Positions 1 to 64,000 of a stretch of 64,000 nucleotides of DNA are shown here, piece after piece. The stretch spans positions 3,638 through 67,637 of the forward strand of contig CAYZIC010000001.1 of the NCBI GenBank assembly GCA_964478335.1. Direction: 5' to 3'. The position numbers and the translations under genes are program-made. The notes beneath the pieces were generated by a model that was not told where the DNA came from, searched no databases, and saw only the letters and a list, made by a program, of their open reading frames with translations. Source of the stretch: an uncultured Lentisphaeraceae bacterium. GTDB taxonomy: Bacteria; Verrucomicrobiota; Kiritimatiellia; RFP12; DVOR01. How positions within the stretch are numbered: the first letter of the stretch is position 1; each line of letters starts with the position of its first letter.

Positions 1-384
1 GACGCATGGTTGCACAGTCTACTTGCGGAGCTATGCGCTATGCAAGATGAAAAATCATCCACTTACGCGTGTCGTCATGATCTACGCTTGTCTATTCCCT
101 GAGATCTTCCTATTCGCGGCGACTTGGTTGATTTAGGATTCCCCGTCTCAATTCACGTCCATTCTAGGATTCGTGGTGGGGGATTTTGGTGCCTCTGCAA
201 GCAGTGAATAGCCCTGTTTTAGCCTTTTTGAAGCGATTTTTGGGTGTTTACGATAGAAAAGGCTTGTCAAATACCCCAGTTATATATTATAGTGTAGTTA
301 GATTTTTTTGGAGTGCTCTAGATTATTGTTTGATCTATTGAGTTGCCTCCTACAAAACAGTAACTACATGAAGGAATATTCATT

Positions 385-1092
385 ATGATCATTAAAGATG
401 GTTGGCCTCTAATCTTGACTCCCCTTGTCATTGCTTTGTGCGGTGGTGGTGCGTTGTATCACTTTGCTCATTGCCCAACTGGTGCTGGCTTTGTCGTGGT
501 TTTTTGTGTGGTACTCTCCCTCTTTATGTTGTGGTTTTTCCGTAATCCAGTGCGCACGGCTCCTGCTGGAGAGGGAAACATCGTTTCGGGTGCTGAGGGT
601 GTCTGTAAGGATGTGCAATACGTGGATGAAAACACCAAGATGGCTGATGGCTCTGTCCACCCAGCTGCAGAAATCGTCAAGGAATTTTTCCCTGGACAGC
701 AAGCAGTGCGTGTGAGCGTCTTCCTCTCGCCTCTCAATGTCCATGTCAACCGTACGGCTATCGGTGGTAAAGTCACGCAATTGGAATATCGCCATGGTAA
801 GCACTTCTTGACACCTGATGAAAGATCCTCCCTCTACAATCAATGCTCAATCATCGTGGTTGAGGGCGAAGATGGTTTTCGCTGCTTGCACAAGCAGATC
901 ACTGGGCCAATCGTGCGCCGTGTGGTCTATTGGTTGACACTTGGTCAAACAATTGGCCGTGGTGCGATCTTGGGTATGATGAAGTTTGGCTCTCGTATGG
1001 ACTTTTGGATGCCTGCCGATCAGGTGGAAATCGTTGTAAAGCCTGGCGACAAGGTGCGTGCGGGTGAATCGATCATCGCTAAACGAAAGTAA
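385..1092 (+). CDS. psd: phosphatidylserine decarboxylase proenzyme (short archaetype-like form)
   Basis: 235 aa with an N-terminal TM region. A C-terminal FGSR motif aligns with the autocleavage GS(T) site of PSDs. It lies just upstream of a CDP-alcohol phosphatidyltransferase (psd-pssA pair). Confidence 0.6.
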   Translation: MIIKDGWPLILTPLVIALCGGGALYHFAHCPTGAGFVVVFCVVLSLFMLWFFRNPVRTAPAGEGNIVSGAEGVCKDVQYVDENTKMADGSVHPAAEIVKEFFPGQQAVRVSVFLSPLNVHVNRTAIGGKVTQLEYRHGKHFLTPDERSSLYNQCSIIVVEGEDGFRCLHKQITGPIVRRVVYWLTLGQTIGRGAILGMMKFGSRMDFWMPADQVEIVVKPGDKVRAGESIIAKRK

Positions 1093-1111
1093 CTATTTCT
1101 AGGAGTCACAG

Positions 1112-1894
1112 ATGAAAAAGATAAACATTCGTCGTCCGAGTCCTCGCACCACCCGCATCAGCTTTGTCAATTCGATCACGGCTGGTGCGTTGGTTTGCGG
1201 TATTACCAGTATCATTTTTTCTGCCAGTGGGGACTTTTTCACTGCGGCGAAGCTGATTTTGGGGGCTATGATCCTCGATGGTCTCGATGGGACCTTTGCG
1301 CGTGCGCTCAAGGTGGAGTCGCCATTTGGTGCGGAGTTTGACACCTTTGTCGATATCACGGCATTTGGCATTGCTCCAGCGATGTTGGTCTATTTTAGTG
1401 TGCTTCAGGGTCCTGTGGGGATCATGTTGGCGTGTGCGATTGCGCTCTCGGGTGCGTTGCGCTTGGCTAGATTTAAGGTGGTCGATGAGGATCACGGCAT
1501 GAGTGGCTACACGGGAATGCCGATCACGGCGAATGCGCTTTGCTTGGCCGGCATTATCCTCTTTATGTCATCGCCTGCGTGGGGTACGGCGGTTGGTCAA
1601 TGGGCTTGGAAACCTGCTTGGCTCTCGCTTGAGTCACCCTATATCTTGGGATTCATGTACCTCAACTGCATCGCAAGCTTGCTCTTGCAGATTTCGCCCT
1701 TTAAATATCCTAAGCCAACGAATACGCCTATCGGTCAATTCGTCGGAGTGGTGATGTTTATTGGCTTTTTCTTAAATCCTAAGACGGCGATTATTTCTTG
1801 CTGTTACTTGATTCCCTCGACGCTCTTTTACGTCTACCTCTCACCCTTTTGGTATTACATCAAGCGTCGCTATCAAGCTCGCAAGGCCGCCTAA
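1112..1894 (+). CDS. pssA: CDP-diacylglycerol-serine O-phosphatidyltransferase (CDP-alcohol phosphatidyltransferase family)
   Basis: The CDP-OH transferase signature DGxDGxxAR...G...D...D is present (DGLDGTFARALKVESPFGAEFDTFVD). The protein is multi-TM. An RBS AGGAG lies before the ATG. Confidence 0.7.
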   Translation: MKKINIRRPSPRTTRISFVNSITAGALVCGITSIIFSASGDFFTAAKLILGAMILDGLDGTFARALKVESPFGAEFDTFVDITAFGIAPAMLVYFSVLQGPVGIMLACAIALSGALRLARFKVVDEDHGMSGYTGMPITANALCLAGIILFMSSPAWGTAVGQWAWKPAWLSLESPYILGFMYLNCIASLLLQISPFKYPKPTNTPIGQFVGVVMFIGFFLNPKTAIISCCYLIPSTLFYVYLSPFWYYIKRRYQARKAA

Positions 1895-1948
1895 TGGGCA
1901 TCCTTTACTAAGTTTCACCGATTTTAACAACAAATATCTACGATTTAT

Positions 1949-3889
1949 ATGAAGACAGTTACCGAAAAAATTCTCCAAGCTCACCTTGTTTCAGGCACCC
2001 CTACCGCAGGGCAAGAGGTTGCCATCCGTATTGACCAAACGCTGACCCAGGATGCCACTGGTACCATGGCCTATTTGCAATTTGAGAGCATGGGACTAGA
2101 GCAGGTCAAATCCGATTTGGCCGTCAGCTATGTCGACCACAACACGGTGCAGATTGGCTTTGAAAATGCCGACGACCATGACTACTTGGCCAGTGTGGCC
2201 AAGCGCTACGGCGTGGTCTACTCTAAGCCGGGCAATGGCATCTGCCACCAGCTCCATTTGGAACGTTTCGGCAAGCCTGGCGCAACCTTAATTGGTAGCG
2301 ACTCTCACACGCCTACTGGCGGTGGCTTAGGTATGATCGCAATCGGTGCTGGCGGTATCGATGTGGCTGTGGCCATGGGCGGTGGGGCGTTTTATTTGAC
2401 TTGGCCCAAGGTCATCGGCATCAAGCTGACTGGATCTTTGCCCAAGGGCGTTTCTGCAAAAGACATCATCCTCAAAGTCCTCTCCATCTATGGTACAAAG
2501 GGTAACGTCGGTAAGATCTTTGAATACTTCGGTCCTGGTGTCGCAGCACTCGACGTACCCAGCCGCGCCACGGTGACCAATATGGGCGCAGAATTGGGCG
2601 TCACCACATCCGTATTCCCCTCCGACGATGTGACCAAAGCATTCCTCAAGGCTCAAAGCCGCGAAGGCGACTGGCAGGAATTAGTTGCCGATGCAGATGC
2701 CGCCTACACCGATGTCATCGAAATCAACCTCTCCACCCTCGAGCCCCTCGCTGCTGCGCCCCATTCTCCGGGCAACATCGAGACTGTCGCCTCACTTTTG
2801 GGTAAGCCTGTGCAACAAATCATGATTGGCTCATGCACCAACTCCTCTTATCGCGATATCAAGACTGTCGCTCTCATGCTGCAAGGTAAGACGGTGCATC
2901 CCGATGTCGAAGTCGGCATCGCTTGCGGCTCTCGCCAAGTCGTGCGTATGCTCGCTGATGAAGGCCTCCTCACCCACCTCATTGCAGCGGGTTGCCGTAT
3001 TTTAGAGAATGCGTGCGGTTTTTGCATTGGTGCGCACATGTCCCCCAGCTCCAAGGCAGTCAGCTTACGCACCAGCAATCGCAACTTTGAAGGTCGCTCA
3101 GGCACACAAGATGCAGGCATCTATTTAGTCAGCCCTGAAACAGCTGCTGCAGCTGCCCTGACGGGTGTCTTTACTGATCCTCGTACCTGCGATGTCCCCC
3201 CCGTTGATATGCCCACACAATTCACCATCGATGACTCGCTATTCCTCTACCAAGAGACCGCTTGCAAGGGCGTGCCAGGCACGGCTATCATGCGCGGCCC
3301 CAATATCGGTGAAGTGCCCGCAGGTCAACCCCTCACTGCAAAACTCGACGGCTATGCCACAATTAAGGTTACAGACAAAATCACTACCGACCACATCATG
3401 CCTGCTGGTGCAAGACTCAAGTTTAGATCCAACATTCCCCAATACGCCAAGTACGTATTTGAGCACGTCGATCCGAACTTTTACGCCAACTGCAGTGCCA
3501 ATCGCGATGCAGGTAAAGCCAATGTCATCATCGCTGGCGAAAGCTACGGTCAAGGGTCCAGCCGTGAACACGCCGCCTTGTGCCCAATGTATTTGGGAGT
3601 CAAGGCCGTCATCGCCAAGAGTATTGAACGCATCCACTTGGCCAACCTCATCAACTTTGGCATCATCCCATTTTCATTTATCAATCCTGCCGACTACGAC
3701 ATGATTGAGCAAGGTGATGAAATCGCCATCGACAATCTCATCGACGTTGTCACAGGCAATGGTCAAGCGACCTTGATCAACCGCACCAAGAGGACGCAAA
3801 TCCCCTTAACGACGACACTCTCTACCCGTCAAAAACAAATCATTCTCAATGGCGGCTTACTTGCAGCTGTTGCCAAAGGCCAAGCATAA
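1949..3889 (+). CDS. aconitase-family hydratase (646 aa, fused catalytic plus swivel domain)
   Basis: Aconitase/IPM-isomerase motifs are present: GSDSHT, GSCTNSSYRDI and NACGFCIG (Fe-S cysteines). The length fits a fused large plus small subunit. Confidence 0.8.
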   Translation: MKTVTEKILQAHLVSGTPTAGQEVAIRIDQTLTQDATGTMAYLQFESMGLEQVKSDLAVSYVDHNTVQIGFENADDHDYLASVAKRYGVVYSKPGNGICHQLHLERFGKPGATLIGSDSHTPTGGGLGMIAIGAGGIDVAVAMGGGAFYLTWPKVIGIKLTGSLPKGVSAKDIILKVLSIYGTKGNVGKIFEYFGPGVAALDVPSRATVTNMGAELGVTTSVFPSDDVTKAFLKAQSREGDWQELVADADAAYTDVIEINLSTLEPLAAAPHSPGNIETVASLLGKPVQQIMIGSCTNSSYRDIKTVALMLQGKTVHPDVEVGIACGSRQVVRMLADEGLLTHLIAAGCRILENACGFCIGAHMSPSSKAVSLRTSNRNFEGRSGTQDAGIYLVSPETAAAAALTGVFTDPRTCDVPPVDMPTQFTIDDSLFLYQETACKGVPGTAIMRGPNIGEVPAGQPLTAKLDGYATIKVTDKITTDHIMPAGARLKFRSNIPQYAKYVFEHVDPNFYANCSANRDAGKANVIIAGESYGQGSSREHAALCPMYLGVKAVIAKSIERIHLANLINFGIIPFSFINPADYDMIEQGDEIAIDNLIDVVTGNGQATLINRTKRTQIPLTTTLSTRQKQIILNGGLLAAVAKGQA

Positions 3890-3897
3890 GGATTACT

Positions 3898-5487
3898 ATG
3901 AGCAACGATAACACCACCGAATCCCTCTTGTCCAATCTCGACTTTACCCCAGATTGGGCAAAGACCTCTGCCGACGATTATGTCGAGCGCTACAAGTCTG
4001 ACTCCTACACTTCTCCTCGCCACGAAAGCCGCAACGAGGGCATGCGACGACCTCGTAGAGATCGCGACGACCGTGATGAGGCGAATTCTCCGCGCCGTGA
4101 TCGCCCGCCGCGTCGTCAAGAGCGTGGTCAAGAGCGTCGTACCCCCCGAGATGGCGCAGCCGCTCACATCGACACACCTCCAGCTTTTCCTGCAGATCGT
4201 GCACCTCGTGGCGAGCGTGCCACAACGGATCGCTCGGCTCCACGTCGTCCTCGTCGCGAATTTGTCCAGCAGCTCAATGCTGAGATCCGTTTGTTGCCTG
4301 GTCAAAAGAACCTTGGCACCGTGATGAAGCGCATCCAATCCTCTCACCAAGCCTATCCGATCAAGAGCTTTGTCAACCTCTTCATTGACAATCCCAGTGC
4401 CTGCCTCGTACGCTTGGAGTCAAAAAAAGACGACCCCAAGACCTTTTATCAGTGCAAAAAGTGTGGGTTTGTGGCGTTAGACCCGAATCAAGTCGAGCAA
4501 CACATCATGGGCACGCACTTTGAGGAATACTACACACCCGAAGTCATCGCTTGTCAACCACCATCTGGTGCATTCTCTAGCGTAAACCGCTGCACGCTCA
4601 CTGGCGAATGGCTCGGAGCACCTAACCACCATAGCTACAAGCATCGCGTTGCCGAGCTCGCTGCCCGCGCCCAAATGTCTGAGCAGCGCTACCTATCCTC
4701 CTCAATTGAGACCTTGCGTGACGAAGCCTCAATCGAAGCCTGGAAGCAAACGATGACCTCAAAAAAGGTCTACAAGCTCGCCATCGATCAAGCCACGCAA
4801 AGCGAGGCGGAGGATGAAGCAGCTCAAGCCATGCCAGCCATCGAATTTGATGCTGCCGAGATGCTCTTTAAGCGCGACATCATGCCCAAAATCATTGCAA
4901 GCGCATCACACGTCTGCTGCCCTGTCTCAATTGCTGAGGCTACCCCAGATGCATCGATTAAGCTCTTGCTTAAAAATACCATCCGCAATGAGACGCGGTC
5001 ACCTCGATCTCTCTTCTTTGCGCTACGTGGTGCTTTTCGCCATCACAAGTTTCATCTCTTTCGTGCGAATGACTCACGAGGCGCAGAATTCGTCATGGGC
5101 ACGACACCCTCCATGCTAGACATTGAGCACGTCACCCCTGTTTTAAAGCAGGCACTGGGATTCGTCATCGACCACCCCTACTGCGTGCGCCGTGATTTGA
5201 TGGCGGCTTTAACCGATGGCAAAGACGGCGACGCCCTCAAAGAGGTCGCCTCTCAAGTCTCATGGTTGCTCTCCAAAGGCCATCTAATCGAATTCTACAA
5301 CGGCATGCTCGCCATCCCTGCAGATTTCCCCCTCTTTAAGAAATTGCCCGAAGAGCTCGGTCAAGGCATCAAAGAGAGCGAAGAGAAGCCCGCCGAGCCC
5401 ATCGAGGCTGTTGCTCCTGTCGCTGAGCCCGCCGAGCCCATCGAGGCTGCAGAGGTCTCTGCCGATGCAGACACTCCCCAAGCTTAA
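3898..5487 (+). CDS. hypothetical protein with an Arg/Asp-rich disordered N-terminus, a C2H2-like zinc finger and a C-terminal Pro/Glu repeat
   Basis: Long ORF with good codon usage. The motif YQCKKCGFVALDPNQVEQHIMGTHFEEY has the pattern C-x2-C-x12-H-x4-H. A 23-bp direct DNA repeat at 5385-5455 encodes AEPIEA twice. Confidence 0.6.
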   Translation: MSNDNTTESLLSNLDFTPDWAKTSADDYVERYKSDSYTSPRHESRNEGMRRPRRDRDDRDEANSPRRDRPPRRQERGQERRTPRDGAAAHIDTPPAFPADRAPRGERATTDRSAPRRPRREFVQQLNAEIRLLPGQKNLGTVMKRIQSSHQAYPIKSFVNLFIDNPSACLVRLESKKDDPKTFYQCKKCGFVALDPNQVEQHIMGTHFEEYYTPEVIACQPPSGAFSSVNRCTLTGEWLGAPNHHSYKHRVAELAARAQMSEQRYLSSSIETLRDEASIEAWKQTMTSKKVYKLAIDQATQSEAEDEAAQAMPAIEFDAAEMLFKRDIMPKIIASASHVCCPVSIAEATPDASIKLLLKNTIRNETRSPRSLFFALRGAFRHHKFHLFRANDSRGAEFVMGTTPSMLDIEHVTPVLKQALGFVIDHPYCVRRDLMAALTDGKDGDALKEVASQVSWLLSKGHLIEFYNGMLAIPADFPLFKKLPEELGQGIKESEEKPAEPIEAVAPVAEPAEPIEAAEVSADADTPQA

Positions 5488-5509
5488 TTCATCAAGAATC
5501 GAGGTCTCT

Positions 5510-6550
5510 ATGATCATTACCGAAGTTGCAAAAATCCTTAATGGAACTATTCAAGGCGACGAATCTCTCGAGATCCTTGCCATGGCAAGCCTCCTCGAAG
5601 CGCGCGAAGGCGATGTTTCGTTTCTCTCCAATTCCAAATATGCCAAGCAAATGACTGCCACTGCGGCCTCTGTAGTCTTGGTTACAGAGGACTTCACAGG
5701 AGAGACCTCGGCGAAAGCACTCATTCGCGTGTCCAACCCCGACAAGGCCTTTGCCTCCTTGGCGCCGATCTTTGGCCCCAAACCCGTCATTCGTGCGCCG
5801 GGTATTCACCCATCTGCCGTCATTGCCCCCTCCGCAACGATCGGGAAAAATGTCCACATCGGCGCATGCACGGTCATTGAAGCAGGTGCAACCATCGGTG
5901 ACGACGCAATCATTGAGGCGCAAGTTTTCATTGGCCAAGATGTCAAAGTCGGTAACCGTTGCCACATCTATCCTCAAGTGACCATTCGCGAAGGCTGCCT
6001 CATTGGCGATGAGACCATTCTTCACACGGGTGTCCGCATTGGATCCGATGGCTACGGCTACACCGTCGAGCTGACCGAGCAAGGTCCCACCGTCGTCAAG
6101 GTGCCCCAGGTCGGAATCGTCGAGATCGGTAGGGGCGTTGAGATAGGCTCAAATACCTGCATCGACCGCGCACGCTTTGGCCGGACACGTATCGGCAACA
6201 TGGTCAAGATCGACAACCTCGTGCAAATCGGCCACAATGTGCAAATTGCAGACCTCTGCGGCGTCATTGCACAAGCGGGTATCGCGGGAAGTGCCAAGAT
6301 CGAGTCGGGCGTCATCATTTGGTCTCAAGCAGGCGTTTCGGGTCATTTAACCGTGCACGAACGCGCCCAAGTAGGTCCCAAATCTGGCGTTACCAGTGAT
6401 GTGCCCGAGGGCGAATATGTGATCGGTTTGCCAGCAGTGTCCAAGCGTAAATTTGCCGAGAGTCTCATGATGCCTCGCCAAATCGACAAGCTCAAGAAAA
6501 AGCTCGCCGACCTCGAAGCACAAGTCAAAGCGCTGGAAAAAGACCTCTAA
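5510..6550 (+). CDS. lpxD: UDP-3-O-acylglucosamine N-acyltransferase
   Basis: An N-terminal LpxD domain is followed by hexapeptide left-handed beta-helix repeats and a C-terminal coiled coil. The start was moved to the internal ATG at 5510 (MIITEV...), just after the upstream stop. Confidence 0.85.
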   Translation: MIITEVAKILNGTIQGDESLEILAMASLLEAREGDVSFLSNSKYAKQMTATAASVVLVTEDFTGETSAKALIRVSNPDKAFASLAPIFGPKPVIRAPGIHPSAVIAPSATIGKNVHIGACTVIEAGATIGDDAIIEAQVFIGQDVKVGNRCHIYPQVTIREGCLIGDETILHTGVRIGSDGYGYTVELTEQGPTVVKVPQVGIVEIGRGVEIGSNTCIDRARFGRTRIGNMVKIDNLVQIGHNVQIADLCGVIAQAGIAGSAKIESGVIIWSQAGVSGHLTVHERAQVGPKSGVTSDVPEGEYVIGLPAVSKRKFAESLMMPRQIDKLKKKLADLEAQVKALEKDL

Positions 6551-6711
6551 GCCAGCAACACATCCAGGTGTAAGATGTTTTTGATGACGCTCTATCGCCA
6601 ATTCTTTCAAATCAAGCATCTGGGACTTCAGCGCTTTTTATTTTTCATCCTCACCTTGTGCCTCATCGGCCTGTGGGGATATTACTTTTGGAAGTAGGAG
6701 TATCTGTAACA

Positions 6712-7857
6712 ATGGCTCTAACCTATCATACCGCAGGAGAATCGCACGGCCCTGCCCTGACGATCATCCTGCAAGGCATGCCAGCAGGCATACCATTGAC
6801 AGCCGAGATGATCAACCATGATCTCGCCCAACGCCAACTCAAAGCAGGCGCGGGTGCCCGCATGGTCATTGAAACCGACCAAGTTGCCCTTCTTTCTGGC
6901 ATCATGGCAGGTCAGACCACCGGTGCCCCAATTGCCATGACAATCACCAATCGTGACCACGCAGCCTGGCAAGGTAAAGCCGTTCTCGCCTACACCACCC
7001 CCCGCCCAGGACACGCCGATTGCGCGGCTGTCACCAAGTACCGCTACGACGATATTCGCCCCTCCTTAGAACGCGCCTCCGCCCGAGAAACGGCTTGTCG
7101 CGTCGCCATGGGCGCAATCTGCCGCGCCTACCTTGGTCTCTTTGGCATCGAGATCCGCACCTTTGTTGCCACGCTAGGAGATTGCGACTGTCCCACTGTC
7201 GCAGATCCGACCCAAGCCTGTGACTTTGCCGCAACATCCCCCATCAAAGCACCATCAGCCGACCACCAAGATGCCTATCAAGCCGCCATCCTCGCTGCAA
7301 GACAAGCCGGTGAAACGCTCGGAGGCACGATCACGTGCGTTGCAACAGGACTTCCCACGGGACTGGGCTCATTTACCTCGGCCGACAAACGCCTCGATGC
7401 CCGTCTAGCAGGCGCCCTCATCAGCATCCAAGCGATGAAAGGCGTTGAGATCGGCTCTGCCTTTGAGAATACCCGTCATCCAGGCTCACACGTGCATGAT
7501 GCGATAACCCAAGACGGCCGCCCAACCAATCGATGCGGGGGCATTGAGGGGGGCATGTCTACAGGCGCACCCGTCATCTCAACCGTCGCTATGAAACCCA
7601 TTCCGACGACATTAGTCAAACAAGAATCATTTGACCTGTCCACCCACCAGCCCGCCCAGACGACCTATGAACGCTCCGATACCGCGCCCGTGCCACGCGC
7701 CTGCGTCGTCGTCGAATCCATGACGGCATTTGTTCTCGCCGATGCCCTCCTTGAGAAGCTTGGTGGAGACTCAATCATCGAGCAGCTCCCGCGCTTTAAG
7801 GCTCTTCCGACTATGCGCGATATTCATCTAGACCCTCAACCTAAGGTATTTTGGTGA
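6712..7857 (+). CDS. aroC: chorismate synthase
   Basis: MALTYHTAGESHGPAL is the canonical AroC N-terminus. The start was set at the internal ATG, which has a GTAGGAG RBS. Confidence 0.9.
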   Translation: MALTYHTAGESHGPALTIILQGMPAGIPLTAEMINHDLAQRQLKAGAGARMVIETDQVALLSGIMAGQTTGAPIAMTITNRDHAAWQGKAVLAYTTPRPGHADCAAVTKYRYDDIRPSLERASARETACRVAMGAICRAYLGLFGIEIRTFVATLGDCDCPTVADPTQACDFAATSPIKAPSADHQDAYQAAILAARQAGETLGGTITCVATGLPTGLGSFTSADKRLDARLAGALISIQAMKGVEIGSAFENTRHPGSHVHDAITQDGRPTNRCGGIEGGMSTGAPVISTVAMKPIPTTLVKQESFDLSTHQPAQTTYERSDTAPVPRACVVVESMTAFVLADALLEKLGGDSIIEQLPRFKALPTMRDIHLDPQPKVFW

Positions 7858-7861
7858 AGCT

Positions 7862-8647
7862 ATGTTTGACGCACACTGCCATTTAGACGATCCGACCCTT
7901 GCGCCTTTTGCTCAAAGGCTCATCCAGCAAGCGAGTCATCTCAAAGGCATGATTAATTGCTCCGTCAAACCCGAAACCTGGGGTCTCTCCCTACCCGATG
8001 CCCCCTTTCCCATCATTCGCGCAATTGGCTTTCACCCCTGGTACAGCTGTGAAACCACCCCCGAGCAATGGACTCTGCTCCGCCAGACCCTCACAGCCAA
8101 CCCACAGTACTGGATTGGCGAGATTGGACTAGATGCGACCCAGCAAGCCCCTGATGACATCGACTGCATGATAGACTGCTATCAAGCCCAACTCGATCTC
8201 GCAGCCGAGCTCAAGCGCCCCATCGTCCTCCATGGCGCACACATGTGGCAAAAACTCTTTAACCTAGCCAATGACTATGCCGACAAAATTCCAGCAATCG
8301 TTGTTCATGGAGTTGGCTTTCATCCCCAAATATTAGCCCACCCCCTCCTCCAGCGCGATACGATCTTTCTCTCAATCAATGGAGCCGTCTCCTGGCACAA
8401 TCGTCACCGCACCCAAGATCTCGCAATCATGGTCTCAGACGACAAGCTCCTCATTGAGACCGACTCGCCGGGATTTTTCCCACAAGGAGGCGATCCCCTC
8501 ACCCTGGGCAGACCTGAGCTCCTCAATCAATCAAGTAACTTGCTCTCCATTGCCAAAACCATTGCAACCTTACGCAACACCGACTGGCAAACCATCGAAG
8601 CACTCACCGACCGTAATGCCCAGCGGCTACTCGATCTCGCCAAGTAA
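7862..8647 (+). CDS. tatD: TatD-family metal-dependent hydrolase
   Basis: An N-terminal HCH motif (MFDAHCHLDD) is present. The protein is 261 aa with a TIM-barrel hydrolase pattern. Confidence 0.7.
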   Translation: MFDAHCHLDDPTLAPFAQRLIQQASHLKGMINCSVKPETWGLSLPDAPFPIIRAIGFHPWYSCETTPEQWTLLRQTLTANPQYWIGEIGLDATQQAPDDIDCMIDCYQAQLDLAAELKRPIVLHGAHMWQKLFNLANDYADKIPAIVVHGVGFHPQILAHPLLQRDTIFLSINGAVSWHNRHRTQDLAIMVSDDKLLIETDSPGFFPQGGDPLTLGRPELLNQSSNLLSIAKTIATLRNTDWQTIEALTDRNAQRLLDLAK

Positions 8648-8824
8648 AGCGAGAGGCGAATCACCGTTTTGAGGTGGGGCTGCTCCGAAGATGGCCAGCC
8701 AGAGGGACGTGGGAGGGCTGATGTGGATGGCCGGGTGCAGTGGTACCAAACGCCACGTAAGTAAATAAACCATTGATTAAATAGGCAGCGGCATATAATA
8801 TCCACAAAAACAATAAAGTTCGCT

Positions 8825-8852
8825 TGACATTTTTTGTCTAATTTGCTATAGT
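8825..8852 (+). promoter_or_regulatory. sigma70-like promoter (TTGACA, 16 bp spacer, TATAGT) for the tRNA
   Basis: Near-consensus -35 and -10 hexamers lie 15-40 nt upstream of the tRNA 5' end. Confidence 0.5.
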
Positions 8853-8866
8853 AACCCCGTTTTCAA

Positions 8867-8942
8867 GCCGGTTTAGCTCAGTTGGTAGAGCAGCTGATTT
8901 GTAATCAGCAGGTCGTGGGTTCAAGTCCCTCTGCCGGCTCCA
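8867..8942 (+). tRNA. tRNA-Thr (anticodon UGU), CCA encoded
   Basis: The sequence folds by hand into a cloverleaf: acceptor GCCGGTT/GCCGGC, T-arm GGTTCAAGTCC, anticodon loop TTTGTAA. Confidence 0.9.
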
Positions 8943-8950
8943 GTTTATAT

Positions 8951-8990
8951 CCCTCATAGGTCAATGACTTATGGGGGATTTTTTTGCGCC
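8951..8990 (+). terminator. rho-independent terminator after the tRNA
   Basis: An 8-bp stem (CCCTCATA/TATGGGGG) with a 12-nt loop is followed by ATTTTTTTG. Confidence 0.5.
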
Positions 8991-9639
8991 TTGGTGGTGG
9001 GGCAATTTGACGAAATTGGTGCGTTTTGACGCTGAAAACGGCTATTTAGCCCCGTATGTCTCTTGTTCTACTTTAATGACTAAGCGGCGCAATCGCTAGG
9101 ATTTGGGGTTTGGGATTTGGGGAGACTGTTGCATCCACTCCCCGCCTCTGCGTTATACCTGATTACGACTTGGTGCCATGAGGAGGCTCTGCCTCCAGGA
9201 AGAGTCGCTACGCTCCTACTTTTTCTACTTCCGATCCTCTATAATCGTACAAGAACCGAAAATCAGGCTTGAGAGATTACCTAAGGGGCGAGTCAAAGGT
9301 CAGCAGACTCTCAAATCGAGGGTAAGGCAAGGTTTATTTGCGTCCCTAAAGGAGGCTGCGTCATCTAGTTCGAGTCTAGATTGCGAGTGCGAGTGATGAG
9401 GACTTGCCTCATGCTCCGCTTATTTACCCACGCCCTGCTTATTGAGCCCCATACCCCGCTAGCGGTCTGCGACGGAGCGGCTACGCCTCTAGATTGTGGG
9501 ATTTGGGATTCAGTCACTGATAGCGGCCTGTGGCCTTAGAGGCTCCCGCAGGTCGCTTGTGGAGGATTCCCCAATCTCCAAATTCTAAACCCTACCCCCC
9601 GTAGAGATGACCTTGGTCCTCGCCACGACAGTTGCGATA

Positions 9640-9685
9640 CTCCAACCTTTTATACTTCCGACCAATTAAAATTAAACAAGAGTCG
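9640..9685 (+). mobile_element. solo ISL3-family terminal inverted repeat remnant (copy 1 of 4)
   Basis: The motif CCAATTAAAATTAAACAAGAG is shared with three copies at 33.6-34.3 kb. Its outward end reads GGCTCTTG on the reverse complement, the ISL3 IR terminus. Confidence 0.45.
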
Positions 9686-9976
9686 AAAAGGTTCAAGAAA
9701 TATGCCCAAAAGTTACACTTCCCAACTTTTACACTGGGTCTATGGTTCATTTTAAGCGTTCAAGAATGCGTTATCTCATTGATAAAACGCGTCCACCCTT
9801 CTAATTATTAAGTTTCCTTATCTTTTTCCTTGCGTTTTTGTTTAACTGTGATAACATACGCCTCGTTTTTGAGATTCTTTCTGGATTGATCAAATAGCAA
9901 GGCCTGATTTGGCTGAGTCTAGGCGTATTTTTCGTTTGTCGCTATCATCAAAATCTCATCACAAATAAGGATTGTT

Positions 9977-11410
9977 ATGTATACACAGTTTGAGTTTCCA
10001 ACCGACCGCACTGGCTTATTGTCCAAACTAACAGAGCGTAGTGCAATGCCTCACGGAGACATGATGTCGATGATGATGTCTAAGCAAGAAGTCGACACAC
10101 AGGGGGTGTGGTGCAAGACGCAGCCTAGCTCAAATGGGATGATGCTTTATATCCATATTCCTTTTTGTGTGAGTCGGTGTGCATTTTGTGGATTTTATGC
10201 GCATAGCACGTCCGATGAGAGTCGCTTGGCTTATATTGATCTCTTGATCAAGGAGCTCCAGCAGGAGGCCGATCGTGGTGTCTACACGGCTCGTCCGATT
10301 GATGTGGTTTACTTTGGTGGTGGCACGCCGACGACGTTGTCAGGGGATGAGTTTCGCCGGTTGATCGGCTTTATCTACACGCACTTTACTATTGCATCAG
10401 ATGTGGAATTCACTGTTGAGGGGAGGATCTTTGGCTTTGATGATGATCAGGTGCGTGCATGCGTGGAGTCTGGTGCGACACGATTCTCTTTTGGTATTCA
10501 AACGTTTGACACAGTGCTTCGTCAGAGCTTGGGTCGTCGTAATTCTCGTGAGGAGCTGATATCACGCTTGCATCGCATCAAGGATATCTGTGGCGACAAG
10601 GTGGCGCTCGTAGCGGATCTCATCTATGGTTTACCAGGTCAGACACAATCGGATTGGATGGAAAACCTGCGCACGGTGCGTGACGATGTGCCGCTTGATG
10701 GGGTGGATCTCTATCGCTTGAAACTTTTCCCTGGCTTGCCGATAACCAAGCGAATGGAGCGTGAGGGAGCTTGGTCTGAAGAGGAGCTGATCTTGCGTCA
10801 TAGTGAGGCATGTGACTATCTGCAGGGCGCCAATTGGCGACAGCTCTCCTGCACCCACTGGGGGCGCAATTCACTTGAGCGCAATCGTTACAATCAGTGG
10901 GCTAAGACAGATATCGACCTCATCCCCTTTGGCTGTGGAGCAGGTGGTGCAATTGGCGAGAGCTCTTTTATGCAGACGAGCAACATCGACAAGTATAAGG
11001 AGATGGTCAATGCAGGTCTTAAGCCTTTGCAGATGGTGATGCCTAAGATGCCCTATCATGCGCAAAAGGCTCGCGTCGTGGATCAAATGGAGCGCGGCTA
11101 CTTTGTGCCCTCGACCAGTCCTGATGTCGACTTTGCGCCGCTATTTGACAATTGGCAAGCTGCGGGGCTGTGCACGGCTGATGGTGATGATCGATTTCGA
11201 TTGACTCGGTTGGGTGAATGCTATCAAGTGAAGCTCTCCTCAATGCTGACGGGTTATATTTTTGCTGGTGCAGCTGGGATGGGGGGAGTAGGTAGCATGA
11301 TGGGTATAGGGGGTAAGACACCCGACAGCCCAGCAACACAGGGCAAGGGCTTGATGGAGCTCTTTGCACAGATGGCATCTGGTAAAGAAACGCCCAAGAT
11401 GGGAGAGTAG
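9977..11410 (+). CDS. HemN/HemW/ChuW-family radical SAM enzyme (oxygen-independent coproporphyrinogen oxidase-like)
   Basis: The CxxxCxxC radical-SAM motif (HIPFCVSRCAFCGFY) and the GGGTP motif are present, with a HemN_C-like C-terminal domain. An N-terminal Met-rich extension is also present. Confidence 0.8.
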   Translation: MYTQFEFPTDRTGLLSKLTERSAMPHGDMMSMMMSKQEVDTQGVWCKTQPSSNGMMLYIHIPFCVSRCAFCGFYAHSTSDESRLAYIDLLIKELQQEADRGVYTARPIDVVYFGGGTPTTLSGDEFRRLIGFIYTHFTIASDVEFTVEGRIFGFDDDQVRACVESGATRFSFGIQTFDTVLRQSLGRRNSREELISRLHRIKDICGDKVALVADLIYGLPGQTQSDWMENLRTVRDDVPLDGVDLYRLKLFPGLPITKRMEREGAWSEEELILRHSEACDYLQGANWRQLSCTHWGRNSLERNRYNQWAKTDIDLIPFGCGAGGAIGESSFMQTSNIDKYKEMVNAGLKPLQMVMPKMPYHAQKARVVDQMERGYFVPSTSPDVDFAPLFDNWQAAGLCTADGDDRFRLTRLGECYQVKLSSMLTGYIFAGAAGMGGVGSMMGIGGKTPDSPATQGKGLMELFAQMASGKETPKMGE

Positions 11411-11414
11411 GCTT

Positions 11415-11966
11415 ATGCAGGATCGACCCTTTTATTGGCAAACAGAAGAGCTCATCGTGATTGGGCTTTTTACCGCACTGAGCAAGGTGTCGTCTCTAAT
11501 TATTTCCTTGCTGGGAGGAGGGCCAAATCCCATTACTTTGATGCTTAAGAATGGTATCGCCACGGCACTTTTGATTGTGATGGTGGCGCGAGTCTGTAAG
11601 TTTGGCACATTGGCTCTGTATACGCTCGTGGGTCAGATGATCACCTTTTTGATTGCGGGGGGCTCGTTGATTAGCCTTTTGCCAGGCTTTCTCTTGGGTG
11701 CGATCATCAGCGATGGTCTGATTGCAATCATGGGAGGCTACACCAAGATGCGAGCTGTGGTCTGTGGGGTACTCTTTTACGACTTGTTTGGTCGCATGCT
11801 ATCGCTCTCTTTCTCCTATTTGACGGTGCGTGAAAATCCTGCGCTCTTTATCTTTGGGGCGGCCGTGGTGCTTTTGGGTTATTTAGGGTGTCTCTTTATT
11901 GGTGTGCCCTGTGGTGTTAAGTTTGTAAAGGAGCTCCGCCATGCCGGAATTATTCGAGAGATTTAA
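11415..11966 (+). CDS. ECF-transporter substrate-specific (S) component-like membrane protein
   Basis: 183 aa with about 5-6 TM helices. It starts 5 nt after the upstream stop and overlaps the T component. Confidence 0.5.
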   Translation: MQDRPFYWQTEELIVIGLFTALSKVSSLIISLLGGGPNPITLMLKNGIATALLIVMVARVCKFGTLALYTLVGQMITFLIAGGSLISLLPGFLLGAIISDGLIAIMGGYTKMRAVVCGVLFYDLFGRMLSLSFSYLTVRENPALFIFGAAVVLLGYLGCLFIGVPCGVKFVKELRHAGIIREI

Positions 11967-12834
11967 CTCAAATAGACAGCCTACGAGCGATCGCTTTGAC
12001 ATCCGCACGCGCATCTTGATCTCGTTGATTGTTGCAGCGACAGGGATTTACTTAAGTGCGACAGGACCGCTACTTGTGATGGTTGTAGCGACTTCACTCT
12101 ATGTCCTTGCGACACGTCGATATAAGGTCATTTTCATGACTTATGTGGGCATTACTTGTATGATTGCAGTCTCGATGGCAATTATTTTAATCTCATTTAA
12201 ATTGGCTGAGATAGCCTTTGATGGTACGCCAACTGCGCAGACTGTGGCGATCTTTAAGCAGGTGCTAGTAGACAACTATCATACGCCATTTATTCGTATG
12301 ATTCCCTCGGTTAACGTGATGCTTGCTATTAGCTTAAACTTCCAAGTACAACGTTTTGTTAATGCGATGAAGAGCGTCCGCTTTCCGCGAGTAATCTTTT
12401 TGCCGTTGACAGTATTTTGTCGCTTTATCCCCGAATTTGTCTTAAATATCCGTCAATTGCGCGATGCGGTGATGATGCGAGGGTTTGCGCTAACGATCCA
12501 ATTTGCCGTGCTCCACCCTATTCAGACACTGCGCTTGACAGCGATCCCTTTGTCGATGCGCACACTGCGCATGGCTGACAATCTGGCCATGGCAGCTGAG
12601 ATGAAGCGTATTGGCTACACCCGCCAACCCACGCATTATAATGAATTATACTTCAGCAAGTTTGATTTTGGCATGCTTGCTTTGACGCTGATCATCGCCA
12701 CCAGTGCGATACTCTGGCAAAACACCTATCCCAAGGGTGTCGGTTATGGACCTGGAGGTATGATGTCGATGAAACCGCCCGTAGCAGCACAGCAGACGCC
12801 TGAAGCCACTCCCAAGACTGGAGAAAATCAATGA
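11941..12834 (+). CDS. ecfT: ECF transporter transmembrane (T) component, CbiQ/EcfT family
   Basis: A polytopic membrane protein with the C-terminal EcfT signature AVMMRGFAL (AxxxRG). It overlaps the ATPase gene start. Confidence 0.65.
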   Translation: MPELFERFNSNRQPTSDRFDIRTRILISLIVAATGIYLSATGPLLVMVVATSLYVLATRRYKVIFMTYVGITCMIAVSMAIILISFKLAEIAFDGTPTAQTVAIFKQVLVDNYHTPFIRMIPSVNVMLAISLNFQVQRFVNAMKSVRFPRVIFLPLTVFCRFIPEFVLNIRQLRDAVMMRGFALTIQFAVLHPIQTLRLTAIPLSMRTLRMADNLAMAAEMKRIGYTRQPTHYNELYFSKFDFGMLALTLIIATSAILWQNTYPKGVGYGPGGMMSMKPPVAAQQTPEATPKTGENQ

Positions 12835-14315
12835 GCACTGTCAACGAGGCCCCCAAGATGTCCCATATCGATACTGCGACTACGTCGATAGATGCGGTGT
12901 GTGCAAAGCATCTGGGGTACAACTATCCCTTTCAATCAGAGCCAGCATTGTACGATCTAAGCTTTTCGCTGCGCCGTGGCGAAGCGATGCTGATTACAGG
13001 CCCCAGTGGATGTGGCAAAACAACGCTCTTGCGAATCCTTAATGGGCTTATCCCTAACCATTTTAAGGGTACGGTCACTGGTGAGCTAACCGTCGCTGGG
13101 ATGACCTATCCAACGCCCTTGGCAGAGGTCTCTGAGCACGTAGGCACAGTCTTGCAGAATCCAGATGAGCAATTCATGGCGACGACCATCGAGGAAGAGG
13201 TCGCACTCGCACTCGAGTGGCAATGCGTCTCTCATGATGTCATGCATCAGCGTGTTGGAGAAGCGTTGCGAATCCTCAACCTCTCTGACATTGCTACGCG
13301 CTCGGTCTTTAACCTCTCCCAAGGCGAAAAGCAAAAGTGCATCATCGCATCAGTCATCGCCGCCTCTGCTGATATCGTCGTGATGGATGAGCCTACCGCC
13401 AATCTCTCGCCTGATGCTACGGTATCTCTTGCAGAGATTTGCCTCGCCCTTAAGCAACGTGGTGTGACGCTGGTCATTGTCGATCACCGGCTCTATTGGC
13501 TCCGTGGGATTCTTGACAAGCTACTCGTGCTCTCAGAGGGGCGACAAGTCTACTATGCGGATCGCACCGATGGCATCGATCCGCTCGATCGACTCAATGG
13601 CTGTGGCGCACTTGCTCAGTGGGGGTTACGCCGCACCGATGTCAAGCGGCTCTCTTTCCCCGCTTGCTCTGAGGCGCAAGCCTTTGCGATTGATGTCACA
13701 GGTTTAACCTTTACCTATCCACGTGGCGACACCATTTTTAACAACTTTAGCACCCATATCCCAAGTGGCGCAGTAACTGCGATTGTCGGCGAAAATGGTG
13801 CTGGTAAGACTACCTTTGCCAGACTCCTCTGTGGACTCAACAAGGTCAAGACTGGGGCTATCCTCTTTAAGGGAGAAAAGCTCACCCCAAAGGTAAACCG
13901 CATGCGAACCGCCTTTGTCATGCAGCAGATGGAAGTCCAGCTCTACATGCGCACCGTCTGTGAAGAGCTCACGCACTCAGCCACTCACAAAAGTGCCGAT
14001 GATGATCGTGATGCGCGAGTTGCCCATTGGATGGACGTTTTTCAAATTGCCCACCTCGCCCAGAGGCATCCTCACTCCTTATCGGGAGGCGAAAAGCAAC
14101 GCCTCGTCATCGCCTGTGCCTTGATGAAACAACCTGAGCTCCTCATCTTGGACGAACCGACCAGTGGACTAGATGGACGCAATATGCACATTATTGCAGA
14201 CCAATTAAAAGCATTTTCTCAAGCAGGAGGCGCGATCCTCCTTATCACACACGACCTTGAGCTCCTCGAGCTCATCGCTGATTATCAACTCGTTATCGAA
14301 GGAAAGCACAAATGA
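12831..14315 (+). CDS. ecfA: ECF/ABC transporter ATPase with fused duplicated A domains (EcfA1-EcfA2)
   Basis: Two Walker A sites (GPSGCGKTT, GENGAGKTT) and two ABC signatures (LSQGEKQ, LSGGEKQR) are present. Its start overlaps the T-component stop. Confidence 0.85.
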   Translation: MSTVNEAPKMSHIDTATTSIDAVCAKHLGYNYPFQSEPALYDLSFSLRRGEAMLITGPSGCGKTTLLRILNGLIPNHFKGTVTGELTVAGMTYPTPLAEVSEHVGTVLQNPDEQFMATTIEEEVALALEWQCVSHDVMHQRVGEALRILNLSDIATRSVFNLSQGEKQKCIIASVIAASADIVVMDEPTANLSPDATVSLAEICLALKQRGVTLVIVDHRLYWLRGILDKLLVLSEGRQVYYADRTDGIDPLDRLNGCGALAQWGLRRTDVKRLSFPACSEAQAFAIDVTGLTFTYPRGDTIFNNFSTHIPSGAVTAIVGENGAGKTTFARLLCGLNKVKTGAILFKGEKLTPKVNRMRTAFVMQQMEVQLYMRTVCEELTHSATHKSADDDRDARVAHWMDVFQIAHLAQRHPHSLSGGEKQRLVIACALMKQPELLILDEPTSGLDGRNMHIIADQLKAFSQAGGAILLITHDLELLELIADYQLVIEGKHK

Positions 14316-14812
14316 AAGCCGCAATCGTATGTTCCTCTAAGACCGGCAACACGATGAAAGTCGCCCAAGCCATCCACGCCGCCATGCCCGCTGGTACCGA
14401 TCTCTTTGCTGTCGAAGAAGCCGCTGCTGCTGATGGCTATGATCTCATCGTCATGGGTTTTTGGGTCGATCGCGGTATGCCCGACGAAAAGGCCAAGCAG
14501 TACATGAAGACCATCGTAGGTAAAAAGGTCTTTACCTTTTTTACCCTCGGAGCAGACCCTGACTCAAATCACGCAAAGGAGTGCATGGCGAAGTGTTGCG
14601 AATTTTATGGTGCAGACTGCTCCGAAATCGGCAACTTCCTCTGCCAGGGTGCCATTGACCCTAAACTCATCGAGGTGATGAAAAAAATGACCGATGGTCC
14701 TCATGCGCCCACTCCTGAGAGCTTGGCTCGCTGGGCGCGCGCTGCATCTCACCCAAATACTGCAGACTATGAGGCGGCCGCGGCTGCTATCTCTGCCGCT
14801 TTAGCCAACTAA
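14312..14812 (+). CDS. short-chain flavodoxin
   Basis: The N-terminal FMN phosphate loop SSKTGNT is present. The protein is 166 aa and its ATGA overlaps the ATPase stop. Confidence 0.75.
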   Translation: MKAAIVCSSKTGNTMKVAQAIHAAMPAGTDLFAVEEAAAADGYDLIVMGFWVDRGMPDEKAKQYMKTIVGKKVFTFFTLGADPDSNHAKECMAKCCEFYGADCSEIGNFLCQGAIDPKLIEVMKKMTDGPHAPTPESLARWARAASHPNTADYEAAAAAISAALAN

Positions 14813-14911
14813 AGACTCTCCGCAAATCATGCGGTAAACCCTGTGGTGTCCCAACGCTGTTGTTGATCAGAGACACCCATAGTAAAAAACAAAATAAAAA
14901 GGAAACTCATC

Positions 14912-16012
14912 ATGAGTATAAGTAAAAAATCTGGTTTCACGTTGGTGGAACTCCTCGTGGTCGTGGCAATCATCGCCGTTATTGGTGCTGGCGTCGCTGT
15001 GACCTATCAACGCCTTGATGACAAGGCCAAAACGTCCGTCGAAATCTCCGACGTCTCTATCCTCAAAAAGGTCATCAAGCACTGGAGCGCAATCAATGAT
15101 TACAAGTTGGTCAACGAGATGGACTCTTTGATCGATAGTCAAGGCAATCTCTACACTGCTGGGGACTTCGAAGGTATGGGTGGTTCAGTTGCCAATAAAT
15201 ATGGCAAAGGCTTAAATGGTCCCTTTGGTGCGACGCTCATGGTTGAGCAGGCGCCAGATGAGATCGTCGAGACCTTGGCTACCAGTGGCATGACCCTCAC
15301 TTATAAGCACATCGCTGATGCGACTGATGCGAATGACTCAACGTGGGAAGCCAATATGATGGGCGGTGGTGTTGATGTCAAGAATACCCGCTGCACGCTC
15401 GTCGGTAAAGACGCATTGGTAGACGCTAATGCTCTCGTGGACGCAGGTAAGAAGACCGCTGACGATTTCGTTAATGGTGCCATTACCATCAATAAAAAAG
15501 AGTACAAAACTCTTGACGCGTGGCAAAAGGCCTACAGCGATGCCGAGAAGATTACAGATTCCAACCCTGTTGACAAGCTCGCATTCATCTATCCCGGTGG
15601 CGGTGCTTCGATGGCTATGGGACCTAACACAATCACAATGCCGATGAACTTGACCGATGAAATCATTAGCAACTGTGGGTTCGATCCTGAAGACATTGTC
15701 AAACCCGGCGAAGAAGCTAGCAAGCCGACGGCTAAGTACTACTTGATCGCAATGGGTCTGGGACGTTTTAGCTCGATCTATAGCGGTAAGTCAATTCGCG
15801 CAGATGCGCCTGCTTATGGCAAGCGTCAAGTGCAGAACGCTGGTGCTTACAACCGCTATGTTGCTGTAATCCGTATCCCTGTCGGTGGCTACAACTCGAT
15901 GACGGGGGCAGGTGAACCCGCCCAAGTGATCGACGTTTTGACGCCTCAGGGTTACTCCGTGGCTGCTCTCCGCGACAACTTGGTTAAGGACGAGGACAAG
16001 ATCCGCGACTAG
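14912..16012 (+). CDS. prepilin-type N-terminal cleavage/methylation domain protein (long pilin/pseudopilin)
   Basis: A class III signal KKSG|FTLVELLVVVAIIAVIGAG with Glu at +5 is present. An AAGGAAA RBS precedes the start. Confidence 0.8.
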   Translation: MSISKKSGFTLVELLVVVAIIAVIGAGVAVTYQRLDDKAKTSVEISDVSILKKVIKHWSAINDYKLVNEMDSLIDSQGNLYTAGDFEGMGGSVANKYGKGLNGPFGATLMVEQAPDEIVETLATSGMTLTYKHIADATDANDSTWEANMMGGGVDVKNTRCTLVGKDALVDANALVDAGKKTADDFVNGAITINKKEYKTLDAWQKAYSDAEKITDSNPVDKLAFIYPGGGASMAMGPNTITMPMNLTDEIISNCGFDPEDIVKPGEEASKPTAKYYLIAMGLGRFSSIYSGKSIRADAPAYGKRQVQNAGAYNRYVAVIRIPVGGYNSMTGAGEPAQVIDVLTPQGYSVAALRDNLVKDEDKIRD

Positions 16013-16082
16013 TACTGATACACGATGCCCAGAGTCACCATCTGGTGTCTCTGGGGCATTTCTTTTAAATAAGGATTAACTG

Positions 16083-16589
16083 ATGAAAGCTGCAATTATA
16101 TGTTCTTCTAAAACGGGCAATACGATGAAGATCGCCCAGGCGATTCAAGCCGCCATGCCCGAGGGCACGCCCCTCTTCCCCATTGCCGAAGCACCAGACC
16201 CGGCTGCATATGATTTCATCATCATGGGATTCTGGATAGATAAGGCTGCGCCTGACCGCAAGGCAAAGGCCTACATGAAGACGCTCACAGACAAAAAGGT
16301 CTTCACCTACTTTACCCTCGGCGCAGTGCCGCATGGTGACCATGCACAACGCTGTTTACGTAATAGCACCAAAGCGTATGGTAAGGGCTGCACCGAGGTG
16401 GGCACCTTCCATTGTCAGGGAGCCATTGATCCTAAGTTGATCAAGATCATGCGGTGGCTATTCCCCTTTGGCCCTCACGCCAATACCGAAAAGAATCGTG
16501 CACGGTGGGCTGAGGCTGCCAAGCACCCAAATCAAGATGACTGCTCTGCTGCGGTAGAGGCTATCAAGCACGTTTTACAGGCACTCTAA
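16083..16589 (+). CDS. short-chain flavodoxin, paralog of 14312-14812
   Basis: About 60% identical to the first flavodoxin, with the same SSKTGNT loop. Confidence 0.75.
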   Translation: MKAAIICSSKTGNTMKIAQAIQAAMPEGTPLFPIAEAPDPAAYDFIIMGFWIDKAAPDRKAKAYMKTLTDKKVFTYFTLGAVPHGDHAQRCLRNSTKAYGKGCTEVGTFHCQGAIDPKLIKIMRWLFPFGPHANTEKNRARWAEAAKHPNQDDCSAAVEAIKHVLQAL

Positions 16590-16623
16590 GCACAGTTGCG
16601 TAAATGAGTGGGAAAGGCTTTAG

Positions 16624-17442
16624 ATGATGGAGCAATGTTACCGTTTAGGATTTACCTTGGTCGAGCTACTGGTCGTGATTGCGATTGTGGCGGTCATCGG
16701 GGCTGGGGTATCGGTCTACTATGGTCGTGACAATGTCGATCGTGGTAAACGAGAGATGACACGCCATGAGATGGGGCAAATCAGGCAGGCCTTTCAACAA
16801 TGCTATGCGGATAATAGCATTCAGCTCATGCGCGAGATCACAGAGCATGATTCATTAAAACCCTTGCCAACAACCTCTTTTATCAATACTTTTAAAGCTA
16901 AGCCAGATCAAACCAATCGCCTCTATGGGATGGTGAATTTTTTTGAAAGGTATGGTCTCTGGTGTCTCAAGCAACCTGCTATTCGAGATGTTGCCTCAGG
17001 GAGATTGATTACCTTTAAACCTTTTGATGCGATGGTAGGTACAGGCTGGCAGGGGCCTTATATCTCAATGAATGCTGGTGCGGCCTGCGTTGTGGATGGA
17101 GACAACTGGGTCAAGCCAGACCCTGACAAAACCACTGAAATCATCCTCCCACAAATTGCCACGCGCTATGAGGGGATTTATCGCATAGTCTACTTTGAGC
17201 ACTGTGAGGATGAGCGTGATACTAGCGAGCCCATTTACCGTCGTCTCTTGTTGGTCTGTGCGGTGAATGATGAGGCGATCGATACTGCTGATGAGTTGCG
17301 CAGCTATTCAGGTAATCGCCGCAAGGGCGATAATGCCTATCCGCTGAACCTCGACACGGGGGTGATTCGTACCTACGATGAGAGCAAGGGCCTTTTCTTT
17401 GTTGAGCTACTCAATCTTGATCAATGGAGGATACAGCAATGA
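16624..17442 (+). CDS. prepilin-type N-terminal domain protein (pseudopilin)
   Basis: RLG|FTLVELLVVIAIVAVIGAG is near-identical to the N-terminus of the 14912 gene. Confidence 0.75.
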   Translation: MMEQCYRLGFTLVELLVVIAIVAVIGAGVSVYYGRDNVDRGKREMTRHEMGQIRQAFQQCYADNSIQLMREITEHDSLKPLPTTSFINTFKAKPDQTNRLYGMVNFFERYGLWCLKQPAIRDVASGRLITFKPFDAMVGTGWQGPYISMNAGAACVVDGDNWVKPDPDKTTEIILPQIATRYEGIYRIVYFEHCEDERDTSEPIYRRLLLVCAVNDEAIDTADELRSYSGNRRKGDNAYPLNLDTGVIRTYDESKGLFFVELLNLDQWRIQQ

Positions 17443-18458
17443 TGCGCCCATGCATGGTTGGCCGTTCGGGGATGACGCTCGTTGAGCTCATGGTTGTCTT
17501 GGCAATCTTAGCTGCCGTGCTGACGACGGTTTCGGTTTCAACGATAGCCTCGCGAGACCGTCAGCGAGTCGAGAAGACTCAGCGTCAAGGGCGCGCGATG
17601 GTAGAGGCCCTGACGCGTACTGATGGGCTCTCTTTTATTTCCGACTTTGGTCGTCTCCCTCAGACGATTGACGAGGTCAAGTGGCTGTGCCAGCGGGCGA
17701 TCTTTAATAGCACATCGACGATACATGAAGCCCCCCTGTATCAACTCTTGCCGATCTGGCGTGCAAACACCGCCTCATCTACAGGAGCCGTATCACTAAA
17801 GACTTTTATTGGCAGCTCCAATTCCGTTAAGACAGCACTCGAGGCGGCACATTTGGGGGCGGGCTGGCGTGGACCATACACCTCTGCGGTGGTGCTACAG
17901 ACTGAAACAGAGGAGGACAAGACCGAGTCTCGTCTCTGTGATGCATTTGGCGGGGATTGGGTCTTTGAGGAGGGATCGGGCACGACTGATGCTCAGCTAA
18001 TTAGCTATGGCCGTGACCAGCTCAAAGACGACGCGGGTCAAGAGCGCAGCTGGCAAGATAGTGATCAGCGATTCGCCATACACCAAGCTCAAATCTCCCA
18101 GCAAGTTGAATTGGCTGTGTCACTCACCTGGGGTGAGGAGCAATTAGCATCTGCATCGATCTATTACTTTGAGCCAACCCTCATTGGTAAAAACACGTCC
18201 TATAGCATGGACATCCAGTGCCTTTATCATACGACTCAGACAAATCCAGCATCCTTTGTGATTAGCCCTGCGCAACCTGTGACCCTGAATGGGAATATCC
18301 CCAATCCATCAGACTCAAGTGGTTTGACAATTGGTCTGCGAGCGATTGTTGTCACTGCCACAGATACAAACAGCAACAAAGCGATCTCTGCGGTGCAGTA
18401 TGTGCATTTAAAGCCGGGCACCAACCACCTCGACATTTCCCTTTATCCACTAAAATAA
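17424..18458 (+). CDS. prepilin-type N-terminal domain protein (pseudopilin/minor pilin)
   Basis: SG|MTLVELMVVLAILAAV has the prepilin hydrophobic segment with E5. Confidence 0.7.
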   Translation: MEDTAMMRPCMVGRSGMTLVELMVVLAILAAVLTTVSVSTIASRDRQRVEKTQRQGRAMVEALTRTDGLSFISDFGRLPQTIDEVKWLCQRAIFNSTSTIHEAPLYQLLPIWRANTASSTGAVSLKTFIGSSNSVKTALEAAHLGAGWRGPYTSAVVLQTETEEDKTESRLCDAFGGDWVFEEGSGTTDAQLISYGRDQLKDDAGQERSWQDSDQRFAIHQAQISQQVELAVSLTWGEEQLASASIYYFEPTLIGKNTSYSMDIQCLYHTTQTNPASFVISPAQPVTLNGNIPNPSDSSGLTIGLRAIVVTATDTNSNKAISAVQYVHLKPGTNHLDISLYPLK

Positions 18459-18473
18459 GAAGAACATAAGACG

Positions 18474-19850
18474 ATGAAAAAGCCCAAACCCACCTACGCA
18501 CACACCCTCTTGACCTATGATGGCGAGCGGTGGTCTTATTATGCTGGCGCTACTCATGAGATGATCTTACGTCAATCGTTCATTGGTGCAGCCCAGGTCA
18601 TCCCTGCTGAAATCATCAGCGAATTACAGGCTGCTCATACGACGCATACGCGTTTATTGCTCGCTGGCGAGGTACATCGACTCGAAGTGGGATTGCCTAC
18701 GAATTTAAGCTTTAAAGAGGTTAATCGCATCATCACCTCAGAGCTGGCTGACATGACCAATGTTGATGTTGCAGAAATGATCACAGCAGGTGCCACGATC
18801 CCTTATCCTGGGGTTGCGGAACCAATCGTGCTGACGGCAGCATTTGTTAAGGATCGTATTACTGCGCTTCACCAACAGTTGATCGATGCGGGCGTATTGA
18901 TTACTGGGGTGGCATCTTTGGAAATGGCTTGTATGGCGACTTGGATGACACAATCCAAGCACACTGAGACGCTCTTGATCATGGGCCATACTCACGATCT
19001 GGTGATCCCCGGTAGGCGTCGAGGTGAAAACCCTGGGCCGACCTCTCTCTCTGGCGGTATGCGCTACCTCGAAATGGATGAGCTCGATTGGCTCAATAGA
19101 CTTCAGCGCGGCGTGCGATTTCTTGATAAACAGCAGCCTTGCTCAGTCTTATCATTGATGGTGCGCGAGGGGCCCACTGCGGTCATGCGTGCCGGGGGCT
19201 TCTCAGAGACGGTTACCATTGAGCGTGAGCCATTCTTGAATCGCGTCATCAATGAGGCCGCATTGGTTCGGGCCAATCTCAAGGGTGCGCTCTTACCAAT
19301 GGTCAATCCCTATGTCCCTCGTAAGCGCTTTAGCCATGCGTGGATTGTCGTGCCTACGCTCTTGCTCATGGCTTCTCCTTATCTCTACTGGGGTGTCAAT
19401 GTCCTCTATCGCAATCACCACGCTACTGAGTATCAGCAGGATGCGGCTCCCTATTTGCCTTTGGAGCAGGAGCTAAAGACGGCGCGTCAGGCTAAACAGT
19501 CGGCAACGTGGGCACTGCAACAAGAGCAGGCAAACTTTAATGCGCTGGTCAATCGACGGAAGCCCTTGGCTGCTTTTATCCATACGGCCTACTTCTTTTG
19601 CAAATTTGCTGGCGTGACGGTCTCGCTAGAGAAGATCGAGGAGCAGGATGGTAAGATCTTGGTCTCAGGGACGATGGGAGACCCGGAGGATAGACTGCGC
19701 ATAAACCAGTCGCTCAAATCGTTTACAAAAAAGTATGGTCTCGTCATTATCGAGAATAAGCTCTCAGACTCAATTGATGAAGAGGGCAACCCTGTTTCAC
19801 ACTTTGACTTAACTCTGTCATACCAAAATTTGAAGGATCCTGCCCAATGA
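18474..19850 (+). CDS. pilus assembly protein, PilM-like cytoplasmic domain fused to a PilN-like TM/coiled-coil region
   Basis: A cytoplasmic region of about 290 aa is followed by a single TM (AWIVVPTLLLMASPYLYWGV) and a coiled-coil periplasmic part. Its position ahead of PilO/PilB supports the call. Confidence 0.45.
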   Translation: MKKPKPTYAHTLLTYDGERWSYYAGATHEMILRQSFIGAAQVIPAEIISELQAAHTTHTRLLLAGEVHRLEVGLPTNLSFKEVNRIITSELADMTNVDVAEMITAGATIPYPGVAEPIVLTAAFVKDRITALHQQLIDAGVLITGVASLEMACMATWMTQSKHTETLLIMGHTHDLVIPGRRRGENPGPTSLSGGMRYLEMDELDWLNRLQRGVRFLDKQQPCSVLSLMVREGPTAVMRAGGFSETVTIEREPFLNRVINEAALVRANLKGALLPMVNPYVPRKRFSHAWIVVPTLLLMASPYLYWGVNVLYRNHHATEYQQDAAPYLPLEQELKTARQAKQSATWALQQEQANFNALVNRRKPLAAFIHTAYFFCKFAGVTVSLEKIEEQDGKILVSGTMGDPEDRLRINQSLKSFTKKYGLVIIENKLSDSIDEEGNPVSHFDLTLSYQNLKDPAQ

Positions 19851-20710
19851 ACCTCTCCCTCAAAAAGACTAATAGTTGGCACTGGCTCGCCATTGCATTG
19901 ATCCATGGTATTGCCTTTTCTTATTGTGGCTGGCGTGCTTGTCTCGACCGTGTCGAGACGCAATGCCTACCACAAATCGCCAAAGAAGAGCAACACTTGA
20001 TTCAATTAAAGGCTATGGACGCATTTGAGCCAGATCGTCTTGATCGTGAAACCAAGCGTCTTGAGCAGCAACTTGACACCTTGCAAAAACGCCTGGATCA
20101 GGCAGGCACCAAGCCTATCCCTCAGGGTAAAGATGCGGTCGTGGTGATCAAAAATAGCATCGATCAGGCATTGGGGCATCATCAGCTACAGGTGGCTAAG
20201 TGCAATTTAAGCCTCTCTCTCTCGACGCAAGATCTGTCACGTGAGGCCTCACCCAAGGCAATTCCGCAACCTCGACCAGTCCAGCAAAAAGTGCCTCGCC
20301 TCTCTCAGGAGGAATTTATCCTCTCCTATGATTTAGATAAGATGCTCGCATCGTATGAGCAAATCCCCGATAAGGCACTGCGTAAGCAAATGGTCCAGGA
20401 GGAGAAGCGGCGCTCGCATCGGATCTTGGCACAGCAGGCCAAACTGAGAGCGCAAGGTGTCACGATCAAAGCAAAAGCTAATCCAGCTCGGGTCGTACAA
20501 GCACCCGTGAAGCCGACCTTTAAGCCCAATCTGCCCTTTAAAACTGTAGAGATCAACTATGTCGTGCGGGGGGACTTTAGGCAGATGTTTCTCTTTCTCG
20601 TCAAGCAATCGTTTTTAAAGCAGTCCTACCACTTTAAGCAGATCCAGGTCGTGCAGTTCGATGATGGTGAGATGGGCATGGCATTTGTTTTACAGGTGAA
20701 TTATCTATGA
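19847..20710 (+). CDS. PilO-like bitopic pilus assembly protein
   Basis: An N-terminal TM and coiled coil are present. The gene overlaps its neighbours at both ends (operonic). Confidence 0.45.
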   Translation: MNLSLKKTNSWHWLAIALIHGIAFSYCGWRACLDRVETQCLPQIAKEEQHLIQLKAMDAFEPDRLDRETKRLEQQLDTLQKRLDQAGTKPIPQGKDAVVVIKNSIDQALGHHQLQVAKCNLSLSLSTQDLSREASPKAIPQPRPVQQKVPRLSQEEFILSYDLDKMLASYEQIPDKALRKQMVQEEKRRSHRILAQQAKLRAQGVTIKAKANPARVVQAPVKPTFKPNLPFKTVEINYVVRGDFRQMFLFLVKQSFLKQSYHFKQIQVVQFDDGEMGMAFVLQVNYL

Positions 20711-22203
20711 CACACCCAAACATGACACAGGTTGACTTACGTCGTATCGCCCCATCACAGGCGATCCTTGACCTCGTACCTGCCAAGGTGGCTCGCGGGC
20801 TCAATGTATTGCCGATTTATCTCGATGAGCAGATGCTGACAGTCTGCGTGGCTGACCGAGCGAACTATTCAATCCAAGAGAAAATCGAGCGAATCCTCCC
20901 ACAGTATAGTGTGCGCTTGGTCGAGCCGCTCGAGCCGCTCTCCTTACGAAAGGCTTTGCGGGATAACTATCCTGATGCACTGCTCAATGGAGAATTGGAT
21001 TTACCAGAAAATTTATTCTTTTACATCCTCAATCGAGCACTGACTCGTAATGTCTCAGATATCCATATCACGCCGACAGAATCAGGCGCTCGGGTGCGAT
21101 TGCGTCTTGATGGTAAGCTCCATGCCGATCGGGTGATCCCTGCAGAAACTGCCGCAGAGCTCTCCTCCTATGTCAAGGTCGCTGCAGGGCTAGATATTTC
21201 GGAGAAGCGTGTTCCTCAAGATGGCAATATCGATACGCGTATTGGTGGGCAGGAGGTCAGCTTGCGCGTGGCGACCGTGCCAACGATTTATGGAGAGCAT
21301 ATCACGCTGCGTATCCTCAGCCAAGCTGCTGAGGCACTATCGTTGGATTCACTAGAGAGCCTCGGGATGCATCGTAAGCAATTGGCACTTTTTACCGCAG
21401 CCTTGCAAGCACCTAATGGTGTGGTAATTATCTCAGGGCCGACAGGCTCAGGCAAGACGACGACGCTCTATGCTGCACTGCGCAAGCTAACTCAGTCTGA
21501 CACGCTCCATGTCATGAGCATCGAGGATCCAGTAGAGAAACCTGTCGCTGGGGTCACTCAGATTAAGATCGATAGCAAGCAAGATCGAGTAAGCTTTGAG
21601 GGTGCGCTGCGTAGTGTCTTGCGTCATGACCCAGATGTCGTCATGGTGGGTGAGGTGCGTGACGGGGAGACTGCTACGACGGCTTTGCGTAGTGCGCTTA
21701 CGGGGCATTTGGTTTTTACGACGCTGCACACCAATAATGCGCCTGGCATTTTGACACGATTGGTGGATTTGGGAGTACCTGCCTATTTAGTCGCAGCGAC
21801 CTTACGCTTGGCGATCGCTCAGCGACTATTGCGCAGACCCTGCCACGAATGCATGTCATGGGTGCTTGCTGATGAGGCGACTTGTCGGGTATGTGGATGG
21901 GACCCTACGCATCCTCCCAAAATCCCCAAGGTGCACGGCTGTGCCTATTGTGGTATGAAAGGCTACTCCGGGCGTACTGCCATCTATGAGATCTTGCCCA
22001 TTACCGATCAAGTCCGTAAGTTGCTTTTGTCTGGCAAAAGCGAAATGGAGATCTATCAGTATCTCCGTGGCCGCCAGCCTGAGTTAACTCTGATGGGTGA
22101 TGGACTAGCCAAAGTCATCGAGGGAGAAACGACGCTAGAGGAGCTGCGCTCGACCGTTTGTGAAGAGGGCGATTCACTCGATGAGAATAAGGATCTCTTA
22201 TGA
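20707..22203 (+). CDS. pilB: type IV pilus assembly ATPase (GspE/PilB family)
   Basis: Walker A GPTGSGKTTT is present. The Asp box, Walker B and His box pattern are present. A tetracysteine Zn motif CHEC...CRVC...CAYC is present. Confidence 0.85.
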   Translation: MTHPNMTQVDLRRIAPSQAILDLVPAKVARGLNVLPIYLDEQMLTVCVADRANYSIQEKIERILPQYSVRLVEPLEPLSLRKALRDNYPDALLNGELDLPENLFFYILNRALTRNVSDIHITPTESGARVRLRLDGKLHADRVIPAETAAELSSYVKVAAGLDISEKRVPQDGNIDTRIGGQEVSLRVATVPTIYGEHITLRILSQAAEALSLDSLESLGMHRKQLALFTAALQAPNGVVIISGPTGSGKTTTLYAALRKLTQSDTLHVMSIEDPVEKPVAGVTQIKIDSKQDRVSFEGALRSVLRHDPDVVMVGEVRDGETATTALRSALTGHLVFTTLHTNNAPGILTRLVDLGVPAYLVAATLRLAIAQRLLRRPCHECMSWVLADEATCRVCGWDPTHPPKIPKVHGCAYCGMKGYSGRTAIYEILPITDQVRKLLLSGKSEMEIYQYLRGRQPELTLMGDGLAKVIEGETTLEELRSTVCEEGDSLDENKDLL

Positions 22204-23444
22204 TTACGGATATGCCGACCTATAAGTATGTGGGAGTCAAGGCGAGTGCGAAGGTTTCGGGCACGCTTGCAGCGGAGAATGAATCGCACCTCAGAGGGCT
22301 TTTGCGAGAGCAGGGGATTCTCCTTATTTCGGCCAAGCAGATCAAAATCTCGGGTAAGGATACGCTTAAAGTGCGTGCGAAATGGGAGCGTCACATCTCG
22401 AATTTTTTTATCAAACAAACGGAAATCGAGCAGGCGATGTTGCAACTGGTCATCCTGCTCAAAGGGGACATCGCCATTGTTGAAGCGTTTGAGCAGGCGG
22501 CCCGATTGGCTAAGGGCTACATGGCATCTGCTCTTTTTGAGGTCGCCTTAAGTGTCAAGCAGGGGAGCTCGCTCTCTAAGGCGATTCGATTGGCTTTACC
22601 ACAACTCGGTGAGCTCTATCAGGGATTGATTGGTGTGGGTGAGGTCAATGGCTCGCTGCCTCAAATGTTTGCCTATTGCGTGAGGTTGATGCAACAAAAA
22701 CGCAAAATGCGCAATAGCATGATCCGCGCGATGACCTACCCTGCGATAGTCGTCTTGCTAGGGGCTGGGGTTGGTTATTATGTGAGCACTGTTTCAATTC
22801 CGCAGATTGCATCGGTGATGGGGGGCGAGTCCGATAAGCTCCCCCCTGTGACTCGGGCTCTACTTGATACCAGTGACTGGATTGCAGACAAAGGATATAT
22901 GCTCATTATCTATCCTTGCCTCGTGACGATCATCCTACTAGTGATACGACTATTTAAGCCATGTGCTTTGGTAATGGATCACCTATTCCTTTGGATTCCG
23001 ATTATTGGCAAAGCGTTATGCTTCGCAGAGAATGCTCTCTTTAATAAAACCATGGGAATCTTGATCCGCAGTGGGATCTCTGTGGTCGAGTCGCTCGATC
23101 TGATCGAGGCGACGCTGACGAATGCTTTTTACAAGACTCAAATCGATGGTATCAGACGAGCTGTCCGCGCAGGTAAGATGTTTTCCGACGGATTGGCTCA
23201 ATCGGCGTTGCAGCGACTCTCGCCACTAACCCCTGCGCTGGTGCAAGTCGGTGAAAGCTCGGGAAATATGGATGAGGGCTTACACTATGTCGGAGAGTAT
23301 TATGAGGATGCTCTAGAGCGCCGTCTTGATTTGATGGCTAAACTGATCGAGCCAACTCTCGTCGTCGTCGTCGGGGGGATGGTTGCCTTTGTCTATGTCG
23401 CATTTTTCATGGGCATGGCCGCAATGAATACCGCTACACTTTAA
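22200..23444 (+). CDS. pilC: type IV pilus platform protein (GspF/PilC family)
   Basis: 414 aa with two repeated GspF-type domains and 3 TM helices. It overlaps the pilB stop. Confidence 0.8.
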   Translation: MITDMPTYKYVGVKASAKVSGTLAAENESHLRGLLREQGILLISAKQIKISGKDTLKVRAKWERHISNFFIKQTEIEQAMLQLVILLKGDIAIVEAFEQAARLAKGYMASALFEVALSVKQGSSLSKAIRLALPQLGELYQGLIGVGEVNGSLPQMFAYCVRLMQQKRKMRNSMIRAMTYPAIVVLLGAGVGYYVSTVSIPQIASVMGGESDKLPPVTRALLDTSDWIADKGYMLIIYPCLVTIILLVIRLFKPCALVMDHLFLWIPIIGKALCFAENALFNKTMGILIRSGISVVESLDLIEATLTNAFYKTQIDGIRRAVRAGKMFSDGLAQSALQRLSPLTPALVQVGESSGNMDEGLHYVGEYYEDALERRLDLMAKLIEPTLVVVVGGMVAFVYVAFFMGMAAMNTATL

Positions 23445-23479
23445 CCTCGTATAATTGATTACTAAATAAGGAACCTATC

Positions 23480-24079
23480 ATGATATCTAAATACACGTCT
23501 CTTATCCTCTTAGGCATGGCAACGATGGTTGCTATACCCATGGATCTCTCGGCACAAGAGCCCTCCAAGCCCAAGGCGCCTGTAGCACAGGCTAGCGCAA
23601 AAGTCTCGCAAAAGAATAAACCTGAGCCAGTGCCATTAGTCCAGCCTCCTCAAACGTTGCTCGACGCAGAGGGCAACCCAGAGCTCGAGCTCATTAACCC
23701 ATTTGCTAAGGGGCGCTCTCGTGAGGTTGAAACCGATGGCTCTATGGGGAGATTGCAACGAACGACCCTAGGTGAAGTCTCCAATGATTTTGCCTTGCTG
23801 GCGATCGTCGTTCCTGAAGATGATACAGTTGAGCCGATGGCTCTGATCCGTCAAAATCAGGATGCAGGCCCTATTTTAGTCCGGCCTGGCGATCTCATCC
23901 GTACCCGTGAGCCTACTAAGCGAGGCAATAGATGGGGGCGGAGCAAGGAAGAATTGGCACGAGAAAAGCTTAAAGGCAACTTCACTTTTTACCTCTACAT
24001 CAAAAATATTTTACCGACACATCTCGAGGTTTATCATAATAAGAAAAACCCCAATGAGACAACCATCATCACCCTCTAA
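23480..24079 (+). CDS. PilP-like periplasmic pilus assembly protein
   Basis: A signal peptide is present. The gene lies immediately upstream of the secretin. Confidence 0.4.
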   Translation: MISKYTSLILLGMATMVAIPMDLSAQEPSKPKAPVAQASAKVSQKNKPEPVPLVQPPQTLLDAEGNPELELINPFAKGRSREVETDGSMGRLQRTTLGEVSNDFALLAIVVPEDDTVEPMALIRQNQDAGPILVRPGDLIRTREPTKRGNRWGRSKEELAREKLKGNFTFYLYIKNILPTHLEVYHNKKNPNETTIITL

Positions 24080-24110
24080 TTTAAAAGAACCAAAGAGAAA
24101 GTTACACATT

Positions 24111-25916
24111 ATGTTAACGATAAGAAAAAACTTTACACGCATGGTCTTACTGGGACTAACGTGCCTAGCAATTGAGCAAGGTGTTGCTTTTGCGCAACCT
24201 ACTCCAAACGTACCTGGACGTAATCTACCGATGATTAAATCGCTCATGATTCGCGAAGCACCAGCAGAGTATGCGATGTGGCTACTCGGAGAAACATGGG
24301 GGCGACATATTGTAGTTAATGAGTCAGCAAAAAAGGTCAACGTCCGAGTCTTCCTCAGGGGGATTGACTGTGCGAGTGCACTCAAGGCGATCTGCCACGC
24401 TCATGGACTTTGGTATCGTGAAGATCCAGAGAGCGATGTCATCTACGTGCAAACTCTCGATGAATATATCCGCGGTAGCTCGCTCAACGATAAAAAGTTT
24501 GTCTCAACTGTCACAGTCGTCTATCCGCGAGCTGAAGATATCGCAGCAAGCTTGCAAGAGGTCTTTAAGGACATGGTTGCTTATACTGCGCCAGACGAGT
24601 ATAGCAACGACCCCAGCGATGATATTGACAAGGCTATTGAGCGAATGCAACAGCTCGCCGAGCAATCAACCATCGTCGAATCGAGCACATCGAGCACACG
24701 CAGCTCTAGTCGTAGCTCTAGCGGATCGAGTAGTCGGTCGCGTCGTAATAATGACAATGACGATGGCATTCAGCGCGTCCGGGAGTACTATGATGACCTT
24801 GAGTCTCTCAATAAGAATAACACCCAGATCACTGCGGGCTTAGATGGGCGCCCCACTCCGAGCCTGCCAGGAGTCGTCTTTCTCGCCGTCGAGCGTGCCT
24901 CCAATACCATCCTCTTGCGTTCCTCTGATAAAGAGGTCTTAAAGCAGGTTGAGGAGATGATTGCCACGCTCGATAGACCGACCTCTCAAGTACTCCTCGA
25001 AGTGCAAGTACTCGAACTCGACACCACGGACAAGGAAGCTCGCAAGCTGGATATCAACTTCCAGGGACATGGTGGCGACTACACTGGGTCATTCGCGGAT
25101 ACCGCTTTGGGTGCAAAATCGGGTGTTCTGCAGATGCTCAGGAAAGATCTTCAGTTGAAACTTGAATTTCTTGATAGCAATGACAAAGTGCGTCGCTTGG
25201 CAACACCGAGCCTCATGGTCGCAGACCTGGAAGCTTCTCGTATCTTTGTCGGATCAGAAACGACGTTGCTCATGAGTGTCGAGGAAACCGTGGTCACAGG
25301 GAGTGGTAATAACCCTACGACAACCGCTGCAAGTAACCCCGAAACCGATCGCCGTGATATCGGCACCACGCTCGTCATCACGCCCAAGATCCATGGCGAT
25401 GGCACTGTCACCGTCCGCATTATGCAAGAAAGCGCAAGCATTGGCGCTGAAAAGGACATTAACTACGGCACGGATGAGCAGGGAAATCAAAAGACCTTTA
25501 CCAGCACAGATGTCAAGAAGCAAACGATCTCCTCTACGGTCGTAGCCAAGTCTGGTGCAACAGTTTCTTTGGGTGGTCTTATTAGCCATGAAACGGTGGA
25601 TAGCGTCTCACGCGTGCCGATTCTGGCTGACCTCCCCTATATCGGGAAGTATCTCTTTGAGCGCACCAGCAAGGCTGAGATCGAAAAGGAGCTCATTGTC
25701 CTCATTCGCCCTTATGTCATCTTGACACCTGATCGCGCAGAAAAAATGAGTCAACATTTCCTGAATAGTGCAGTCAATGATTCCTTATTACTCAAAGAGA
25801 TCACCGAACGCATGGGGCATAAGGAGGCATTGCTTAAGCCAGAAATTCTCGAATTTATTCAACAGAGCACACCTATCGCACCCGTGACACCCGAATCAAA
25901 GAAAGATCCCCAATGA
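24111..25916 (+). CDS. pilQ: type IV pilus secretin (PilQ/GspD family)
   Basis: A signal peptide (MLTIRKNFTRMVLLGLTCLAIEQGVAFAQ) starts at the internal ATG at 24111. The C-terminal secretin domain is present (VPILADLPYIGKYLFERTSKAEIEKELIVLIRPYVI). A Ser-rich linker is also present. Confidence 0.8.
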   Translation: MLTIRKNFTRMVLLGLTCLAIEQGVAFAQPTPNVPGRNLPMIKSLMIREAPAEYAMWLLGETWGRHIVVNESAKKVNVRVFLRGIDCASALKAICHAHGLWYREDPESDVIYVQTLDEYIRGSSLNDKKFVSTVTVVYPRAEDIAASLQEVFKDMVAYTAPDEYSNDPSDDIDKAIERMQQLAEQSTIVESSTSSTRSSSRSSSGSSSRSRRNNDNDDGIQRVREYYDDLESLNKNNTQITAGLDGRPTPSLPGVVFLAVERASNTILLRSSDKEVLKQVEEMIATLDRPTSQVLLEVQVLELDTTDKEARKLDINFQGHGGDYTGSFADTALGAKSGVLQMLRKDLQLKLEFLDSNDKVRRLATPSLMVADLEASRIFVGSETTLLMSVEETVVTGSGNNPTTTAASNPETDRRDIGTTLVITPKIHGDGTVTVRIMQESASIGAEKDINYGTDEQGNQKTFTSTDVKKQTISSTVVAKSGATVSLGGLISHETVDSVSRVPILADLPYIGKYLFERTSKAEIEKELIVLIRPYVILTPDRAEKMSQHFLNSAVNDSLLLKEITERMGHKEALLKPEILEFIQQSTPIAPVTPESKKDPQ

Positions 25917-26590
25917 TCGATGATGCTCCATGTTGTCACGTGCTCCCCACATTGCTCAAGCATACACTCATCATTGTCTGTGTGGGCATGATGAGCAGTG
26001 GGTGCGCACTAACGCAACCAACACCTCCAAAGACTGAGCATCCCCCACTGTCTGAGCAAGAGGCTCTCCAGCAGGCCATTACGCTCGTCGCAGAGGGGCT
26101 CCCCAAACAAGCTGTGCCACAATTACTTGCGATACGGGACAATACTCAAGATCCCGCCATCAAAGCCAGTGCAATTCAAACATGCGCAAAGGCTTTTGCT
26201 GCACAAGGTGATTTTAAATCAGCAATCAATGTCCTCAGTCCCTTGCCCCCCCTTGTCTTGCGTGAGGAGCAGGCAATCTCAAATGCGATGGCTGGTGAAT
26301 ATTACTTGCGCATGGGGGCTTACAAGCTCGCAATCCCGTGCATTGAGCGAGCACTCTACAATGAGCTCCCTAAAAAGCACACAGATTGGCGGGCTGCGGC
26401 TTTCTTCAATTATGGTAAGTGCGCCCTCTCGCTCAATATGCCACGACGTGCGCAGGCTCTCTTTAGTGAAGCGCAACTACAATTTAAACACCTCAATCAC
26501 CCGCAAGCGGTCATACTGTGCCAAACGCTCCTCACAACAATCGACCGTGCAATACTCCAACAAGAAAGCCCCCCCCCCCATGTCAAATAG
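25913..26590 (+). CDS. TPR-repeat lipoprotein, PilF/PilW-like pilotin
   Basis: A lipobox (MSSGC) and TPR-like helical repeats are present. The gene overlaps the secretin stop and the pilT start. Confidence 0.5.
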   Translation: MIDDAPCCHVLPTLLKHTLIIVCVGMMSSGCALTQPTPPKTEHPPLSEQEALQQAITLVAEGLPKQAVPQLLAIRDNTQDPAIKASAIQTCAKAFAAQGDFKSAINVLSPLPPLVLREEQAISNAMAGEYYLRMGAYKLAIPCIERALYNELPKKHTDWRAAAFFNYGKCALSLNMPRRAQALFSEAQLQFKHLNHPQAVILCQTLLTTIDRAILQQESPPPHVK

Positions 26591-27644
26591 TGAAATCCTA
26601 CAAGGGCTCTTTGATCTAATCGTGGAGAAAAACGCATCCGACTTACATTGGTGCGAGGGCGAGCCATTGAGACTACGTATCCACGGACAGCTTGCCATCG
26701 TCGAGCACCCTCTCCCAGAAAACATCGAGTTTCAAGGCCTCACCGAAACGCTTATCGGGCACAAGACCTTTGATCGCTTTCTCGAAACACGCGAATATGA
26801 TGGAGCTATCACCATCGCAGATGGTCGCCGCCTCAGAGTCAATATCTATTTTAAGCGCGACAAGGTCGCGTGGGCCATTCGCCTCCTCCCCAATACCTTT
26901 ATGACCTTTGAGGAGCTCGGTCTCCCTCTCGACCTCTGCCAAGAAATTACTCAAATGCACCAAGGGCTCGTCTTGATCACTGGTGCTACAGGCTCTGGTA
27001 AGACGACTACTCTCGCATCGATCCTCAATCAAATCAACCAGCAGCGCCACGCACACATCTTCACAATCGAAGACCCCATTGAGTATATCCATACCTCCAA
27101 ACAATGCCTCGTCTCCCAGCGGGAAGTCGGCAGAGACACCCGATCATTTCACGATGCACTCAAAAGCGTCTTGAGAGAAGATCCCGATATCGTGCTGCTT
27201 GGCGAAATGAGAGACCGAGAATCGATGGATGCGGCTCTGACGCTTGCAGAAACTGGACACTTGACATTTGCCACACTCCACACCTCTGGTGCCGTCGAAT
27301 CTATCGCTCGTATTATTAGCAACTTTGATGCCATGGAGCAAGCTCAAGTGAGAGAGCGTATAGCAAGCAACTTAAAGATCGTGATTACCCAGCAACTCAT
27401 TCCCTGGTCTAACCATCAAGGTCGATCCCTTTGTGCCGAGATCATGGTCTCAACCAAGGCGATTCGCGCGATGATCCGGGATCAAAAAGAACGCCAACTC
27501 CCCGCACTCCTCGAGACGGGCACCGAGCAGGGGATGCTGACGATGGATCGATCGCTTGTGACTCTCGTCAAGAATCATCACATCACCCTTGATGAGGCTC
27601 TCCTCTACACGACTGACAAGGATGCCCTCCTCAGATTTGTTTAG
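26580..27644 (+). CDS. pilT: twitching motility/retraction ATPase PilT
   Basis: 355 aa from the internal ATG at 26580. Walker A GATGSGKTTT and the PilT-type motifs (EDPIEY, HLTFATLHT) are present. The upstream extension listed in the ORF track is an overlap artefact. Confidence 0.85.
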   Translation: MSNSEILQGLFDLIVEKNASDLHWCEGEPLRLRIHGQLAIVEHPLPENIEFQGLTETLIGHKTFDRFLETREYDGAITIADGRRLRVNIYFKRDKVAWAIRLLPNTFMTFEELGLPLDLCQEITQMHQGLVLITGATGSGKTTTLASILNQINQQRHAHIFTIEDPIEYIHTSKQCLVSQREVGRDTRSFHDALKSVLREDPDIVLLGEMRDRESMDAALTLAETGHLTFATLHTSGAVESIARIISNFDAMEQAQVRERIASNLKIVITQQLIPWSNHQGRSLCAEIMVSTKAIRAMIRDQKERQLPALLETGTEQGMLTMDRSLVTLVKNHHITLDEALLYTTDKDALLRFV

Positions 27645-27649
27645 GGCGA

Positions 27650-27700
27650 GCATTGCTCGCCGTTGTTAGCTAATCGTGGCGACGCAGTCGCCCAGTAAGG
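27650..27700 (+). terminator. two GC-rich hairpins after pilT (GGCGAGCA/TGCTCGCC and GGCGAC/GTCGCC)
   Basis: Perfect short palindromes lie directly after the stop. No U-tract is present, so they may be a terminator or an RNA-stability element. Confidence 0.3.
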
Positions 27701-27706
27701 ATTGAT

Positions 27707-28447
27707 ATGGAAACGTTTATTGCTTTGGTACTTTTTGTCGCATGGTTGCAAACATGCTTAAAATTCGCCTTGATTTCTCGCATATGGGGATTTTTATTTA
27801 TTGTGATTATCGGGTGTTTGCCCTTTGCCAATCACTCCCTATTGATCGCCAGCAGTTTGCAAGAGCAGATGGCGATGGTATGCTCGGAATCATTTTTACA
27901 AGCTTGGTGTGTCATTTTGGTGGTGCAGGAGTTTCTCGTCTTTATTATGGGGCTCTCGCTCTTATCCGCTTATCAGTTAGAAGAGAAAATACACTGGTGG
28001 AAAATGGTTGTTTTTGTGCCGTCATTTTTAATTTATCCTGGCGTGGTCTTTCTCCAGATGCAGAGCTATAATCACTTTGTGATGGCTGACTTTGATTGGG
28101 TTTGTGCTGGAGTAAGTGCCGTCTTGGTATTCACCTCTTTAGCTGTGATTGAGGGAATGCGTTGGTATAAACGCCACGATTTTGATGGTGCGATTTTATT
28201 ACTCTTTAATAGTGAGTTTGTCATTACTATATTAGCTGTCTTTTTACCAATTGCAGCGGTCGCATCTGACCGCCTGCAGATTGGTGAATGGCAGATTAAT
28301 TGGCAAGACGCTCAGCCATTACTTTATCTGTTAATCCCTGTATTGCTCTCTGCGTGTGGGTATGCGCTATGGCAATTGGGGGTGCAGATCTATTACCGCC
28401 GTATACATCATTATCATCAAGTGAATCAAAGGAATAACCATGTCTAA
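27707..28447 (+). CDS. polytopic membrane protein of unknown function (first gene of the chelatase operon)
   Basis: 246 aa with about 6 TM helices. The sequence is AT-rich relative to its flanks and overlaps the next gene start. Confidence 0.5.
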   Translation: METFIALVLFVAWLQTCLKFALISRIWGFLFIVIIGCLPFANHSLLIASSLQEQMAMVCSESFLQAWCVILVVQEFLVFIMGLSLLSAYQLEEKIHWWKMVVFVPSFLIYPGVVFLQMQSYNHFVMADFDWVCAGVSAVLVFTSLAVIEGMRWYKRHDFDGAILLLFNSEFVITILAVFLPIAAVASDRLQIGEWQINWQDAQPLLYLLIPVLLSACGYALWQLGVQIYYRRIHHYHQVNQRNNHV

Positions 28448-29027
28448 CATCACCCAAATTCTTAATCTAATCTCAAATAGTTTACTCCTGCCTGTTATCG
28501 TTTTACTCTTAATTGCTGTCGTTTATGCGCTGATTGCGTTGGGTGGGTTTTGTGCCAGTAGTATTATGCTTTTGATTGAGCAGCGCAAGAATCGCACATT
28601 CTTACGTCAGATCCATCGTGGGGAGCTAGATGTGGTCAATCAAGAGGATTGCTCTCTAGCCCGACACGTGGCTTACTTTATCGAGAAAGAATGGAATGAA
28701 ATCGAATGCGAAAAGTATATCTCCGAGCATCTCGAGCGTTATGATCGCGAACTTGAGCGGCATCGTTTTTTCATCAAGATCGGGCCGATGCTTGGTTTGA
28801 TGGGAACTCTCATCCCCATGGGACCGGCTTTAGCAGGCTTAGCCTCTGGAGATATTGGCTCAATGGCCTATAATATGCAAATCGCTTTTGCGACAACAGT
28901 ACTTGGATGCTTTATCGCAGGCGTGTCGGTCTTGATCATTTCGGTAAAGAAGCATCACTATACCGCTGAAATCTCAAACCTACGGTATCTATTAGACCGT
29001 CAATTGGAGGGAGGAGCACATGCGTAA
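28440..29027 (+). CDS. exbB: MotA/TolQ/ExbB-family proton channel protein
   Basis: The C-terminal motif GPMLGLMGTLIPMGPALAGL resembles the TolQ/ExbB GLLGTVxGM region. Three TM helices are present. Confidence 0.55.
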   Translation: MSNITQILNLISNSLLLPVIVLLLIAVVYALIALGGFCASSIMLLIEQRKNRTFLRQIHRGELDVVNQEDCSLARHVAYFIEKEWNEIECEKYISEHLERYDRELERHRFFIKIGPMLGLMGTLIPMGPALAGLASGDIGSMAYNMQIAFATTVLGCFIAGVSVLIISVKKHHYTAEISNLRYLLDRQLEGGAHA

Positions 29028-29364
29028 GGCAAGGCGATATGAGCCATTTACAGAGCAAGATGATGATAATCCACTGAGCAATTTGGTGAACTTATTTGAC
29101 GTTGCAATGGTTTTTGCCGTAGCACTCATGGTCGCATTTGCGATACAAAGCCGTATGTCCGAGTTTTTAACCGCTCAAGATGCGACATTTGTTAAAAATG
29201 CAGGCTCGCCAGACATGGAGATCATTGTCAAAAAAGATAACAAAGTCACACGATATAAATCAGAGCAATCGACCACTGGCAATGGCAAAGGCCAGCGCGT
29301 GGGAGTCGCTTATCGATTAGAATCAGGTGAAATTATTTATGTACCAGAAGGAGATACAAAGTAA
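29020..29364 (+). CDS. exbD: ExbD/TolR-like (DUF2149-like) small bitopic protein
   Basis: A single N-terminal TM (LVNLFDVAMVFAVALMVAF) resembles the ExbD anchor. The gene overlaps the exbB stop. Confidence 0.45.
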   Translation: MRKARRYEPFTEQDDDNPLSNLVNLFDVAMVFAVALMVAFAIQSRMSEFLTAQDATFVKNAGSPDMEIIVKKDNKVTRYKSEQSTTGNGKGQRVGVAYRLESGEIIYVPEGDTK

Positions 29365-29365
29365 A

Positions 29366-32300
29366 ATGAAAACTAAATTATTTAAACCATTACTCGCATG
29401 TGCTATTGTCTTGGCTATAGTGGGTGCGATTTTTGCCTACATTCGTTATGCGGCACCTACTCGCATCGCCTTTGTTGGATATCCTGAGTATATGATTGCA
29501 CAATCTTTGGATCAGCAGATTGACCCTGAGACGCAAGTCGATGTTGTTAAGTGGACAGAAAAGTCAGGTGCCGAGCTGCGTCACTATGATGCTATGATTT
29601 TCTTTGGTATGGGGCTTAAGTTTACCCCAGAGCAAGAGGTTATGATCAAATCGTTAAAAGCACCCCTATACGTAACTGCATCGACACGTCCCGAAACAAA
29701 ACTGGACACCTTTACCCCAGAGCAGTCAAAGCAAGTCCAAGCCTATTTGGGTGGTGGGCAGGCTAACTTTAAAGAGCTCCTACGCTACCTACGCTACACG
29801 GTCGATGGTAAGCGCATCAATGCTATTGCACCAAAGGCCCCCATTAAGATTGAGCATAAGCCATTTTTTCATGTCAAAGACCAAGATCAGTTTGCCAATT
29901 ATGACGACTATATGGACTTTTACAAAAAGAGCGGTCGATATAATGCCTCGCATCCCACAGTCTGTATCCTCAGTGGTAATGGCGGGGGCGCACTTGAGAT
30001 GCTGATTGATGCCTTTGAAAAACGTAACTTTAATGTCATAGGCACCTCGCTCTTTGGTTCTTTCCTTGAGGAAATGCAAAAAATAAAACCTGACCTTTTA
30101 ATCTATCAGCCACACGGACGCATTGGTCGCGGTGACCCAGACAAAACCTATGAGCTACTCAAGACGCTTAATGTCCCGTTACTCTGCCCAATCAAAGTCG
30201 GTCAACCCTATGATGAGTATCTCAAAGATCAGCGAGGGATGACTGGGGGGATGCTCAGTCAGAGCATCACGATGCCAGAGCTTGATGGCGGCATTGTCCC
30301 CTACGTCCTCTCCGCTCTTTACAAAAATAAACGAGGTCTTTATGTCTATAAAATGATTCCTGAGCGCCTCGAACGCTTTACTGAAATGGCCGTCAAACTC
30401 GTCGCGCTTAAGCGCAAGGCAAACTTTGACAAACGCATTGGTATCATTTATTACAAGGGACCAGGCAAAAACTCTACTGAAGCAGGCAGCATCGAGGTTG
30501 GAGATTCAATGCTCAATACCCTCCGCTATCTCAAAGAGCAAGGTTATGATACTGGAGACTTGCCCAAGTCTGTCGCCGCACTCCAAGAGCAGATCCAGCA
30601 AAATGGTGCCAATTTCAATACGTATGCCGCAGGTGCAAGAGAACGCTTTGTCAAGGAGGCCTCCATCCAAACGATTTCACCTGACACCTTTGCAAAGTGG
30701 GTCAAAAAAGCAATGCCAGATGACCTCTATGATGAGGTACGCAAACAATATGGCGACTTCCCAGGACAGTATTATGATGATGGACAAGGTAATCTCGCTC
30801 TCAGCCAGCTACGATTTGGTAAAATTGTCCTCATGCCACAAAGTGCCGCAGGTATCGGTAGCGATGATAATAAAATCGTGCATGGTGTCAAAATGGCACC
30901 TCCACACCATTACATTACCACCTATCTCTATCTCCAAAATAACGTTGATGCCATTATCCACTTTGGCACACACGGCAGCTTAGAGTTTACCCCGTGGAAA
31001 CAAGTCGCCCTCTCCTCATACGATTGGCCTGATGTCTTAATTGGATCGCTCCCACATTTCTATCTCTACGTCTGTAATAACATCGGTGAGGCTATTATCG
31101 CCAAGCGCCGTAGCTATGCCACAATGATGACACACCTCACGCCGCCTTTTATGCGTGCTGACGGATATGGCGAGCTCAATCAGCTAGACGAAAAAATCCA
31201 CTTCTACGCCAGCTGCGAGAATAGCGAGCTTAAGGCTGAATATGAAAAATCCATCATTGCTGTCGCCAAAGCTGAAAAATACGATGTCGACCTTAAGCTC
31301 TCTGACGACTTCCAAAAAGGCACCCTTACCCCAGAGGACTTCACCCGTCTACATGACTTTATTCATGAAATCAAGCTCTCCAAAGTCAATCGTGGCCTTT
31401 ATGTGATTGGCAGACCTTATACCCAAGAGGAGGCTCAAGAGACTGCGGGGCTCATGCTCGTCGATGTCATCGCTGATCAACTCTTTAAAAATGACCTGAC
31501 AGCGGGTAAAGTCCGCGAGGAGCAGCGCGATCAAGCTGGATTCTTTGAGCATCGCTACCGTGCCGCTGCACAAAAGCGCATCACAGACATCTTTGCAAAC
31601 CCAGACCGCTACCGCGATGGTAAGCTGAGTGTCAGACCGGCAGAAACCAAACCTGTCAAACCACACAAGATGCCAACTGCGACTATGTCCAAGAAAAAGC
31701 ACCCCTCTGCAGTACCAGCCAATATACCCGCTGCAATGAAAAAAATGATGGCTGCAAGGCAAGCTCCCCAAGCACCCAAACCTCAGCCCACCATTGAGCA
31801 ACAGACCCTCAAGGCAAAAGATGACCTCCTCATCTCTACTCCTCTTGAGCTCAAGACCATTGCCAATGCCCTCAATGGAGGATACATTATCCCAACATCA
31901 GGAGGTGACCCAATCGGCAATCCCGCCTGCGTACCTACGGGTAAAAATATGTATGGTATCGACCCTGAGCGCACCCCTACCAAAGAAAGCTTCGCCCTCG
32001 GCAAAAAGCTTGCCAAGCAGCTGATTCAAGCCAAGATTAAAGCCACTGGCAACTTCCCCAAAAAAGTAGCCTTTTCACTCTGGGGGGGCGAATTTATTCG
32101 TACACAGGGATCTGATATCGGTGAAATCTTTTATTTACTCGGGTGTGAGCCTATTTGGGATATGCGTGGCACCGTCAACGACGTACGACTGATCCCAATT
32201 GATCAACTCAAGCGTCCCCGTATCGATGTCATTGTACAGACCTCTGGGCAATTTCGAGGCGTTGCAACCAGTCGCATGCGCCTCATTGACAAAGCTGTCA

Positions 32301-33448
32301 AGCTCGCAGCTACTGACCCAGATACGCCTGATGCCAACAATTACGTTAAAGAGGGCTCTAGCATCATCGCTAAGTCTCTCATCAAAGCAGGCCTCACCCC
32401 AGAGAAAGCAAAAGCACTCGCCGATGCACGACTCTTTGGTGGAGTGGGTGGCAACTATGGCACCAATGCTCAAGGTATGATTCAATCTGGAGGCAAATGG
32501 GATGATCCAGACATTATTGGTGAGCTATACCTCAATAACATGGGTGCCCTGTATACCGATGACCACTGGGGAGAATTTGTGCCTGGTGCCTTCCGCGCGG
32601 CTGTACAAAATACCGATACTATCGTCCAATCCATCTCATCAAACTCATGGGGGACTCTTTCACTCGATCACGTCTATGAGTTTACTGGTGGTCTCAGCAG
32701 AGCTATTAAGACTGCAACTGGCAAAGATCCTGATGCCTACTTTAATAATATGCGCACGCCTGGACGAGCCAAAGTGCAAGAAGCTGGCGAAGCAATCATG
32801 ATCGAGGCTCGCGCATCTGTCCTCAATCCCAAATACCTTAAGGAAATGATGCAAGAGGGACCGGGCGGGGCAAGCCACTTCGCTGCCGTTTTCCAAAATA
32901 CATTTGGGTGGGAAGTCACCAAGCCGGACCTACTCGATCAACACCTCTGGGACGAGTATAAAAATGTCTTCATCGACGACGAACACAAACTTGGCATGCA
33001 AGAGTACTTTAATAAAAAGAATCCATATGCTTATCAAGAAATGACCGGTGTCATGCTCGAATCTGTCCGTAAAGGATATTGGCAACCCAATGAGCAAACC
33101 ATCAACAAGATCGCAAATATACACGCTGAGCTCGTTCGCAAGCATGGTGCTGGATGTAGTGGCTTTGTCTGTGACAATCCCAAACTACGCAAGATGATCG
33201 AAGCCGCCATCAAAGACCCACAAACGAAAGCCGACTACCAAAAAGCAATCAAAGAGGTCTTAGGGACTACCAAGAAACCAAAATCCCAAAAGGATAAGGA
33301 TGTTAAAGGGCAAGTCCTTAAAGAACAAAAGATCACTCCAGATCAAGTTACCAATAAAAACGAAAAAGCGATTTACGTAATAGGTGGCCTCGTCTTGCTA
33401 GCCATCCTACTCGTGCTGACAGGCACACGACGAAGCCGAGCCAAATAA
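29366..33448 (+). CDS. cobN: CobN/ChlH-family (metallo)chelatase large subunit, membrane-anchored at both termini
   Basis: The family-diagnostic motif IHFGTHGSLEFTPWKQ is present. The length (about 1360 aa) fits CobN/ChlH. TM segments sit at the N-terminus and the C-terminus. An RBS AGGAGA lies upstream. Confidence 0.75.
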   Translation: MKTKLFKPLLACAIVLAIVGAIFAYIRYAAPTRIAFVGYPEYMIAQSLDQQIDPETQVDVVKWTEKSGAELRHYDAMIFFGMGLKFTPEQEVMIKSLKAPLYVTASTRPETKLDTFTPEQSKQVQAYLGGGQANFKELLRYLRYTVDGKRINAIAPKAPIKIEHKPFFHVKDQDQFANYDDYMDFYKKSGRYNASHPTVCILSGNGGGALEMLIDAFEKRNFNVIGTSLFGSFLEEMQKIKPDLLIYQPHGRIGRGDPDKTYELLKTLNVPLLCPIKVGQPYDEYLKDQRGMTGGMLSQSITMPELDGGIVPYVLSALYKNKRGLYVYKMIPERLERFTEMAVKLVALKRKANFDKRIGIIYYKGPGKNSTEAGSIEVGDSMLNTLRYLKEQGYDTGDLPKSVAALQEQIQQNGANFNTYAAGARERFVKEASIQTISPDTFAKWVKKAMPDDLYDEVRKQYGDFPGQYYDDGQGNLALSQLRFGKIVLMPQSAAGIGSDDNKIVHGVKMAPPHHYITTYLYLQNNVDAIIHFGTHGSLEFTPWKQVALSSYDWPDVLIGSLPHFYLYVCNNIGEAIIAKRRSYATMMTHLTPPFMRADGYGELNQLDEKIHFYASCENSELKAEYEKSIIAVAKAEKYDVDLKLSDDFQKGTLTPEDFTRLHDFIHEIKLSKVNRGLYVIGRPYTQEEAQETAGLMLVDVIADQLFKNDLTAGKVREEQRDQAGFFEHRYRAAAQKRITDIFANPDRYRDGKLSVRPAETKPVKPHKMPTATMSKKKHPSAVPANIPAAMKKMMAARQAPQAPKPQPTIEQQTLKAKDDLLISTPLELKTIANALNGGYIIPTSGGDPIGNPACVPTGKNMYGIDPERTPTKESFALGKKLAKQLIQAKIKATGNFPKKVAFSLWGGEFIRTQGSDIGEIFYLLGCEPIWDMRGTVNDVRLIPIDQLKRPRIDVIVQTSGQFRGVATSRMRLIDKAVKLAATDPDTPDANNYVKEGSSIIAKSLIKAGLTPEKAKALADARLFGGVGGNYGTNAQGMIQSGGKWDDPDIIGELYLNNMGALYTDDHWGEFVPGAFRAAVQNTDTIVQSISSNSWGTLSLDHVYEFTGGLSRAIKTATGKDPDAYFNNMRTPGRAKVQEAGEAIMIEARASVLNPKYLKEMMQEGPGGASHFAAVFQNTFGWEVTKPDLLDQHLWDEYKNVFIDDEHKLGMQEYFNKKNPYAYQEMTGVMLESVRKGYWQPNEQTINKIANIHAELVRKHGAGCSGFVCDNPKLRKMIEAAIKDPQTKADYQKAIKEVLGTTKKPKSQKDKDVKGQVLKEQKITPDQVTNKNEKAIYVIGGLVLLAILLVLTGTRRSRAK

Positions 33449-33502
33449 TACATTATCAAGCAATGAGCTTGATAAAAAGTCACCCTGTCATCTGATCCCC
33501 AA

Positions 33503-33541
33503 AGTCCCAACTTGCGACTTGTCGCAAGTTGGGACTTTTTA
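33503..33541 (+). terminator. strong rho-independent terminator after cobN
   Basis: A perfect 16-bp stem (AGTCCCAACTTGCGAC/GTCGCAAGTTGGGACT) is followed by TTTTTAT. Confidence 0.8.
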
Positions 33542-33599
33542 TTGTGCACCCCTTAAGGGAGGATTAAATGGACGACTGTCTACATTCCTGCGGCGCAAG

Positions 33600-33664
33600 C
33601 CCCTCCTATTCACCAGGAGGCTACTTCTCCTACCTATTTTACCCATTAAAATTAAACAAGAGCC
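33600..33664 (+). mobile_element. ISL3-family right-end remnant (copy 2): degenerate transposase 3' codons plus terminal IR
   Basis: TTTTACCCATTAAAATTAAACAAGAGCC is homologous to the IR after the transposase fragment at 34261. Confidence 0.5.
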
Positions 33665-33783
33665 TAACAAATCGCCTCTTGTGCGATTATAGTGGGTGAC
33701 AGAGCAAAGAGCAGACCCCATGCCACGCCTGAGACCGAGACCAGTACTACCCCGCCCCATGATCCATTGCAATGGGATTACAA

Positions 33784-33875
33784 TTTGCCTTGCAATCCAT
33801 TGATCATTTGCCTTGTAACCCAAAAGACGAATGCCTTGCAACCCAAAAGAAGAATGCCTTGCAACCTATTTATGA
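33784..33875 (+). repeat. four tandem degenerate 23-bp repeats with core TGCCTTGCAA
   Basis: Core occurrences start at 33786, 33809, 33832 and 33855, giving an exact 23-bp period. A 12-bp perfect palindrome CCATTGCAATGG lies just upstream at 33766-33777. Confidence 0.6.
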
Positions 33876-34005
33876 CACCTTAGCAGACAGAGAGTAAAAC
33901 AGCACCATCGACACCGTCACCCAGACGGAGTCGACAGATTATTGCCATTCGATTAATCGCACCCTTAAGGATTTTTGAGGGTGGGCACTGGGGAGAGTAC
34001 GTCCA

Positions 34006-34030
34006 ACCCATTAAAATCGAACAAGATCCG
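34006..34030 (+). mobile_element. ISL3-family IR remnant (copy 3)
   Basis: AACCCATTAAAATCGAACAAGATCC is a degenerate copy of the same IR. Confidence 0.4.
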
Positions 34031-34084
34031 AATGGTTAAGCAACCATCGATCGATCGTTTTATTAAAACGCTAAGAAAGCACTT

Positions 34085-34290
34085 CAAGAGGTATCATTCA
34101 ATACTTTAACAGCTATATTACCAATGCAATTACCGAGGGTTTTAACTCTAAGATTCAAAACCTAAAGGCCAATGCAAAAGGCTTTCGTAACTTTGAAAAC
34201 TACAGGACTACAATCCTATTCTTTTGTGGAAAACTGGACCTAAGACCACATTTTACCCATCAAAATCACACAAGAGCCAAAAAACTTAAA
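34085..34290 (+). pseudogene. ISL3-family transposase C-terminal fragment with terminal IR (copy 4)
   Basis: The fragment translates to RGIIQYFNSYITNAITEGFNSKIQNLKANAKGFRNFENYRTTILFFCGKLDL, the conserved ISL3 Tnp C-terminus. It is followed by IR TTTTACCCATCAAAATCACACAAGAGCC. An upstream frameshift and stop interrupt it, and no N-terminal part is present. Confidence 0.7.
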
Positions 34291-34408
34291 AAAACGGCAA
34301 CTTAGTTATTTTTATTGTTGATTTTATTATATTGTTTTGCTATCCAAAAAGTAGCTTGTGAAACATATTTCGAAGGAATAACATTCTTCATTAACTGTTG
34401 GAGGTAGT

Positions 34409-35560
34409 ATGAAGTCCATTATTCTGTCACTCTTAATATCTGCTCTTACCTATCAAGTCTTGCACGCAGATTGGCCGTTAAAAGCCTACAAGATTTGTTG
34501 GGATTGTGGAGAGGGAATCCCAGCTGGTCAGACCACGTGCCCTTGCAAGCAAGGTGCTCGCAGACCATCCTCCCCTGCTACCAAGCAAGCACATCTGGCT
34601 CCCAATCGGCAAAAGTCAACCGCATCAAAAGACACATACAAACCGGCCTCCCAGGAAACCCTCTGCATTTCAGCCCCCAATCTGCCGTCAACACCTCCTA
34701 AGGGACGCTTTGTCAAAATTACGATTCCGAATGGTGGCCCCCTGTCATTAGCAGAGGTCGAGGTCATCTCTAATGGTGTCAATGTCGCACGACAAGGCAC
34801 CGCAACGCAAAGCACAACGGGATACAATGCTCACCCCAACTTAGCGATTGATGGCTGCAATGATGGATTTTTCGCGCACGGCTCCGCGACTCACACCTAT
34901 AATAGAGACAAGTCTCCTTATTGGCAACTCGACCTCAAGCAGGCCTACCCCATTGAGAAAATTGTCATCTGGAATCGTAATGATCGCGGTTGCTCCAAAC
35001 GGCTCGCCAACTACACCGTTACCATCAGCGATGACAAGCACGCTGTGGTCTGGGGTGGGAAACTGATTCCCCACGCTGCAATTTATGACACGCATATCCC
35101 CACCACAACCAAGCAAACGTATCAGCCTGCAAAGATGCGTCTACCTCAATATATTCGCATTTCACTCCCCCACCGAGGTATTATCTCCCTGGCGGAGATC
35201 GAAGTATTCTCCAATGGGGTCAATGTCGCTGGGAGCGGTACAGTACGTCAAAGTAGCACCTATATGATAGGCCAAGCCAAGCTCGCTATTGATGGCAACA
35301 AAAACGGCGACTATAACAAGGCTCTGTCTCACACACACCATGGAGACCCCAGCTCGACGCCCTATTGGCAACTAGCCCTAAAAGGCCCCATGCCCATTGA
35401 GAAGATCGTCATTTGGAATCGTTCAGACCCCGGTCTACACTCGCGACTCAACGGCATGCTCCTCACAATCCTAGATCGTGACTTTAAGCCAATCTGGCAA
35501 GAGGCGGTGGAGAAACCATCTCAATTTGACACGGTCTTTACATTTCAACCCAAAAGGTAG
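34409..35560 (+). CDS. secreted protein with two tandem F5/8 type C (discoidin)-like / galactose-binding-like domains
   Basis: A signal peptide is present. An internal duplication of about 150 aa is present (LSLAEVEVISNGVNVARQGTATQSTT... versus ISLAEIEVFSNGVNVAGSGTVRQSST..., each ending in PIEKIVIWNR). Confidence 0.6.
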   Translation: MKSIILSLLISALTYQVLHADWPLKAYKICWDCGEGIPAGQTTCPCKQGARRPSSPATKQAHLAPNRQKSTASKDTYKPASQETLCISAPNLPSTPPKGRFVKITIPNGGPLSLAEVEVISNGVNVARQGTATQSTTGYNAHPNLAIDGCNDGFFAHGSATHTYNRDKSPYWQLDLKQAYPIEKIVIWNRNDRGCSKRLANYTVTISDDKHAVVWGGKLIPHAAIYDTHIPTTTKQTYQPAKMRLPQYIRISLPHRGIISLAEIEVFSNGVNVAGSGTVRQSSTYMIGQAKLAIDGNKNGDYNKALSHTHHGDPSSTPYWQLALKGPMPIEKIVIWNRSDPGLHSRLNGMLLTILDRDFKPIWQEAVEKPSQFDTVFTFQPKR

Positions 35561-35586
35561 GTGAGACGCTTGCTCCTCTGTACAAG

Positions 35587-36651
35587 GTGATGGTCACCCC
35601 CAAAAAACGCCCAGTTGCGCAGGACTCCCCACGCCCAAAGAGTGTCGATGCGGTGCCCTCCCATCAACCCGCTCCCAAAGCCACAAAACAAAAGATACAC
35701 AAGAAATATTTATCCACCTTTAGGCAGACACTGAATAAAGCAAGCCGTCTCTTTGTGCAAACGAGGTCACCTTTTGAGAAGTTTCTCTACGCCTGTCAGA
35801 TACGGGGTATCTATGCCGCACTGGATGCCACCAAACACTACGAGGCGGTTAATCATTTAATCGAAACCACGCTCCTGCAAAAGATCAAGCACGGCTACTT
35901 ACCATGCGAAAAGTGTCACGGCAAAGGCTATTTTGGCTCCAACGCTAAGTCAAGCCAATGTAAAATCTGTAATGGCAGAGGCTATCGTTCCCTTAAATTG
36001 GTTGAGTATGATGCGCCTATTTTGATTCAGGGGTGGCAAGACGCAATCAAAACGATCTCGGCTAAATTAAAATCAGCGTCAACCAATCAGAGCTACTCCT
36101 CAGAAAATGTGACCTACCCAAAGGATATCATCTATGACCATCAATCTACATCTGGAAAGCTCTTCACTCAATTGACTCAGAGCGCTCTGGTAATCTGCCC
36201 AACATGCCATGGTGGTAAGATTATCTACTGTACAAAATGTAACAATTCGGGGAAGATTAATTGTTACGAGTGTGGCGGACGGGGCTATCAAAAGACATGC
36301 AGCTGCCGGTACAGATGTAATCACTGCGAGGGCAAAGGTAAGATAAAATGTTCGCGCTGCCCACCGCTGAGAGGATCTATTTGCAAGTCGTGCTCTGGTG
36401 CGGGATTTCGACCTGCTTGCACGCAGTGCAACGGTACAGGGTTGATATTGTGCACGAGCTGCAACAATACCAACCCCCACTGCAGCAAATGCAGGGGCAC
36501 AGGCTTTGTATTATGCAGGAAATGTAATGGTGCTGCTACCGCGCGCACTAATCTTGGCGCAAGGCACCAAGGATTTTGCGAGCTTGAGCCAGGTTGTAGC
36601 GTTCGGCTTGGGCTTGCCCCCCTCGTAAGCAGAGGGCGCTGTCTGCAATGA
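35587..36651 (+). CDS. cysteine-rich protein with about 14 CxxC(xGxG) zinc-knuckle repeats (DnaJ-CR-like)
   Basis: A basic N-terminus is followed by repeated CxxCxGxG units (CEKCHGKG, CKICNGRG, CPTCHGGK, CYECGGRG, CNHCEGKG, CKSCSGAG, CTQCNGTG, CSKCRGTG...). The 3' end overlaps a convergent minus-strand gene by about 100 bp. Confidence 0.6.
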   Translation: MMVTPKKRPVAQDSPRPKSVDAVPSHQPAPKATKQKIHKKYLSTFRQTLNKASRLFVQTRSPFEKFLYACQIRGIYAALDATKHYEAVNHLIETTLLQKIKHGYLPCEKCHGKGYFGSNAKSSQCKICNGRGYRSLKLVEYDAPILIQGWQDAIKTISAKLKSASTNQSYSSENVTYPKDIIYDHQSTSGKLFTQLTQSALVICPTCHGGKIIYCTKCNNSGKINCYECGGRGYQKTCSCRYRCNHCEGKGKIKCSRCPPLRGSICKSCSGAGFRPACTQCNGTGLILCTSCNNTNPHCSKCRGTGFVLCRKCNGAATARTNLGARHQGFCELEPGCSVRLGLAPLVSRGRCLQ

Positions 36652-36913
36652 GAATGAGTGGGGCGAGCCAGAGACCGTAGGGCAAGCTGATGGCTGCGCT
36701 GAGCACGGCGCTCCAAGTCAGTGTGAAGCGGACGGTGCGCCCTAAATAGAGGTTGGCAAGGGCGAGGGGGAAACAGGCGAGCACGGTAAAGGTGTCGGGG
36801 GATTTGAAGCGGCGTTGGGTTTCTCGATAATAGATGGCTTGCTGCTCTTGGGGTAAGCTCTGGGCTTGCTTGGCAAGGGCTGCCAAGGCGGCATAAATCT
36901 CGGTCAAGGTCAT
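36548..36913 (-). CDS. small two-TM membrane protein, hypothetical
   Basis: 121 aa with two hydrophobic helices. It is the last gene of the minus-strand hydF-slyX unit. Confidence 0.45.
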   Translation of the reverse strand: MTLTEIYAALAALAKQAQSLPQEQQAIYYRETQRRFKSPDTFTVLACFPLALANLYLGRTVRFTLTWSAVLSAAISLPYGLWLAPLILIADSALCLRGGQAQAERYNLAQARKILGALRQD

Positions 36914-36940
36914 GGGCGTTTATTCCCCTACTTGATGGGC

Positions 36941-37153
36941 TTAGTAGTGTGGGGGTGGGGTTTCTTCGGCTTGCGCACGAATGGCGGATTCGGTTAGGCG
37001 ATTTTGGATTTGGGTGACATGGGTAGTGAGCATCTCAATGATGCGGCCTTGGCGAATGATCTCGGTATTTAAATCGTCAAGGGTGCGGTCTTGGTTGGCA
37101 ATGATCATCTCGAGATCAATAACGCGAGCTTGCAGGTCGGTGAGGGTTTCCAT
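36941..37153 (-). CDS. slyX: SlyX-family coiled-coil protein
   Basis: 70 aa. METLTDLQARVIDLEMIIANQDRTLDDLNTEIIRQ matches the SlyX pattern. Confidence 0.65.
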   Translation of the reverse strand: METLTDLQARVIDLEMIIANQDRTLDDLNTEIIRQGRIIEMLTTHVTQIQNRLTESAIRAQAEETPPPHY

Positions 37154-37179
37154 GGGATGGGGAACTTTCCTAGTGGAGA

Positions 37180-38412
37180 TTAATGGTGGATAAAGGGGGT
37201 AATGACGCGGGGTAGGACGCCTTTGATCGCGGAGATGCAGACACCATAATTGGTGATTGGGACGTGTGCTTCTTGGGCTTGCTTAATGCGCCAGAGCATG
37301 AGCGGGCGATTGATCATGCAGCCACCGCAATGAACGATGAGGGCATAGTCAGCGAGATTGGCGGGGAAGTCTTTGCCCGATACGATGTCAATCTTGATCT
37401 TTTTTTGGGTGGAGGCTTGGAGCCAGTTGGGGATTTTGACTCGGCCGATATCCTCTTGGGTGGCGTGGTGGGTGCAGGCTTCTGCGATGAGGACTTTGTC
37501 GCCGTCTTTGAGTGCATGCACGGCTTGCACGCCTGCAATCAATTGCTGGAGATCGCCTTTGATGCGCGCCATGAGGACAGAGTAGGTCGTACAAGGCACG
37601 TCCTCTGGGATGGCGGCGAGGGTTTCTTGGACGACTTGTGAATCGCAGACGACGAGGTCGGGTTTGCGATTGAGTGCGGCTAGGGTGGCGGCAATCTGGT
37701 CGACTTTGACAACGATGCTAATGGTATTTTGGTCTAGGGCATCGCGCAAGGTGACGACCTGTGGGACGATGAGTCTACCTTTGGGGGCTTGCGAGTCAAT
37801 CGGGGTCACTTGCAGGACGAGGTCGCCGGGCTTAATGAGGTCGGCGAGGATGGTCGGTGGATTGATAAAGGCTGGTGGCATGATGGCGCTAATCGCGGTC
37901 TTGAGCTGCGTCAAAAAGGCATCACGATTGGCGGGGTCGGTGGCGGCGACTTGCAGCACGGTGCCGAGGGGCTGCAGGGCGTCAAGGAGCGTTTGGGTGG
38001 GGAGCGTTTCGTCGCAGTGGGTGAGAATGGCGATGGCGGGCTTTTGGGTGGTTTTGACGAGGCTCAGCCAGTCTCGCACAGCTGGGCTGTCGGGGTCTGT
38101 GGTGGTTGCAGGGATGACTCCCAAAAGGATGTCTGCTTGGGCAATCGCTTGGGCGGTTTTGGCTTCTCTGGCTTGGCCGAGGGTGGTCTGATCGTGCCAG
38201 CCGCCGGTATCAAGGAGGAGGATGGGGCCAATTGGAGGCAGCTCCATGGCTTTTTGCACGAGGTCGGTCGTGGTACCAGCAATGGGGGATGCGATGGAGA
38301 CATCTTGCCCGGCAATGAGGTTAAGCAGGGTGGATTTACCTGCGTTGGTCTGACCAACAAGGGCAAAGGTGAGTCTCTGGGCATTCAGCACGTGCATCGG
38401 GTTATCCTCCAA
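37180..38412 (-). CDS. hydF: [FeFe]-hydrogenase maturation GTPase HydF
   Basis: An N-terminal GTPase is present (GQTNAGKSTLLNLIAGQDVSIASPIAGTTTDLVQKAMEL, DTGG). The C-terminal cluster motif CTHH...HCGGC matches the CxH...HCxxC pattern. Confidence 0.75.
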   Translation of the reverse strand: MEDNPMHVLNAQRLTFALVGQTNAGKSTLLNLIAGQDVSIASPIAGTTTDLVQKAMELPPIGPILLLDTGGWHDQTTLGQAREAKTAQAIAQADILLGVIPATTTDPDSPAVRDWLSLVKTTQKPAIAILTHCDETLPTQTLLDALQPLGTVLQVAATDPANRDAFLTQLKTAISAIMPPAFINPPTILADLIKPGDLVLQVTPIDSQAPKGRLIVPQVVTLRDALDQNTISIVVKVDQIAATLAALNRKPDLVVCDSQVVQETLAAIPEDVPCTTYSVLMARIKGDLQQLIAGVQAVHALKDGDKVLIAEACTHHATQEDIGRVKIPNWLQASTQKKIKIDIVSGKDFPANLADYALIVHCGGCMINRPLMLWRIKQAQEAHVPITNYGVCISAIKGVLPRVITPFIHH

Positions 38413-39685
38413 TTAATTGTGGAAAGCACATCAATATGGCTACGCCTAGTAGCAGTAGGGCAATATAGGGCATCGACCCGCGAAAGATCGTTGGTAGCGG
38501 GATGGTTTTAGCCATGCCACCGACGACATAGACGTTGACCCCGACGGGTGGGGAGATGACACCAATCTGCGTGACCAGCACAATGATAATCCCAAACCAA
38601 ACGGGATCAAATCCCATGGCCTTAATCACAGGCAAAAAGATCGAAGTCGTCAAGAGAACAATGGCTAATGCATCCAAAAAGCACCCACTCACCACATAGA
38701 AAGCAACAATCATCGTAAAGATGATAATTTTGGGCAAGGGTAAGCTCGTCAGGGTGTTGGCGAGGATATTGGGGACTTCAGTTACTTGCATGAAGTGCCC
38801 AAAGACCGTCGCGCCTGCGACAATCAGCAGGACCATGCACGATGTACGGATCGTTTCATTGCAGGCGACGAGGAGCTTCTTAATCGTGATTCGGCGCATT
38901 GCCACGGCAAAGGCAATCGATCCAAAAGCGCCCACTGCGGCAGCTTCTGTAGGAGTAAACCAGCCTGCAAAGAGTCCGCCCATCACCAGAGCAAAGAGAA
39001 GCAAGGTCTCAGTAACGCCAAGGAGCGACTGAAACTTCACCCGCCAAGAGACCTTTTCGCCAAGCGGTGCGAGCTGAGGATTGAGCGTGCAGCGCACAAA
39101 GAGGTAGATCATGAAAATCGCCGTCATCATGATTGAGGGAATAATAGCAGCCATAAAGAGACGATTAATGGAGATCTCGGTCAAAATGCCATAGACAATC
39201 AGCACCACACTCGGTGGGATCAACATCCCCAGCGAACCACCCGCCGCAACAACACCGCTGGCGAGAGCCAAGTCGTAGTTGCGCTTTTTCATCTCAGGCA
39301 ATGCTACAGCGGTCATGGTTGCAGCGGTTGCAGGGCCCGAACCCGAGACCGCGCCAAAGATCGCACAGGCGCCGATGGTGGCAATTGCCAATCCCCCTCG
39401 CACCCGCCCAAACCACGCTTGGACCGCCTCGAAGAGGCGTTTGCTAATGCCCGCATGGTAAACGACCTGTCCCATTAAGACAAAGAATGGAATCACCGTC
39501 AAGCCATAGCTGCTAAAGGTATCATAGATATCGGCCAAGAGCAGCGCACCAGCGGCATGCCAACTCACGACGATCCCAAAGCCGACAAAGCCCACCAGTG
39601 CCATTGCGACACCCACGGGCATACTAATGACCAAGAGGGCCATGAGCGCAACAATGCCCCAAATACCAATCTGCAGAGGATCCAT
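38402..39685 (-). CDS. dctM: TRAP transporter large permease
   Basis: 427 aa with 12+ TM helices and a DctM-family pattern. Confidence 0.8.
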   Translation of the reverse strand: MDPLQIGIWGIVALMALLVISMPVGVAMALVGFVGFGIVVSWHAAGALLLADIYDTFSSYGLTVIPFFVLMGQVVYHAGISKRLFEAVQAWFGRVRGGLAIATIGACAIFGAVSGSGPATAATMTAVALPEMKKRNYDLALASGVVAAGGSLGMLIPPSVVLIVYGILTEISINRLFMAAIIPSIMMTAIFMIYLFVRCTLNPQLAPLGEKVSWRVKFQSLLGVTETLLLFALVMGGLFAGWFTPTEAAAVGAFGSIAFAVAMRRITIKKLLVACNETIRTSCMVLLIVAGATVFGHFMQVTEVPNILANTLTSLPLPKIIIFTMIVAFYVVSGCFLDALAIVLLTTSIFLPVIKAMGFDPVWFGIIIVLVTQIGVISPPVGVNVYVVGGMAKTIPLPTIFRGSMPYIALLLLGVAILMCFPQLIGG

Positions 39686-40203
39686 TACTTACCTCCTCGT
39701 GATGAGAGATGCATAAAGGGTTTCCCCGGGCGCATCAAGTGAAAGATGGTGACAGCGGTCGTCAATGCAAAGGACCATGCAAAGACCCATGGTAGCCAAA
39801 AGAGTGGCACATAGAGCGTCGGTGAGACCTCGTGGGCATGATAAAAGACGATCCCATAGCGAATGGCTTGCACGGTCATGATCATGAAAAATCCCGTCAT
39901 CAGCGTGCGCGAGATGACATCCATGATCTGGCGTCCCAATCGCCGCCTCTTGTGGTAGAAGTATTCGATGGCGACGTGACCTTTGAGTGCTTTGGTCAGA
40001 GGCATGGCACCTGCTATGGTCAAGGCTCCGCCAATCCCAACGAGGTCATAGACGCCGTAGATCCCTTGGCCTTGACTACGCAAGACAATGTCGAGAACAA
40101 TTAAAAGGGAGAGTATGAGGAGCGTTCCGCCGGACAAAATAGCCATCCATCGAATCATTCTCCGTAAGAAACGGATAGCTAGCACTAAGAGAGCGATCTT
40201 CAT
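39685..40203 (-). CDS. dctQ: TRAP transporter small permease
   Basis: 172 aa with 4 TM helices, lying between dctP and dctM with overlapping stop and start codons. Confidence 0.7.
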   Translation of the reverse strand: MKIALLVLAIRFLRRMIRWMAILSGGTLLILSLLIVLDIVLRSQGQGIYGVYDLVGIGGALTIAGAMPLTKALKGHVAIEYFYHKRRRLGRQIMDVISRTLMTGFFMIMTVQAIRYGIVFYHAHEVSPTLYVPLFWLPWVFAWSFALTTAVTIFHLMRPGKPFMHLSSRGGK

Positions 40204-41237
40204 TTTACCTCCTCCTGTGTGTGTTGAATTGCACGGCGCAGTGCCTCTAAGAAGTCTTGCGCATGGGGATCTTTTTGCGAGGCGCGCTGCACATAGTCCT
40301 CAAAAACAGGCGCGATGCGTGCTTGCCATTTGGCCTCTTCTTCTTGCGTCAAGGTGTGATAGGTGGCCTGCTTGGCATCCATAAAGGCAAAGCCCGCTTT
40401 GTCGGCGGCGTTCCACCCCTGGCCATGCAAATCGATGTAGCGATTGCTGACCGCAGTGATGGCTTCTTGGATATCTTGTGGGAGAGCCTCCCAGCGGGCA
40501 CGATTCATCGCGACAAACATTGTGGTCGTATAGCCTAGAGCAGGTGTCTGGAGGACGTGGTCGACACATTCGCCCTGGCGCCAGCCTTTGAGGGTTTCGA
40601 CGGGGCAGAGGGTGGCATCAACGACGCCTTTGGAGAGGGCATCGTAGGTTTCTGGCTGACTCATGCCAATGGCCTGACCGCCGAGAGCCTTGACGACGCG
40701 AGCCATGAGGCCAGTGGCACGGATCTTTTGCGTGTCAAAGGTGGAGAGATTTTCTACCGAAGCCACAGAGGCCAAGACGCCTGGTCCATGAGCATGGACA
40801 TACAATAGGTGCACATCATCGAGCTCTTTTGGGGAAAAGCGCCGAATCATCTGATTGGTGACACGCGAGGCATGGAGCCCATCACGATAACCAACGGGCA
40901 AATCCAATGCCTCCAAGAGCGGAAATCGACCAGGCGTATAGGCAAAGCAACTCATCCCAATATCAGAGATGCCATCGACGACACCTTGATAGCACTGGCT
41001 GGCTTTGGTGAGCGAGGCTCCGGTAAAGACCAAGATGCGGACGCGGTTTTGCGTGGCAGCCTCGACATCTCGAGCCCATTGCGTGGCAAGCTTGGCATGG
41101 ACGTGTGTCGGCGGGAAAAAGACACTGTAGGTCAGGCGATAGCGCGCTTGATCCTTTTCTTGACGGCAGCCTGCAACGGCCATCAGGAGTAAACTGAGCG
41201 TAAGACCTCTTACCCAATGAGTCAAGAGCTTGATCAT
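40200..41237 (-). CDS. dctP: TRAP transporter substrate-binding protein
   Basis: A signal peptide or lipobox (LLLMAVAGC) and a DctP-family periplasmic binding fold pattern are present. Confidence 0.75.
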   Translation of the reverse strand: MIKLLTHWVRGLTLSLLLMAVAGCRQEKDQARYRLTYSVFFPPTHVHAKLATQWARDVEAATQNRVRILVFTGASLTKASQCYQGVVDGISDIGMSCFAYTPGRFPLLEALDLPVGYRDGLHASRVTNQMIRRFSPKELDDVHLLYVHAHGPGVLASVASVENLSTFDTQKIRATGLMARVVKALGGQAIGMSQPETYDALSKGVVDATLCPVETLKGWRQGECVDHVLQTPALGYTTTMFVAMNRARWEALPQDIQEAITAVSNRYIDLHGQGWNAADKAGFAFMDAKQATYHTLTQEEEAKWQARIAPVFEDYVQRASQKDPHAQDFLEALRRAIQHTQEEVK

Positions 41238-41238
41238 A

Positions 41239-42006
41239 TTAAGCGTCCTTATCGAATGTTAAACGAGCATGATGCACAGCAATCGAATAGGCTGTGACGA
41301 CATTGAGGGAATTTTTACGACCAAAGAGTGGAATCTTGACGCAGTGATCACACGCCGCAACCACATCGGGATCGAGACCGAAGCGTTCACTCCCCAAAAA
41401 GAGTGCGCATGGCCACGGCCAGTCAAAAGTCTCCAGTGGCGAAGCATGGCTAGCCGTCTCAAGTGCCACGCAGGTAAAGCCCTCGGCCTTGAGTGCCTCA
41501 ACGGCATCAAGTGTGCGTTGAAACCGCCTATAGGGAACCCAAGCCTCCGTACCCAGCGCTGCGGCTTTGGCGCGGCCATCGTCAGGATCTGGAGAATAGC
41601 CCGTCAGAATGACCTCTTGGATGGCAAAGCATTCTGACACACGAAAGAGCGTCCCCACATTGATTGCCGAGCGGAAGTTGTCCGCAACGACGACCAGGGG
41701 CATTCTTTTAGCGGCGGGATCAGTCAGGGCGGGCTGGTCGGTTGAGAAGATCTCAATATCGGTGATTTTGGTGCGCGCGAGTTGGCGTTCGACAGGGATT
41801 AAGAGATCCCACAACTGCTTGCGCGTCATCTCTGGCGAGACAATGCGCACGAGGGCCGCGAGGTGAGGAGTCTCCTGGCAACGAGTCTCTAAGAACGTCT
41901 TGAGCATCTCAATGCGCGAGGCTCGGAACCGCGGCTTCTCCCAATTCTGCTCAAGGGCGGTGAGTAATTTATGGGCATCGCGCCAAGGTTTCTCAACATC
42001 CATCAT
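41239..42006 (-). CDS. SpoU/TrmH-family RNA 2'-O-methyltransferase
   Basis: The C-terminal SPOUT motifs LFLGSERFGL and VKIPLFG...SLNV are present. Confidence 0.7.
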   Translation of the reverse strand: MMDVEKPWRDAHKLLTALEQNWEKPRFRASRIEMLKTFLETRCQETPHLAALVRIVSPEMTRKQLWDLLIPVERQLARTKITDIEIFSTDQPALTDPAAKRMPLVVVADNFRSAINVGTLFRVSECFAIQEVILTGYSPDPDDGRAKAAALGTEAWVPYRRFQRTLDAVEALKAEGFTCVALETASHASPLETFDWPWPCALFLGSERFGLDPDVVAACDHCVKIPLFGRKNSLNVVTAYSIAVHHARLTFDKDA

Positions 42007-42013
42007 CTCATCC

Positions 42014-42256
42014 TTACATTTTGGCGATCCAGCGGCCTAATTTGCGACTCAGAGATTCTCGCGATTCTTTTGCGGAGATCGCTTTTGCACGAGCGCGCAT
42101 TTTCCAAAGAGTCCAGCCAGTTAATACTAAGGGGATTGCCGCAAACTTCATGATTCTAGCCGCAAGATGCGGTGAGGCAGCCATCAGCACAAAGATGCCA
42201 ATGACTGCCAAGAAAAAGAGCGTTTCGAAGCTTTTGCGGTTCACCGATTGGTCCAA
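42014..42256 (-). CDS. small membrane protein, hypothetical
   Basis: 80 aa with two TM helices. It lies in the gap between metG and the trmH-like gene. Confidence 0.35.
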   Translation of the reverse strand: MDQSVNRKSFETLFFLAVIGIFVLMAASPHLAARIMKFAAIPLVLTGWTLWKMRARAKAISAKESRESLSRKLGRWIAKM

Positions 42257-44317
42257 TTAGTGTAAGCGAGCACCTGGCTTTGCACCAGCATCAGGGCTGA
42301 TAGTAAAGAGCGCGCCATCGTCATTGCTTGCGGCCAAGATCATACCTTCGCTGATGCCAAAGCGCATCTTGCGAGGGGCGAGATTGGCGACCATCACGAC
42401 CGACTTACCAACGAGGTCCTCTGGAGCGTAGGCTTTGCGAATGCCCGCAAAGACCTGACGGGGTTTTTCCTCTGCGATGTCAATCAAGACGCGCAGGAGC
42501 TTGTCCGACCCATCGACCACCTCAGCAGAGACGACCTTGCCGACGCGCAAATCGAGCTTGGCAAAGGTGTCAATGTCAATGGTCTCAGCAATGGGCTCAG
42601 GGAATGGCAATGGTGCACTGGCCTTTTTGGCGGGCTTAGCCTTTTTGGAAGTTGCCGCGATAGGCTGCGTGGTTGCTTGCAAATCTTGCTTGCTGGCATC
42701 GACCACGGCCTGTACGGACTTGGGATCAAGACGGGTAGCGAGATAAGCATAGGGGCCAATGGTACAGTTTTCGCGAACCATTTGCGTCGAGCTCCAGACA
42801 AAGGGCTCTTCACCAAACATGGCTTCGACCTTGTCGGTATAGCTGGGCAAGATAGGCTTGAGGCAGATTGCGAAGTAGCGAAAGATATTCAACGTCGTCG
42901 TCAGGATCTGCTGGGTGGCAGCGGGATCGGTTTTGATCAAGACCCACGGAGCCTTGGCATCGAAGTAGCGGTTTGCCTCATCGGCCATTTCACGCATGGC
43001 GACCATCACGCGGCAGAAATCACGATTTTTGTACGCGGCGGCGATGGCATCCTGGCGCGTAAGCAGCGTTTGGAAGAGTGCCCTACCCTCGTCATCCATC
43101 TGTGCGAGCAGACCATTAAAGTGCTTGTGTAGCATTTGTGCGCCACGCGAGGCCAAGTTGGTAATCTTACCAACCAAGTCAGAATTGACACGATCAACAA
43201 AGTCCCCCAAATTGAGGTCAAGGTCGTCGGTGGTGCCATTGAGCTTGCACGCATAGTAGAATCGCAACGCCTGAGCAGGCAAGTGATTCAGGTAAGTACG
43301 AGCACTGATAAAGGTGCCCTTAGACTTGGACATTTTCTCGCCATTGACAGTCAAGAAGCCATGGACAAAGACCTCATTAGGCGTGCGGAAGCCCGATTCC
43401 TCGAGGACCGTCGGCCAAAAGAGGCAGTGGAAGCGCACAATATCTTTGCCAATAAAGTGATAGATCTCAGCGTCTGGATTTTGCCACCACGCCTCAAAGG
43501 ATTCATTATTGACATCGCACCATTGCTTGAGCGTGGCCATGTAGCCTACGGGAGCATCCATCCAGACATAAAAGTACTTGTCGCTGTAGCCAGGGATTTT
43601 AAAGCCAAAATAGGGCGCATCGCGGGAGATATTCCAGCCACGTAGCGGCTCGCCAAACCATTCCATCAGCTTATTGGATACGCTCGCCTCGACATGCTGC
43701 GGGATCCACTTTTGCAAGAAGTCTCGCGACGGCTCCAATTCAAAGAAAAGCTGATCCGAGTCACGCATCACCGGCTTAGCCCCGCAGACCGAGCAATATG
43801 GCTCGACCAATTCAGCCGCACCATAGGTCGCCCCACAGGCATCGCAAGAGTCGCCGTATTGATCCTTGGCACCGCACTTCGGGCAAACGCCCTTTACAAA
43901 GCGATCTGGCAAAAACATCTTGTCGTTTTCGCAATAGAGTTGATTGACAACACGCGTTGAGATGCGGCCCTTGTCTTTGAGCGCAGTGTAGATAGTTTCA
44001 CTCAGGTGGCGATTTTCATCACAATTGGTCGAGCCATAGCGGTCAAAAGTCACCTCAAAGTCTGCAAAGTCCTTGGTATGCTGCGCATAAGAATCGGCCA
44101 ACAGCTCCTCTGGCGTGATGCCCTCTTTGCGAGCACGGATCATAATGGGCGTGCCGTGGGTATCATCTGCGCACATATAGACACAGCGGTTGCCCATCAT
44201 TTTTTGGAAACGCACCCAAAAGTCAGTCTGTAAATACTCAACCAAATGCCCCAAATGCAGTGCCCCATTAGCATACGGTAAAGCCGATGTCACAATCATC
44301 TTTTTATTCATAGTCAA
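42257..44317 (-). CDS. metG: methionyl-tRNA synthetase with C-terminal tRNA-binding domain
   Basis: The HIGH motif (ALPYANGALHLGHL), the KMSKS motif (KMSKSKG) and Zn-knuckle cysteines are present. Confidence 0.9.
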   Translation of the reverse strand: MTMNKKMIVTSALPYANGALHLGHLVEYLQTDFWVRFQKMMGNRCVYMCADDTHGTPIMIRARKEGITPEELLADSYAQHTKDFADFEVTFDRYGSTNCDENRHLSETIYTALKDKGRISTRVVNQLYCENDKMFLPDRFVKGVCPKCGAKDQYGDSCDACGATYGAAELVEPYCSVCGAKPVMRDSDQLFFELEPSRDFLQKWIPQHVEASVSNKLMEWFGEPLRGWNISRDAPYFGFKIPGYSDKYFYVWMDAPVGYMATLKQWCDVNNESFEAWWQNPDAEIYHFIGKDIVRFHCLFWPTVLEESGFRTPNEVFVHGFLTVNGEKMSKSKGTFISARTYLNHLPAQALRFYYACKLNGTTDDLDLNLGDFVDRVNSDLVGKITNLASRGAQMLHKHFNGLLAQMDDEGRALFQTLLTRQDAIAAAYKNRDFCRVMVAMREMADEANRYFDAKAPWVLIKTDPAATQQILTTTLNIFRYFAICLKPILPSYTDKVEAMFGEEPFVWSSTQMVRENCTIGPYAYLATRLDPKSVQAVVDASKQDLQATTQPIAATSKKAKPAKKASAPLPFPEPIAETIDIDTFAKLDLRVGKVVSAEVVDGSDKLLRVLIDIAEEKPRQVFAGIRKAYAPEDLVGKSVVMVANLAPRKMRFGISEGMILAASNDDGALFTISPDAGAKPGARLH

Positions 44318-44323
44318 TCTCCT

Positions 44324-45574
44324 CTATTTCACTTCTTGTAAATCAATCAGTTGACCGCGGTTAAGGCGGCTTTTTTCTGCAGCAAAGGCAATCACATGGC
44401 TCGCCAGCGATAGCTTAAAGATTGCGATAAAGTCCTCAGTGGTGCCCGTTTGCAATTGCTTGACAAAGTAGCGCATCAATCCGAAGTCACCGCCACCATG
44501 GCCAGAGGCCATCGCCGACCCGGCCTCTAAGACAGCATCCCAGACCGTGACCGTGCGCGTCGTAAAGTCAGAGATTGTGATTTTGCGGCCATCGCCGACA
44601 ATCTCACCGTGCGTACCAAAAATCTTAGTCTGACGCCCACCACAATACGTATACGCCTGCATGCTATGCGAAACGGTTACGCCTGAGCCAAAGGCCAAGT
44701 TCACAATTTGATTGTCTACCGCGTCATTGTCACAGGCATAGACACAGCGCCCATAGGGACCATCTTGCAAACGCACCATCATCGCTTCATCGCTCTTATC
44801 GGCAAAGGGATACCGGTAGTCCGTACTCTCCAAATAGATCTTGCGCGCAGAATAGGGACATGCTCGCTCAATCGCCGCAGGGCAATCCAAGCAACGATTC
44901 GCAGCGCCAGCGGGTTGATTCTCGGCCTTAAAATGCATCAGCGAGCCAAAGCTCGAAACCGCTACGCAGGGTTCGCCAAGCCACCAGGCAAACTGATCAA
45001 AGTCATGACAGCACTTTTGCACAATCATCGGCGTCGAGCGCTCAGTGTTGCCCCAGTTGCCACGGCAAAATGAATGCGCCGCATGGCGATAGGCCACAGG
45101 TTCAAAATGGTTGATGCTCACCACATCGCCAATCACCTTGGCATCAAGCAAAGCTTTAATCTTGGAGAAGTAAACCGTATAGCGTAGCACATGACCCACC
45201 AAGACCAATTTACCCGTCTGCTCCACCTTAGCCTCAATATCCTTGCACTCAGCCCAAGAGCGCGCCATAGGCTTTTCGAGCAAGAGGTGATAGCCCGCAT
45301 CCAAACAAGCCAACGCAGGCTCATGGTGTAGCGCATCCGGCATACAGATTGCCATCACATCACAGTCAGGGCGAGCATCGACAGCGTCTTTCCAGTCCAA
45401 CCAAACAGCATCTGCGGGCAGGTTGTATTCTTTGACAAACCATTCACGGCTCACCTGATTAGGCTCAGCAACGCCAACTATTTGAACCTCTTGAGGACTG
45501 GCCTTGGCATAGGCTGCATAGGTACGACCACGATCACCCGCACCCAAAACGACAATTCTTATCGGTAAATTCAT
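44324..45574 (-). CDS. Gfo/Idh/MocA-family NAD(P)-dependent oxidoreductase
   Basis: An N-terminal Rossmann motif IRIVVLGAGDRG is present. The start is set at the internal ATG (MNLPIR); the longer upstream ORF has no RBS. Confidence 0.7.
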   Translation of the reverse strand: MNLPIRIVVLGAGDRGRTYAAYAKASPQEVQIVGVAEPNQVSREWFVKEYNLPADAVWLDWKDAVDARPDCDVMAICMPDALHHEPALACLDAGYHLLLEKPMARSWAECKDIEAKVEQTGKLVLVGHVLRYTVYFSKIKALLDAKVIGDVVSINHFEPVAYRHAAHSFCRGNWGNTERSTPMIVQKCCHDFDQFAWWLGEPCVAVSSFGSLMHFKAENQPAGAANRCLDCPAAIERACPYSARKIYLESTDYRYPFADKSDEAMMVRLQDGPYGRCVYACDNDAVDNQIVNLAFGSGVTVSHSMQAYTYCGGRQTKIFGTHGEIVGDGRKITISDFTTRTVTVWDAVLEAGSAMASGHGGGDFGLMRYFVKQLQTGTTEDFIAIFKLSLASHVIAFAAEKSRLNRGQLIDLQEVK

Positions 45575-45914
45575 TATTGATAGACCTTTGCTAAAACAAC
45601 AAAACTTCATAAATATACCATAAATCATCCCGTAAATCAAGCATAATCCGGAGGGAAAGAGCAGCAGAGGTGCGAATGTTTCTTCTGAAACCTGCAATAA
45701 TAGATGTCGCCCCTCGCCGATGGGTGACGTGGCAAAACATCCTTAGAGGCGTAGACGCCACCTAACGCACGCTTTAGATTCGTGGAGAATGTGCCCCTAA
45801 AAAACAAAAGACCCACGCAATTTGCGTAGGCCCAATAAATATGGTGGGCCAATGGGGGAGATATTCTAACTTTAGGGGCGGTTGCGGGAGATATTATCAG
45901 ATTGTTAGCGGCAT

Positions 45915-45939
45915 AAAAAAGCCACCTTTTGGGGGTGGC
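45915..45939 (-). terminator. rho-independent terminator (minus strand) closing the prophage accessory genes
   Basis: GCCACC(CCCAAAA)GGTGGC is followed by TTTTTT on the minus strand. Confidence 0.4.
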
Positions 45940-46137
45940 TGCGGGGTCAGGATTTTGCGTGGGCTCTGATAGCTGCTGATACCCAGCTGACGCGGTCGGC
46001 TCCTGGCGGGATGCTGGCGAGAGCTGCGGTCTCAACCCTGATGACGCTGGTCTCTGGGCGCGGCTTGTCGCCCCAGCGGCTGCGGGCTCCTAGTTGGCCC
46101 GCTGCGCTTTTTGTCGGCACTTTGCTCATTGGTACTC

Positions 46138-46617
46138 CTAGCAGCCAAAGGGCATGACGCACCAACCGCATGGGCGGTCGCCTCCAACGGGTTCGCAATA
46201 GCTATAGCCGATTTTGGCAAGCTCTGTTTGGATAAAATCGGCGATTGAGTTGGATTGCCATTCGTCGTTGCAAGATTCTTCCTTGCTGTGGTTTTTAATC
46301 TCATAGCCATTGTTATAGATCTCCCACGCAATAACCAGGCCTCTAAGATTAGCGTCACAATCATTCCACGCAAAGGCCTCAAGGCCTTCGGTCAAAAAGC
46401 GCACGCCCTCGTAAGTTAGGCTGATGTCAGCCATTTCGCCATACTCGGCCTTGATGGATTTTTGGATATTTTCAAGCGTCTGCTCGACAAGTGCGAGGTC
46501 GTCGAGGGCAACTTGATTGAGCAACTCGATCAAGGCCTCCTGCTTGTCTTTACGTTTGGAGATCGTATTGATGCGGTGGGCGGGGTCAAAAGTTACTGTA
46601 ATTTTGCGATTTTTCAT
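46138..46617 (-). CDS. hypothetical prophage accessory protein
   Basis: 159 aa, Cys-containing at the C-terminus (CGWCVMPFGC). An RBS AGGAGCACCACC precedes the ATG. Confidence 0.5.
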   Translation of the reverse strand: MKNRKITVTFDPAHRINTISKRKDKQEALIELLNQVALDDLALVEQTLENIQKSIKAEYGEMADISLTYEGVRFLTEGLEAFAWNDCDANLRGLVIAWEIYNNGYEIKNHSKEESCNDEWQSNSIADFIQTELAKIGYSYCEPVGGDRPCGWCVMPFGC

Positions 46618-46643
46618 GGTGGTGCTCCTTTTTGTGGGGGTGC

Positions 46644-47330
46644 TTAGAGTGAGTTTCCAAGGTCGATAAGTTGATCTTGGTTGCCATTACGCCCAAACAT
46701 CGAAACGATATCACGCAATTGGCTATCGTCGGCGAATTGATTTGATGCCAAGACCTCGAGGATGGCAGCGGTTTCATCAGCCGAGAAAACTCGGTCGATG
46801 TATGTGATTTGCAAATTGCCATGTTTGGTAAAGGCTTTGCGGTCGATTGCATTGCGATCCTCAAGGCTCATCGCGTCATATGCCTCTTTGCCTTTTTTGT
46901 GGGCGAGGTAGTCCTCTGTGGAAGCAAAGCCAGAAACGTAGATGTCGCAGAGGGAATAAGTGATGCCCATGTCATCGCCGTGGTCTTGCCATTGCGCTTG
47001 GTCGTATGAGCCTTGGGTTTGAGCAGCGTCAAGCAGTGCATCTGCCTCGGCTTGTGTGAGGCCATCAATGTCGCAAAACGGATTTGTCTCGATCTGCTGC
47101 GGTTGAGGGAGGTCGAGAAGTTCGGCTAGCTCATTGGCTGCGTCGTTTCGTTCGGTTGCCGTCACTGCACGGCCGTGGACGCTTTCAAGATACTCATTGA
47201 TCGCAGATAGCTCATCGAGGTGACCATCTTCACATAGGCGCTCGAATCCCCTGAAGTTGGGGTTGAGGCCATCGCAGTCGCAGTATAGTGGGTAGAGGGT
47301 TGCTTGCTTAAGTGTGTTTTGATTTTTCAT
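46644..47330 (-). CDS. acidic hypothetical protein (candidate DNA-mimic/anti-restriction-like)
   Basis: 228 aa and strongly D/E-rich, with an RBS GGAATACCACT before the ATG. No recognisable catalytic motif. Confidence 0.5.
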   Translation of the reverse strand: MKNQNTLKQATLYPLYCDCDGLNPNFRGFERLCEDGHLDELSAINEYLESVHGRAVTATERNDAANELAELLDLPQPQQIETNPFCDIDGLTQAEADALLDAAQTQGSYDQAQWQDHGDDMGITYSLCDIYVSGFASTEDYLAHKKGKEAYDAMSLEDRNAIDRKAFTKHGNLQITYIDRVFSADETAAILEVLASNQFADDSQLRDIVSMFGRNGNQDQLIDLGNSL

Positions 47331-47381
47331 AGTGGTATTCCTTTGGGTTGTTGCGGGGGCTTTCGCCCCCAGTGAGTGTAG

Positions 47382-47855
47382 TTAGCCAATGATCAAGTTT
47401 TCGTTTGCCAATTCGAGGTAGCGTTCAATAAACTCCTCGTCGGTGTCTGCCTCGATCTGGTCGCAGATACTGTCGTCCATCAGATTGCGGATTGCATCCA
47501 TGCCCACTTCTTCGATTGCTTCGGCAGGAGTGGTAAAGCTAAGGCCGTTATCAACGGAGATAGCAGCGTCTGCACCAAGCTCGAATGCTTCGAGCGTGCC
47601 AATCTGCGTGTACACGTCTACTAACTCGCACTCACCAAGGTTAACCCATCCGTATTGCGTTTCGATTGCAACGTATAGGCCAAACTCCTCGGATGCGTAA
47701 ACCTTAATTTGTTCACCTTGAGCATCATTGCCTTCGTACGCTAAAAATGCAAACGATACGTTGTCCGCATCGAAACCAACGTCTGCTGCGATAAGTGCTG
47801 CGGACTCTTCTGCTGTTAGCTTGCGGGTGTTTTTGATTGAGTTAATTGTTTTCAT
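47382..47855 (-). CDS. very acidic hypothetical protein (candidate DNA-mimic/anti-defense)
   Basis: 157 aa from the internal ATG at 47855 (RBS AAAAGGAACACGACC). D/E-rich throughout. The ORF-track N-terminal extension lacks an RBS. Confidence 0.5.
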   Translation of the reverse strand: MKTINSIKNTRKLTAEESAALIAADVGFDADNVSFAFLAYEGNDAQGEQIKVYASEEFGLYVAIETQYGWVNLGECELVDVYTQIGTLEAFELGADAAISVDNGLSFTTPAEAIEEVGMDAIRNLMDDSICDQIEADTDEEFIERYLELANENLIIG

Positions 47856-47954
47856 GGTCGTGTTCCTTTTTTGTTGGTTGGTTGATTGTGTTTTGTCTCT
47901 TAAAACGCCTCTATTATAGCGTATTTGTGCTATTGTTACAATAGCAAATATACA

Positions 47955-48000
47955 AAAAAGTGCAAAAAAATGCACTTTTTGGGGTATTTTGGGGTATTTT
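47955..48000. promoter_or_regulatory. operator-like inverted repeat (AAAAAGTGCA-N7-TGCACTTTTT) plus 2x GGGGTATTTT direct repeat upstream of the accessory-gene operon
   Basis: Perfect 10-bp inverted arms, with direct repeats adjacent. The element lies in the 5' region of the minus-strand genes. Confidence 0.4.
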
Positions 48001-48023
48001 TGTTTTTTTTAGGGGGCTGGATG

Positions 48024-48054
48024 CAAAAAAACCGCAGTTTTAGCTGCGGTTTTT
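48024..48054. terminator. bidirectional rho-independent terminator
   Basis: The sequence is AAAAAAA-CCGCAG-TTTTA-GCTGCGG-TTTTT. It lies 23 nt downstream of the stop of the minus-strand gene ending at 48077. Confidence 0.65.
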
Positions 48055-48076
48055 GCCCTTATATATAAGGATGGGG

Positions 48077-48790
48077 TCAAATTGTCGGGATACTAAAGGC
48101 TGGCGGGGCACTATCGAGGGTGACCAGGCTGCTGGCATGGAGGTCGATCGACCCCTCCTTTGCGTCTGCGACCGCAGTCGAACTTGGTCGAATTGCAAAA
48201 GTCACGTGTGGTATTGTATGACCGTATGCGACTGCCTCGGCCCTGGCCGTCATAGCCATTGGTAGTATCTCGCTGTAAGGCTGCCCCTGCACTATATCGG
48301 TTGTAAGTGTTGCCAGCTGCTGGCAGGCGGCAGGGTTTACGGTTGACGGCTTGGCGCCAATGGACAGCAAGATATCGACGGTTGCAGTACCAACAATTGC
48401 AAGAGACGAGCAGTCCCCAATAAGGCGTATCGTTCGGCGGCCAGCAGGCCTCCCTGAAACGAAACTCACGGAAGAATAGGCGTCTGTGGTCAGCTCGACC
48501 GGGTAACTTGTCTCTGATTGCTCGAAGCGGAACGCATAGGCAGCCGACAGGCTGCTGCCATAGACGACGGTAGGCTCTAACGTGTCAACCTTGCTAGACG
48601 CAGCTCCGCTCGCCTCTCGCTGGATAATTGCCGCGACTGGCCTGCTTGACAAGTCAACCGTATCACTCGAGTGTCTCTGCGACGCAAAAGCTGTCGCAGT
48701 GCGGCCGCTGTGGGGATTGGCGGTGCGGAGGATAACTTTGCCGCTTGCGCCGATCAGCAGGTGCCGATTATGAGTGAGGAGGGTTGCCAT
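48077..48790 (-). CDS. phage tail-associated hypothetical protein
   Basis: 237 aa from the ATG at 48790, 4 nt after the upstream stop. It is the last gene of the structural module. Confidence 0.45.
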   Translation of the reverse strand: MATLLTHNRHLLIGASGKVILRTANPHSGRTATAFASQRHSSDTVDLSSRPVAAIIQREASGAASSKVDTLEPTVVYGSSLSAAYAFRFEQSETSYPVELTTDAYSSVSFVSGRPAGRRTIRLIGDCSSLAIVGTATVDILLSIGAKPSTVNPAACQQLATLTTDIVQGQPYSEILPMAMTARAEAVAYGHTIPHVTFAIRPSSTAVADAKEGSIDLHASSLVTLDSAPPAFSIPTI

Positions 48791-48794
48791 GGCG

Positions 48795-49865
48795 TTACTC
48801 AAAGATGTGGTTATTGTCGTGAGGCTCAAATGCCACGATGAGCGACGGATTGGTGGCGACGGTGATGCGTTGGTTGGCATCGACCTTGACCAGCTTGGCC
48901 GTGATGCCGTCGTCCGTGACGGTTAAGTCACCTGCGAGAGTTGTCGGTGGCACATATTGGCCGAGCTGGTATGGTCCTCTCTGATACTGCGTGATCGAGG
49001 CATTGCCTAGTACTGCGACAATCATCGATACAACCGTACCAGACTCTTTTGCGGTCGAGAGATGCCAGGTAAAATCATAGGTGTGACTCTGCGCATCGAT
49101 TATTTTTTTGACGGCCTTGATATGCAAATAGACGGGGCCAGCGTAGGTGTCATCAGCCACCGGATGCCACGGGGTGTCATACGTCCCGCTATAGGTTACC
49201 GTTGCGCCGCCGAGCGCATTGACGCAGCCCTCGTATTGAGGCGCAGTACCTAAAAACATCTCAAACTTTTTGCCATTAATCCTGGCATCAAAGATCTCGA
49301 TCTTGCCGCTCCCGCCAGAGACTGCGGTAATCGCGGACGTGACATAGGGGATCACGTGGACATTATAATCGTCAGATCGGATATTGAGCTCATCGCCGTG
49401 GAGGACAGGCACAACTCGCGCGATCCTTACAAAAATATCAGACTTGCTGCGTAACGCATCGAGCTCATCGCTCGTTAGACTTGCGTGATACTTGCAATAC
49501 GCGCTATCTCCTCCGCCAATCCTGATGGCTGCATACACATCCACGGACGAGGATAGGCGAGTAGGCGACCAAGTTGACATCGTCTCGCCATGCGCAACTT
49601 TGACCCATCTGGCATACGCATCGGAGGTCGCTCGCCCCTCAATATCCGCACCCTTGTTGTCGCAATAAACGGACTCGACAGACGACAGACACCCACTGGT
49701 GTGATAGACAATAATCGATTTATTTTTATAAGAGTACCTGACCTCAAAAGGGTGAGGAGGCCTGCGGGCGTTGCGGCTTGAGGCAGGGGATGGAGAGGCA
49801 AGATTTTGCGATCCGAGGAGCGCTGCCAACTGTGCGGCCGTTGTGTCTGAGAGTAATTTTGCCAT
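48795..49865 (-). CDS. phage tail fiber/receptor-binding-like protein
   Basis: 356 aa from the ATG at 49865 (MAKLLSDTT...), with a beta-rich composition. It lies at the distal end of the tail module. Confidence 0.45.
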   Translation of the reverse strand: MAKLLSDTTAAQLAALLGSQNLASPSPASSRNARRPPHPFEVRYSYKNKSIIVYHTSGCLSSVESVYCDNKGADIEGRATSDAYARWVKVAHGETMSTWSPTRLSSSVDVYAAIRIGGGDSAYCKYHASLTSDELDALRSKSDIFVRIARVVPVLHGDELNIRSDDYNVHVIPYVTSAITAVSGGSGKIEIFDARINGKKFEMFLGTAPQYEGCVNALGGATVTYSGTYDTPWHPVADDTYAGPVYLHIKAVKKIIDAQSHTYDFTWHLSTAKESGTVVSMIVAVLGNASITQYQRGPYQLGQYVPPTTLAGDLTVTDDGITAKLVKVDANQRITVATNPSLIVAFEPHDNNHIFE

Positions 49866-49878
49866 AGTCAAAAGATCC

Positions 49879-50232
49879 TTACTTAACAAATAATTTGGCA
49901 ACGCTGGCAAAAATCGACTGCCCGCCGACAGAGATGAGCAACGCAGCCCCCAGCCAGATAATCGCACGATCTCGTCCCCTGAGGATACCCTCGTACTTAG
50001 ACTCAACGGCCCTGACAATCCCGTCGCAATCCGCTCGCTCCTGCTTGATCCGCTGGTCAATTTTGGCCAGCGTCTTGCCCTGCTCAGAGATCAGTCTGAG
50101 GCAGAGTAGGCTCAGGTTGATCGACACGGCACTCGCAGCAGGTGCCCCCTCTTTTTTGAGATCCTCAAGGGCACTTTTTGCCTCCTCCACCTGCTGCTGC
50201 ATCAGCGTCGCCTCTGTTGTTGATATGCACAT
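49879..50232 (-). CDS. hypothetical prophage protein with coiled coil and C-terminal TM
   Basis: 117 aa with a C-terminal hydrophobic helix (AIIWLGAALLISVGGQSIFASVAKLFV). Confidence 0.4.
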   Translation of the reverse strand: MCISTTEATLMQQQVEEAKSALEDLKKEGAPAASAVSINLSLLCLRLISEQGKTLAKIDQRIKQERADCDGIVRAVESKYEGILRGRDRAIIWLGAALLISVGGQSIFASVAKLFVK

Positions 50233-50296
50233 CGCCTAATACTCCTTGACAAAAAAATAAATAAATGATACCTTAGCTCCAAAAAAAAGGAGCTCC

Positions 50297-50488
50297 ATGA
50301 AAAAACTGTTTACCGAATTAAGCAAAATCGCTATCGCCTTGGCGATCTCTCTCGCCATCGGCCTGGCCATCGCAGAGATCCTCTTTAGCCTGCAACGCAG
50401 CTACTCAATGACCATCGGACACGCCAGGCTAATCATCCCCATTATCATCTATCTCGCAATCGAGCGACATTGCCTCAAGGATGATTAG
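50297..50488 (+). CDS. small hydrophobic two-TM peptide (toxin-like/holin-like), opposite strand to the phage genes
   Basis: 63 aa with a strong RBS AAAAGGAGCTCC. An inverted repeat AGCTCC-A8-GGAGCT overlaps the RBS. A TTGACA -35-like element lies upstream. Confidence 0.4.
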   Translation: MKKLFTELSKIAIALAISLAIGLAIAEILFSLQRSYSMTIGHARLIIPIIIYLAIERHCLKDD

Positions 50489-50499
50489 CCGCTACGCTG

Positions 50500-50805
50500 C
50501 TACTTGGTTAACGATATAGGCAGATCGGTCTCGGGCGAGATCGTTTGCGTGGGTGTGGCCGTGGTCGACTCTTCGCCCTCGTTTTGTGCCATGATGTCTG
50601 CCGAGAGGATGGAGAGGGATCTGCGACCGTCGTCTGTGTCGGGGGTGCGTGGATCACCTGGCACCTTGCCGACAGTGATGGTGCAGTCTCGGACATTGAG
50701 GGTAATTGCGTTGGAGCGTGACGGGGTCATCCCCATGCCTGCGCAGCCCGTAAGAGCGAGTAGCGCAGGGATGGCGAGGAGGGTGAGTAGGTGTGTTTTT
50801 TGCAT
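50500..50805 (-). CDS. lipoprotein, hypothetical (prophage)
   Basis: A lipobox (LALTGC) and a Pro/Thr-rich mature part are present. Confidence 0.5.
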   Translation of the reverse strand: MQKTHLLTLLAIPALLALTGCAGMGMTPSRSNAITLNVRDCTITVGKVPGDPRTPDTDDGRRSLSILSADIMAQNEGEESTTATPTQTISPETDLPISLTK

Positions 50806-50816
50806 GATTGCGTCCT

Positions 50817-50990
50817 TTATTTATCAGAATCCTTGGAGCAAATGAGGCCGCCAGCTGTGATGATGACGGGTACGACAAGCTGCCAGTTAGCGGTCGTTGT
50901 GGGGTCGTTGTCCCATTGCGCAGCGAGCTGCGTAGCGACGACCGAGACGACAGTGAGAATGGCGGCGGTGGTGGTTTTCCAGTTTTTCAT
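50817..50990 (-). CDS. small membrane protein, hypothetical
   Basis: MKNWKTTTAAILTVVSVVATQL is a single TM. The start at 50990 has a weak AAGGAC RBS. Confidence 0.35.
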   Translation of the reverse strand: MKNWKTTTAAILTVVSVVATQLAAQWDNDPTTTANWQLVVPVIITAGGLICSKDSDK

Positions 50991-51149
50991 TTTTTTTAGT
51001 CCTTTTTTAAGGGTTAGTAAAATCATTAAGCGGGTCGTAAACAGATGCGATCTGTATCGTGGCTAGCCAGTGGCAGCAGTCGTAGCGCATGGCCGAGTAG
51101 CCGACAACGAGGGCGACCGCAGCGAGGACGATAGCGATGAGCCATTGCA

Positions 51150-51845
51150 TTACTTCGTCTCCTGGCCGTCATAGTATGGCGGTGGCGTGAGCGGATAATC
51201 GTCCCAGTTTGGCTCCTCGATCGGCTCTGGTTTTGGCTTAGGCGAGATGTCAAAGGCGATGCGTTGCGGTTGGGGAGTCATTGGCGCGGCCATCATGCGG
51301 CTGCGCATCATGGGTTGAGGTGCGAGAGCCATCGCAGGGTCAACCAAAACGCCCCCTCTAAAATCGTAGTGCTTGCCACCGATGAGGCCGCTCCACGTAC
51401 GGCCTCGGCGGACGCCCGCATCGCTCACGAGCAGGAGCTGACCGCTCTCAAAATTGCGCAATGCTCCGCCAAAGCGAACTCTGCGTGATGGCGTGATGCG
51501 CTTGGCGTTGACGGCTTCGGGGAGGGTAATTGTGTAGCGATAGGTGTTGTAATTACCCTGCTCTTTACTCGGCCAGCTGCACTGCTCCTCGCCTGCAAAA
51601 ACGGATACCGCTTTTTTTGTGCCAGTAAACCGAAACTCCATCGAGGGAGCTGCTGTCGGCTCTTTGCTAAATGATACATAGATATCGGCTGTCCTGCCGT
51701 CATCGGCGACTTTTATTGACTCGACACGGCCACGGAGGTCGGGTTGCACGATGGCGTAGGGGTCTGCCTCAAATGTGGTGACCACGGGGGTGTCAAGGGC
51801 AAGGCAAACGCTTGCCATCATCGATAAAAATAGTGCTAGTCTCAT
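51150..51845 (-). CDS. secreted hypothetical protein with a Pro-rich C-terminus (prophage)
   Basis: A signal peptide is present. The gene overlaps its neighbour's start (operonic). Confidence 0.45.
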   Translation of the reverse strand: MRLALFLSMMASVCLALDTPVVTTFEADPYAIVQPDLRGRVESIKVADDGRTADIYVSFSKEPTAAPSMEFRFTGTKKAVSVFAGEEQCSWPSKEQGNYNTYRYTITLPEAVNAKRITPSRRVRFGGALRNFESGQLLLVSDAGVRRGRTWSGLIGGKHYDFRGGVLVDPAMALAPQPMMRSRMMAAPMTPQPQRIAFDISPKPKPEPIEEPNWDDYPLTPPPYYDGQETK

Positions 51846-52162
51846 TGGTTGCCTCCTACTTGTTGCCTCAGCTCTTGCAAGGCTTGGTTAAGCTTGCCCA
51901 TTAGTTGGCCATTGATCTCTGCGGTGGTGTCAGCCCCGTAAAGGCGAGCTTGGGCAAGCTCTACTCGATTGAGGGATACTGTGATGTTTACCCCTCGGTT
52001 TGTGTAATGGAGCCGTGGCATCTCGGGATCGTCCCAGTCCATCGTCACCATCTGCGGGATCGTGGGTTTTGGTTTGGGCGGGTCAGGCTTGCCCACGCCG
52101 TCTAAGCCCATGGCGAAGCAGTACCAGACGCAGAGTCCGCCAAAAAGTAAGCCCTTGCTCAT
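51842..52162 (-). CDS. small secreted hypothetical protein
   Basis: A signal peptide is present. Stop and start codons overlap the neighbours. Confidence 0.4.
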   Translation of the reverse strand: MSKGLLFGGLCVWYCFAMGLDGVGKPDPPKPKPTIPQMVTMDWDDPEMPRLHYTNRGVNITVSLNRVELAQARLYGADTTAEINGQLMGKLNQALQELRQQVGGNQ

Positions 52163-52935
52163 GGTGTCACCTCGTCAGCCAGTGGCGTGAGGTCGTCCAC
52201 TAAAACCCCGCCAACAAAGTTGAGCACGGTGCCATCATCGGCCGTGATTGTAACAGTCTTGCCCTTTGCTCCGTTTACGCTAAGCCCCCCGTAAATCGGG
52301 AAGCCGTAGCCATCAGACACTGCGCCATCGGGCGAGGCGACTACTTTCCAAAAGTGCTGACCTTGCGGCCTTGCGGACGTGTAGGTGTAGCAGACACCGC
52401 TTGTCTTGTCTGCTGGGTTGGGGACTGTGGTGGGGTAGCTGCATACCCACTTTTCGGTCTTAAAGCCACTGAGCGTGGTCGACCCCATCATCTCGAGCTG
52501 TGACGCGGCCGCTGGTACTTGGCTGCACCAAAGGGTGATCACCGCTTCGGCCTCCGTAAACTTGAGGTCAACGATCTGCAGTTCGCCCGTGTATGGCGGG
52601 ATGCCAGTCAAAACTGAGATGCTGTTTGCATAGGCTTGCAACCACCAGATGCCATCACGTGTGGCATCGTTAATCTCGGCCGTCAAGCTGTCGATTGTCG
52701 TCTGCATGGTGGTCAGCTCTGCCTCTTGAGCGGAGACTTTGGCACTGACTGCGTCTGCCTTTGACTCAACCGCTTTGACTTGTTGGCCAGAGGCGATCGC
52801 ACCTTTGGGGTAGACCTCTTTGCCATCAGTGGTGATCAAGGCTCGAGCGACATTGGCTGGCATCGGTGGGAGGCCTTGAGCGGATAATTGCAATGTGCAT
52901 ATTATGCACATTGCTAATAGGGGCTGCTTAATCAT
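52159..52935 (-). CDS. secreted protein with coiled-coil, tail fiber-associated
   Basis: A signal peptide and a coiled-coil segment are present. It lies directly downstream of the tail fiber gene. Confidence 0.4.
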   Translation of the reverse strand: MIKQPLLAMCIICTLQLSAQGLPPMPANVARALITTDGKEVYPKGAIASGQQVKAVESKADAVSAKVSAQEAELTTMQTTIDSLTAEINDATRDGIWWLQAYANSISVLTGIPPYTGELQIVDLKFTEAEAVITLWCSQVPAAASQLEMMGSTTLSGFKTEKWVCSYPTTVPNPADKTSGVCYTYTSARPQGQHFWKVVASPDGAVSDGYGFPIYGGLSVNGAKGKTVTITADDGTVLNFVGGVLVDDLTPLADEVTP

Positions 52936-54101
52936 TACTTGACCTCCTTGAGTACGAGGGTTTGGAGATTATCATCGTAGGCGATGACGCACTTTTTGTT
53001 GTCGACTGTGTGAGTTGTGCGGGCGTCTAAGTCGCTTTTTCGGGCGATTGCCGTCGGCTGAGTCGGGTCTAGGTGGTAAAACGTATGGTTGTCGCCAACC
53101 TTGTAGTCGATCTTGTCGAGCTCTAATGCCGAGTAGTCAAACGTTTGATTGGTCGAGGATCTCACGGCAAATCCGCCAGCAATGTTGGTGCCTGTATTTT
53201 TTGCCAATGCCCAATAGTACTTTGCGGGATAGAGTACCAGCCCGCCATTTTTGAGCCACTCTGTCCCCGCCTTACCATCGATCGAGCCCTGCAATCCTGC
53301 AATCTCACCGATCGAGTAGCTGGGCTTAGTGGCGGCCTTTGCCCATGCTTTAATAGTTGGGTCTACCTCTTTAGTGAGGTAGCCGCCTTTGGGCTGTGAA
53401 TAGGCCTTGAGCGCTGCGATCGTGGCCAAACTCGACACGCCAGGCTGGTCGCGATAGGTGGTAAGGTCGCTGAGGCCATCTCGCATCATGAGGGCAGATG
53501 CGCCCTGCGCCAATAAAAGCTGCGTGCGATCGCCCATAAGGATTGCGCCAGCCTGCATCTGCTTGTCATCCGGGTTGGCGTATCGACTAATTTGGATGAG
53601 CGCACCGTCTGCGCCATTGCCCATCTGCACGACTTGATCTTGCGGCGCAAACTGGATTACGCCATCACCACTATTTAGATTAGCGATAAAGCTAGCTGTT
53701 GCACCGCCCTTGATCTCGCCAATCGAGTAGCTCGGCTTGCTCGCAGCTTTAGCCCAGGCCTTGATGGTGGGGTCGGCCTCAGTGGTGAGGTAATTGCCCT
53801 TGGGCTGCTTGCCGGCCAACGCACCCTGCAATCCCGTGATGGTGCTAATGGCCTGCGTATGGGCGGCTGGCGCAAAGGTTGCGGGCTTGCCTGAGATGAT
53901 ATCCCAGCTTACTGCGTCAAGGTAGCCTAGCGATTGGATAAAGTTGCGCAGCGTTTGATCGAGGTCGTCTCGCTGCTCGGTTACGTAGGTCACGACCTCC
54001 TCAGCGGTGAGTAGCTTGTCGTCATTGTAGAGATCCTCTTTGGCTGTGCCTGCTGGTGTGGCGACTGCTGCGAGGGTGGTGAATAAAATTACGTTAATCA
54101 T
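52935..54101 (-). CDS. phage tail fiber protein with an internal ~40-aa duplication
   Basis: The repeat (DPTIKAWAKAASKPSYSIGEI) occurs twice. The position and size are fiber-like. Confidence 0.55.
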   Translation of the reverse strand: MINVILFTTLAAVATPAGTAKEDLYNDDKLLTAEEVVTYVTEQRDDLDQTLRNFIQSLGYLDAVSWDIISGKPATFAPAAHTQAISTITGLQGALAGKQPKGNYLTTEADPTIKAWAKAASKPSYSIGEIKGGATASFIANLNSGDGVIQFAPQDQVVQMGNGADGALIQISRYANPDDKQMQAGAILMGDRTQLLLAQGASALMMRDGLSDLTTYRDQPGVSSLATIAALKAYSQPKGGYLTKEVDPTIKAWAKAATKPSYSIGEIAGLQGSIDGKAGTEWLKNGGLVLYPAKYYWALAKNTGTNIAGGFAVRSSTNQTFDYSALELDKIDYKVGDNHTFYHLDPTQPTAIARKSDLDARTTHTVDNKKCVIAYDDNLQTLVLKEVK

Positions 54102-54628
54102 TGCTTGTCTCCGATCTCTTTGAGGGCTGCGATGAGCCCGTTAAGCGTTTGCTTGACATCCTTGTCACGGTAACGATCTGGCACCGCTGCGACCGCTGAG
54201 AGGACGGTCTCGAGCATCTCCACCGTCACTGGACGAGAGACCTCTGTTGGCCCAATGCCAGAGCCTAAGCCAAAAGGATTGATCGCGATCATCGTATCGG
54301 ATGATGAGATAAAGTGGTAGTCGTCGCCGACGACGACTGAGACTGGATAGTGCTTGGTCAAGCGGTCGCCCGCCTTGGCCACCTCGACCAGGTAATCGAC
54401 CATCTCGTTAGTCCGGGTATCAAGCTCAAAAGTGCCATCAGGCGCAATCTTTGCAGACGCAAGGATATCGTTAGTGGCTGGATTGCGCAGCTCGACCTTG
54501 AGGCCTGTGATGCCAGCAAGCCCGAGTTTATCAAAGTTAAGCACTTTGGCCCGCTCAATCGAGTAAGCAGCCAATACGCTTGGGCCAAAAGAGCAGCCAC
54601 GGCGATTAAGATCTATGATTAAGTTCAT
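54098..54628 (-). CDS. phage tail/baseplate-associated protein
   Basis: 176 aa, lying between the distal tail protein and the fiber and overlapping their stop and start codons. Confidence 0.35.
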   Translation of the reverse strand: MNLIIDLNRRGCSFGPSVLAAYSIERAKVLNFDKLGLAGITGLKVELRNPATNDILASAKIAPDGTFELDTRTNEMVDYLVEVAKAGDRLTKHYPVSVVVGDDYHFISSSDTMIAINPFGLGSGIGPTEVSRPVTVEMLETVLSAVAAVPDRYRDKDVKQTLNGLIAALKEIGDKQ

Positions 54629-54630
54629 TT

Positions 54631-55560
54631 TTACTCCTCGTTAAAAAACCACTGCTTGTACCAGGTGGCCGATTTATGTTTTGCAATCCTCTTAAAAACA
54701 GGTGTGCCCGTAAAATTACGCTCGCCTTTTTCGTTGAGTAGGACTGGAGATGTCGACGGAATTGCCTCGCCAGTCTCCTCGTCGATCTCCGTCGCACGAG
54801 CGATAAGTCCGCACGATTGCCGCTTGACAAGATAACCTTGCAGCACGATGGCCACGTCGTGGCCGATGTCGATAAGCTCATCGTCGATCGTGACCATATT
54901 GTGGTCTTGTATGGCGACGGTAATCGTGTATCGCCACAGCCATGTCGGATCGTCATAAACTCGAGCCGCGCTCACTGACAAGAGCCCGCATCGCGGCTCA
55001 ACGGTTCGGCCGTCTAGCTTAATGCGATTTGCATTAACGGTGCCAGACGCGGCGAGGATTGACGCAGGGATTGCCTTGGCATGGCGTGTAATCGTAAAGA
55101 CTGGCCGATCGATCTCCGTTTGTATCGCTGACGCAAGCGGCTCTAAGGTCACGGGCATGACGATCGCCTCGCCTGTCTCGGCATCCTTGAGCAGGTCGAC
55201 GGTTGAGCGTTGCATGGTCCAGGATCGATCCACCTCTTGCTGCACTGGCAGCTCAGGATCGCTCCCACCTGAGCCACCTCCTCCAGAGACTTCCTCGCTG
55301 CGTTCGTAGGTCGCGGTAAAAATAGCGATACCATATTCAAATGCGCAGCTATACTTTGTCAAGCGCAGCCGCTGGTCGGTTGGCGTATAGAGCGAGCCGT
55401 ATGGCGGCAATCCCGCCCGATCAGGCGTGATATCGCTGGGCACGACACTGGCCAGAGGCGACCAAACTTTGTACTGTCGAGAGACCGACTCGATCTGGCC
55501 GCTCACGTCGCGGTCTACTCTGAGCCCGCCTGCGATCTCTGCGTGGATATAGTGTGCCAT
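54631..55560 (-). CDS. phage distal tail protein-like
   Basis: 309 aa, immediately downstream of the tape measure gene with a start/stop overlap. Confidence 0.4.
   Translation of the reverse strand: MAHYIHAEIAGGLRVDRDVSGQIESVSRQYKVWSPLASVVPSDITPDRAGLPPYGSLYTPTDQRLRLTKYSCAFEYGIAIFTATYERSEEVSGGGGSGGSDPELPVQQEVDRSWTMQRSTVDLLKDAETGEAIVMPVTLEPLASAIQTEIDRPVFTITRHAKAIPASILAASGTVNANRIKLDGRTVEPRCGLLSVSAARVYDDPTWLWRYTITVAIQDHNMVTIDDELIDIGHDVAIVLQGYLVKRQSCGLIARATEIDEETGEAIPSTSPVLLNEKGERNFTGTPVFKRIAKHKSATWYKQWFFNEE

Positions 55561-64000: not shown

Follow-up and report, generated by a model that had tools for sequence, protein, structure and literature searches.

The window analysed here, a 64,000-nucleotide stretch of DNA from an uncultured Lentisphaeraceae bacterium, holds an operon in which a HemN/HemW/ChuW-family radical SAM enzyme, an energy-coupling-factor (ECF) transporter and a flavodoxin are encoded side by side, raising the question of what is imported and transformed. 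An initial annotation read it as an import-and-transform unit for a tetrapyrrole-like substrate. This reading is borne out by a ChuW/HutW enzyme, a non-vitamin S component and a gene set that recurs in a 72-locus scan. Judged from sequence, positions 9977–14812 most probably encode an anaerobic heme-iron acquisition module.

Operon organisation

All five genes were found on the plus strand, and their domain profiles agree with the roles first assigned to them:

9977–11410, + strand: radical SAM enzyme, ChuW/HutW/HmuW-type class C, putative anaerobilin synthase (477 aa; Radical_SAM domain)
11415–11966, + strand: ECF S component, putative heme-binding subunit (183 aa from ATG)
11941–12834, + strand: ECF T component, CbiQ/EcfT (297 aa; PF02361, 47 bits)
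12831–14315, + strand: fused ECF A-A' ATPase (494 aa; two ABC_tran domains; TIGR01166)
14312–14812, + strand: HmuF/FldH-like putative heme-binding flavodoxin, Flavodoxin_3 (166 aa; PF12641, 167.5 bits)

The operon opens a co-directional array of ~23.5 kb (9977–33448). The ATGA junctions proposed at 12831 and 14312 are exact in the sequence (12831–12834, T/A; 14312–14315, A/flavodoxin), and the S and T genes overlap by 26 nt. The further claim that all five genes overlap at stop and start codons is correct for three of the four junctions, the radical SAM and S genes being separated by a 4-nt spacer. The S-component ATG at 11415 is preceded by a GGGAGAG ribosome-binding site; the mechanical open reading frame starts earlier, at TTG 11364. 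Start/stop codon overlaps are commonplace in operons, and the signal beyond chance lies in the gene combination kept across 72 loci, not in the overlaps.

The radical SAM enzyme

Profile HMM classification placed the enzyme within the family initially proposed for it and narrowed its type. TIGR04107, the ChuW/HutW equivalog, gave 398 bits, 2 bits short of the curated cut-off of 400, as against 150 bits for the HemW and 116 bits for the HemN model on the same protein. The window enzyme belongs to a divergent PVC-group branch just below this cut-off, in which its relatives score 383–387 bits, while ECF-linked enzymes of eight other lineages score 416–528 bits, all above 400. Identity to proteins named ChuW/HutW is 36–40%, and the cysteines of the CxxxCxxC motif (C64, C68, C71) are invariant across the enzyme alignment. 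By these profile scores, the enzyme is of the ChuW/HutW type, not a housekeeping HemN/HemW. Several homologues carry the JGI label ‘oxygen-independent coproporphyrinogen-3 oxidase’. ChuW and HutW take several metal-free porphyrins in vitro (PMC10114669), which leaves the exact tetrapyrrole substrate unfixed.

The ECF transporter

The importer is complete, as had been proposed, with S, T and fused A-A' components all supported by profile matches. The ATPase scores 256 bits on TIGR01166 (cbiO; cut-off 211.8) and contains two ABC_tran domains (Pfam), and the T component carries a Met-rich C-terminal tail that is absent from its homologues.

The S component marginally passes Pfam PF09605 (Trep_Strep; 31.5 bits, gathering score 28.7), and Pfam and NCBIfam profiles gave no match to CbiM, NikM, BioY, ThiT or similar vitamin and metal S families. 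The AF2 model has six helices (pLDDT 85.8), with ECF S components 5edl and 3rlb as its top Foldseek PDB matches, and predicts an ECF S fold. Its profile matches no more than 133 of 1.84 billion cluster representatives; 93 representatives at E values up to 1e-10 form a tight subfamily, followed by a gap and then by weak full-length family members. On this evidence the S component is assigned to a narrow subfamily within Trep_Strep/MptD, an uncharacterised family, and to none of the vitamin families. It shares with that family its length, a six-helix membrane architecture, the Pfam match and a strongly basic C-terminal motif (KELRHAGIIRE), but forms a separate, tight subfamily and fails the NCBIfam MptD cut-off (TIGR02185; 30 against 76).

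The flavodoxin

The closest solved relative of the flavodoxin is F. nucleatum FldH (PDB 8G64; E = 4.6e-14), whose heme ligand His134 aligns with His132 of the window protein; this ligand is kept in 57/61 sequences of the flavodoxin alignment. Both HmuF and FldH act as heme carriers for HmuW and as reductants of anaerobilin (PMC10404700). The flavodoxin, of the Flavodoxin_3 family, is a dedicated member of the operon, as initially described, but the suggested role of generic radical SAM reductant does not hold up as well: with FldH as best solved relative and the ligand histidine in place, it is better read as a HmuF-type putative heme chaperone and anaerobilin reductase. A paralogue, 59% identical and retaining the heme-ligand His, lies downstream:

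16083–16589, + strand: second HmuF/FldH-like flavodoxin (PF12641, 150 bits)

Conservation of the gene set

The proposed neighbourhood search for co-occurrence of the S component with HemN-like genes was run as a genome scan seeded on the S-component motif, yielding 72 loci in 72 species-representative genomes. T and A components come after S in 55/55 loci with enough downstream flank, and Flavodoxin_3 is present in 50 of these 55. A ChuW-like gene lies ≤6 kb upstream of S in 45/50 loci, the enzyme gene being out of reach in ~10% of S-component loci. The carriers are anaerobes (Kiritimatiellota, Opitutales, Cloacimonadota, Desulfobacterota, Sutterellaceae, Succinatimonas and Oceanispirochaeta). 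The adjacency of enzyme, ECF transporter and flavodoxin is not coincidental.

Most relatives of the window operon include an outer-membrane TonB-dependent receptor, and ChuX/HutX partners are seen in many ECF-linked loci. The Turicimonas muris locus combines a TonB-dependent receptor, ChuX/HutX and ExbB-ExbD-TonB, Desulfuromonas and Oceanispirochaeta have a flavodoxin-ChuX/HutX fusion, ChaN occurs in the Oceanispirochaeta locus, and HmuY was found twice in Cloacimonadota loci. No FecCD or binding-protein heme importer was found in the three fully annotated loci; in these same loci, which have a TonB-dependent receptor, the ECF transporter is the sole inner-membrane importer and is thereby left as the heme route.

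In loci of Sutterellaceae and Desulfovibrionaceae, near-consensus Fur boxes (2–4 mismatches) precede the enzyme gene by 27–117 nt, and 0/100 shuffles equal these matches. Upstream of the window operon no Fur box was found (best match 7 mismatches), nor any Rfam element, cobalamin riboswitch included.

The downstream HmuS cluster and pilus-like block

The initial annotation noted a CobN-like chelatase downstream. A CobN/Mg-chelatase-family gene does lie ~14.5 kb away, but it is not CobN, scoring 979 bits for HmuS versus 396 for ChlH and 329 for CobN:

27707–28447, + strand: polytopic membrane protein of the HmuT/U/V-like trio (Pfam, translation)
28440–29027, + strand: MotA/ExbB-like protein of the HmuT/U/V-like trio (Pfam, translation)
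29020–29364, + strand: DUF2149 protein of the HmuT/U/V-like trio (Pfam, translation)
29327–33448, + strand: HmuS-type putative heme dechelatase, CobN/ChlH superfamily (PDB 9d26, 979 bits)

The HmuS-type protein has hydrophobic helices at both termini, together with an insertion rich in Met, Lys and Pro, and the putative roles of the trio (27707–29364) are drawn by analogy from PMC12583661. The identity of this chelatase as a HmuS heme dechelatase strengthens the heme reading; with its HmuT/U/V-like partners, it would provide a second, ring-sparing heme-iron route within the array.

Between the operon and the HmuS gene lies a type IV pilus-like machine (14912–27644):

14912–16012, + strand: pil1, a large pilin-like protein with a methylation motif at its N-terminus (next gene after the flavodoxin in both gene orders)
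16624–17442 and 17424–18458, + strand: two more pilin-like genes (PF07963; syntenic in relatives)
18474–19850 and 19847–20710, + strand: two conserved genes of unknown family (syntenic in Kiritimatiellae loci by tblastn)
20707–22203, + strand: GspE/PilB-type assembly ATPase (T2SSE, 370 bits)
22200–23444, + strand: GspF/PilC platform protein (T2SSF, 146 bits)
from 23480, + strand: 199-aa gene of unknown type, between the GspF/PilC gene and the secretin
23907–25916 (ORF), + strand: secretin (PF00263, 117 bits; GspD-like 160 bits, below cut-off)
25913–26590, + strand: TPR protein
26127–27644 (ORF; homologous part from ~26600), + strand: PilT/PilU-family retraction ATPase (TIGR01420, 402.8, cut-off 319.1, ORF residues 159–498)

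NCBIfam scores of the GspE/PilB-type and GspF/PilC genes fall below equivalog cut-offs, and the genes at 18474–19850 and 19847–20710 had no Pfam or NCBIfam match. In Kiritimatiellae the block occurs in two orders, enzyme-S-T-A-flavodoxin-pilins...PilT and flavodoxin-pilins...PilT-enzyme-S-T-A.

Whether the machine has a part in heme acquisition is finely balanced. That this is an ordinary pilus operon, set beside the heme genes by chance, has in our estimate slightly less than an even chance, and concerns only the extension of the heme reading to the pilus. PVC bacteria carry very large numbers of pilin-like genes, the pil1 structure model matched no heme-binding fold, and all synteny was seen within one class, Kiritimatiellae. 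Against this, the block is kept together with the heme genes in both of its permuted arrangements, the heme flavodoxin heads the pilin genes in each, and read-through flavodoxin-pilin gene calls occur; moreover, a tblastn survey found no TonB-dependent receptor match in pil1-block loci, whereas most other lineages have one.

Proposed mechanism and alternatives

In the heme-iron module, the S component would capture heme on the outer side of the cytoplasmic membrane, with import powered by the dedicated T component and fused A-A' ATPase; this transporter would replace the binding-protein-dependent HmuTUV/ChuTUV importer of classical heme loci. The flavodoxin would bind cytoplasmic heme via His132 and transfer it to the enzyme, a radical SAM methyltransferase of the ChuW/HutW type, which would methylate heme and open the porphyrin ring to give iron and anaerobilin. 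The reactive anaerobilin would then be reduced by the FMN hydroquinone of the flavodoxin.

It is unlikely that the same machinery serves another tetrapyrrole (a porphyrin without metal, a porphyrinoid derived from chlorophyll or containing cobalt or nickel, or a corrinoid) in salvage or detoxification instead of heme-iron supply. Such a role would suit the in vitro substrate range of ChuW/HutW (PMC10114669), the window operon's lack of a recognisable Fur box and an S-component family without a proven ligand, but sits poorly with the heme-specific accessory genes of the relatives (ChuX/HutX, HmuY, ChaN and the HmuF/FldH-type flavodoxin with its heme-ligand His), the Fur boxes in several of their loci, HmuS within the same array and the absence upstream of a cobalamin riboswitch or other Rfam element.

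Very improbable is an ECF transporter that serves something other than the enzyme substrate, either a metal (copper or iron) or the reaction product. The metal is suggested by MMSM-type Met-rich stretches at both ends of the enzyme, in the T tail and in the HmuS insertion; motifs of this type bind Cu(I) in other proteins. The motifs noted initially in the enzyme N-terminus (DMMSMMMSK) and T-component C-terminus (GGMMSMKPP) are indeed present in the translations, but are restricted to the window genome and a few close relatives, the Met runs not being conserved in homologues. ECF transporters are importers, and none is known to export; the three loci in which the ECF is the sole inner-membrane importer also count against this reading.

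Chance placement of a housekeeping HemN/HemW next to a general flavodoxin and an ECF transporter for a vitamin or metal, which the JGI names and the ATPase match to ‘cobalt’ CbiO models might suggest, is hardly credible and effectively refuted by the co-occurrence statistics. The enzyme scores as ChuW/HutW (398 bits against 116 and 150), the S component has no hit among the vitamin or metal S families, and the adjacency is conserved over several phyla along with heme-specific partners.

Comparison with known systems

Firmicutes already provide examples of ECF-type heme importers, namely LhaSTA in S. lugdunensis (PMC7299338), Lsa1836-1840 in L. sakei (10.1101/864751) and SiaFGH in S. pyogenes (as cited in PMC7299338), so that the initial view of ECF transport as an undescribed uptake route stands only for its coupling to ChuW-type degradation in diderm bacteria, of which our literature search found no description. 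These are likewise dedicated ECF transporters with heme import proposed or shown, for iron or cofactor supply. They differ in being monoderm systems in Isd, Shr or transcobalamin-like contexts that lack a radical SAM enzyme for heme degradation, and little sequence similarity is seen among their S components. The five-gene set recurs in anaerobes of several phyla, yet we found no published description of it as a unit.

F. nucleatum hmuTRUVWF (PMC10404700) is also an anaerobic heme-iron acquisition locus that sets a ChuW-family radical SAM enzyme beside a HmuF/FldH-type flavodoxin with a heme-ligand His, and its TonB-dependent receptor is matched in most window-operon relatives. Its importer, however, is the binding-protein-dependent type II ABC system HmuTUV rather than ECF S, T and A-A', and the window locus has a pilus-like machine in place of the receptor. 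E. coli O157:H7 chu and V. cholerae hutWXZ employ the same anaerobilin synthase family (best NCBIfam TIGR04107), but with a ChuTUV ABC importer, and with ChuY or HutZ, not a HmuF-type flavodoxin.

In Bacteroidota hmuYRSTUV (PMC12583661; PDB 9d26), as in the window, the HmuS homologue adjoins membrane, ExbB-like and DUF2149 proteins. The window differs in its order, T-U-V-S, in having no HmuR receptor or HmuY hemophore, and in that its HmuS shares an array with a ChuW-type degradation module, which would place two heme-iron routes side by side.

Organisation of the operon and its upstream region

Five co-directional genes on the forward strand encode a radical SAM enzyme, an ECF transporter and a flavodoxin.

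Genes of the operon (window coordinates, strand, product, length)
9977-11410, +, radical SAM enzyme, 477 aa
11415-11966, +, ECF S component, 183 aa
11941-12834, +, ECF T component, 297 aa
12831-14315, +, fused A-A' ATPase, 494 aa
14312-14812, +, flavodoxin, 166 aa

The initial annotation described all five genes as overlapping. This holds for the S and T genes, which share 26 nt, and for the ATGA junctions at 12831 and 14312, but the enzyme stop and the S start are separated by a 4-nt spacer; on reading the sequence, the S start has a GGGAGAG ribosome-binding site. No terminator-like site was found within the operon or directly after it, the nearest strong one lying 3' of a tRNA-Thr gene (anticodon TGT; 8867-8942). 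This tRNA gene is preceded by a promoter close to consensus, TTGACA-17-TATAGT (8824-8852), and followed by a strong terminator hairpin (8949-8979). No riboswitch was detected upstream of the operon: Rfam at its gathering threshold returned tRNA only, and a search of 8940-10000 at E up to 1 gave no credible match. Ahead of the operon lies 1 kb of non-coding DNA with a degenerate direct repeat of ~400 nt (9078-9689), in which the copies 9078-9117 and 9203-9262 match 9471-9510 and 9630-9689 with 70-72% identity. The repeat contains GGGATTTGGG-type strings and has no Rfam match.

The radical SAM enzyme is closest to ChuW/HutW

The enzyme matches Pfam Radical_SAM (75.8 bits), and the cysteines of its CxxxCxxC cluster motif (CVSRCAFC; C64, C68 and C71) are invariant in an alignment with its homologues. 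Against NCBIfam TIGR04107 (ChuW/HutW) it scores 398.0 bits over model positions 8-417 of 419, 2 bits under the curated equivalog cut-off of 400 bits, compared with 150 bits for HemW, 139 for STM4012, 118 for HemZ and 116 for HemN. The classification, which the initial annotation had left between HemN, HemW and ChuW/HutW, thus falls to ChuW/HutW and not to the housekeeping enzymes. Sequence matches in the PDB were limited to HemN (77 bits) and NocN (72 bits). The nearest relatives are Kiritimatiellae proteins without names, at no more than 62% identity, and proteins named ChuW/HutW share 36-40%.

Eight of ten ECF-linked orthologues exceed the TIGR04107 cut-off, at 416-528 bits, and PVC-group orthologues from Pontiella (387 bits) and Spyradosoma (383 bits) fall slightly under it, as does the window enzyme. 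In a neighbour-joining tree with midpoint rooting only, ECF-linked enzymes flank the enterobacterial ChuW/HutW clade on both sides, and the ECF association would therefore span the ChuW/HutW family. The locus itself carries heme genes (an HmuF-like flavodoxin and HmuS, both in the window), and the loci of relatives carry a TonB-dependent receptor, ChuX, HmuY, ChaN and Fur boxes. We regard the window enzyme as a putative ChuW/HutW/HmuW-type class C radical SAM methyltransferase, which would convert heme to anaerobilin with release of iron.

Attention had been drawn initially to MMSM motifs in the enzyme and the T component. Both Met-rich strings are present in the translations, but they do not form a conserved signature: the N-terminal Met run of the enzyme is confined to the window and a few close relatives, and the Met-rich tail of the T component is not conserved. 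A methionine-rich insertion has been reported in Bacteroides HmuS (PMC12583661), and a short stretch of the window HmuS is rich in Met, Lys and Pro; the Met-rich motifs are better taken as unexplained than as diagnostic. The sole general motif among those compared is a histidine motif, H-[AP/G]-G-[MLV], ~40 residues before the Cys cluster. It occurs as PHGDM, VHAGM or VHPGV in nearly all ECF-linked ChuW-like enzymes (window residues ~24-36, 10046-10084; L004-L076 of the genome scan described below), and the corresponding position in aligned enterobacterial ChuW/HutW reads M-P-W-R-N. This N-terminal histidine might be a candidate heme contact.

Putative heme-binding flavodoxins

The flavodoxin of the operon matches PF12641 (Flavodoxin_3) at 167.5 bits, and its nearest solved relative is F. 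nucleatum FldH (8G64; E 4.6e-14, residues 1-153). Window His132 aligns with the axial heme ligand of FldH, His134, and the heme-ligand histidine is found in 57 of 61 aligned flavodoxin sequences, including a second flavodoxin in the window. Both FldH and its paralogue HmuF are FMN- and heme-binding proteins that pass heme to HmuW and also reduce anaerobilin (PMC10404700). The window protein is a putative HmuF/FldH-type heme-binding flavodoxin. Identification of the two flavodoxins as BilS was rejected on NF045594 scores of 101.7 and 83.4 bits against a cut-off of 155, and no BilR-like gene was seen.

The second HmuF/FldH-like flavodoxin (16083-16589) is 59% identical to the first, and its gene separates the first pilin gene from the second; in the close relatives examined there is a single flavodoxin copy. 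Two metagenomic gene calls, P0238 and P0241, which are homologues of the first pilin-like protein, join flavodoxin and large pilin in one ORF of ~570 aa. The prepilin leader is internal in both, so they are probably read-through or lost-stop artefacts; they do show how closely the two genes adjoin.

The ECF transporter

An AF2 model of the S component (pLDDT 85.8) has six helices, and its top Foldseek matches were the ECF S components 5edl (probability 1.00, TM 0.59), ThiT 3rlb (probability 0.99), PanT and RibU. As modelled, the S component has the six-helix ECF S fold. Its score against Pfam PF09605 (Trep_Strep) is narrowly over the gathering score (31.5 against 28.7), that against NCBIfam TIGR02185 (MptD) lies under the cut-off (30.1 against 76.45), and its profile matched no PDB sequence. 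Of 1.84 billion cluster representatives searched with the profile, 133 matched, 93 of them at E <= 1e-10; a gap then precedes weak full-length family members, which marks the S component as a narrow subfamily. By these scores it is a distant, separate subfamily relative to Trep_Strep/MptD. The names of the weakly related members are uninformative on kinship to LhaS/SiaF.

Judged by family matches, the T and A components are ordinary ECF parts: the former scores 47 bits against PF02361, and the latter has two PF00005 domains and scores 256 bits against TIGR01166 (cut-off 211.8). The overlapping genes, and the occurrence of T and A after S in all 55 loci assessed by tblastn, are features of a group I (dedicated) ECF module.

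Conservation across genomes

A homologue at 61% identity has the identical five-gene order. A genome scan with the S-component alignment, covering one genome for each of 185,579 species, returned 72 loci (handles of the L001-L080 type), from Kiritimatiellota, Opitutales, Cloacimonadota, Desulfobacterota (Desulfovibrio, Mailhella, Desulfobacter, Desulfospira, Geobacter and Desulfarculus), Sutterellaceae (Turicimonas muris YL45, Mesosutterella multiformis and Parasutterella muris), Succinatimonas and Oceanispirochaeta. Partners were counted by tblastn with the window proteins, the denominators being loci with enough flank. Flavodoxin_3 was present in 50 of 55 loci, and a ChuW-like gene lay within 6 kb upstream in 45 of 50; the proposed neighbourhood search for S components next to HemN-like genes thus bears out the association. 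Three loci from Kiritimatiellales, Desulfovibrionaceae and Duodenibacillus (L007, L040 and L067) have S-T-A without a ChuW-like gene in the flanks examined, and no flavodoxin match in the tblastn survey either. In these, the partners may be encoded elsewhere, or the transporter could have another purpose.

Gene context points to heme

The accessory genes vary by lineage, and each is a recognised heme-acquisition gene.

Gene content of loci in other lineages
Turicimonas muris: enzyme, TonB-dependent receptor, S, T, AA', ChuX/HutX, flavodoxin, ExbB, ExbD, TonB
Ca. Spyradosoma: receptor, flavodoxin, enzyme, S, T, AA', ExbB, ExbD, TonB
Desulfuromonas and Oceanispirochaeta: flavodoxin-ChuX/HutX domain fusion
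Cloacimonadota: two HmuY genes and a receptor ahead of the enzyme
Oceanispirochaeta: divergent ChaN heme-binding lipoprotein, receptor, TonB

A FecCD or binding-protein importer is absent from all three fully annotated loci, which leaves the ECF transporter as the sole candidate inner-membrane heme route in those three. In ten loci of Sutterellaceae and Desulfovibrionaceae (L036-L038, L041, L043, L044, L054, L058, L059 and L062), a Fur box that departs from the 19-bp consensus at 2-4 positions precedes the enzyme gene by 27-117 nt, and none of 100 shuffles per locus matched as well. Upstream of the window operon no Fur box was found, the best match having 7 mismatches. Kiritimatiellae relatives have, in place of a Fur box, a clear promoter (TTGACA-17-TAnnAT) directly preceded by an AT-rich element.

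HmuS and a pilus-like block downstream

Genes on the forward strand run on from the operon to 33448, with gaps of no more than 99 nt.

Downstream array, in gene order (all +)
1-4: 366-aa pilin-like protein (pil1, 14912-16012), then the second flavodoxin, two more pilin-like proteins, two unknown proteins
5: GspE/PilB-type ATPase and GspF/PilC platform protein
6: unknown protein, secretin, TPR protein
7: PilT-family ATPase (403 bits, cut-off 319)
8: polytopic membrane protein, ExbB-like protein and DUF2149 protein, resembling hmuTUV (27707-33448 including HmuS)
9: CobN-family protein, 1373 aa

The CobN-like chelatase reported downstream is indeed a CobN-family gene, but its identity is that of the heme dechelatase HmuS: it matches PDB 9d26 (HmuS) at 979 bits, whereas ChlH reaches 396 and CobN 329. 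Its translation has hydrophobic helices at the N- and C-terminus. HmuS strips iron from heme and leaves protoporphyrin IX (PMC12583661), and with this identity the supposed CobN operon would be a second heme-iron route. An HmuR receptor and HmuY are absent from the window. Among metagenome contigs, no locus of HmuS relatives was confirmed, single-sequence peptide patterns being overly specific.

The block at 14912-27644 contains T2SSE, T2SSF, Secretin and N_methyl domains and falls below the GspE, PilB, GspF and GspD equivalog cut-offs. By its PilT/PilU-family ATPase (TIGR01420, 402.8 against a cut-off of 319.1), it is classed as type IV pilus-like rather than type II secretion. In Kiritimatiellae, two gene orders link it to the operon. 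The first, enzyme-S-T-A-flavodoxin-pilins...PilT, occurs in the window and in L001, L010, L013, L016-L018, L076 and L079. The second, flavodoxin-small ORF-pilins...PilT-enzyme-S-T-A, is seen in halves, the first in L078 and L080 and the second in L008, L011, L014 and L015. The large-pilin (pil1) family is small, with 147 proteins; the pil1 model is confident, yet resembled no known fold beyond the pilin helix, and no direct sign that it binds heme was seen.

The tblastn survey matched a TonB-dependent receptor in most other lineages but in none of the loci that carry the pil1 block; Pontiella, which is marine and belongs to the same phylum, has a receptor and ExbBD instead. The synteny and the lack of a receptor match suggest that the pilus-like machine may supply the outer-membrane step. 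We put forward, tentatively and as a rather doubtful proposal, that in gut and rumen Kiritimatiellae a dedicated retractile type IV pilus-like machine replaces the TonB-dependent receptor and ExbBD-TonB for acquisition of heme or hemoproteins, feeding two downstream routes. Such a machine would consist of the three large pilin-like proteins, the PilB/GspE-type ATPase, the PilC/GspF platform, the secretin and the PilT retraction ATPase, and would feed both the ECF importer with ChuW-type ring opening and the HmuS dechelatase. By analogy with DNA uptake, pilus retraction through the secretin would provide an uptake route for a small cofactor.

Other genes in the window

After a 960-nt gap 3' of HmuS, positions 34409-36651 encode two proteins, one with an F5/8 type C (discoidin) domain and the other with a DnaJ-type CXXCXGXG zinc-finger motif. 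On the reverse strand, a HydF [FeFe]-hydrogenase maturase (37180-38412), consistent with a strict anaerobe, adjoins the TRAP transporter genes DctM and DctP (38402-41237). The stretch ~51000-64000, also on the reverse strand, is prophage-like. It encodes a portal protein of the lambda family (62243-63898) and a prohead protease resembling ClpP (61062-62243), along with many ORFs that match no family.

Discussion

The likeliest function of the operon, and in our judgement a highly probable one, is to import heme through its ECF transporter and to couple this import to opening of the ring without oxygen and reduction of anaerobilin. All functions assigned here rest on sequence and gene context. 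The initial annotation, which saw an import-and-transform unit for a tetrapyrrole-like substrate, is confirmed in its observation and supported in its interpretation with four corrections.

The single parts are already labelled by the NCBI annotation pipeline, for example as "MptD family putative ECF transporter S component", so the novelty lies in the functional link and not in the genes. The conserved loci indicate that many diderm anaerobes of gut, rumen and sediment, including Desulfovibrionaceae, Mailhella, Sutterellaceae, Opitutales, Cloacimonadota and Kiritimatiellae, would bring heme across the inner membrane by an ECF transporter coupled to an enzyme of ChuW type and a flavodoxin of HmuF type. 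One subfamily of the orphan Trep_Strep/MptD S components would thereby gain a substrate that can be tested, and culturable carriers are at hand in Turicimonas muris YL45, a cultured isolate, Parasutterella muris and Mesosutterella multiformis. Heme is one of the iron sources over which gut organisms compete, so the finding bears on competition for iron within the microbiome. The Kiritimatiellae pilus-like machine, if it takes part, could reveal a new principle of outer-membrane uptake.

The initial annotation also held that no ECF transporter had been described as the uptake route for heme ring opening. We found no description in the open-access literature of an ECF transporter together with ChuW/HutW/HmuW, an absence that is not proof, and ECF heme transport goes unmentioned in a 2025 review of bacterial heme. 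The claim must nevertheless be narrowed, as ECF heme importers do exist in Firmicutes (LhaSTA, PMC7299338; SiaFGH; Lsa1836-1840). These are known from three Firmicutes only, with three mutually dissimilar S components, and the loci described here would extend ECF heme transport to diderm bacteria. Anaerobic heme degradation by ChuW/HutW/HmuW, for its part, has been studied in a few pathogens, and always with a classical HmuTUV/ChuTUV importer.

Follow-up and report, generated by a model that had tools for sequence, protein, structure and literature searches.

The closest described relatives of the flavodoxins considered here are HmuF and FldH of Fusobacterium nucleatum, whose biochemistry has been characterised (McGregor et al., J Biol Chem 2023; PMC10404700). 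The fold has a flavodoxin-like core with a helical cap (FldH, PDB 8G64), and the genome carries two paralogs, HmuF encoded by the last gene of an operon with a HutW/HmuW-type radical-SAM heme-degrading enzyme, and FldH at an unrelated locus. A class C radical-SAM methyltransferase (TIGR04107) that needs a flavodoxin-type partner is likewise found in the ChuW/HutW heme uptake loci of Escherichia coli O157:H7 and Vibrio cholerae, while another PF12641 protein, BilS (NCBIfam NF045594), partners the bilirubin reductase BilR in the reduction of a linear tetrapyrrole. ECF-type heme importers are described in Gram-positive bacteria, namely LhaSTA of Staphylococcus lugdunensis and SiaFGH of group A Streptococcus (both as cited in PMC11282960). 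Type IVa pilus clusters, encoding PilA, PilB, PilC, PilQ and PilT, form the remaining point of reference.

Here we analyse a 64,000-nucleotide stretch of DNA (the window) from a host-associated member of the Kiritimatiellota, in which 22 co-directional genes follow one another with gaps that never exceed 100 nt. This region is probably the junction of an operon for anaerobic heme import and degradation with a type IVa-pilus-like gene cluster.

Results

The heme operon opens with a HutW/ChuW-type class C radical-SAM methyltransferase of anaerobic heme degradation (anaerobilin synthase; 9977–11410, plus strand, as are all features below; PF04055), which matches TIGR04107 rSAM_HutW at 398 bits (E 4.5e-119), 2 bits short of the cutoff of 400, and has orthologs of 51–61% identity at the equal operon position in relatives. 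It is followed by a putatively heme-specific ECF S component of the Trep_Strep/MptD family (11364–11966; PF09605, TIGR02185), which adjoins HutW in relatives too and whose real start probably lies further 3' than the listed TTG, by the T component CbiQ (11941–12834; PF02361), and by a fused A-A' ATPase with two ABC_tran domains (12831–14315; ECF_ATPase_1 and ECF_ATPase_2). The ATPase stop overlaps the start of the first flavodoxin, Flav1 (14312–14812, 166 aa), as ATGA, and the two genes would be translationally coupled. The HutW-ECF-flavodoxin order recurs at loci L001, L006, L007 and L009, at Pontiella locus L108 and at others, also well outside the clade, and a flavodoxin-profile search of metagenomes placed heme genes (HutW, TonB-dependent receptor, ChuX, ECF S/T or ExbBD) within 5 kb in 62 of 80 loci. 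The ancestral place of Flav1 is at the end of the HutW and ECF-importer operon; the original prediction had envisaged such membership of an upstream radical-SAM operon, and this part stands, but the accompanying suggestion that the gene was passively duplicated together with a pilin is not supported.

Both Flav1 and its paralog Flav2 (16083–16589, 168 aa) match PF12641 Flavodoxin_3 (E 2.7e-49 and 4.8e-44, respectively), and their sole sequence match in the PDB is 8G64 FldH (E 4.6e-14 for Flav1). The heme-ligand His134 of FldH aligns with His131 of Flav1 and His132 of Flav2, the latter invariant across the clade. An AF2 model of Flav2 (pLDDT 94) resembles 8G64 most closely (TM 0.81) and no other structure strongly, classical flavodoxins reaching 0.6 at most. 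Both proteins are of the HmuF/FldH type, the heme-binding class that partners radical-SAM HmuW/HutW. By homology with the F. nucleatum proteins, Flav1 would most likely bind FMN and heme; it would deliver the heme to HutW and afterwards reduce anaerobilin, the reactive product, via hydride transfer.

The pilus cluster begins with three prepilins, Pil1 (14912–16012, 366 aa), Pil2 (16624–17442, 272 aa) and Pil3 (17424–18458, 344 aa; with the alternative start at 17439 it would overlap the Pil2 stop as ATGA), all carrying the N_methyl motif. An ORF check of the window confirmed the flavodoxin-prepilin-flavodoxin-prepilin-prepilin order originally described. Two clade-specific proteins of 458 and 287 aa follow (18474–20710); they have no Pfam or NCBIfam match, are kept in order in all relatives and are presumed to form the inner-membrane platform. 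Next are a PilB/GspE-type assembly ATPase with an MshEN domain and a PilC/GspF platform protein (20707–23444; PF00437, PF05157, PF00482), which match the NCBIfam GspE/PilB and GspF/PilC models with scores under the cutoffs, and then a 199-aa conserved protein, a secretin (PF00263) and a TPR-family protein (23480–26590), whose gene order is also kept in relatives; the secretin ORF opens at 23907, with a probable start at 24111. A PilT-family retraction ATPase (26601–27644, start approximate; TIGR01420 pilT_fam, 403 bits, cutoff 319) closes the cluster here and, at 54–66% identity, in relatives. Of those window ORFs that were scanned, none was noted as encoding a prepilin peptidase. Beyond PilT lies a heme dechelatase module (27707–33448; PF01618, PF09919, PF02514) composed of a 246-aa protein, a MotA/ExbB-like protein, a DUF2149 protein and HmuS (29327–33448), which matches PDB 9d26, 'HmuS heme dechelatase', at E 4.9e-293 and ChlH only at 3.7e-117. 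In relatives, no such module was seen next to the pilus cluster.

Flav1 and Flav2 are genuine paralogs, with 59% identity over 165 aa (E 1e-71, far above chance), in agreement with the first estimate of about 60%. This identity, the alternating gene order and a 42% identical stretch over the first 77 residues of Pil1 and Pil2, which includes AVIGAGV, led to the original proposal that a [flavodoxin + pilin] segment had been tandemly duplicated and its copies had diverged. That history now appears very improbable. When the two DNA blocks were aligned in search of breakpoints, similarity began exactly at both ATGs (14312–14555 versus 16083–16326 at 72.5%, plus 14606–14680) and was confined to the flavodoxin coding sequence, with none in spacers or pilin bodies, and the globular parts of Pil1 and Pil2 share nothing significant. 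Comparison of syntenic loci is equally adverse, as relatives with a single flavodoxin already hold all three pilins as full-length orthologs (Pil1 42–49% over about 390 aa, Pil2 37–49%, Pil3 29–34% over about 350 aa, in every relative). The near-identical N-termini singled out at the outset, AVIGAGVAVTY and AVIGAGVSVYY, are indeed both present, but AVIGAGVAV is common to Pil1 and Pil2 in all relatives, and is therefore older than any event in the window's lineage and no sign of duplication there. Judged on their orthologs, the pilin genes are all three ancient and separate from one another; Pil1, the product of the first and best conserved, is probably the major subunit. Its head domain, in an AF2 model of pLDDT 91, has no structural relative in our comparison and no likeness to hemophore or heme-binding folds.

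A flavodoxin sits directly upstream of Pil1 at every informative pilus-cluster locus (about 17 distinct loci, one copy each in relatives), and no gene occupies the Flav2 position between pilin 1 and pilin 2 in the approximately 17 distinct related gut and rumen Kiritimatiellia loci. Because relatives have one flavodoxin and the same three pilins, only the flavodoxin count has risen. We therefore consider it likely that Flav2 is an old single-gene copy of Flav1, arisen in the window's own lineage and without involvement of the pilins; no relative closer to this lineage was found in a reference-genome set that does not contain the window's own genome. In a neighbour-joining tree (167 columns) Flav2 is sister to Flav1 (bootstrap 70) on a longer branch, and both fall within a clade of bootstrap 100; their divergence corresponds to dS ~2.1 and dN 0.33 (dN/dS ~0.16).

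Horizontal acquisition, in which the pilin spacer received an HmuF-type gene from a different, Kiritimatiellota-like heme locus, would account for the near-equal distance of Flav2 (54–59%) from Flav1 and from the flavodoxins of L001, L003 and L006, and for a sisterhood bootstrap of just 70; the L001 protein is almost as near to Flav1 (64%), and the Pil1-Pil2 spacer is variable, 20 to 265 nt long, and repeat-bearing in relatives. Such a transfer is nevertheless rather unlikely, as Flav2 lies inside the fully supported clade with Flav1 as its nearest neighbour, its GC and GC3 are native-like and match those of neighbouring genes, neither the window ORFs nor the DNA comparison show mobile-element genes or repeats on its flanks, and its long branch is equally explained by acceleration after duplication.

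The single-gene copy of Flav1 would have landed in this length-variable spacer just 3' of the Pil1 terminator hairpin, a stem-loop with U-tract (16024–16067; −25.1 kcal/mol, z −4.7, a stability reached by 0 of 200 shuffles) that folds as an intrinsic terminator or attenuator and has a comparable GC-rich counterpart 3' of Pil1 in most relatives. A simple consensus scan misses this hairpin. Lying past the terminator, with 34 nt between its end and Pil2, Flav2 would share a transcript with Pil2 and the assembly genes, through either terminator read-through or an internal promoter. Flav2 is under purifying selection and keeps all family-invariant residues together with the heme-ligand histidine while evolving faster than Flav1, which suggests that it has been sub- or neo-functionalised, by analogy with the HmuF/FldH pair.

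Discussion

The lasting adjacency of heme module and pilus cluster is a more interesting outcome than the duplication itself, although any functional link is putative. It spans three deep lineages and survives a rearrangement: at type B loci HutW-ECF is now directly 3' of PilT (gap 0–40 nt at L105 and L106; a Sel1-repeat gene intervenes at L107), and the sole flavodoxin remains at the head of the pilins. Conservation of the flavodoxin-Pil1 junction in these type B loci is left unaccounted for by a single-gene copy of Flav1.

One could suppose that the heme module, flavodoxins included, and the pilus cluster are a single functional unit in which a secretin and retractile pilus aid heme acquisition, for example by capturing heme or by carrying it across the outer membrane where a TonB-dependent receptor would otherwise serve, with Flav2 placed by selection for co-expression. 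The invariable flavodoxin-Pil1 junction, its persistence in type B loci, the breadth of the linkage and the lack of conserved flanks beyond the unit point this way, as do apparent flavodoxin-Pil1 ORF fusions in two contigs and the HmuS module that extends the co-directional window genes past PilT. Moreover, the pilus-linked loci contain neither TonB-dependent receptor nor ExbB-ExbD-TonB, whereas Pontiella and other loci have both in neighbouring positions; these absences refer to the approximately 20 kb inspected per genome, and receptors may sit elsewhere. Against this, each of types A and B forms a monophyletic group, which leaves a single documented rearrangement, and much of the synteny could stem from common descent. 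Further, the Pil1 head resembles no hemophore, a search for a Fur-box-like shared regulatory motif found none, the strong terminator parts Pil1 from the remaining genes, the HmuS module does not adjoin the cluster in relatives and we found no precedent in the literature. We consider the proposal unlikely, and found no evidence for a flavodoxin role in pilus biogenesis itself.

With F. nucleatum the locus shares the fold and heme-ligand histidine of its flavodoxins, the terminal position of one of them in a HutW/HmuW-type operon and the presence of two paralogs. The identity is, however, only 28–31%; the partner importer is ECF-type, unlike the F. nucleatum hmu transport genes, and the second paralog, whose F. 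nucleatum counterpart has an unrelated locus, lies here among pilin genes of one operon. Enterobacterial ChuW loci have the same methyltransferase in a heme uptake setting, but with ChuX/ChuS/ChuY (HutX in Vibrio), an ABC importer of the periplasmic-binding-protein kind and a receptor dependent on TonB, where the window has an ECF importer, a PF12641 flavodoxin and no receptor in the locus. BilS belongs to the same Pfam family, yet Flav1 and Flav2 score 102 and 83 bits against its cutoff of 155, and no BilR-like reductase gene lies near them. The importer is likened to LhaSTA and SiaFGH, as these are cited in PMC11282960, by gene context, S, T and A components adjoining heme-utilisation genes; unlike those Gram-positive hosts, the window organism has an outer membrane. 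The pilus genes conform to the type IVa plan in their GFTLxE prepilins, PilB/GspE ATPase, PilC/GspF platform, secretin, TPR protein and PilT-family ATPase, but the pilins are very large (272–366 aa), with a Pil1 head that matches no known structure, the presumed platform proteins of 458 and 287 aa match no family, and the cluster is flanked by genes of heme catabolism.

Results

The stretch at 14312-18458 holds five + strand genes in the order flavodoxin, prepilin, flavodoxin, prepilin, prepilin, as the original prediction had read it: Flav1 (14312-14812, 166 aa), Pil1 (14912-16012, 366 aa), Flav2 (16083-16589, 168 aa), Pil2 (16624-17442, 272 aa) and Pil3 (17424-18458, 344 aa), the flavodoxins matching PF12641 and the three pilins carrying the class III prepilin signal (N_methyl). 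The flavodoxins, estimated at about 60% identity, are 59% identical (E 1e-71), while the 42% identity of Pil1 and Pil2 applies only to their N-terminal 77 residues, the globular parts showing no significant similarity.

The same prediction took this arrangement to be a tandem duplication of a [flavodoxin + pilin] unit, a reading that pilin paralogy, the extent of DNA similarity and copy number do not support. Within the proposed unit only the flavodoxins are full-length paralogs, and blastn of 14200-16082 against 16013-18458, at word sizes of 11 and 7, recovers two similar stretches, 14312-14555 versus 16083-16326 (72.5% over 244 nt), starting at both start codons, and 14606-14680 versus 16377-16451 (73% over 75 nt), with no similarity outside the flavodoxin coding sequence, none across spacers or gene boundaries and no breakpoints. 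Flav1 and Flav2 (overall nucleotide identity 63.5%) have a dS of about 2.1 and a dN of 0.33, indicating an old event with both copies under purifying selection, but a dS of about 2 would erase neutral flanks anyway, so the flank comparison is a weak test taken alone, and with synonymous sites saturated the breakpoints are not recoverable. In comparison with about 17 distinct related loci only flavodoxin number differs: the window has two flavodoxins versus one in the relatives, and three pilins versus three. In none of these loci does a flavodoxin gene separate Pil1 from Pil2, and full-length orthologs are present in the relatives for Pil1 (42-49% over about 390 aa), Pil2 (37-49%) and Pil3 (29-34%). 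The N-terminal likeness of Pil1 and Pil2, offered as a sign of duplication, is carried by an AVIGAGVAV segment common to both pilins in all relatives. From these sequence comparisons we conclude that the flavodoxin alone was duplicated, in a lineage-specific event. Neighbour joining pairs Flav1 with Flav2 as sisters (bootstrap 70) inside a clade with bootstrap 100, the Flav2 branch is the longer of the two, and the GC and GC3 of Flav2 are similar to those of neighbouring genes. A minority alternative is that a related lineage donated Flav2 by transfer. We see here an ordinary duplication of one gene, not of a module.

Flav2 lies 34 nt ahead of Pil2 and downstream of a hairpin with U-tract that follows Pil1 (-25.1 kcal/mol, z -4.7). 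Comparable GC-rich hairpins follow Pil1 in most relatives, where the Pil1-Pil2 spacer is 20 to 265 nt long and in some holds tandem palindromic repeats; in two related loci (L017:7984-8175 and L022:7899-8163) such repeats (GGACCACTATAGTGGTTGACCTC...) widen it to 192-265 nt. The site is a tolerant one, and Flav2 would be expressed there together with Pil2 and the assembly genes. A promoter and terminator scan returned counts at shuffle level and missed the real hairpin after Pil1, and a Fur-box scan (at least 13 of 19 consensus matches) gave no match in the relevant spacers, a result that neither supports nor argues against iron regulation.

That the first flavodoxin belongs to the upstream radical-SAM operon, one of two options originally considered, is borne out. 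Flav1 closes the HutW-ECF operon, its start overlapping the stop codon of the ECF ATPase gene as ATGA, and Flav2 stands 1.8 kb beyond that operon with Pil1 between. HutW, the predicted HutW/ChuW-type radical-SAM anaerobilin synthase, scores 398.0 bits with TIGR04107 against a curated cutoff of 400, covering model positions 8-417 of 419, versus 150 bits for the next family, HemW, and is followed by ECF S, T and fused A-A' genes. Between tRNA-Thr (8867-8942) and HutW, about 1 kb (8943-9976) contains no convincing gene, no Rfam match and no Fur-box-like site; Rfam and tRNA scans of the window found only this tRNA, with no riboswitch ahead of the operon.

Both flavodoxins are new members of the HmuF/FldH family of heme-binding flavodoxins. 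The sole PDB sequence match of Flav1 is FldH (8G64, E 4.6e-14), and the AlphaFold (AF2) model of Flav2 (pLDDT 94.3) has the same entry as its top Foldseek PDB match (E 1e-12, TM 0.81/0.80 over 172 columns), ordinary flavodoxins following at TM 0.6 at most. The model has the flavodoxin alpha/beta core with an added helical cap, the part that forms the heme cleft in HmuF and FldH; Flav1, at 59% identity, would share this fold. His131 of Flav1, aligned by phmmer with the FldH heme-iron axial ligand His134, is a candidate for the same role, as is its Flav2 equivalent, His132, which is invariant across an 11-sequence clade alignment. The FMN phosphate-binding loop (S/T-x-T-G-N-T) is present as SSKTGNT at residues 8-14 of both proteins, with T11, G12 and T14 invariant and N13 nearly so across 47 homologs. 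A scan of metagenome contigs with the flavodoxin profile gave 80 loci, in 62 of which a heme gene (HutW-like, TonB-dependent receptor, ChuX, ECF S/T or ExbBD) lies within 5 kb, a HutW-like gene accounting for 35 of the 80; eight of the 14 loci with no heme gene at all are contigs under 3.2 kb. The link of PF12641 flavodoxins with anaerobic heme catabolism is thus general across the family. We rejected two other identities: BilS, as both proteins score below the curated cutoff of NF045594 (101.7 and 83.4 bits versus 155) and no BilR-like gene is found among the neighbouring genes, and a classical electron-carrier flavodoxin, as PF00258 (Flavodoxin_1) is unmatched and the proteins hit PF12641 only, plus a weak PF12724.

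In Fusobacterium nucleatum HmuF is encoded by the last gene of the hmu heme operon and FldH is its paralog; both proteins bind heme as well as FMN, supply heme to HmuW, a radical-SAM enzyme, and, through hydride transfer, reduce the anaerobilin that HmuW makes. Neither stabilises the semiquinone, which sets them apart from classical one-electron flavodoxins (PMC10404700). By analogy, Flav1 would act as heme chaperone to HutW and as anaerobilin reductase, and Flav2, a second copy that is diverging, would stand to Flav1 as FldH does to HmuF. Heme would be imported by the ECF system; importers of this type are known in Gram-positive bacteria, according to references in PMC11282960. The presence of cytoplasmic 'redox' genes among pilins is explained by the copying of an HmuF-type flavodoxin into the neighbouring operon.

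The 22 genes at 9977-33448 are all co-directional, with no gap over about 100 nt. Beyond Pil3 the order is two conserved proteins with no family, PilB/GspE, PilC/GspF, a 199-aa protein, secretin, a TPR protein and PilT, with matches to the T2SSE, T2SSF and Secretin families and a PilT-family score of 403 bits (pilT_fam, cutoff 319). All the type IVa components named here (prepilins, assembly ATPase, platform protein, secretin and PilT retraction ATPase) are therefore present. As to the PilM/N/O/P alignment complex, the conserved 458-, 287- and 199-aa proteins gave no family match, and a prepilin peptidase was not noted in the ORFs of the window that were scanned. Directly after PilT (27707-33448, + strand) come genes for a 246-aa protein, a MotA/ExbB-like protein, a DUF2149 protein and a 1373-aa protein that is an HmuS heme dechelatase by its match to PDB 9d26 (E 4.9e-293; ChlH, 3.7e-117); the function of HmuS is described in PMC12583661. 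Heme-utilisation genes thus border the window pilus cluster at either end, and an hmuR-type receptor was not seen in the ORFs scanned.

Elsewhere in the window, the minus strand at 46000-64000 carries a co-directional run of ORFs mostly without Pfam matches, including a lambda-family portal protein (62243-63898) and a ClpP-like protease (61062-62243), and looks like a prophage or its remnant. At 37180-41237, also on the minus strand, the [FeFe]-hydrogenase maturase HydF adjoins a TRAP transporter (DctP, DctQ, DctM), genes consistent with a fermentative anaerobe.

The relatives, whose loci were mapped by tblastn, are metagenome-assembled genomes from gut and rumen that bear the labels Kiritimatiellae, 'Lentisphaeraceae' or Verrucomicrobia, including Candidatus Spyradenecus. 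In every locus with enough upstream sequence exactly one PF12641 gene stands directly ahead of Pil1-Pil2-Pil3. Some relatives have a small conserved ORF of 76-97 aa, with no Pfam match, between flavodoxin and Pil1 (L006:10525-10803, L007:7193-7486, L003:7224-7454); it is missing from the window, where the spacer is just 99 nt. Two gene orders are found. Type A (e.g. L006, L007, L011, L017, L019-L024) is window-like, HutW-ECF-flavodoxin-pilus cluster, and type B (L003/L012, L015/L105, L016, L018, L025-L028, L106, L107) runs DUF3793-Flavodoxin_1-flavodoxin-pilus cluster-PilT-HutW-ECF, with HutW starting 0-40 nt past PilT in L105 and L106, a Sel1-repeat gene intervening in L107, and no second PF12641 gene after the relocated HutW-ECF. 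A tree of concatenated PilB and PilC places types A and B in separate clades and the window on a third deep branch. Beyond PilT the type A relatives differ among themselves (PEP-CTERM protein, YajC, type I restriction enzyme, glycosyltransferase), and the relatives showed no HmuS module within 10 kb of their pilus cluster. We dropped the idea that type B is a simple cyclic permutation of type A, as the place of DUF3793-Flavodoxin_1 in L013 is at odds with a single rotation.

The DUF3793 and classical Flavodoxin_1 genes travel with the locus, ahead of the PF12641 gene in type B (L003:5577-6640, L015:4975-6026, L018:3894-4942) and past PilT in L013 (18967-20058); Flavodoxin_1 (PF00258) genes also occur near HutW in L001 and many human-gut contigs, and this classical flavodoxin may serve the radical-SAM cluster as one-electron donor. 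Two proteins, P0185 (L109:83-1777) and P0188, each from one ENA contig, are apparent in-frame fusions of the PF12641 flavodoxin to Pil1. In L109 about 85 nt that L017, L019 and L021 possess are cleanly deleted, and with them the stop codon of the flavodoxin, the whole spacer and the first base of the pilin ATG (AAG GTG AAA); the P0188 read-through junction is unlike this one. Such a topology would be feasible, since the prepilin leader is cytoplasmic.

Discussion

The adjacency of heme module and pilus cluster is held across deeply diverged lineages and through rearrangement, which raises the question of whether the pilus serves heme acquisition. In its fullest form this reading takes the retractile type IV pilus with its secretin to be integral to a locus for heme acquisition in host-associated Kiritimatiellia. 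This machine would replace the TonB-dependent receptor and ExbB-ExbD-TonB that flank HutW-ECF-flavodoxin in Pontiella and in other bacteria; the pilus would capture heme, or proteins that carry it, or move them across the outer membrane, and the flavodoxin copy within the pilin operon would be a footprint of the co-expression of both systems. Taken jointly, we regard these proposals as improbable. That the pilus functions in heme acquisition we rate as scarcely more probable. In its favour, the flavodoxin-Pil1 junction is kept in three deep lineages while genes past PilT vary among type A relatives, the type B rearrangement leaves the two halves of the heme module tightly bracketing the pilus cluster, two contigs carry the apparent fusions, and no pilus-linked locus has a TonB-dependent receptor, ExbBD, TonB or ChuX within the roughly 20 kb inspected per genome, a span that itself limits the weight of this absence. 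However, the PilB and PilC tree documents one rearrangement only, the HmuS module is unlinked to the pilus cluster in the relatives, no shared Fur-like motif was found, and the modelled head domain of Pil1 resembles no known fold, heme-binding or otherwise. Our literature search found nothing relevant on a pilus-heme link or on Kiritimatiellota pili. A defence-system reading was dropped, PADLOC giving no matches.

Genes of uncultured gut and rumen Kiritimatiellia can now be named as anaerobilin synthase, putative ECF heme importer and HmuF-like heme chaperone/reductase, and in the window genome also as HmuS dechelatase, with which the organism would have two independent heme-iron routes. If the association with the pilus is functional it would point to a new way of heme uptake for outer-membrane bacteria, and if not, it is a cautionary case in which synteny is conserved but function is not shared. 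The HutW-ECF-flavodoxin genes of Pontiella sp. (L108), L001 and L009 have a TonB-dependent receptor and ExbB-ExbD-TonB beside them and lack pilus genes nearby; an anaerobic heme-degradation module joined instead to a type IV pilus cluster, with the TonB-dependent heme receptor gene absent from the locus, is an undescribed variant.

Follow-up and report, generated by a model that had tools for sequence, protein, structure and literature searches.

The pilus gene cluster and its last two genes

We analysed a 64-kb stretch of DNA, referred to here as the window. It contains a type IV pilus / type II secretion-like cluster of overlapping genes, and a run of 11 C residues (C11) is located close to the end of this gene chain (Table 1). 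Besides the genes listed in the table, the cluster contains a flavodoxin gene between the first two prepilin-motif genes and two genes of unknown function, which are listed between the prepilin-motif genes and the GspE/PilB gene.

Table 1 Features of the pilus cluster and of the lipoprotein/pilT junction (window positions).
Feature	Position	Strand	Remarks
Three prepilin N-methylation motif genes	14912..18458	+	14912-16012, 16624-17442, 17424-18458
GspE/PilB-type assembly ATPase gene	20707..22203	+	
GspF/PilC-type platform protein gene	22200..23444	+	
Conserved 199-aa protein of unknown function	23480..24079	+	Between gspF/pilC and secretin; kept in relatives
Secretin gene	24111..25916	+	Start set at signal-peptide Met
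TPR lipoprotein gene, 225 aa	25913..26590	+	Lipobox, TPR fold; pilotin-like role suggested by position
AAGAAAG, degenerate Shine-Dalgarno (SD) remnant	26562..26568	+	In relatives AAGGAG, AGGAGG, AGAGGA
C11 homopolymer	26569..26579	+	Encodes Pro220-222 of the TPR lipoprotein, with the third base of Ser219 and the first of His223
TPR end/pilT start overlap, 11 nt	26580..26590	+	…CAT GTC AAA TAG vs ATG TCA AAT AG
pilT, 354 aa, PilT/PilU-family type IVa pilus ATPase	26580..27644	+	TIGR01420

The product of the gene which follows the run scored 404.5 bits against the curated model TIGR01420 (cutoff 319.1), and its motifs, including GATGSGKT (Walker A) and the DPD box, are invariant in our alignment. 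Its ATG was confirmed by 27 homologues which begin within a few residues of it. By family membership the protein is a PilT/PilU ATPase, with a predicted role in retraction and twitching, and the score bears out a first-pass annotation which had placed the tract where a TPR lipoprotein gene meets pilT.

The upstream gene encodes a protein with Pfam TPR matches and a G30-C31 lipobox which is invariant in 9/9 family members. A word-based protein search with this protein returned the query itself only, and a profile made from three orthologues gave the 9 family members. The AlphaFold2 model, for which eight orthologues were used (pLDDT 85), contains nine helices across residues 48-218, followed by a disordered tail at residues 219-225 (pLDDT about 55); this tail is encoded by the C-run and its sequence varies among the orthologues. 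The first-pass annotation had called the protein a pilotin. Features expected of a pilotin were found in the signal peptide with its lipobox Cys and in the all-helical TPR fold, and the gene lies immediately downstream of the secretin gene in an order which is conserved in relatives. However, the protein failed the PilW model (TIGR02521; 18.8 bits against a cutoff of 154), a PDB profile search found generic TPR proteins only and no PilF or PilW, and the top 50 PDB matches from Foldseek were again generic TPR proteins (KLC, MamA, LGN, LapB) with no PilF/PilW. The family and fold matches do not uphold the label, and we use "pilotin-like" for a role suggested by the lipobox, the TPR fold and the conserved place after the secretin gene. 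It should also be noted that a C7 run at 26246-26252 encodes a family-invariant P-L-P motif of this protein (…SPLPPLV…); the only other C7 run of the window is at 3196.

The pilus cluster is surrounded by cobalt/cobalamin-type genes (11941-16589 and 27707-33448). Upstream of it are a CbiQ gene and a double ABC ATPase gene, two Flavodoxin_3 genes (14312-14812 and 16083-16589) are interleaved with the pseudopilin genes, and downstream there are an unknown membrane protein, a MotA/ExbB-like protein, a DUF2149 protein and a 1373-aa CobN-type chelatase. A prophage-like block occupies approximately 55560-63898 on the - strand and includes a portal (62243-63898, phrog_21, 3e-26), a head maturation protease (61062-62243, phrog_94, 4e-23), an ORF of 345 aa in the capsid position without a PHROG match and a tape-measure-like protein (55560-57074). 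Within the head maturation protease gene there is a 27/54-nt tandem repeat (61279-61466). The only Rfam match in the window was one tRNA gene (8867-8939).

The C-run and the pilT ribosome-binding site

Direct reading of the window gives a run of exactly 11 nt: positions 26564-26590 are GAAAG-CCCCCCCCCCC-ATGTCAAATAG, and the flanks of the run are …CAACAAGAAAG-CCCCCCCCCCC-ATGTCAAATAGTG…. The run occupies positions -11 to -1 relative to the pilT ATG (26580-26582), which follows directly with zero intervening bases. The eleven C's reported in the first-pass annotation are therefore real, but its interval of 26569-26582 took in the ATG, and the single base which it placed between tract and start codon does not exist. 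It had also given PPP as the C-terminus of the upstream protein, whereas the ORF actually finishes ...QQESPPPHVK*, with S-PPP-H encoded by the run within the disordered tail and the TAG stop at 26588-26590, 11 nt inside pilT.

C11 is the only homopolymer above 8 nt in the window and is 3 nt longer than the next. An iid model predicts 0.017 C runs of at least 11 nt per window and a first-order Markov model 0.005. We counted 62, 15, 3 and 1 C/G runs of lengths 5, 6, 7 and 8, respectively, a drop of approximately 4-fold for each extra base; there were none of 9 or 10 and the next was the 11-nt run, which is thus a clear outlier and far above chance expectation. Only one further G/C run of at least 8 nt is present in the window, so no set of such tracts is visible.

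A run of this kind could still be a neutral accident, in which a GC-rich spacer and tail drifted by substitution into a homopolymer, slipped variants being rare and purged, and which persists through the disordered C-terminal tail and a non-essential spacer with no regulatory role. The disorder and the sequence variability of the tail among orthologues are in keeping with this reading, as are the lack of other long tracts in the window and the tolerance of protein termini for simple repeats under relaxed selection (PMC3315296). It has to account, however, for a run which is 3 nt beyond the next-longest in 64 kb at an expectation of about 0.005-0.02.

We also examined the strength of ribosome binding. 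An SD-like tetramer was found at -18 to -7 in 37/51 starts (mechanical starts) vs a background of 14%, and the median anti-SD duplex energy of 42 starts was -5.9 kcal/mol vs a background of -2.3, these energies assuming the canonical anti-SD sequence as the window is without a 16S gene. SD sites are strongly used by this genome. At pilT the energy is -0.7 kcal/mol, and only one of the 42 starts is weaker, whereas in 4/5 relatives it is between -6.0 and -12.1 kcal/mol. A canonical SD is present at most related junctions, the sequence before the ATG being AAGGAG-CGCCGG, AGGAGG-GGCGGCCGG or AGAGGA-AACACCGG in relatives vs AAGAAAG and C11 here. The loss of an SD site which relatives keep, in a genome which uses SD sites so strongly, is a further point against a neutral accident.

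As SD pairing at pilT is near zero, its translation probably depends on coupling to the lipoprotein ORF. The start of the TPR gene likewise has little SD pairing (-0.9 kcal/mol), and its ATG overlaps the secretin stop by 4 nt (ATGA), so that the last two genes of the operon both appear to be coupling-dependent. No significant RNA structure was predicted at the junction (z = -0.28), and no sigma-70-like promoter or terminator was found at the C-run. These properties would also suit a static arrangement, in which a C-rich, SD-less leader allows very little independent initiation at pilT, PilT is held in a fixed ratio to the lipoprotein via coupling and the length of the run is irrelevant. The nearly nil pairing at pilT, a leader free of significant structure and of an internal promoter, and the equally SD-poor, overlapping start of the TPR gene all fit such tuning. 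On the other hand, any SD-less spacer would suffice for it, making a homopolymer unnecessary, and relatives couple pilT with an SD present; we regard static tuning as unlikely.

We compared the junction with 20 related pilT junctions, of which 16 were distinct. In 20/20 of these pilT and the upstream gene overlap by 4, 8 or 11 nt or are separated by a gap of 1-2 nt. The coupling of pilT proposed in the first-pass annotation receives genuine support from this overlap or near-abutment in every relative and from the near-absent SD pairing. The nearest relatives (loci L081, L082 and L096/L097) carry a TPR orthologue upstream with the identical 11-nt overlap, and in 7/8 orthologues the TPR protein ends in a tail …E-x-x-P-D-[A/V]-x* of the same length as ESPPPHVK*. 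This shared overlap and tail length indicate that C11 is the native frame.

No run above 5 nt was found at the 20 related junctions, which come from other species whose PilT shares no more than 72% identity. In this comparison across species, the first-pass annotation having put forward one with related strains as a check, the tract is missing from every related locus, and there is no sign of conservation or recurrence. Across the related junctions compared, the C-run is specific to this lineage. As the tail is of the same length as in the orthologues, the probable origin of the run is substitution within a GC-rich spacer and tail, not expansion. Both the restriction to one lineage and the unchanged tail length are in keeping with a neutral accident.

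The same comparison bears on the quality of the record. The sequence comes from one source, as a single 79.6-kb draft contig, and homopolymer length is error-prone on some platforms, so the true run might be of a different length, shorter or interrupted. However, C11 leaves two intact ORFs and reproduces both the 11-nt overlap of the nearest relatives and the tail length of 7/8 orthologues, while an error of +/-1 would have broken the frames. With the frame, the overlap and the length of the tail all in their ancestral state, a +/-1 length error is disfavoured, and we consider a sequencing or assembly artefact very improbable. A chimeric assembly join was ruled out, as both the frames and the synteny across the tract agree with the relatives.

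The PilT and TPR proteins of this species were each found in one copy among ~15 billion proteins, both on the same 79.6-kb NCBI contig, and the next PilT was 72% identical. Exact-protein look-ups with PilT, the TPR protein and a further protein (P0001) gave no record, and a degenerate DNA pattern for the PilT N-terminus had no match in metagenomes. A second, clade-specific DNA pattern led to 13 loci. A scan of genome contigs with a PilT alignment, which was swamped by generic Walker-A and Asp-box patterns, gave one close locus only (L001). The best-named relatives are Kiritimatiellae, Lentisphaerota and Verrucomicrobiota MAGs, which places the organism in the PVC group.

Predicted consequences of a change in run length

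We computed the reading frames which would result from runs of different length. Runs of 8, 11 and 14 give the native arrangement. At lengths 7, 10 and 13 the TPR ORF is in frame with pilT and yields a fusion of 575-577 aa; for C10 this is a 576-aa fusion of the lipoprotein and the cytoplasmic ATPase, and no stop remains near the pilT ATG. At lengths 9, 12 and 15 the tail gains 10 aa (…PCQIVKSYKGSLI*) and the stop lies 40 nt inside pilT. The frames agree with the first-pass statement that +/-1 slippage shifts the upstream tail and the position of its stop; the in-frame TPR-PilT fusion at -1 (C10) had been overlooked. The pilT ORF itself is uninterrupted at every length of the run, so any effect on PilT would have to act via initiation or coupling and via sequestration in the fusion. 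No TPR-PilT fusions were found among the 9 TPR family members of the profile or among the PilT homologues, which indicates that the fused state is not a normal form.

Programmed ribosomal frameshifting or transcriptional slippage for a deliberate fusion was rejected, as a lipoprotein joined to a cytoplasmic ATPase would be topologically senseless and no natural fusions are seen. One protein of 613 aa (P0074) which could have been a natural fusion is actually a PilT-PilT tandem.

Our preferred reading is that the C-run is a slippage-prone site whose slipped states lower the amount of free PilT and give rise to reversible variants in pilus function, to which we assign a probability of roughly 0.4. 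In this mechanism the C-run would have taken the place of the pilT ribosome-binding site and spacer at the overlap with the TPR gene. In the C11 state the lipoprotein would be made separately with its normal tail and its stop 11 nt inside pilT, and pilT would be translated by termination-reinitiation, with ribosomes ending at the TPR stop and restarting. In the C10 state the lipoprotein-ATPase fusion would form and the nearby stop needed for coupling would be gone, while in the C12 state the tail would be extended by 10 aa and the stop, 40 nt into pilT, would allow weaker reinitiation. Both C10 and C12 are predicted to reduce free PilT, with C10 additionally perturbing the lipoprotein, and the outcome would be reversible subpopulations with altered pilus function.

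The steps of this proposal differ in standing. The tract, its rarity, the frames, the SD loss and the conserved coupling geometry are observed; from the lost SD and the coupling we infer the effect of +/-1 on the PilT level, and a useful slippage rate, a requirement for coupling and the resulting phenotype are presumed. A slippage switch which touches both genes is mechanistically plausible, the first-pass interpretation is supported in part, and the locus is a candidate contingency locus. The stronger form of the proposal, in which the C-run at the gene overlap would be a three-state switch of the lipoprotein and PilT together, acting via fusion or lost reinitiation coupling, we regard as doubtful. 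The neutral accident would carry the cost of a -1 product which is a drastic fusion of two essential pilus proteins, a liability which selection normally removes; given the points on both sides, we find that reading quite possible, if short of an even chance.

The importance of the locus depends on whether the tract varies. If it does, it would extend slippage-based phase variation of type IV pili beyond the classical host-adapted pathogens to an uncultured PVC-group bacterium, by a little-documented route in which a downstream gene is controlled by moving the stop of an overlapping upstream gene, in contrast to ORF truncation or a change in promoter spacing. If the proposed switch is real, the Kiritimatiellota/Lentisphaerota branch of the PVC bacteria would have its first described contingency locus, and one with an unusual, translational-coupling mode of phase variation. 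If the tract is invariant, it would be merely a rare homopolymer tolerated in a disordered tail.

Comparison with known repeat-based loci

Repeat-based contingency loci can be recognised by a G/C homopolymer of slippage-prone length (~7-9 nt or more, a threshold taken from PMC3401435 and PMC4965091), by its over-representation vs neutral expectation, by a gene product or expression which changes at +/-1, by a variable tract at the orthologous site in related strains and, as the defining feature, by length polymorphism observed in the species. At the present locus the run is of 11 nt, 0.005-0.017 such runs are expected, and three frame states were computed. By length, over-representation and frame consequences the locus resembles classical loci of this type and may be a candidate member.

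The closest biological parallel is the poly-G tract of pilC, which underlies phase variation in Neisseria gonorrhoeae and Neisseria meningitidis (Jonsson et al. 1991, as cited via PMC13190605 and PMC5084427). As described in these secondary accounts, both cases involve a G/C homopolymer within a gene for type IV pilus biogenesis, and +/-1 changes the frame, the present one being a candidate switch. By the same accounts the pilC tract lies in the 5' signal-peptide region, acts as a clean on/off switch of one protein and has demonstrated variation. The present tract is located within the final 7 codons of one gene and the leader of the following one, neither protein can be truncated by it, and it would act by fusion or lost coupling.

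With respect to position, the closest parallels are repeats near 3' ends (PMC5084427) and homopolymers in 5'-UTRs (PMC11898584, PMC12721329). In Neisseria meningitidis, simple sequence repeats near the 3' ends of NMB1998 and NMB0039 give alternative C-terminal isoforms (PMC5084427). These resemble the present locus in having a repeat near the 3' end and a C-terminal peptide changed by slippage; here, however, the 3' end overlaps the next start, so that the downstream gene would be affected and one frame is a fusion. Repeats in 5'-UTRs modulate translation (PMC11898584), with examples in the 7G tract 144 bp upstream of Mycobacterium tuberculosis espR (PMC11898584) and in Haemophilus influenzae, in which 5'-UTR repeats tune translation (PMC12721329). 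They share with the C-run a place upstream of a start codon and an expected effect on translation as opposed to the ORF. Those tracts are far upstream and act via UTR folding or RNA processing, whereas the C-run is the SD-to-ATG spacer inside an overlapping ORF, with no RNA structure predicted. The present locus differs in that one tract touches two genes, as the spacer of one and within the last codons of the other.

For mutability, a comparison can be made with Campylobacter jejuni, in which a tract extended from G8 to G11 became 10-fold more mutable, with the mutations shifted towards deletions (PMC3401435). The poly-G/C type and the hypermutable length range (modal G9) are common to both (PMC3401435, PMC4965091), and a deletion bias like that of G11, if present here, would make the fusion the most frequent variant. 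Campylobacter jejuni has ~29 poly-G/C loci per genome, within ORFs (PMC3401435, PMC4965091), in contrast to the one long tract in 64 kb of a PVC-group host.

Two further runs are worthy of note. The second-longest G/C run of the window is a G8 on the + strand at 59974-59981, which is a C8 on the coding - strand. It lies at approximately codons 4-6 (…ITPPK…) of a 110-aa ORF (59665-59997, -), which is preceded by GAGGAGG and, in the prophage-like region, comes directly after the capsid-position gene. For on/off frameshift switching, a location near the 5' end of an ORF is the classical one. Among the related loci, for which 781 kb was fetched, the longest run was 10 nt and only three G/C runs reached 9 nt. 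One of these is a C10 run at L096:2283-2292, approximately 290 nt downstream of the pilT stop where there is no convincing ORF, on a 2.5-kb contig (Logan ERR12075082) from the nearest relative (PilT 72% identical). The presence of one of three such runs on this contig is a hint that the lineage may be prone to poly-C tracts.

What the first reader, a model, noticed from the sequence alone, without database searches (positions are those of the whole stretch)
27707..33448. Membrane-anchored CobN/ChlH-family chelatase co-operonic with an ExbB/ExbD-like proton-channel pair on a low-GC island
Four overlapping genes (membrane protein, MotA/TolQ/ExbB-like, ExbD/TolR-like, 1360-aa CobN-like with the IHFGTHGSLEF motif and TM anchors at both termini) form one operon, ending in a very strong terminator. 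There are no ChlI/ChlD-type AAA+ partner subunits here, so the energy source for chelation or de-chelation could be the proton-motive-force transducer instead. CobN-like HmuS proteins in Bacteroidota heme-uptake loci are thought to remove iron from heme anaerobically. This operon could be a PMF-coupled (de)chelatase for heme or corrinoid salvage, complementary to the upstream HemN-like/ECF operon. The region from about 27.7 to 33.4 kb is visibly AT-richer than the flanking core genes and is followed by IS remnants, which suggests horizontal acquisition.
Basis: partly seen in the sequence, partly recalled or inferred. Interest (0 to 1): 0.75.

Follow-up and report, generated by a model that had tools for sequence, protein, structure and literature searches.

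The report
Receptor-less heme dechelatase operon (hmuTUVS)
This is a Lentisphaerota version of the Bacteroides "Hmu" heme-iron harvesting system, a membrane-anchored enzyme that pulls iron out of heme plus three membrane partners; it lacks the outer-membrane receptor and hemophore, which suggests the proton-channel-like partners work with the enzyme itself.

Summary
Four tightly packed + strand genes (27707-33448) end in a strong hairpin terminator. The region is the AT-richest stretch of its size in the window, and ISL3 remnants follow it.

The large protein is not a CobN or ChlH biosynthetic chelatase. It is an HmuS-type heme dechelatase: 979 bits to B. thetaiotaomicron HmuS (PDB 9d26), against 396 for ChlH and 329 for CobN. 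All published HmuS signature residues are kept, and so are both terminal membrane anchors.

The three upstream genes are homologues of HmuT, HmuU (MotA/ExbB family) and HmuV (DUF2149, with an invariant membrane-embedded Asp). So this is the known hmu module in permuted order (TUVS instead of YR-STUV), and it has no HmuY or HmuR.

In 66 evaluable loci from several phyla, U/V sit next to S in 59. Y/R are adjacent only in Bacteroidota and in one Castellaniella locus, and in none of 29 Lentisphaerota loci.

Corrinoid salvage and recent cross-phylum transfer are not supported. Verdict: a new variant of a known system, of moderate interest.

The parts
27707..28447 (+). hmuT-like gene: polytopic inner-membrane protein (246 aa, about 7 hydrophobic segments)
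   Evidence: No Pfam or NCBIfam hit. An HMM of Bacteroidota HmuT proteins hits it at E 2.8e-13. hhalign of Lentisphaerota T against Bacteroidota HmuT gives probability 99.3%, E 2.5e-20, over 199 columns. Hydrophobic segments.
28440..29027 (+). hmuU-like gene: divergent MotA/TolQ/ExbB-family proton-channel subunit (195 aa)
   Evidence: Pfam MotA_ExbB E 1.4e-11. phmmer E 1e-24 to 1e-40 against the genes downstream of hmuS-hmuT in Bacteroidota. The GPMLGLMGT and AFATTV motifs are invariant or nearly so in 38 homologues. The family profile weakly matches solved TolQ (E 0.014), MotA (0.021) and ExbB (0.3).
29020..29364 (+). hmuV-like gene: DUF2149 protein (114 aa) with a single membrane helix carrying an invariant Asp (N24-L25-F26-D27) and a small beta-rich periplasmic domain
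   Evidence: Pfam DUF2149 E 5e-29. Homologous to Bacteroidota HmuV, E 1e-26 to 1e-36. NLFD is invariant in 34 sequences from 4 or more phyla. No ExbD Pfam hit and no PDB sequence hit.
29366..33448 (+). hmuS-like gene: membrane-anchored CobN/ChlH-superfamily heme dechelatase homologue (1360 aa from ATG 29366; the longest ORF starts at GTG 29327)
   Evidence: PDB 9d26 HmuS 979 bits, against ChlH 396 and CobN 329. The equivalents of Met-79, His-254, His-538, Glu-577, Asp-1208 and His-1209 are conserved. The short Met-rich insertion has 5 Met in 58 aa. Hydrophobic anchors lie at residues 1-19+ and 1335-1353, with basic residues on the N- and C-terminal sides. All NCBIfam CobN/BchH equivalog scores are far below cutoff.
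33501..33538 (+). intrinsic terminator hairpin ending the operon
   Evidence: Perfect 17-bp stem with a 4-nt loop and a U-rich tail. dG -28.2 kcal/mol, z -7.45.
33642..34300 (+). IS debris bounding the operon: three copies of an IS-end-like 23-bp repeat (33642-33664, 34007-34029, 34256-34278) and an ISL3 transposase C-terminal fragment (34075-34300)
   Evidence: Repeat search: 4 matches in the window against 0 expected; the fourth is at 9662-9684. NCBIfam transpos_ISL3 E 1.8e-12, matching profile positions 324-369 of 370. Alignment of the copies.

Best explanation
The operon is a Lentisphaerota hmuT-hmuU-hmuV-hmuS module, the inner-membrane half of the Bacteroidota Hmu heme-iron harvesting system, without the hemophore HmuY and the TonB-dependent receptor HmuR. 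Shown by homology: the 1360-aa protein is an HmuS-family enzyme. It keeps the experimentally essential catalytic His (His-538 in B. theta), its Glu partner, the second His/Asp dyad, the Met/His ligands of the regulatory heme site, a short Met-rich insertion and both terminal anchors. Inferred: it faces the periplasm. This follows from the positive-inside rule, with K-rich residues before the first helix and RRSRAK after the last, and it matches the topology reported for the Bacteroidota proteins. There it would convert ferrous heme to protoporphyrin IX plus Fe(II) anaerobically. Inferred: HmuU (MotA/ExbB family) and HmuV (single helix with an invariant Asp, like ExbD Asp25, TolR Asp23 or MotB Asp32) form a proton-conducting stator-type unit. 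Together with the polytopic HmuT, this unit works on or with HmuS at the inner membrane. It could gate or deform the enzyme through its membrane anchors, or move heme, porphyrin or iron. Energising an outer-membrane receptor looks less likely. Which of the inner-membrane roles applies is unknown.
For: S is identified as HmuS and not CobN/ChlH. HmuS function and signature residues come from PMC12583661. T, U and V are homologous to HmuT, U and V. The Asp in the V membrane helix is invariant, and U belongs to the MotA/ExbB family with conserved helix motifs. Co-occurrence: U/V are adjacent to S in 33/33 evaluable Bacteroidota loci, 22/29 Lentisphaerota loci, 3/3 other PVC or unclassified loci, plus Chlorobium and Castellaniella. 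HmuR/HmuY are adjacent in 27/33 Bacteroidota loci and in Castellaniella, but in 0/29 Lentisphaerota loci and in no other PVC locus. There was no TonB-dependent-receptor hit in 642 kb of Lentisphaerota DNA. Gene order differs between phyla (TUVS against STUV) while the four-gene association persists. The heme context in the window is a ChuW/HutW-type gene, an ECF transporter and a flavodoxin at 9977-14812. A Fur-family regulator and a flavodoxin sit directly upstream of a homologous operon in L083. The literature regards HmuTUV roles as unresolved.
Against: There is no experiment on any Lentisphaerota protein. Identity to characterised HmuS is only about 37-38%, below the 50% and six-gene-operon criterion used to define bona fide HmuS. 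V has no detectable sequence similarity to ExbD, and its structural similarity could not be assessed because the model was too poor. Purified soluble HmuS lacking its anchors makes PPIX with NADH in vitro, so TUV are not chemically required (PMC12583661). Seven Lentisphaerota paralogues lack adjacent TUV. A related CobN-like/ExbB-like/DUF2149 operon in P. aeruginosa is zinc-regulated, so substrates in the wider family may not all be heme. The rest of the source genome could not be searched for a receptor, TonB or AAA+ partners.
Confidence: 0.7

Rival explanations
1. HmuU/HmuV are a dedicated ExbB/ExbD-like pair that, with a TonB encoded elsewhere, energises an outer-membrane heme receptor also encoded elsewhere. 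This is the model drawn for Bacteroides. HmuS merely shares the operon.
For: It is the published working model for B. thetaiotaomicron. In Bacteroidota (27/33 loci) and Castellaniella a TonB-dependent receptor gene is adjacent.
Against: No receptor hit in 29 evaluable Lentisphaerota loci or in 642 kb of Lentisphaerota sequence. No TonB-like gene in the operon; T is a polytopic membrane protein. V is DUF2149, not ExbD. Six Bacteroidota loci and Chlorobium keep STUV without Y/R. HmuS and HmuV homologues are reported in Archaea, which have no outer membrane (PMC10100974 Table 3 and PMC12583661 discussion).
Confidence: 0.13
2. The large protein acts on another metal-tetrapyrrole or metal chelate, for example a zinc- or cobalt-related substrate as suspected for the Zur-regulated P. 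aeruginosa PA1922-PA1925 operon, or corrinoid salvage.
For: Public records name the close homologues 'cobaltochelatase subunit CobN'. A CobN-like/ExbB-like/hypothetical operon is induced by zinc starvation in P. aeruginosa. B. fragilis CobN-like paralogues sit in btu loci (PMC6460266). Fur-family regulators include Zur, so the L083 neighbour does not settle the question.
Against: Met-79 and His-254, the ligands of the HmuS-specific heme site, are kept here. Castellaniella and some other PVC sequences replace the Met with Arg, Cys or His. Scores against the CobN/BchH models are half of cutoff or less. The neighbourhood is heme-related, with a ChuW/HutW-type gene.
Confidence: 0.1
3. It is a biosynthetic class I chelatase large subunit (CobN/ChlH/BchH) whose ATPase partners are encoded elsewhere.
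For: Pfam CobN-Mg_chel covers the full length, and it shares the six-domain architecture with CobN and ChlH (PMC12583661).
Against: Terminal membrane anchors and a predicted periplasmic orientation put it away from ATP. All equivalog models are far below cutoff. It is much closer to HmuS. No AAA+ partner in 64 kb. It is conserved next to membrane proteins, not next to cob or bch genes.
Confidence: 0.03

Closest known systems
Bacteroidota hmuYRSTUV heme-utilisation operon (B. thetaiotaomicron BT_0491-0498, P. gingivalis PG1551-1556), with HmuS heme dechelatase (PDB 9d26)
   Same: All four inner-membrane components are homologous. These are S (979 bits; catalytic and heme-site residues, Met-rich insertion and both anchors kept), T (hhalign 99.3%), U (30-41% identity) and V (44-56% identity, invariant NLFD).
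   Different: No hmuY and no hmuR. The order is TUVS instead of STUV. S is only about 37-38% identical and about 100 aa shorter, with a Met-rich insertion about half the length seen in Bacteroides. T is very divergent (about 12% identity). The host phylum is Lentisphaerota, whereas the system is described as characteristic of Bacteroidota (about 99% of detected operons, PMC10100974).
ExbB-ExbD / TolQ-TolR / MotA-MotB proton-driven 5:2 stator units
   Same: U is a MotA/ExbB-family protein with ExbB-like topology and conserved helix-2 and helix-3 motifs. V has the ExbD/TolR/MotB layout: a short basic N-terminus, one helix with an invariant Asp, and a small periplasmic domain. The two genes are translationally coupled.
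   Different: V shows no detectable homology to the ExbD, TolR or MotB periplasmic domains. There is no TonB-, TolA- or FliG-type output partner in the operon. The candidate outputs are a polytopic membrane protein (T) and a doubly anchored periplasmic enzyme (S). Stoichiometry is unknown.
Class I ATP-dependent chelatases (ChlH-ChlI-ChlD, CobN-CobS-CobT)
   Same: Same superfamily and six-domain fold for the large subunit. The His/Glu and His/Asp active-site dyads are shared.
   Different: The reaction runs in reverse (metal removal). The location is the periplasmic face of the membrane. There are no AAA+ motor subunits; the conserved partners are membrane proteins instead.
P. aeruginosa Zur-regulated PA1922-PA1925 (TonB-dependent receptor, CobN-like, ExbB/ExbD-like, hypothetical)
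   Same: As annotated in the papers read, it combines a CobN-like protein with an ExbB/ExbD-like protein and a small hypothetical protein.
   Different: It includes a receptor, responds to zinc, and has no known function. Its sequences were not compared here, so the relation rests on the literature (PMC4542158).

Membership tests
HmuS heme dechelatase family (Nath et al. 2025) | Closer to HmuS than to CobN or ChlH | tested here: met
   979 bits to 9d26 HmuS, against 396 for ChlH and 329 for CobN. It falls in one tree with Bacteroidota HmuS from complete operons.
HmuS heme dechelatase family (Nath et al. 2025) | Site-1 heme axial ligands Met-79 and His-254 | tested here: met
   They align to M and H in FFGMGL and YQPHGR. 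His is invariant in 75 homologues, and Met is present in 62 of 75, including the window protein.
HmuS heme dechelatase family (Nath et al. 2025) | Catalytic dyads His-538/Glu-577 and His-1209/Asp-1208 | tested here: met
   FGTHGS, NIGEA and SLDHVYEF are conserved, and the residues are invariant in 75 sequences.
HmuS heme dechelatase family (Nath et al. 2025) | Methionine-rich insertion in domain IV | tested here: met
   A 58-aa insertion with 5 Met (8.6% against 2.9% overall), or 81 aa in alignment terms. The published range has a mean of 82 aa and a minimum of 22.
HmuS heme dechelatase family (Nath et al. 2025) | N- and C-terminal transmembrane anchors, catalytic body in the periplasm | tested here: met
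   Hydrophobic segments at both ends with flanking basic residues. The orientation is inferred from the positive-inside rule, not measured.
HmuS heme dechelatase family (Nath et al. 2025) | Operational criterion of the authors: at least 50% identity to B. theta HmuS and a complete six-gene operon | tested here: not met
   About 37-38% identity to Bacteroidota HmuS, and no hmuY or hmuR.
HmuS heme dechelatase family (Nath et al. 2025) | Heme to PPIX + Fe(II) activity | not testable with these tools
   Needs biochemistry.
hmuYRSTUV operon | hmuT, hmuU and hmuV adjacent to hmuS | tested here: met
   The order is permuted to TUVS.
hmuYRSTUV operon | HmuY hemophore and HmuR TonB-dependent receptor in the operon | tested here: not met
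   No hit to HmuY or HmuR HMMs anywhere in the window or in 37 other Lentisphaerota loci. The seeds were confirmed by Pfam.
hmuYRSTUV operon | Induction by iron or heme limitation | not testable with these tools
   The only evidence is indirect: a Fur-family gene directly upstream of a homologous operon in L083.
ExbB-ExbD/TolQ-TolR/MotA-MotB stator units | MotA/TolQ/ExbB-family channel subunit | tested here: met
   Pfam E 1.4e-11, above the gathering score, with weak profile matches to solved TolQ, MotA and ExbB.
ExbB-ExbD/TolQ-TolR/MotA-MotB stator units | Partner with a single helix bearing the essential Asp | tested here: met
   D27 in the NLFD motif is invariant in 34 sequences. Equivalence to ExbD Asp25 rests on established knowledge, not on an alignment.
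ExbB-ExbD/TolQ-TolR/MotA-MotB stator units | Partner homologous to ExbD, TolR or MotB | tested here: not met
   No ExbD Pfam hit at E<10. The V profile finds nothing in the PDB. The AF2 model has pLDDT 61, so Foldseek matches are meaningless.
ExbB-ExbD/TolQ-TolR/MotA-MotB stator units | 5:2 assembly and proton-driven movement | not testable with these tools
   Needs structure determination or biophysics.
Class I chelatases CobNST / ChlHID | Scores as a CobN or BchH/ChlH equivalog | tested here: not met
   The best scores are 632 against a cutoff of 1248 (CobN) and 602 against 829 (BchH).
Class I chelatases CobNST / ChlHID | AAA+ partner subunits (ChlI/ChlD or CobS/CobT) | tested here: inconclusive
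   None in the 64-kb window or in homologous loci. The rest of the genome is not available.

The most novel reading that the evidence does not exclude
In the HmuS branch of the class I chelatase superfamily, the cytoplasmic AAA+ motor (ChlI/ChlD, CobS/CobT) has been replaced by a proton-driven MotA/ExbB-type stator (HmuU/HmuV, with HmuT). This stator would act through the two membrane anchors of the periplasmic enzyme to drive or gate iron removal from heme. That would make it a PMF-powered dechelatase and a new kind of output for the 5:2 motor family. In Lentisphaerota, which appear to lack TonB-dependent receptors near these operons, a conserved prepilin-like protein (or, in this window, a whole type IV pilus/type II secretion-like cluster directly upstream) might take over heme capture from HmuY/HmuR.
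Probability: 0.2. Interest if true: 0.85.

Novelty: new variant of a known kind. Interest (0 to 1): 0.5.

Why it matters
HmuS was shown only in 2025 to be the long-sought anaerobic heme dechelatase. The roles of its operon partners HmuT, HmuU and HmuV are still openly unresolved, and the system is treated as a Bacteroidota speciality. A naturally receptor-less, hemophore-less hmuTUVS operon in another phylum amounts to a natural deletion experiment. It suggests that TUV belong functionally to the dechelatase or inner-membrane step, and it gives a simpler four-gene system for heterologous reconstitution. It also extends anaerobic heme-iron harvesting to gut and rumen Lentisphaerota. If the proton-motor reading holds, it would explain how a periplasmic relative of ATP-driven chelatases is energised where there is no ATP.

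Tried and rejected
(1) An AlphaFold2 model of V built from 35 close homologues had pLDDT 61. Foldseek against the PDB gave no hit below E 0.4, so it is unusable for an ExbD comparison.

(2) A single-sequence AlphaFold2 model of T had pLDDT 50.6, also unusable. A deeper alignment could not be supplied because the word-indexed protein search returned only T itself.

(3) The V family profile found nothing in PDB sequences. U as a single sequence found nothing relevant, and only the U family profile gave weak TolQ, MotA and ExbB matches.

(4) E. coli ExbD and TolR sequences recalled from memory, used as seeds against all locus ORFs, gave no hits. No real ExbD alignment was therefore available for a profile-profile test.

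(5) An exact look-up of the window's own protein on public contigs found no record, and cluster look-ups gave no names. The source organism is inferred only from its best homologues, which are Lentisphaeria and Victivallis at 57-58% identity.

(6) Codon-usage (RSCU) distance does not single out the operon, so codon usage does not corroborate the GC signal as evidence of recent transfer.

(7) The promoter scan around the operon start gave no more sites than shuffled sequence. Two small hairpins in the 62-nt gap upstream of hmuT are not significant (z -1.9).

(8) Considered and rejected: a biosynthetic CobN/ChlH, corrinoid salvage, and recent acquisition from Bacteroidota (tree).


Full report
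OBSERVATION. The four + strand ORFs exist as described. They are 27707-28447 (246 aa), 28440-29027 (195 aa), 29020-29364 (114 aa) and a large ORF ending at 33448. Pfam assigns MotA_ExbB to the second (E 1.4e-11), DUF2149 to the third (E 5e-29) and CobN-Mg_chel to the fourth (E 3.6e-281). The first has no hit.

The first three genes overlap by 8 nt each. The fourth most likely starts at ATG 29366, one base after the stop of gene 3. It has GGAG 12 nt upstream, and the Met at position 14 of the long ORF is invariant among homologues. A perfect 17-bp hairpin (33501-33538, dG -28.2 kcal/mol, z -7.45) with a U-rich tail ends the operon.

The operon has 46.2% GC against 51.8% for the window, which places it in the lowest 0.5% of same-size windows. 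Its GC3 is 0.37-0.48 against 0.578 +/- 0.044 for the other genes. Its codon-usage distance is unremarkable.

Downstream lie a C-terminal fragment of an ISL3 transposase (34075-34300, E 1.8e-12) and three copies of a 23-bp IS-end-like repeat. A fourth copy sits at 9662-9684, just after tRNA-Thr.

WHAT THE LARGE PROTEIN IS. Against solved structures, the best match by far is the B. thetaiotaomicron HmuS heme dechelatase (9d26, 979 bits). ChlH scores 396 and CobN 329. Every NCBIfam CobN/BchH equivalog model scores at half its cutoff or less.

Nath et al. (EMBO J 2025, PMC12583661) showed that HmuS is a membrane-bound enzyme that converts heme to PPIX and Fe(II) anaerobically. They defined the family by several features: Met-79 and His-254 (a non-substrate heme site), the essential His-538 with Glu-577, the His-1209/Asp-1208 dyad, a Met-rich insertion, and terminal transmembrane helices.

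All of these residues align to identical residues in the window protein. In 75 full-length relatives the His, Glu and Asp residues are invariant, and Met-79 is Met in 62, including the window protein. The insertion is short (58 aa with 5 Met) but within the published range (mean 82 aa, minimum 22).

Hydrophobic anchors sit at both ends. Basic residues lie on the N-terminal side of the first anchor and the C-terminal side of the last. By the positive-inside rule this places the body in the periplasm, where there is no ATP. This topology is an inference.

THE THREE SMALL GENES. I fetched 80 genomic loci encoding relatives of the large protein, plus three more by exact look-up. The window's U and V proteins are clear homologues of the genes that follow hmuS-hmuT in Bacteroidota (E 1e-24 to 1e-40). 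A Bacteroides hominis locus with Pfam-confirmed HmuY and a TonB-dependent receptor served as anchor.

The first gene is a distant HmuT homologue. A Bacteroidota HmuT HMM hits it at E 2.8e-13, and profile-profile comparison gives 99.3% probability (E 2.5e-20). So the operon is hmuT-hmuU-hmuV-hmuS.

V carries an invariant N-L-F-D in its single helix across four or more phyla. This is the layout of ExbD, TolR and MotB, which have an essential Asp in their single helix (established knowledge). No homology to ExbD is detectable by sequence, however, and structure prediction was too poor to test it.

U has ExbB-like topology and conserved helix motifs. Its family profile weakly matches solved TolQ, MotA and ExbB.

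COMPARATIVE PATTERN. The source is a Lentisphaerota (Victivallales-like) bacterium, judged from its best homologues at 57-58% identity. In a neighbour-joining tree, the Lentisphaerota proteins form one clade that contains the window protein. Other PVC sequences lie between them and Bacteroidota. The operon is therefore old in this lineage and not a recent import from Bacteroidota.

Gene order is T-U-V-S in Lentisphaerota, Planctomycetota, Verrucomicrobiota and one unclassified MAG. It is S-T-U-V in Bacteroidota, Chlorobium and Castellaniella.

Among evaluable loci, U/V are adjacent to S in 33/33 Bacteroidota, 22/29 Lentisphaerota, 3/3 other PVC or unclassified, and in Chlorobium and Castellaniella. 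HmuY/HmuR are adjacent in 27/33 Bacteroidota and in Castellaniella, but in 0/29 Lentisphaerota and in none of the other PVC loci. A receptor HMM that picks up unrelated TonB-dependent receptors in Bacteroidota loci found nothing in 642 kb of Lentisphaerota DNA.

The seven Lentisphaerota loci without TUV are paralogues nested in the same clade. Some come from genomes that also have a TUVS copy.

MECHANISM. The best-supported reading is a periplasmic HmuS-type heme dechelatase working with an inner-membrane HmuTUV unit. The S-TUV link survives a change of gene order and the complete loss of receptor and hemophore, so TUV most likely act at the inner membrane with S.

This differs from the model drawn for Bacteroides, in which HmuU/V energise HmuR with a TonB encoded elsewhere. 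It agrees with the more cautious statements of the P. gingivalis groups, who regard the roles of TUV as open.

It is coherent with the periplasmic location and the invariant Asp, but it is not shown. Soluble HmuS turns over heme in vitro with NADH (PMC12583661), so TUV may instead gate substrates or move heme, PPIX or iron. I put the general coupling of TUV to S at about 0.6 and PMF-driven dechelation proper at about 0.2.

ALTERNATIVES. The receptor-energising model needs unseen partners elsewhere in the genome. A non-heme substrate is conceivable. P. aeruginosa has a zinc-regulated CobN-like/ExbB-like operon of unknown function, and some relatives replace Met-79. The window protein, however, keeps the heme ligands and sits in a heme-related neighbourhood. 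A biosynthetic CobN/ChlH role is effectively excluded.

NOVELTY. The hmu operon and HmuS activity are known. The published survey found about 99% of hmu operons in Bacteroidetes, and no paper in the library links HmuS with Lentisphaerota. The new points are the phylum, the permuted and receptor-less architecture, and the inference this allows about HmuTUV. I rate it a new variant of a known kind, with interest about 0.5.

LIMITS. Only 64 kb of the source genome is available. The T and V structures could not be modelled with confidence. All functional statements rest on homology and gene context.

Noticed in passing
window 9977-14812 (and 16083-16589): A second, unrelated anaerobic heme route lies on the same strand 13 kb upstream. 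It comprises a ChuW/HutW-type radical SAM heme-degrading methyltransferase (TIGR04107, 398 bits against a cutoff of 400), an ECF transporter (Trep_Strep/MptD-type S component, CbiQ T component, fused double ATPase) and a BilS-like flavodoxin. A second flavodoxin sits at 16083-16589.
   Followed up: partly
window 14912-27644: A complete type IV pilus/type II secretion-like cluster sits directly upstream of hmuT with only a 62-nt gap. It has three prepilin-type N_methyl proteins, a GspE/PilB-like ATPase, a PilC/GspF platform protein, a secretin, a TPR protein and a PilT retraction ATPase. Whether it is functionally linked to heme uptake is unknown.
   Followed up: partly
L001-L041 and L083 (e.g. 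L041:4333-5616, L083:5137-6323): About 20 of 22 Lentisphaerota TUVS loci carry a conserved prepilin-like protein (about 250-310 aa, N_methyl motif) and a small secreted or anchored protein of about 145 aa directly upstream of hmuT. The TUV-less paralogues L014, L015, L017 and L025 keep this pair directly upstream of S. The window operon lacks both. They occupy the operon positions that HmuY and HmuR hold in Bacteroidota.
   Followed up: partly
L082:6700-7977 (=L009), L031:1021-2148, L002, L007, L008, L039: Secreted FMN_bind (PF04205) proteins recur next to HmuS-like genes in six Lentisphaerota loci, once immediately upstream of a TUV-less paralogue. They could be a periplasmic electron donor, which bears on the unexplained NADH dependence of HmuS.
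   Followed up: partly
L083:4104-5109; L018:7036-7533; L062:4777-5316; L051:5506-6006: A long-chain flavodoxin lies near hmu loci in two Lentisphaerota and two Bacteroidota loci. In L083 a Fur-family regulator sits between the flavodoxin and the operon.
   Followed up: partly
window 8867-8942, 9662-9684 and 33642-34300: A fourth copy of the IS-end-like repeat lies at 9662, just after tRNA-Thr. The 24.6-kb block holding the ChuW/ECF genes, the pilus cluster and hmuTUVS is thus bracketed by same-orientation IS ends next to a tRNA gene. Its GC (49.4%) is below both flanks (52.9% and 54.1%), so it may be a genomic island.
   Followed up: partly
window 50000-64000 (- strand): A run of about ten minus-strand ORFs has no Pfam hits and ends in a lambda-family phage portal protein (62243-63898, E 2.4e-27). 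This is probably part of a prophage.
   Followed up: no
window 34409-36651: Immediately after the IS debris come a protein with two F5/8 type C (discoidin) domains and a protein with DnaJ-type CXXCXGXG zinc-finger motifs. Neither is related to the operon.
   Followed up: no
L040, L049, L050, L053, L062, L064, L068, L075, L035, L076 (HmuS position 79): One Bacteroidota/Chlorobium subclade and two PVC sequences have His instead of Met at the site-1 heme ligand, which predicts bis-His ligation. Castellaniella and L023 have Arg, and the Isosphaeraceae sequence has Cys. This hints at functional subtypes within the family.
   Followed up: no
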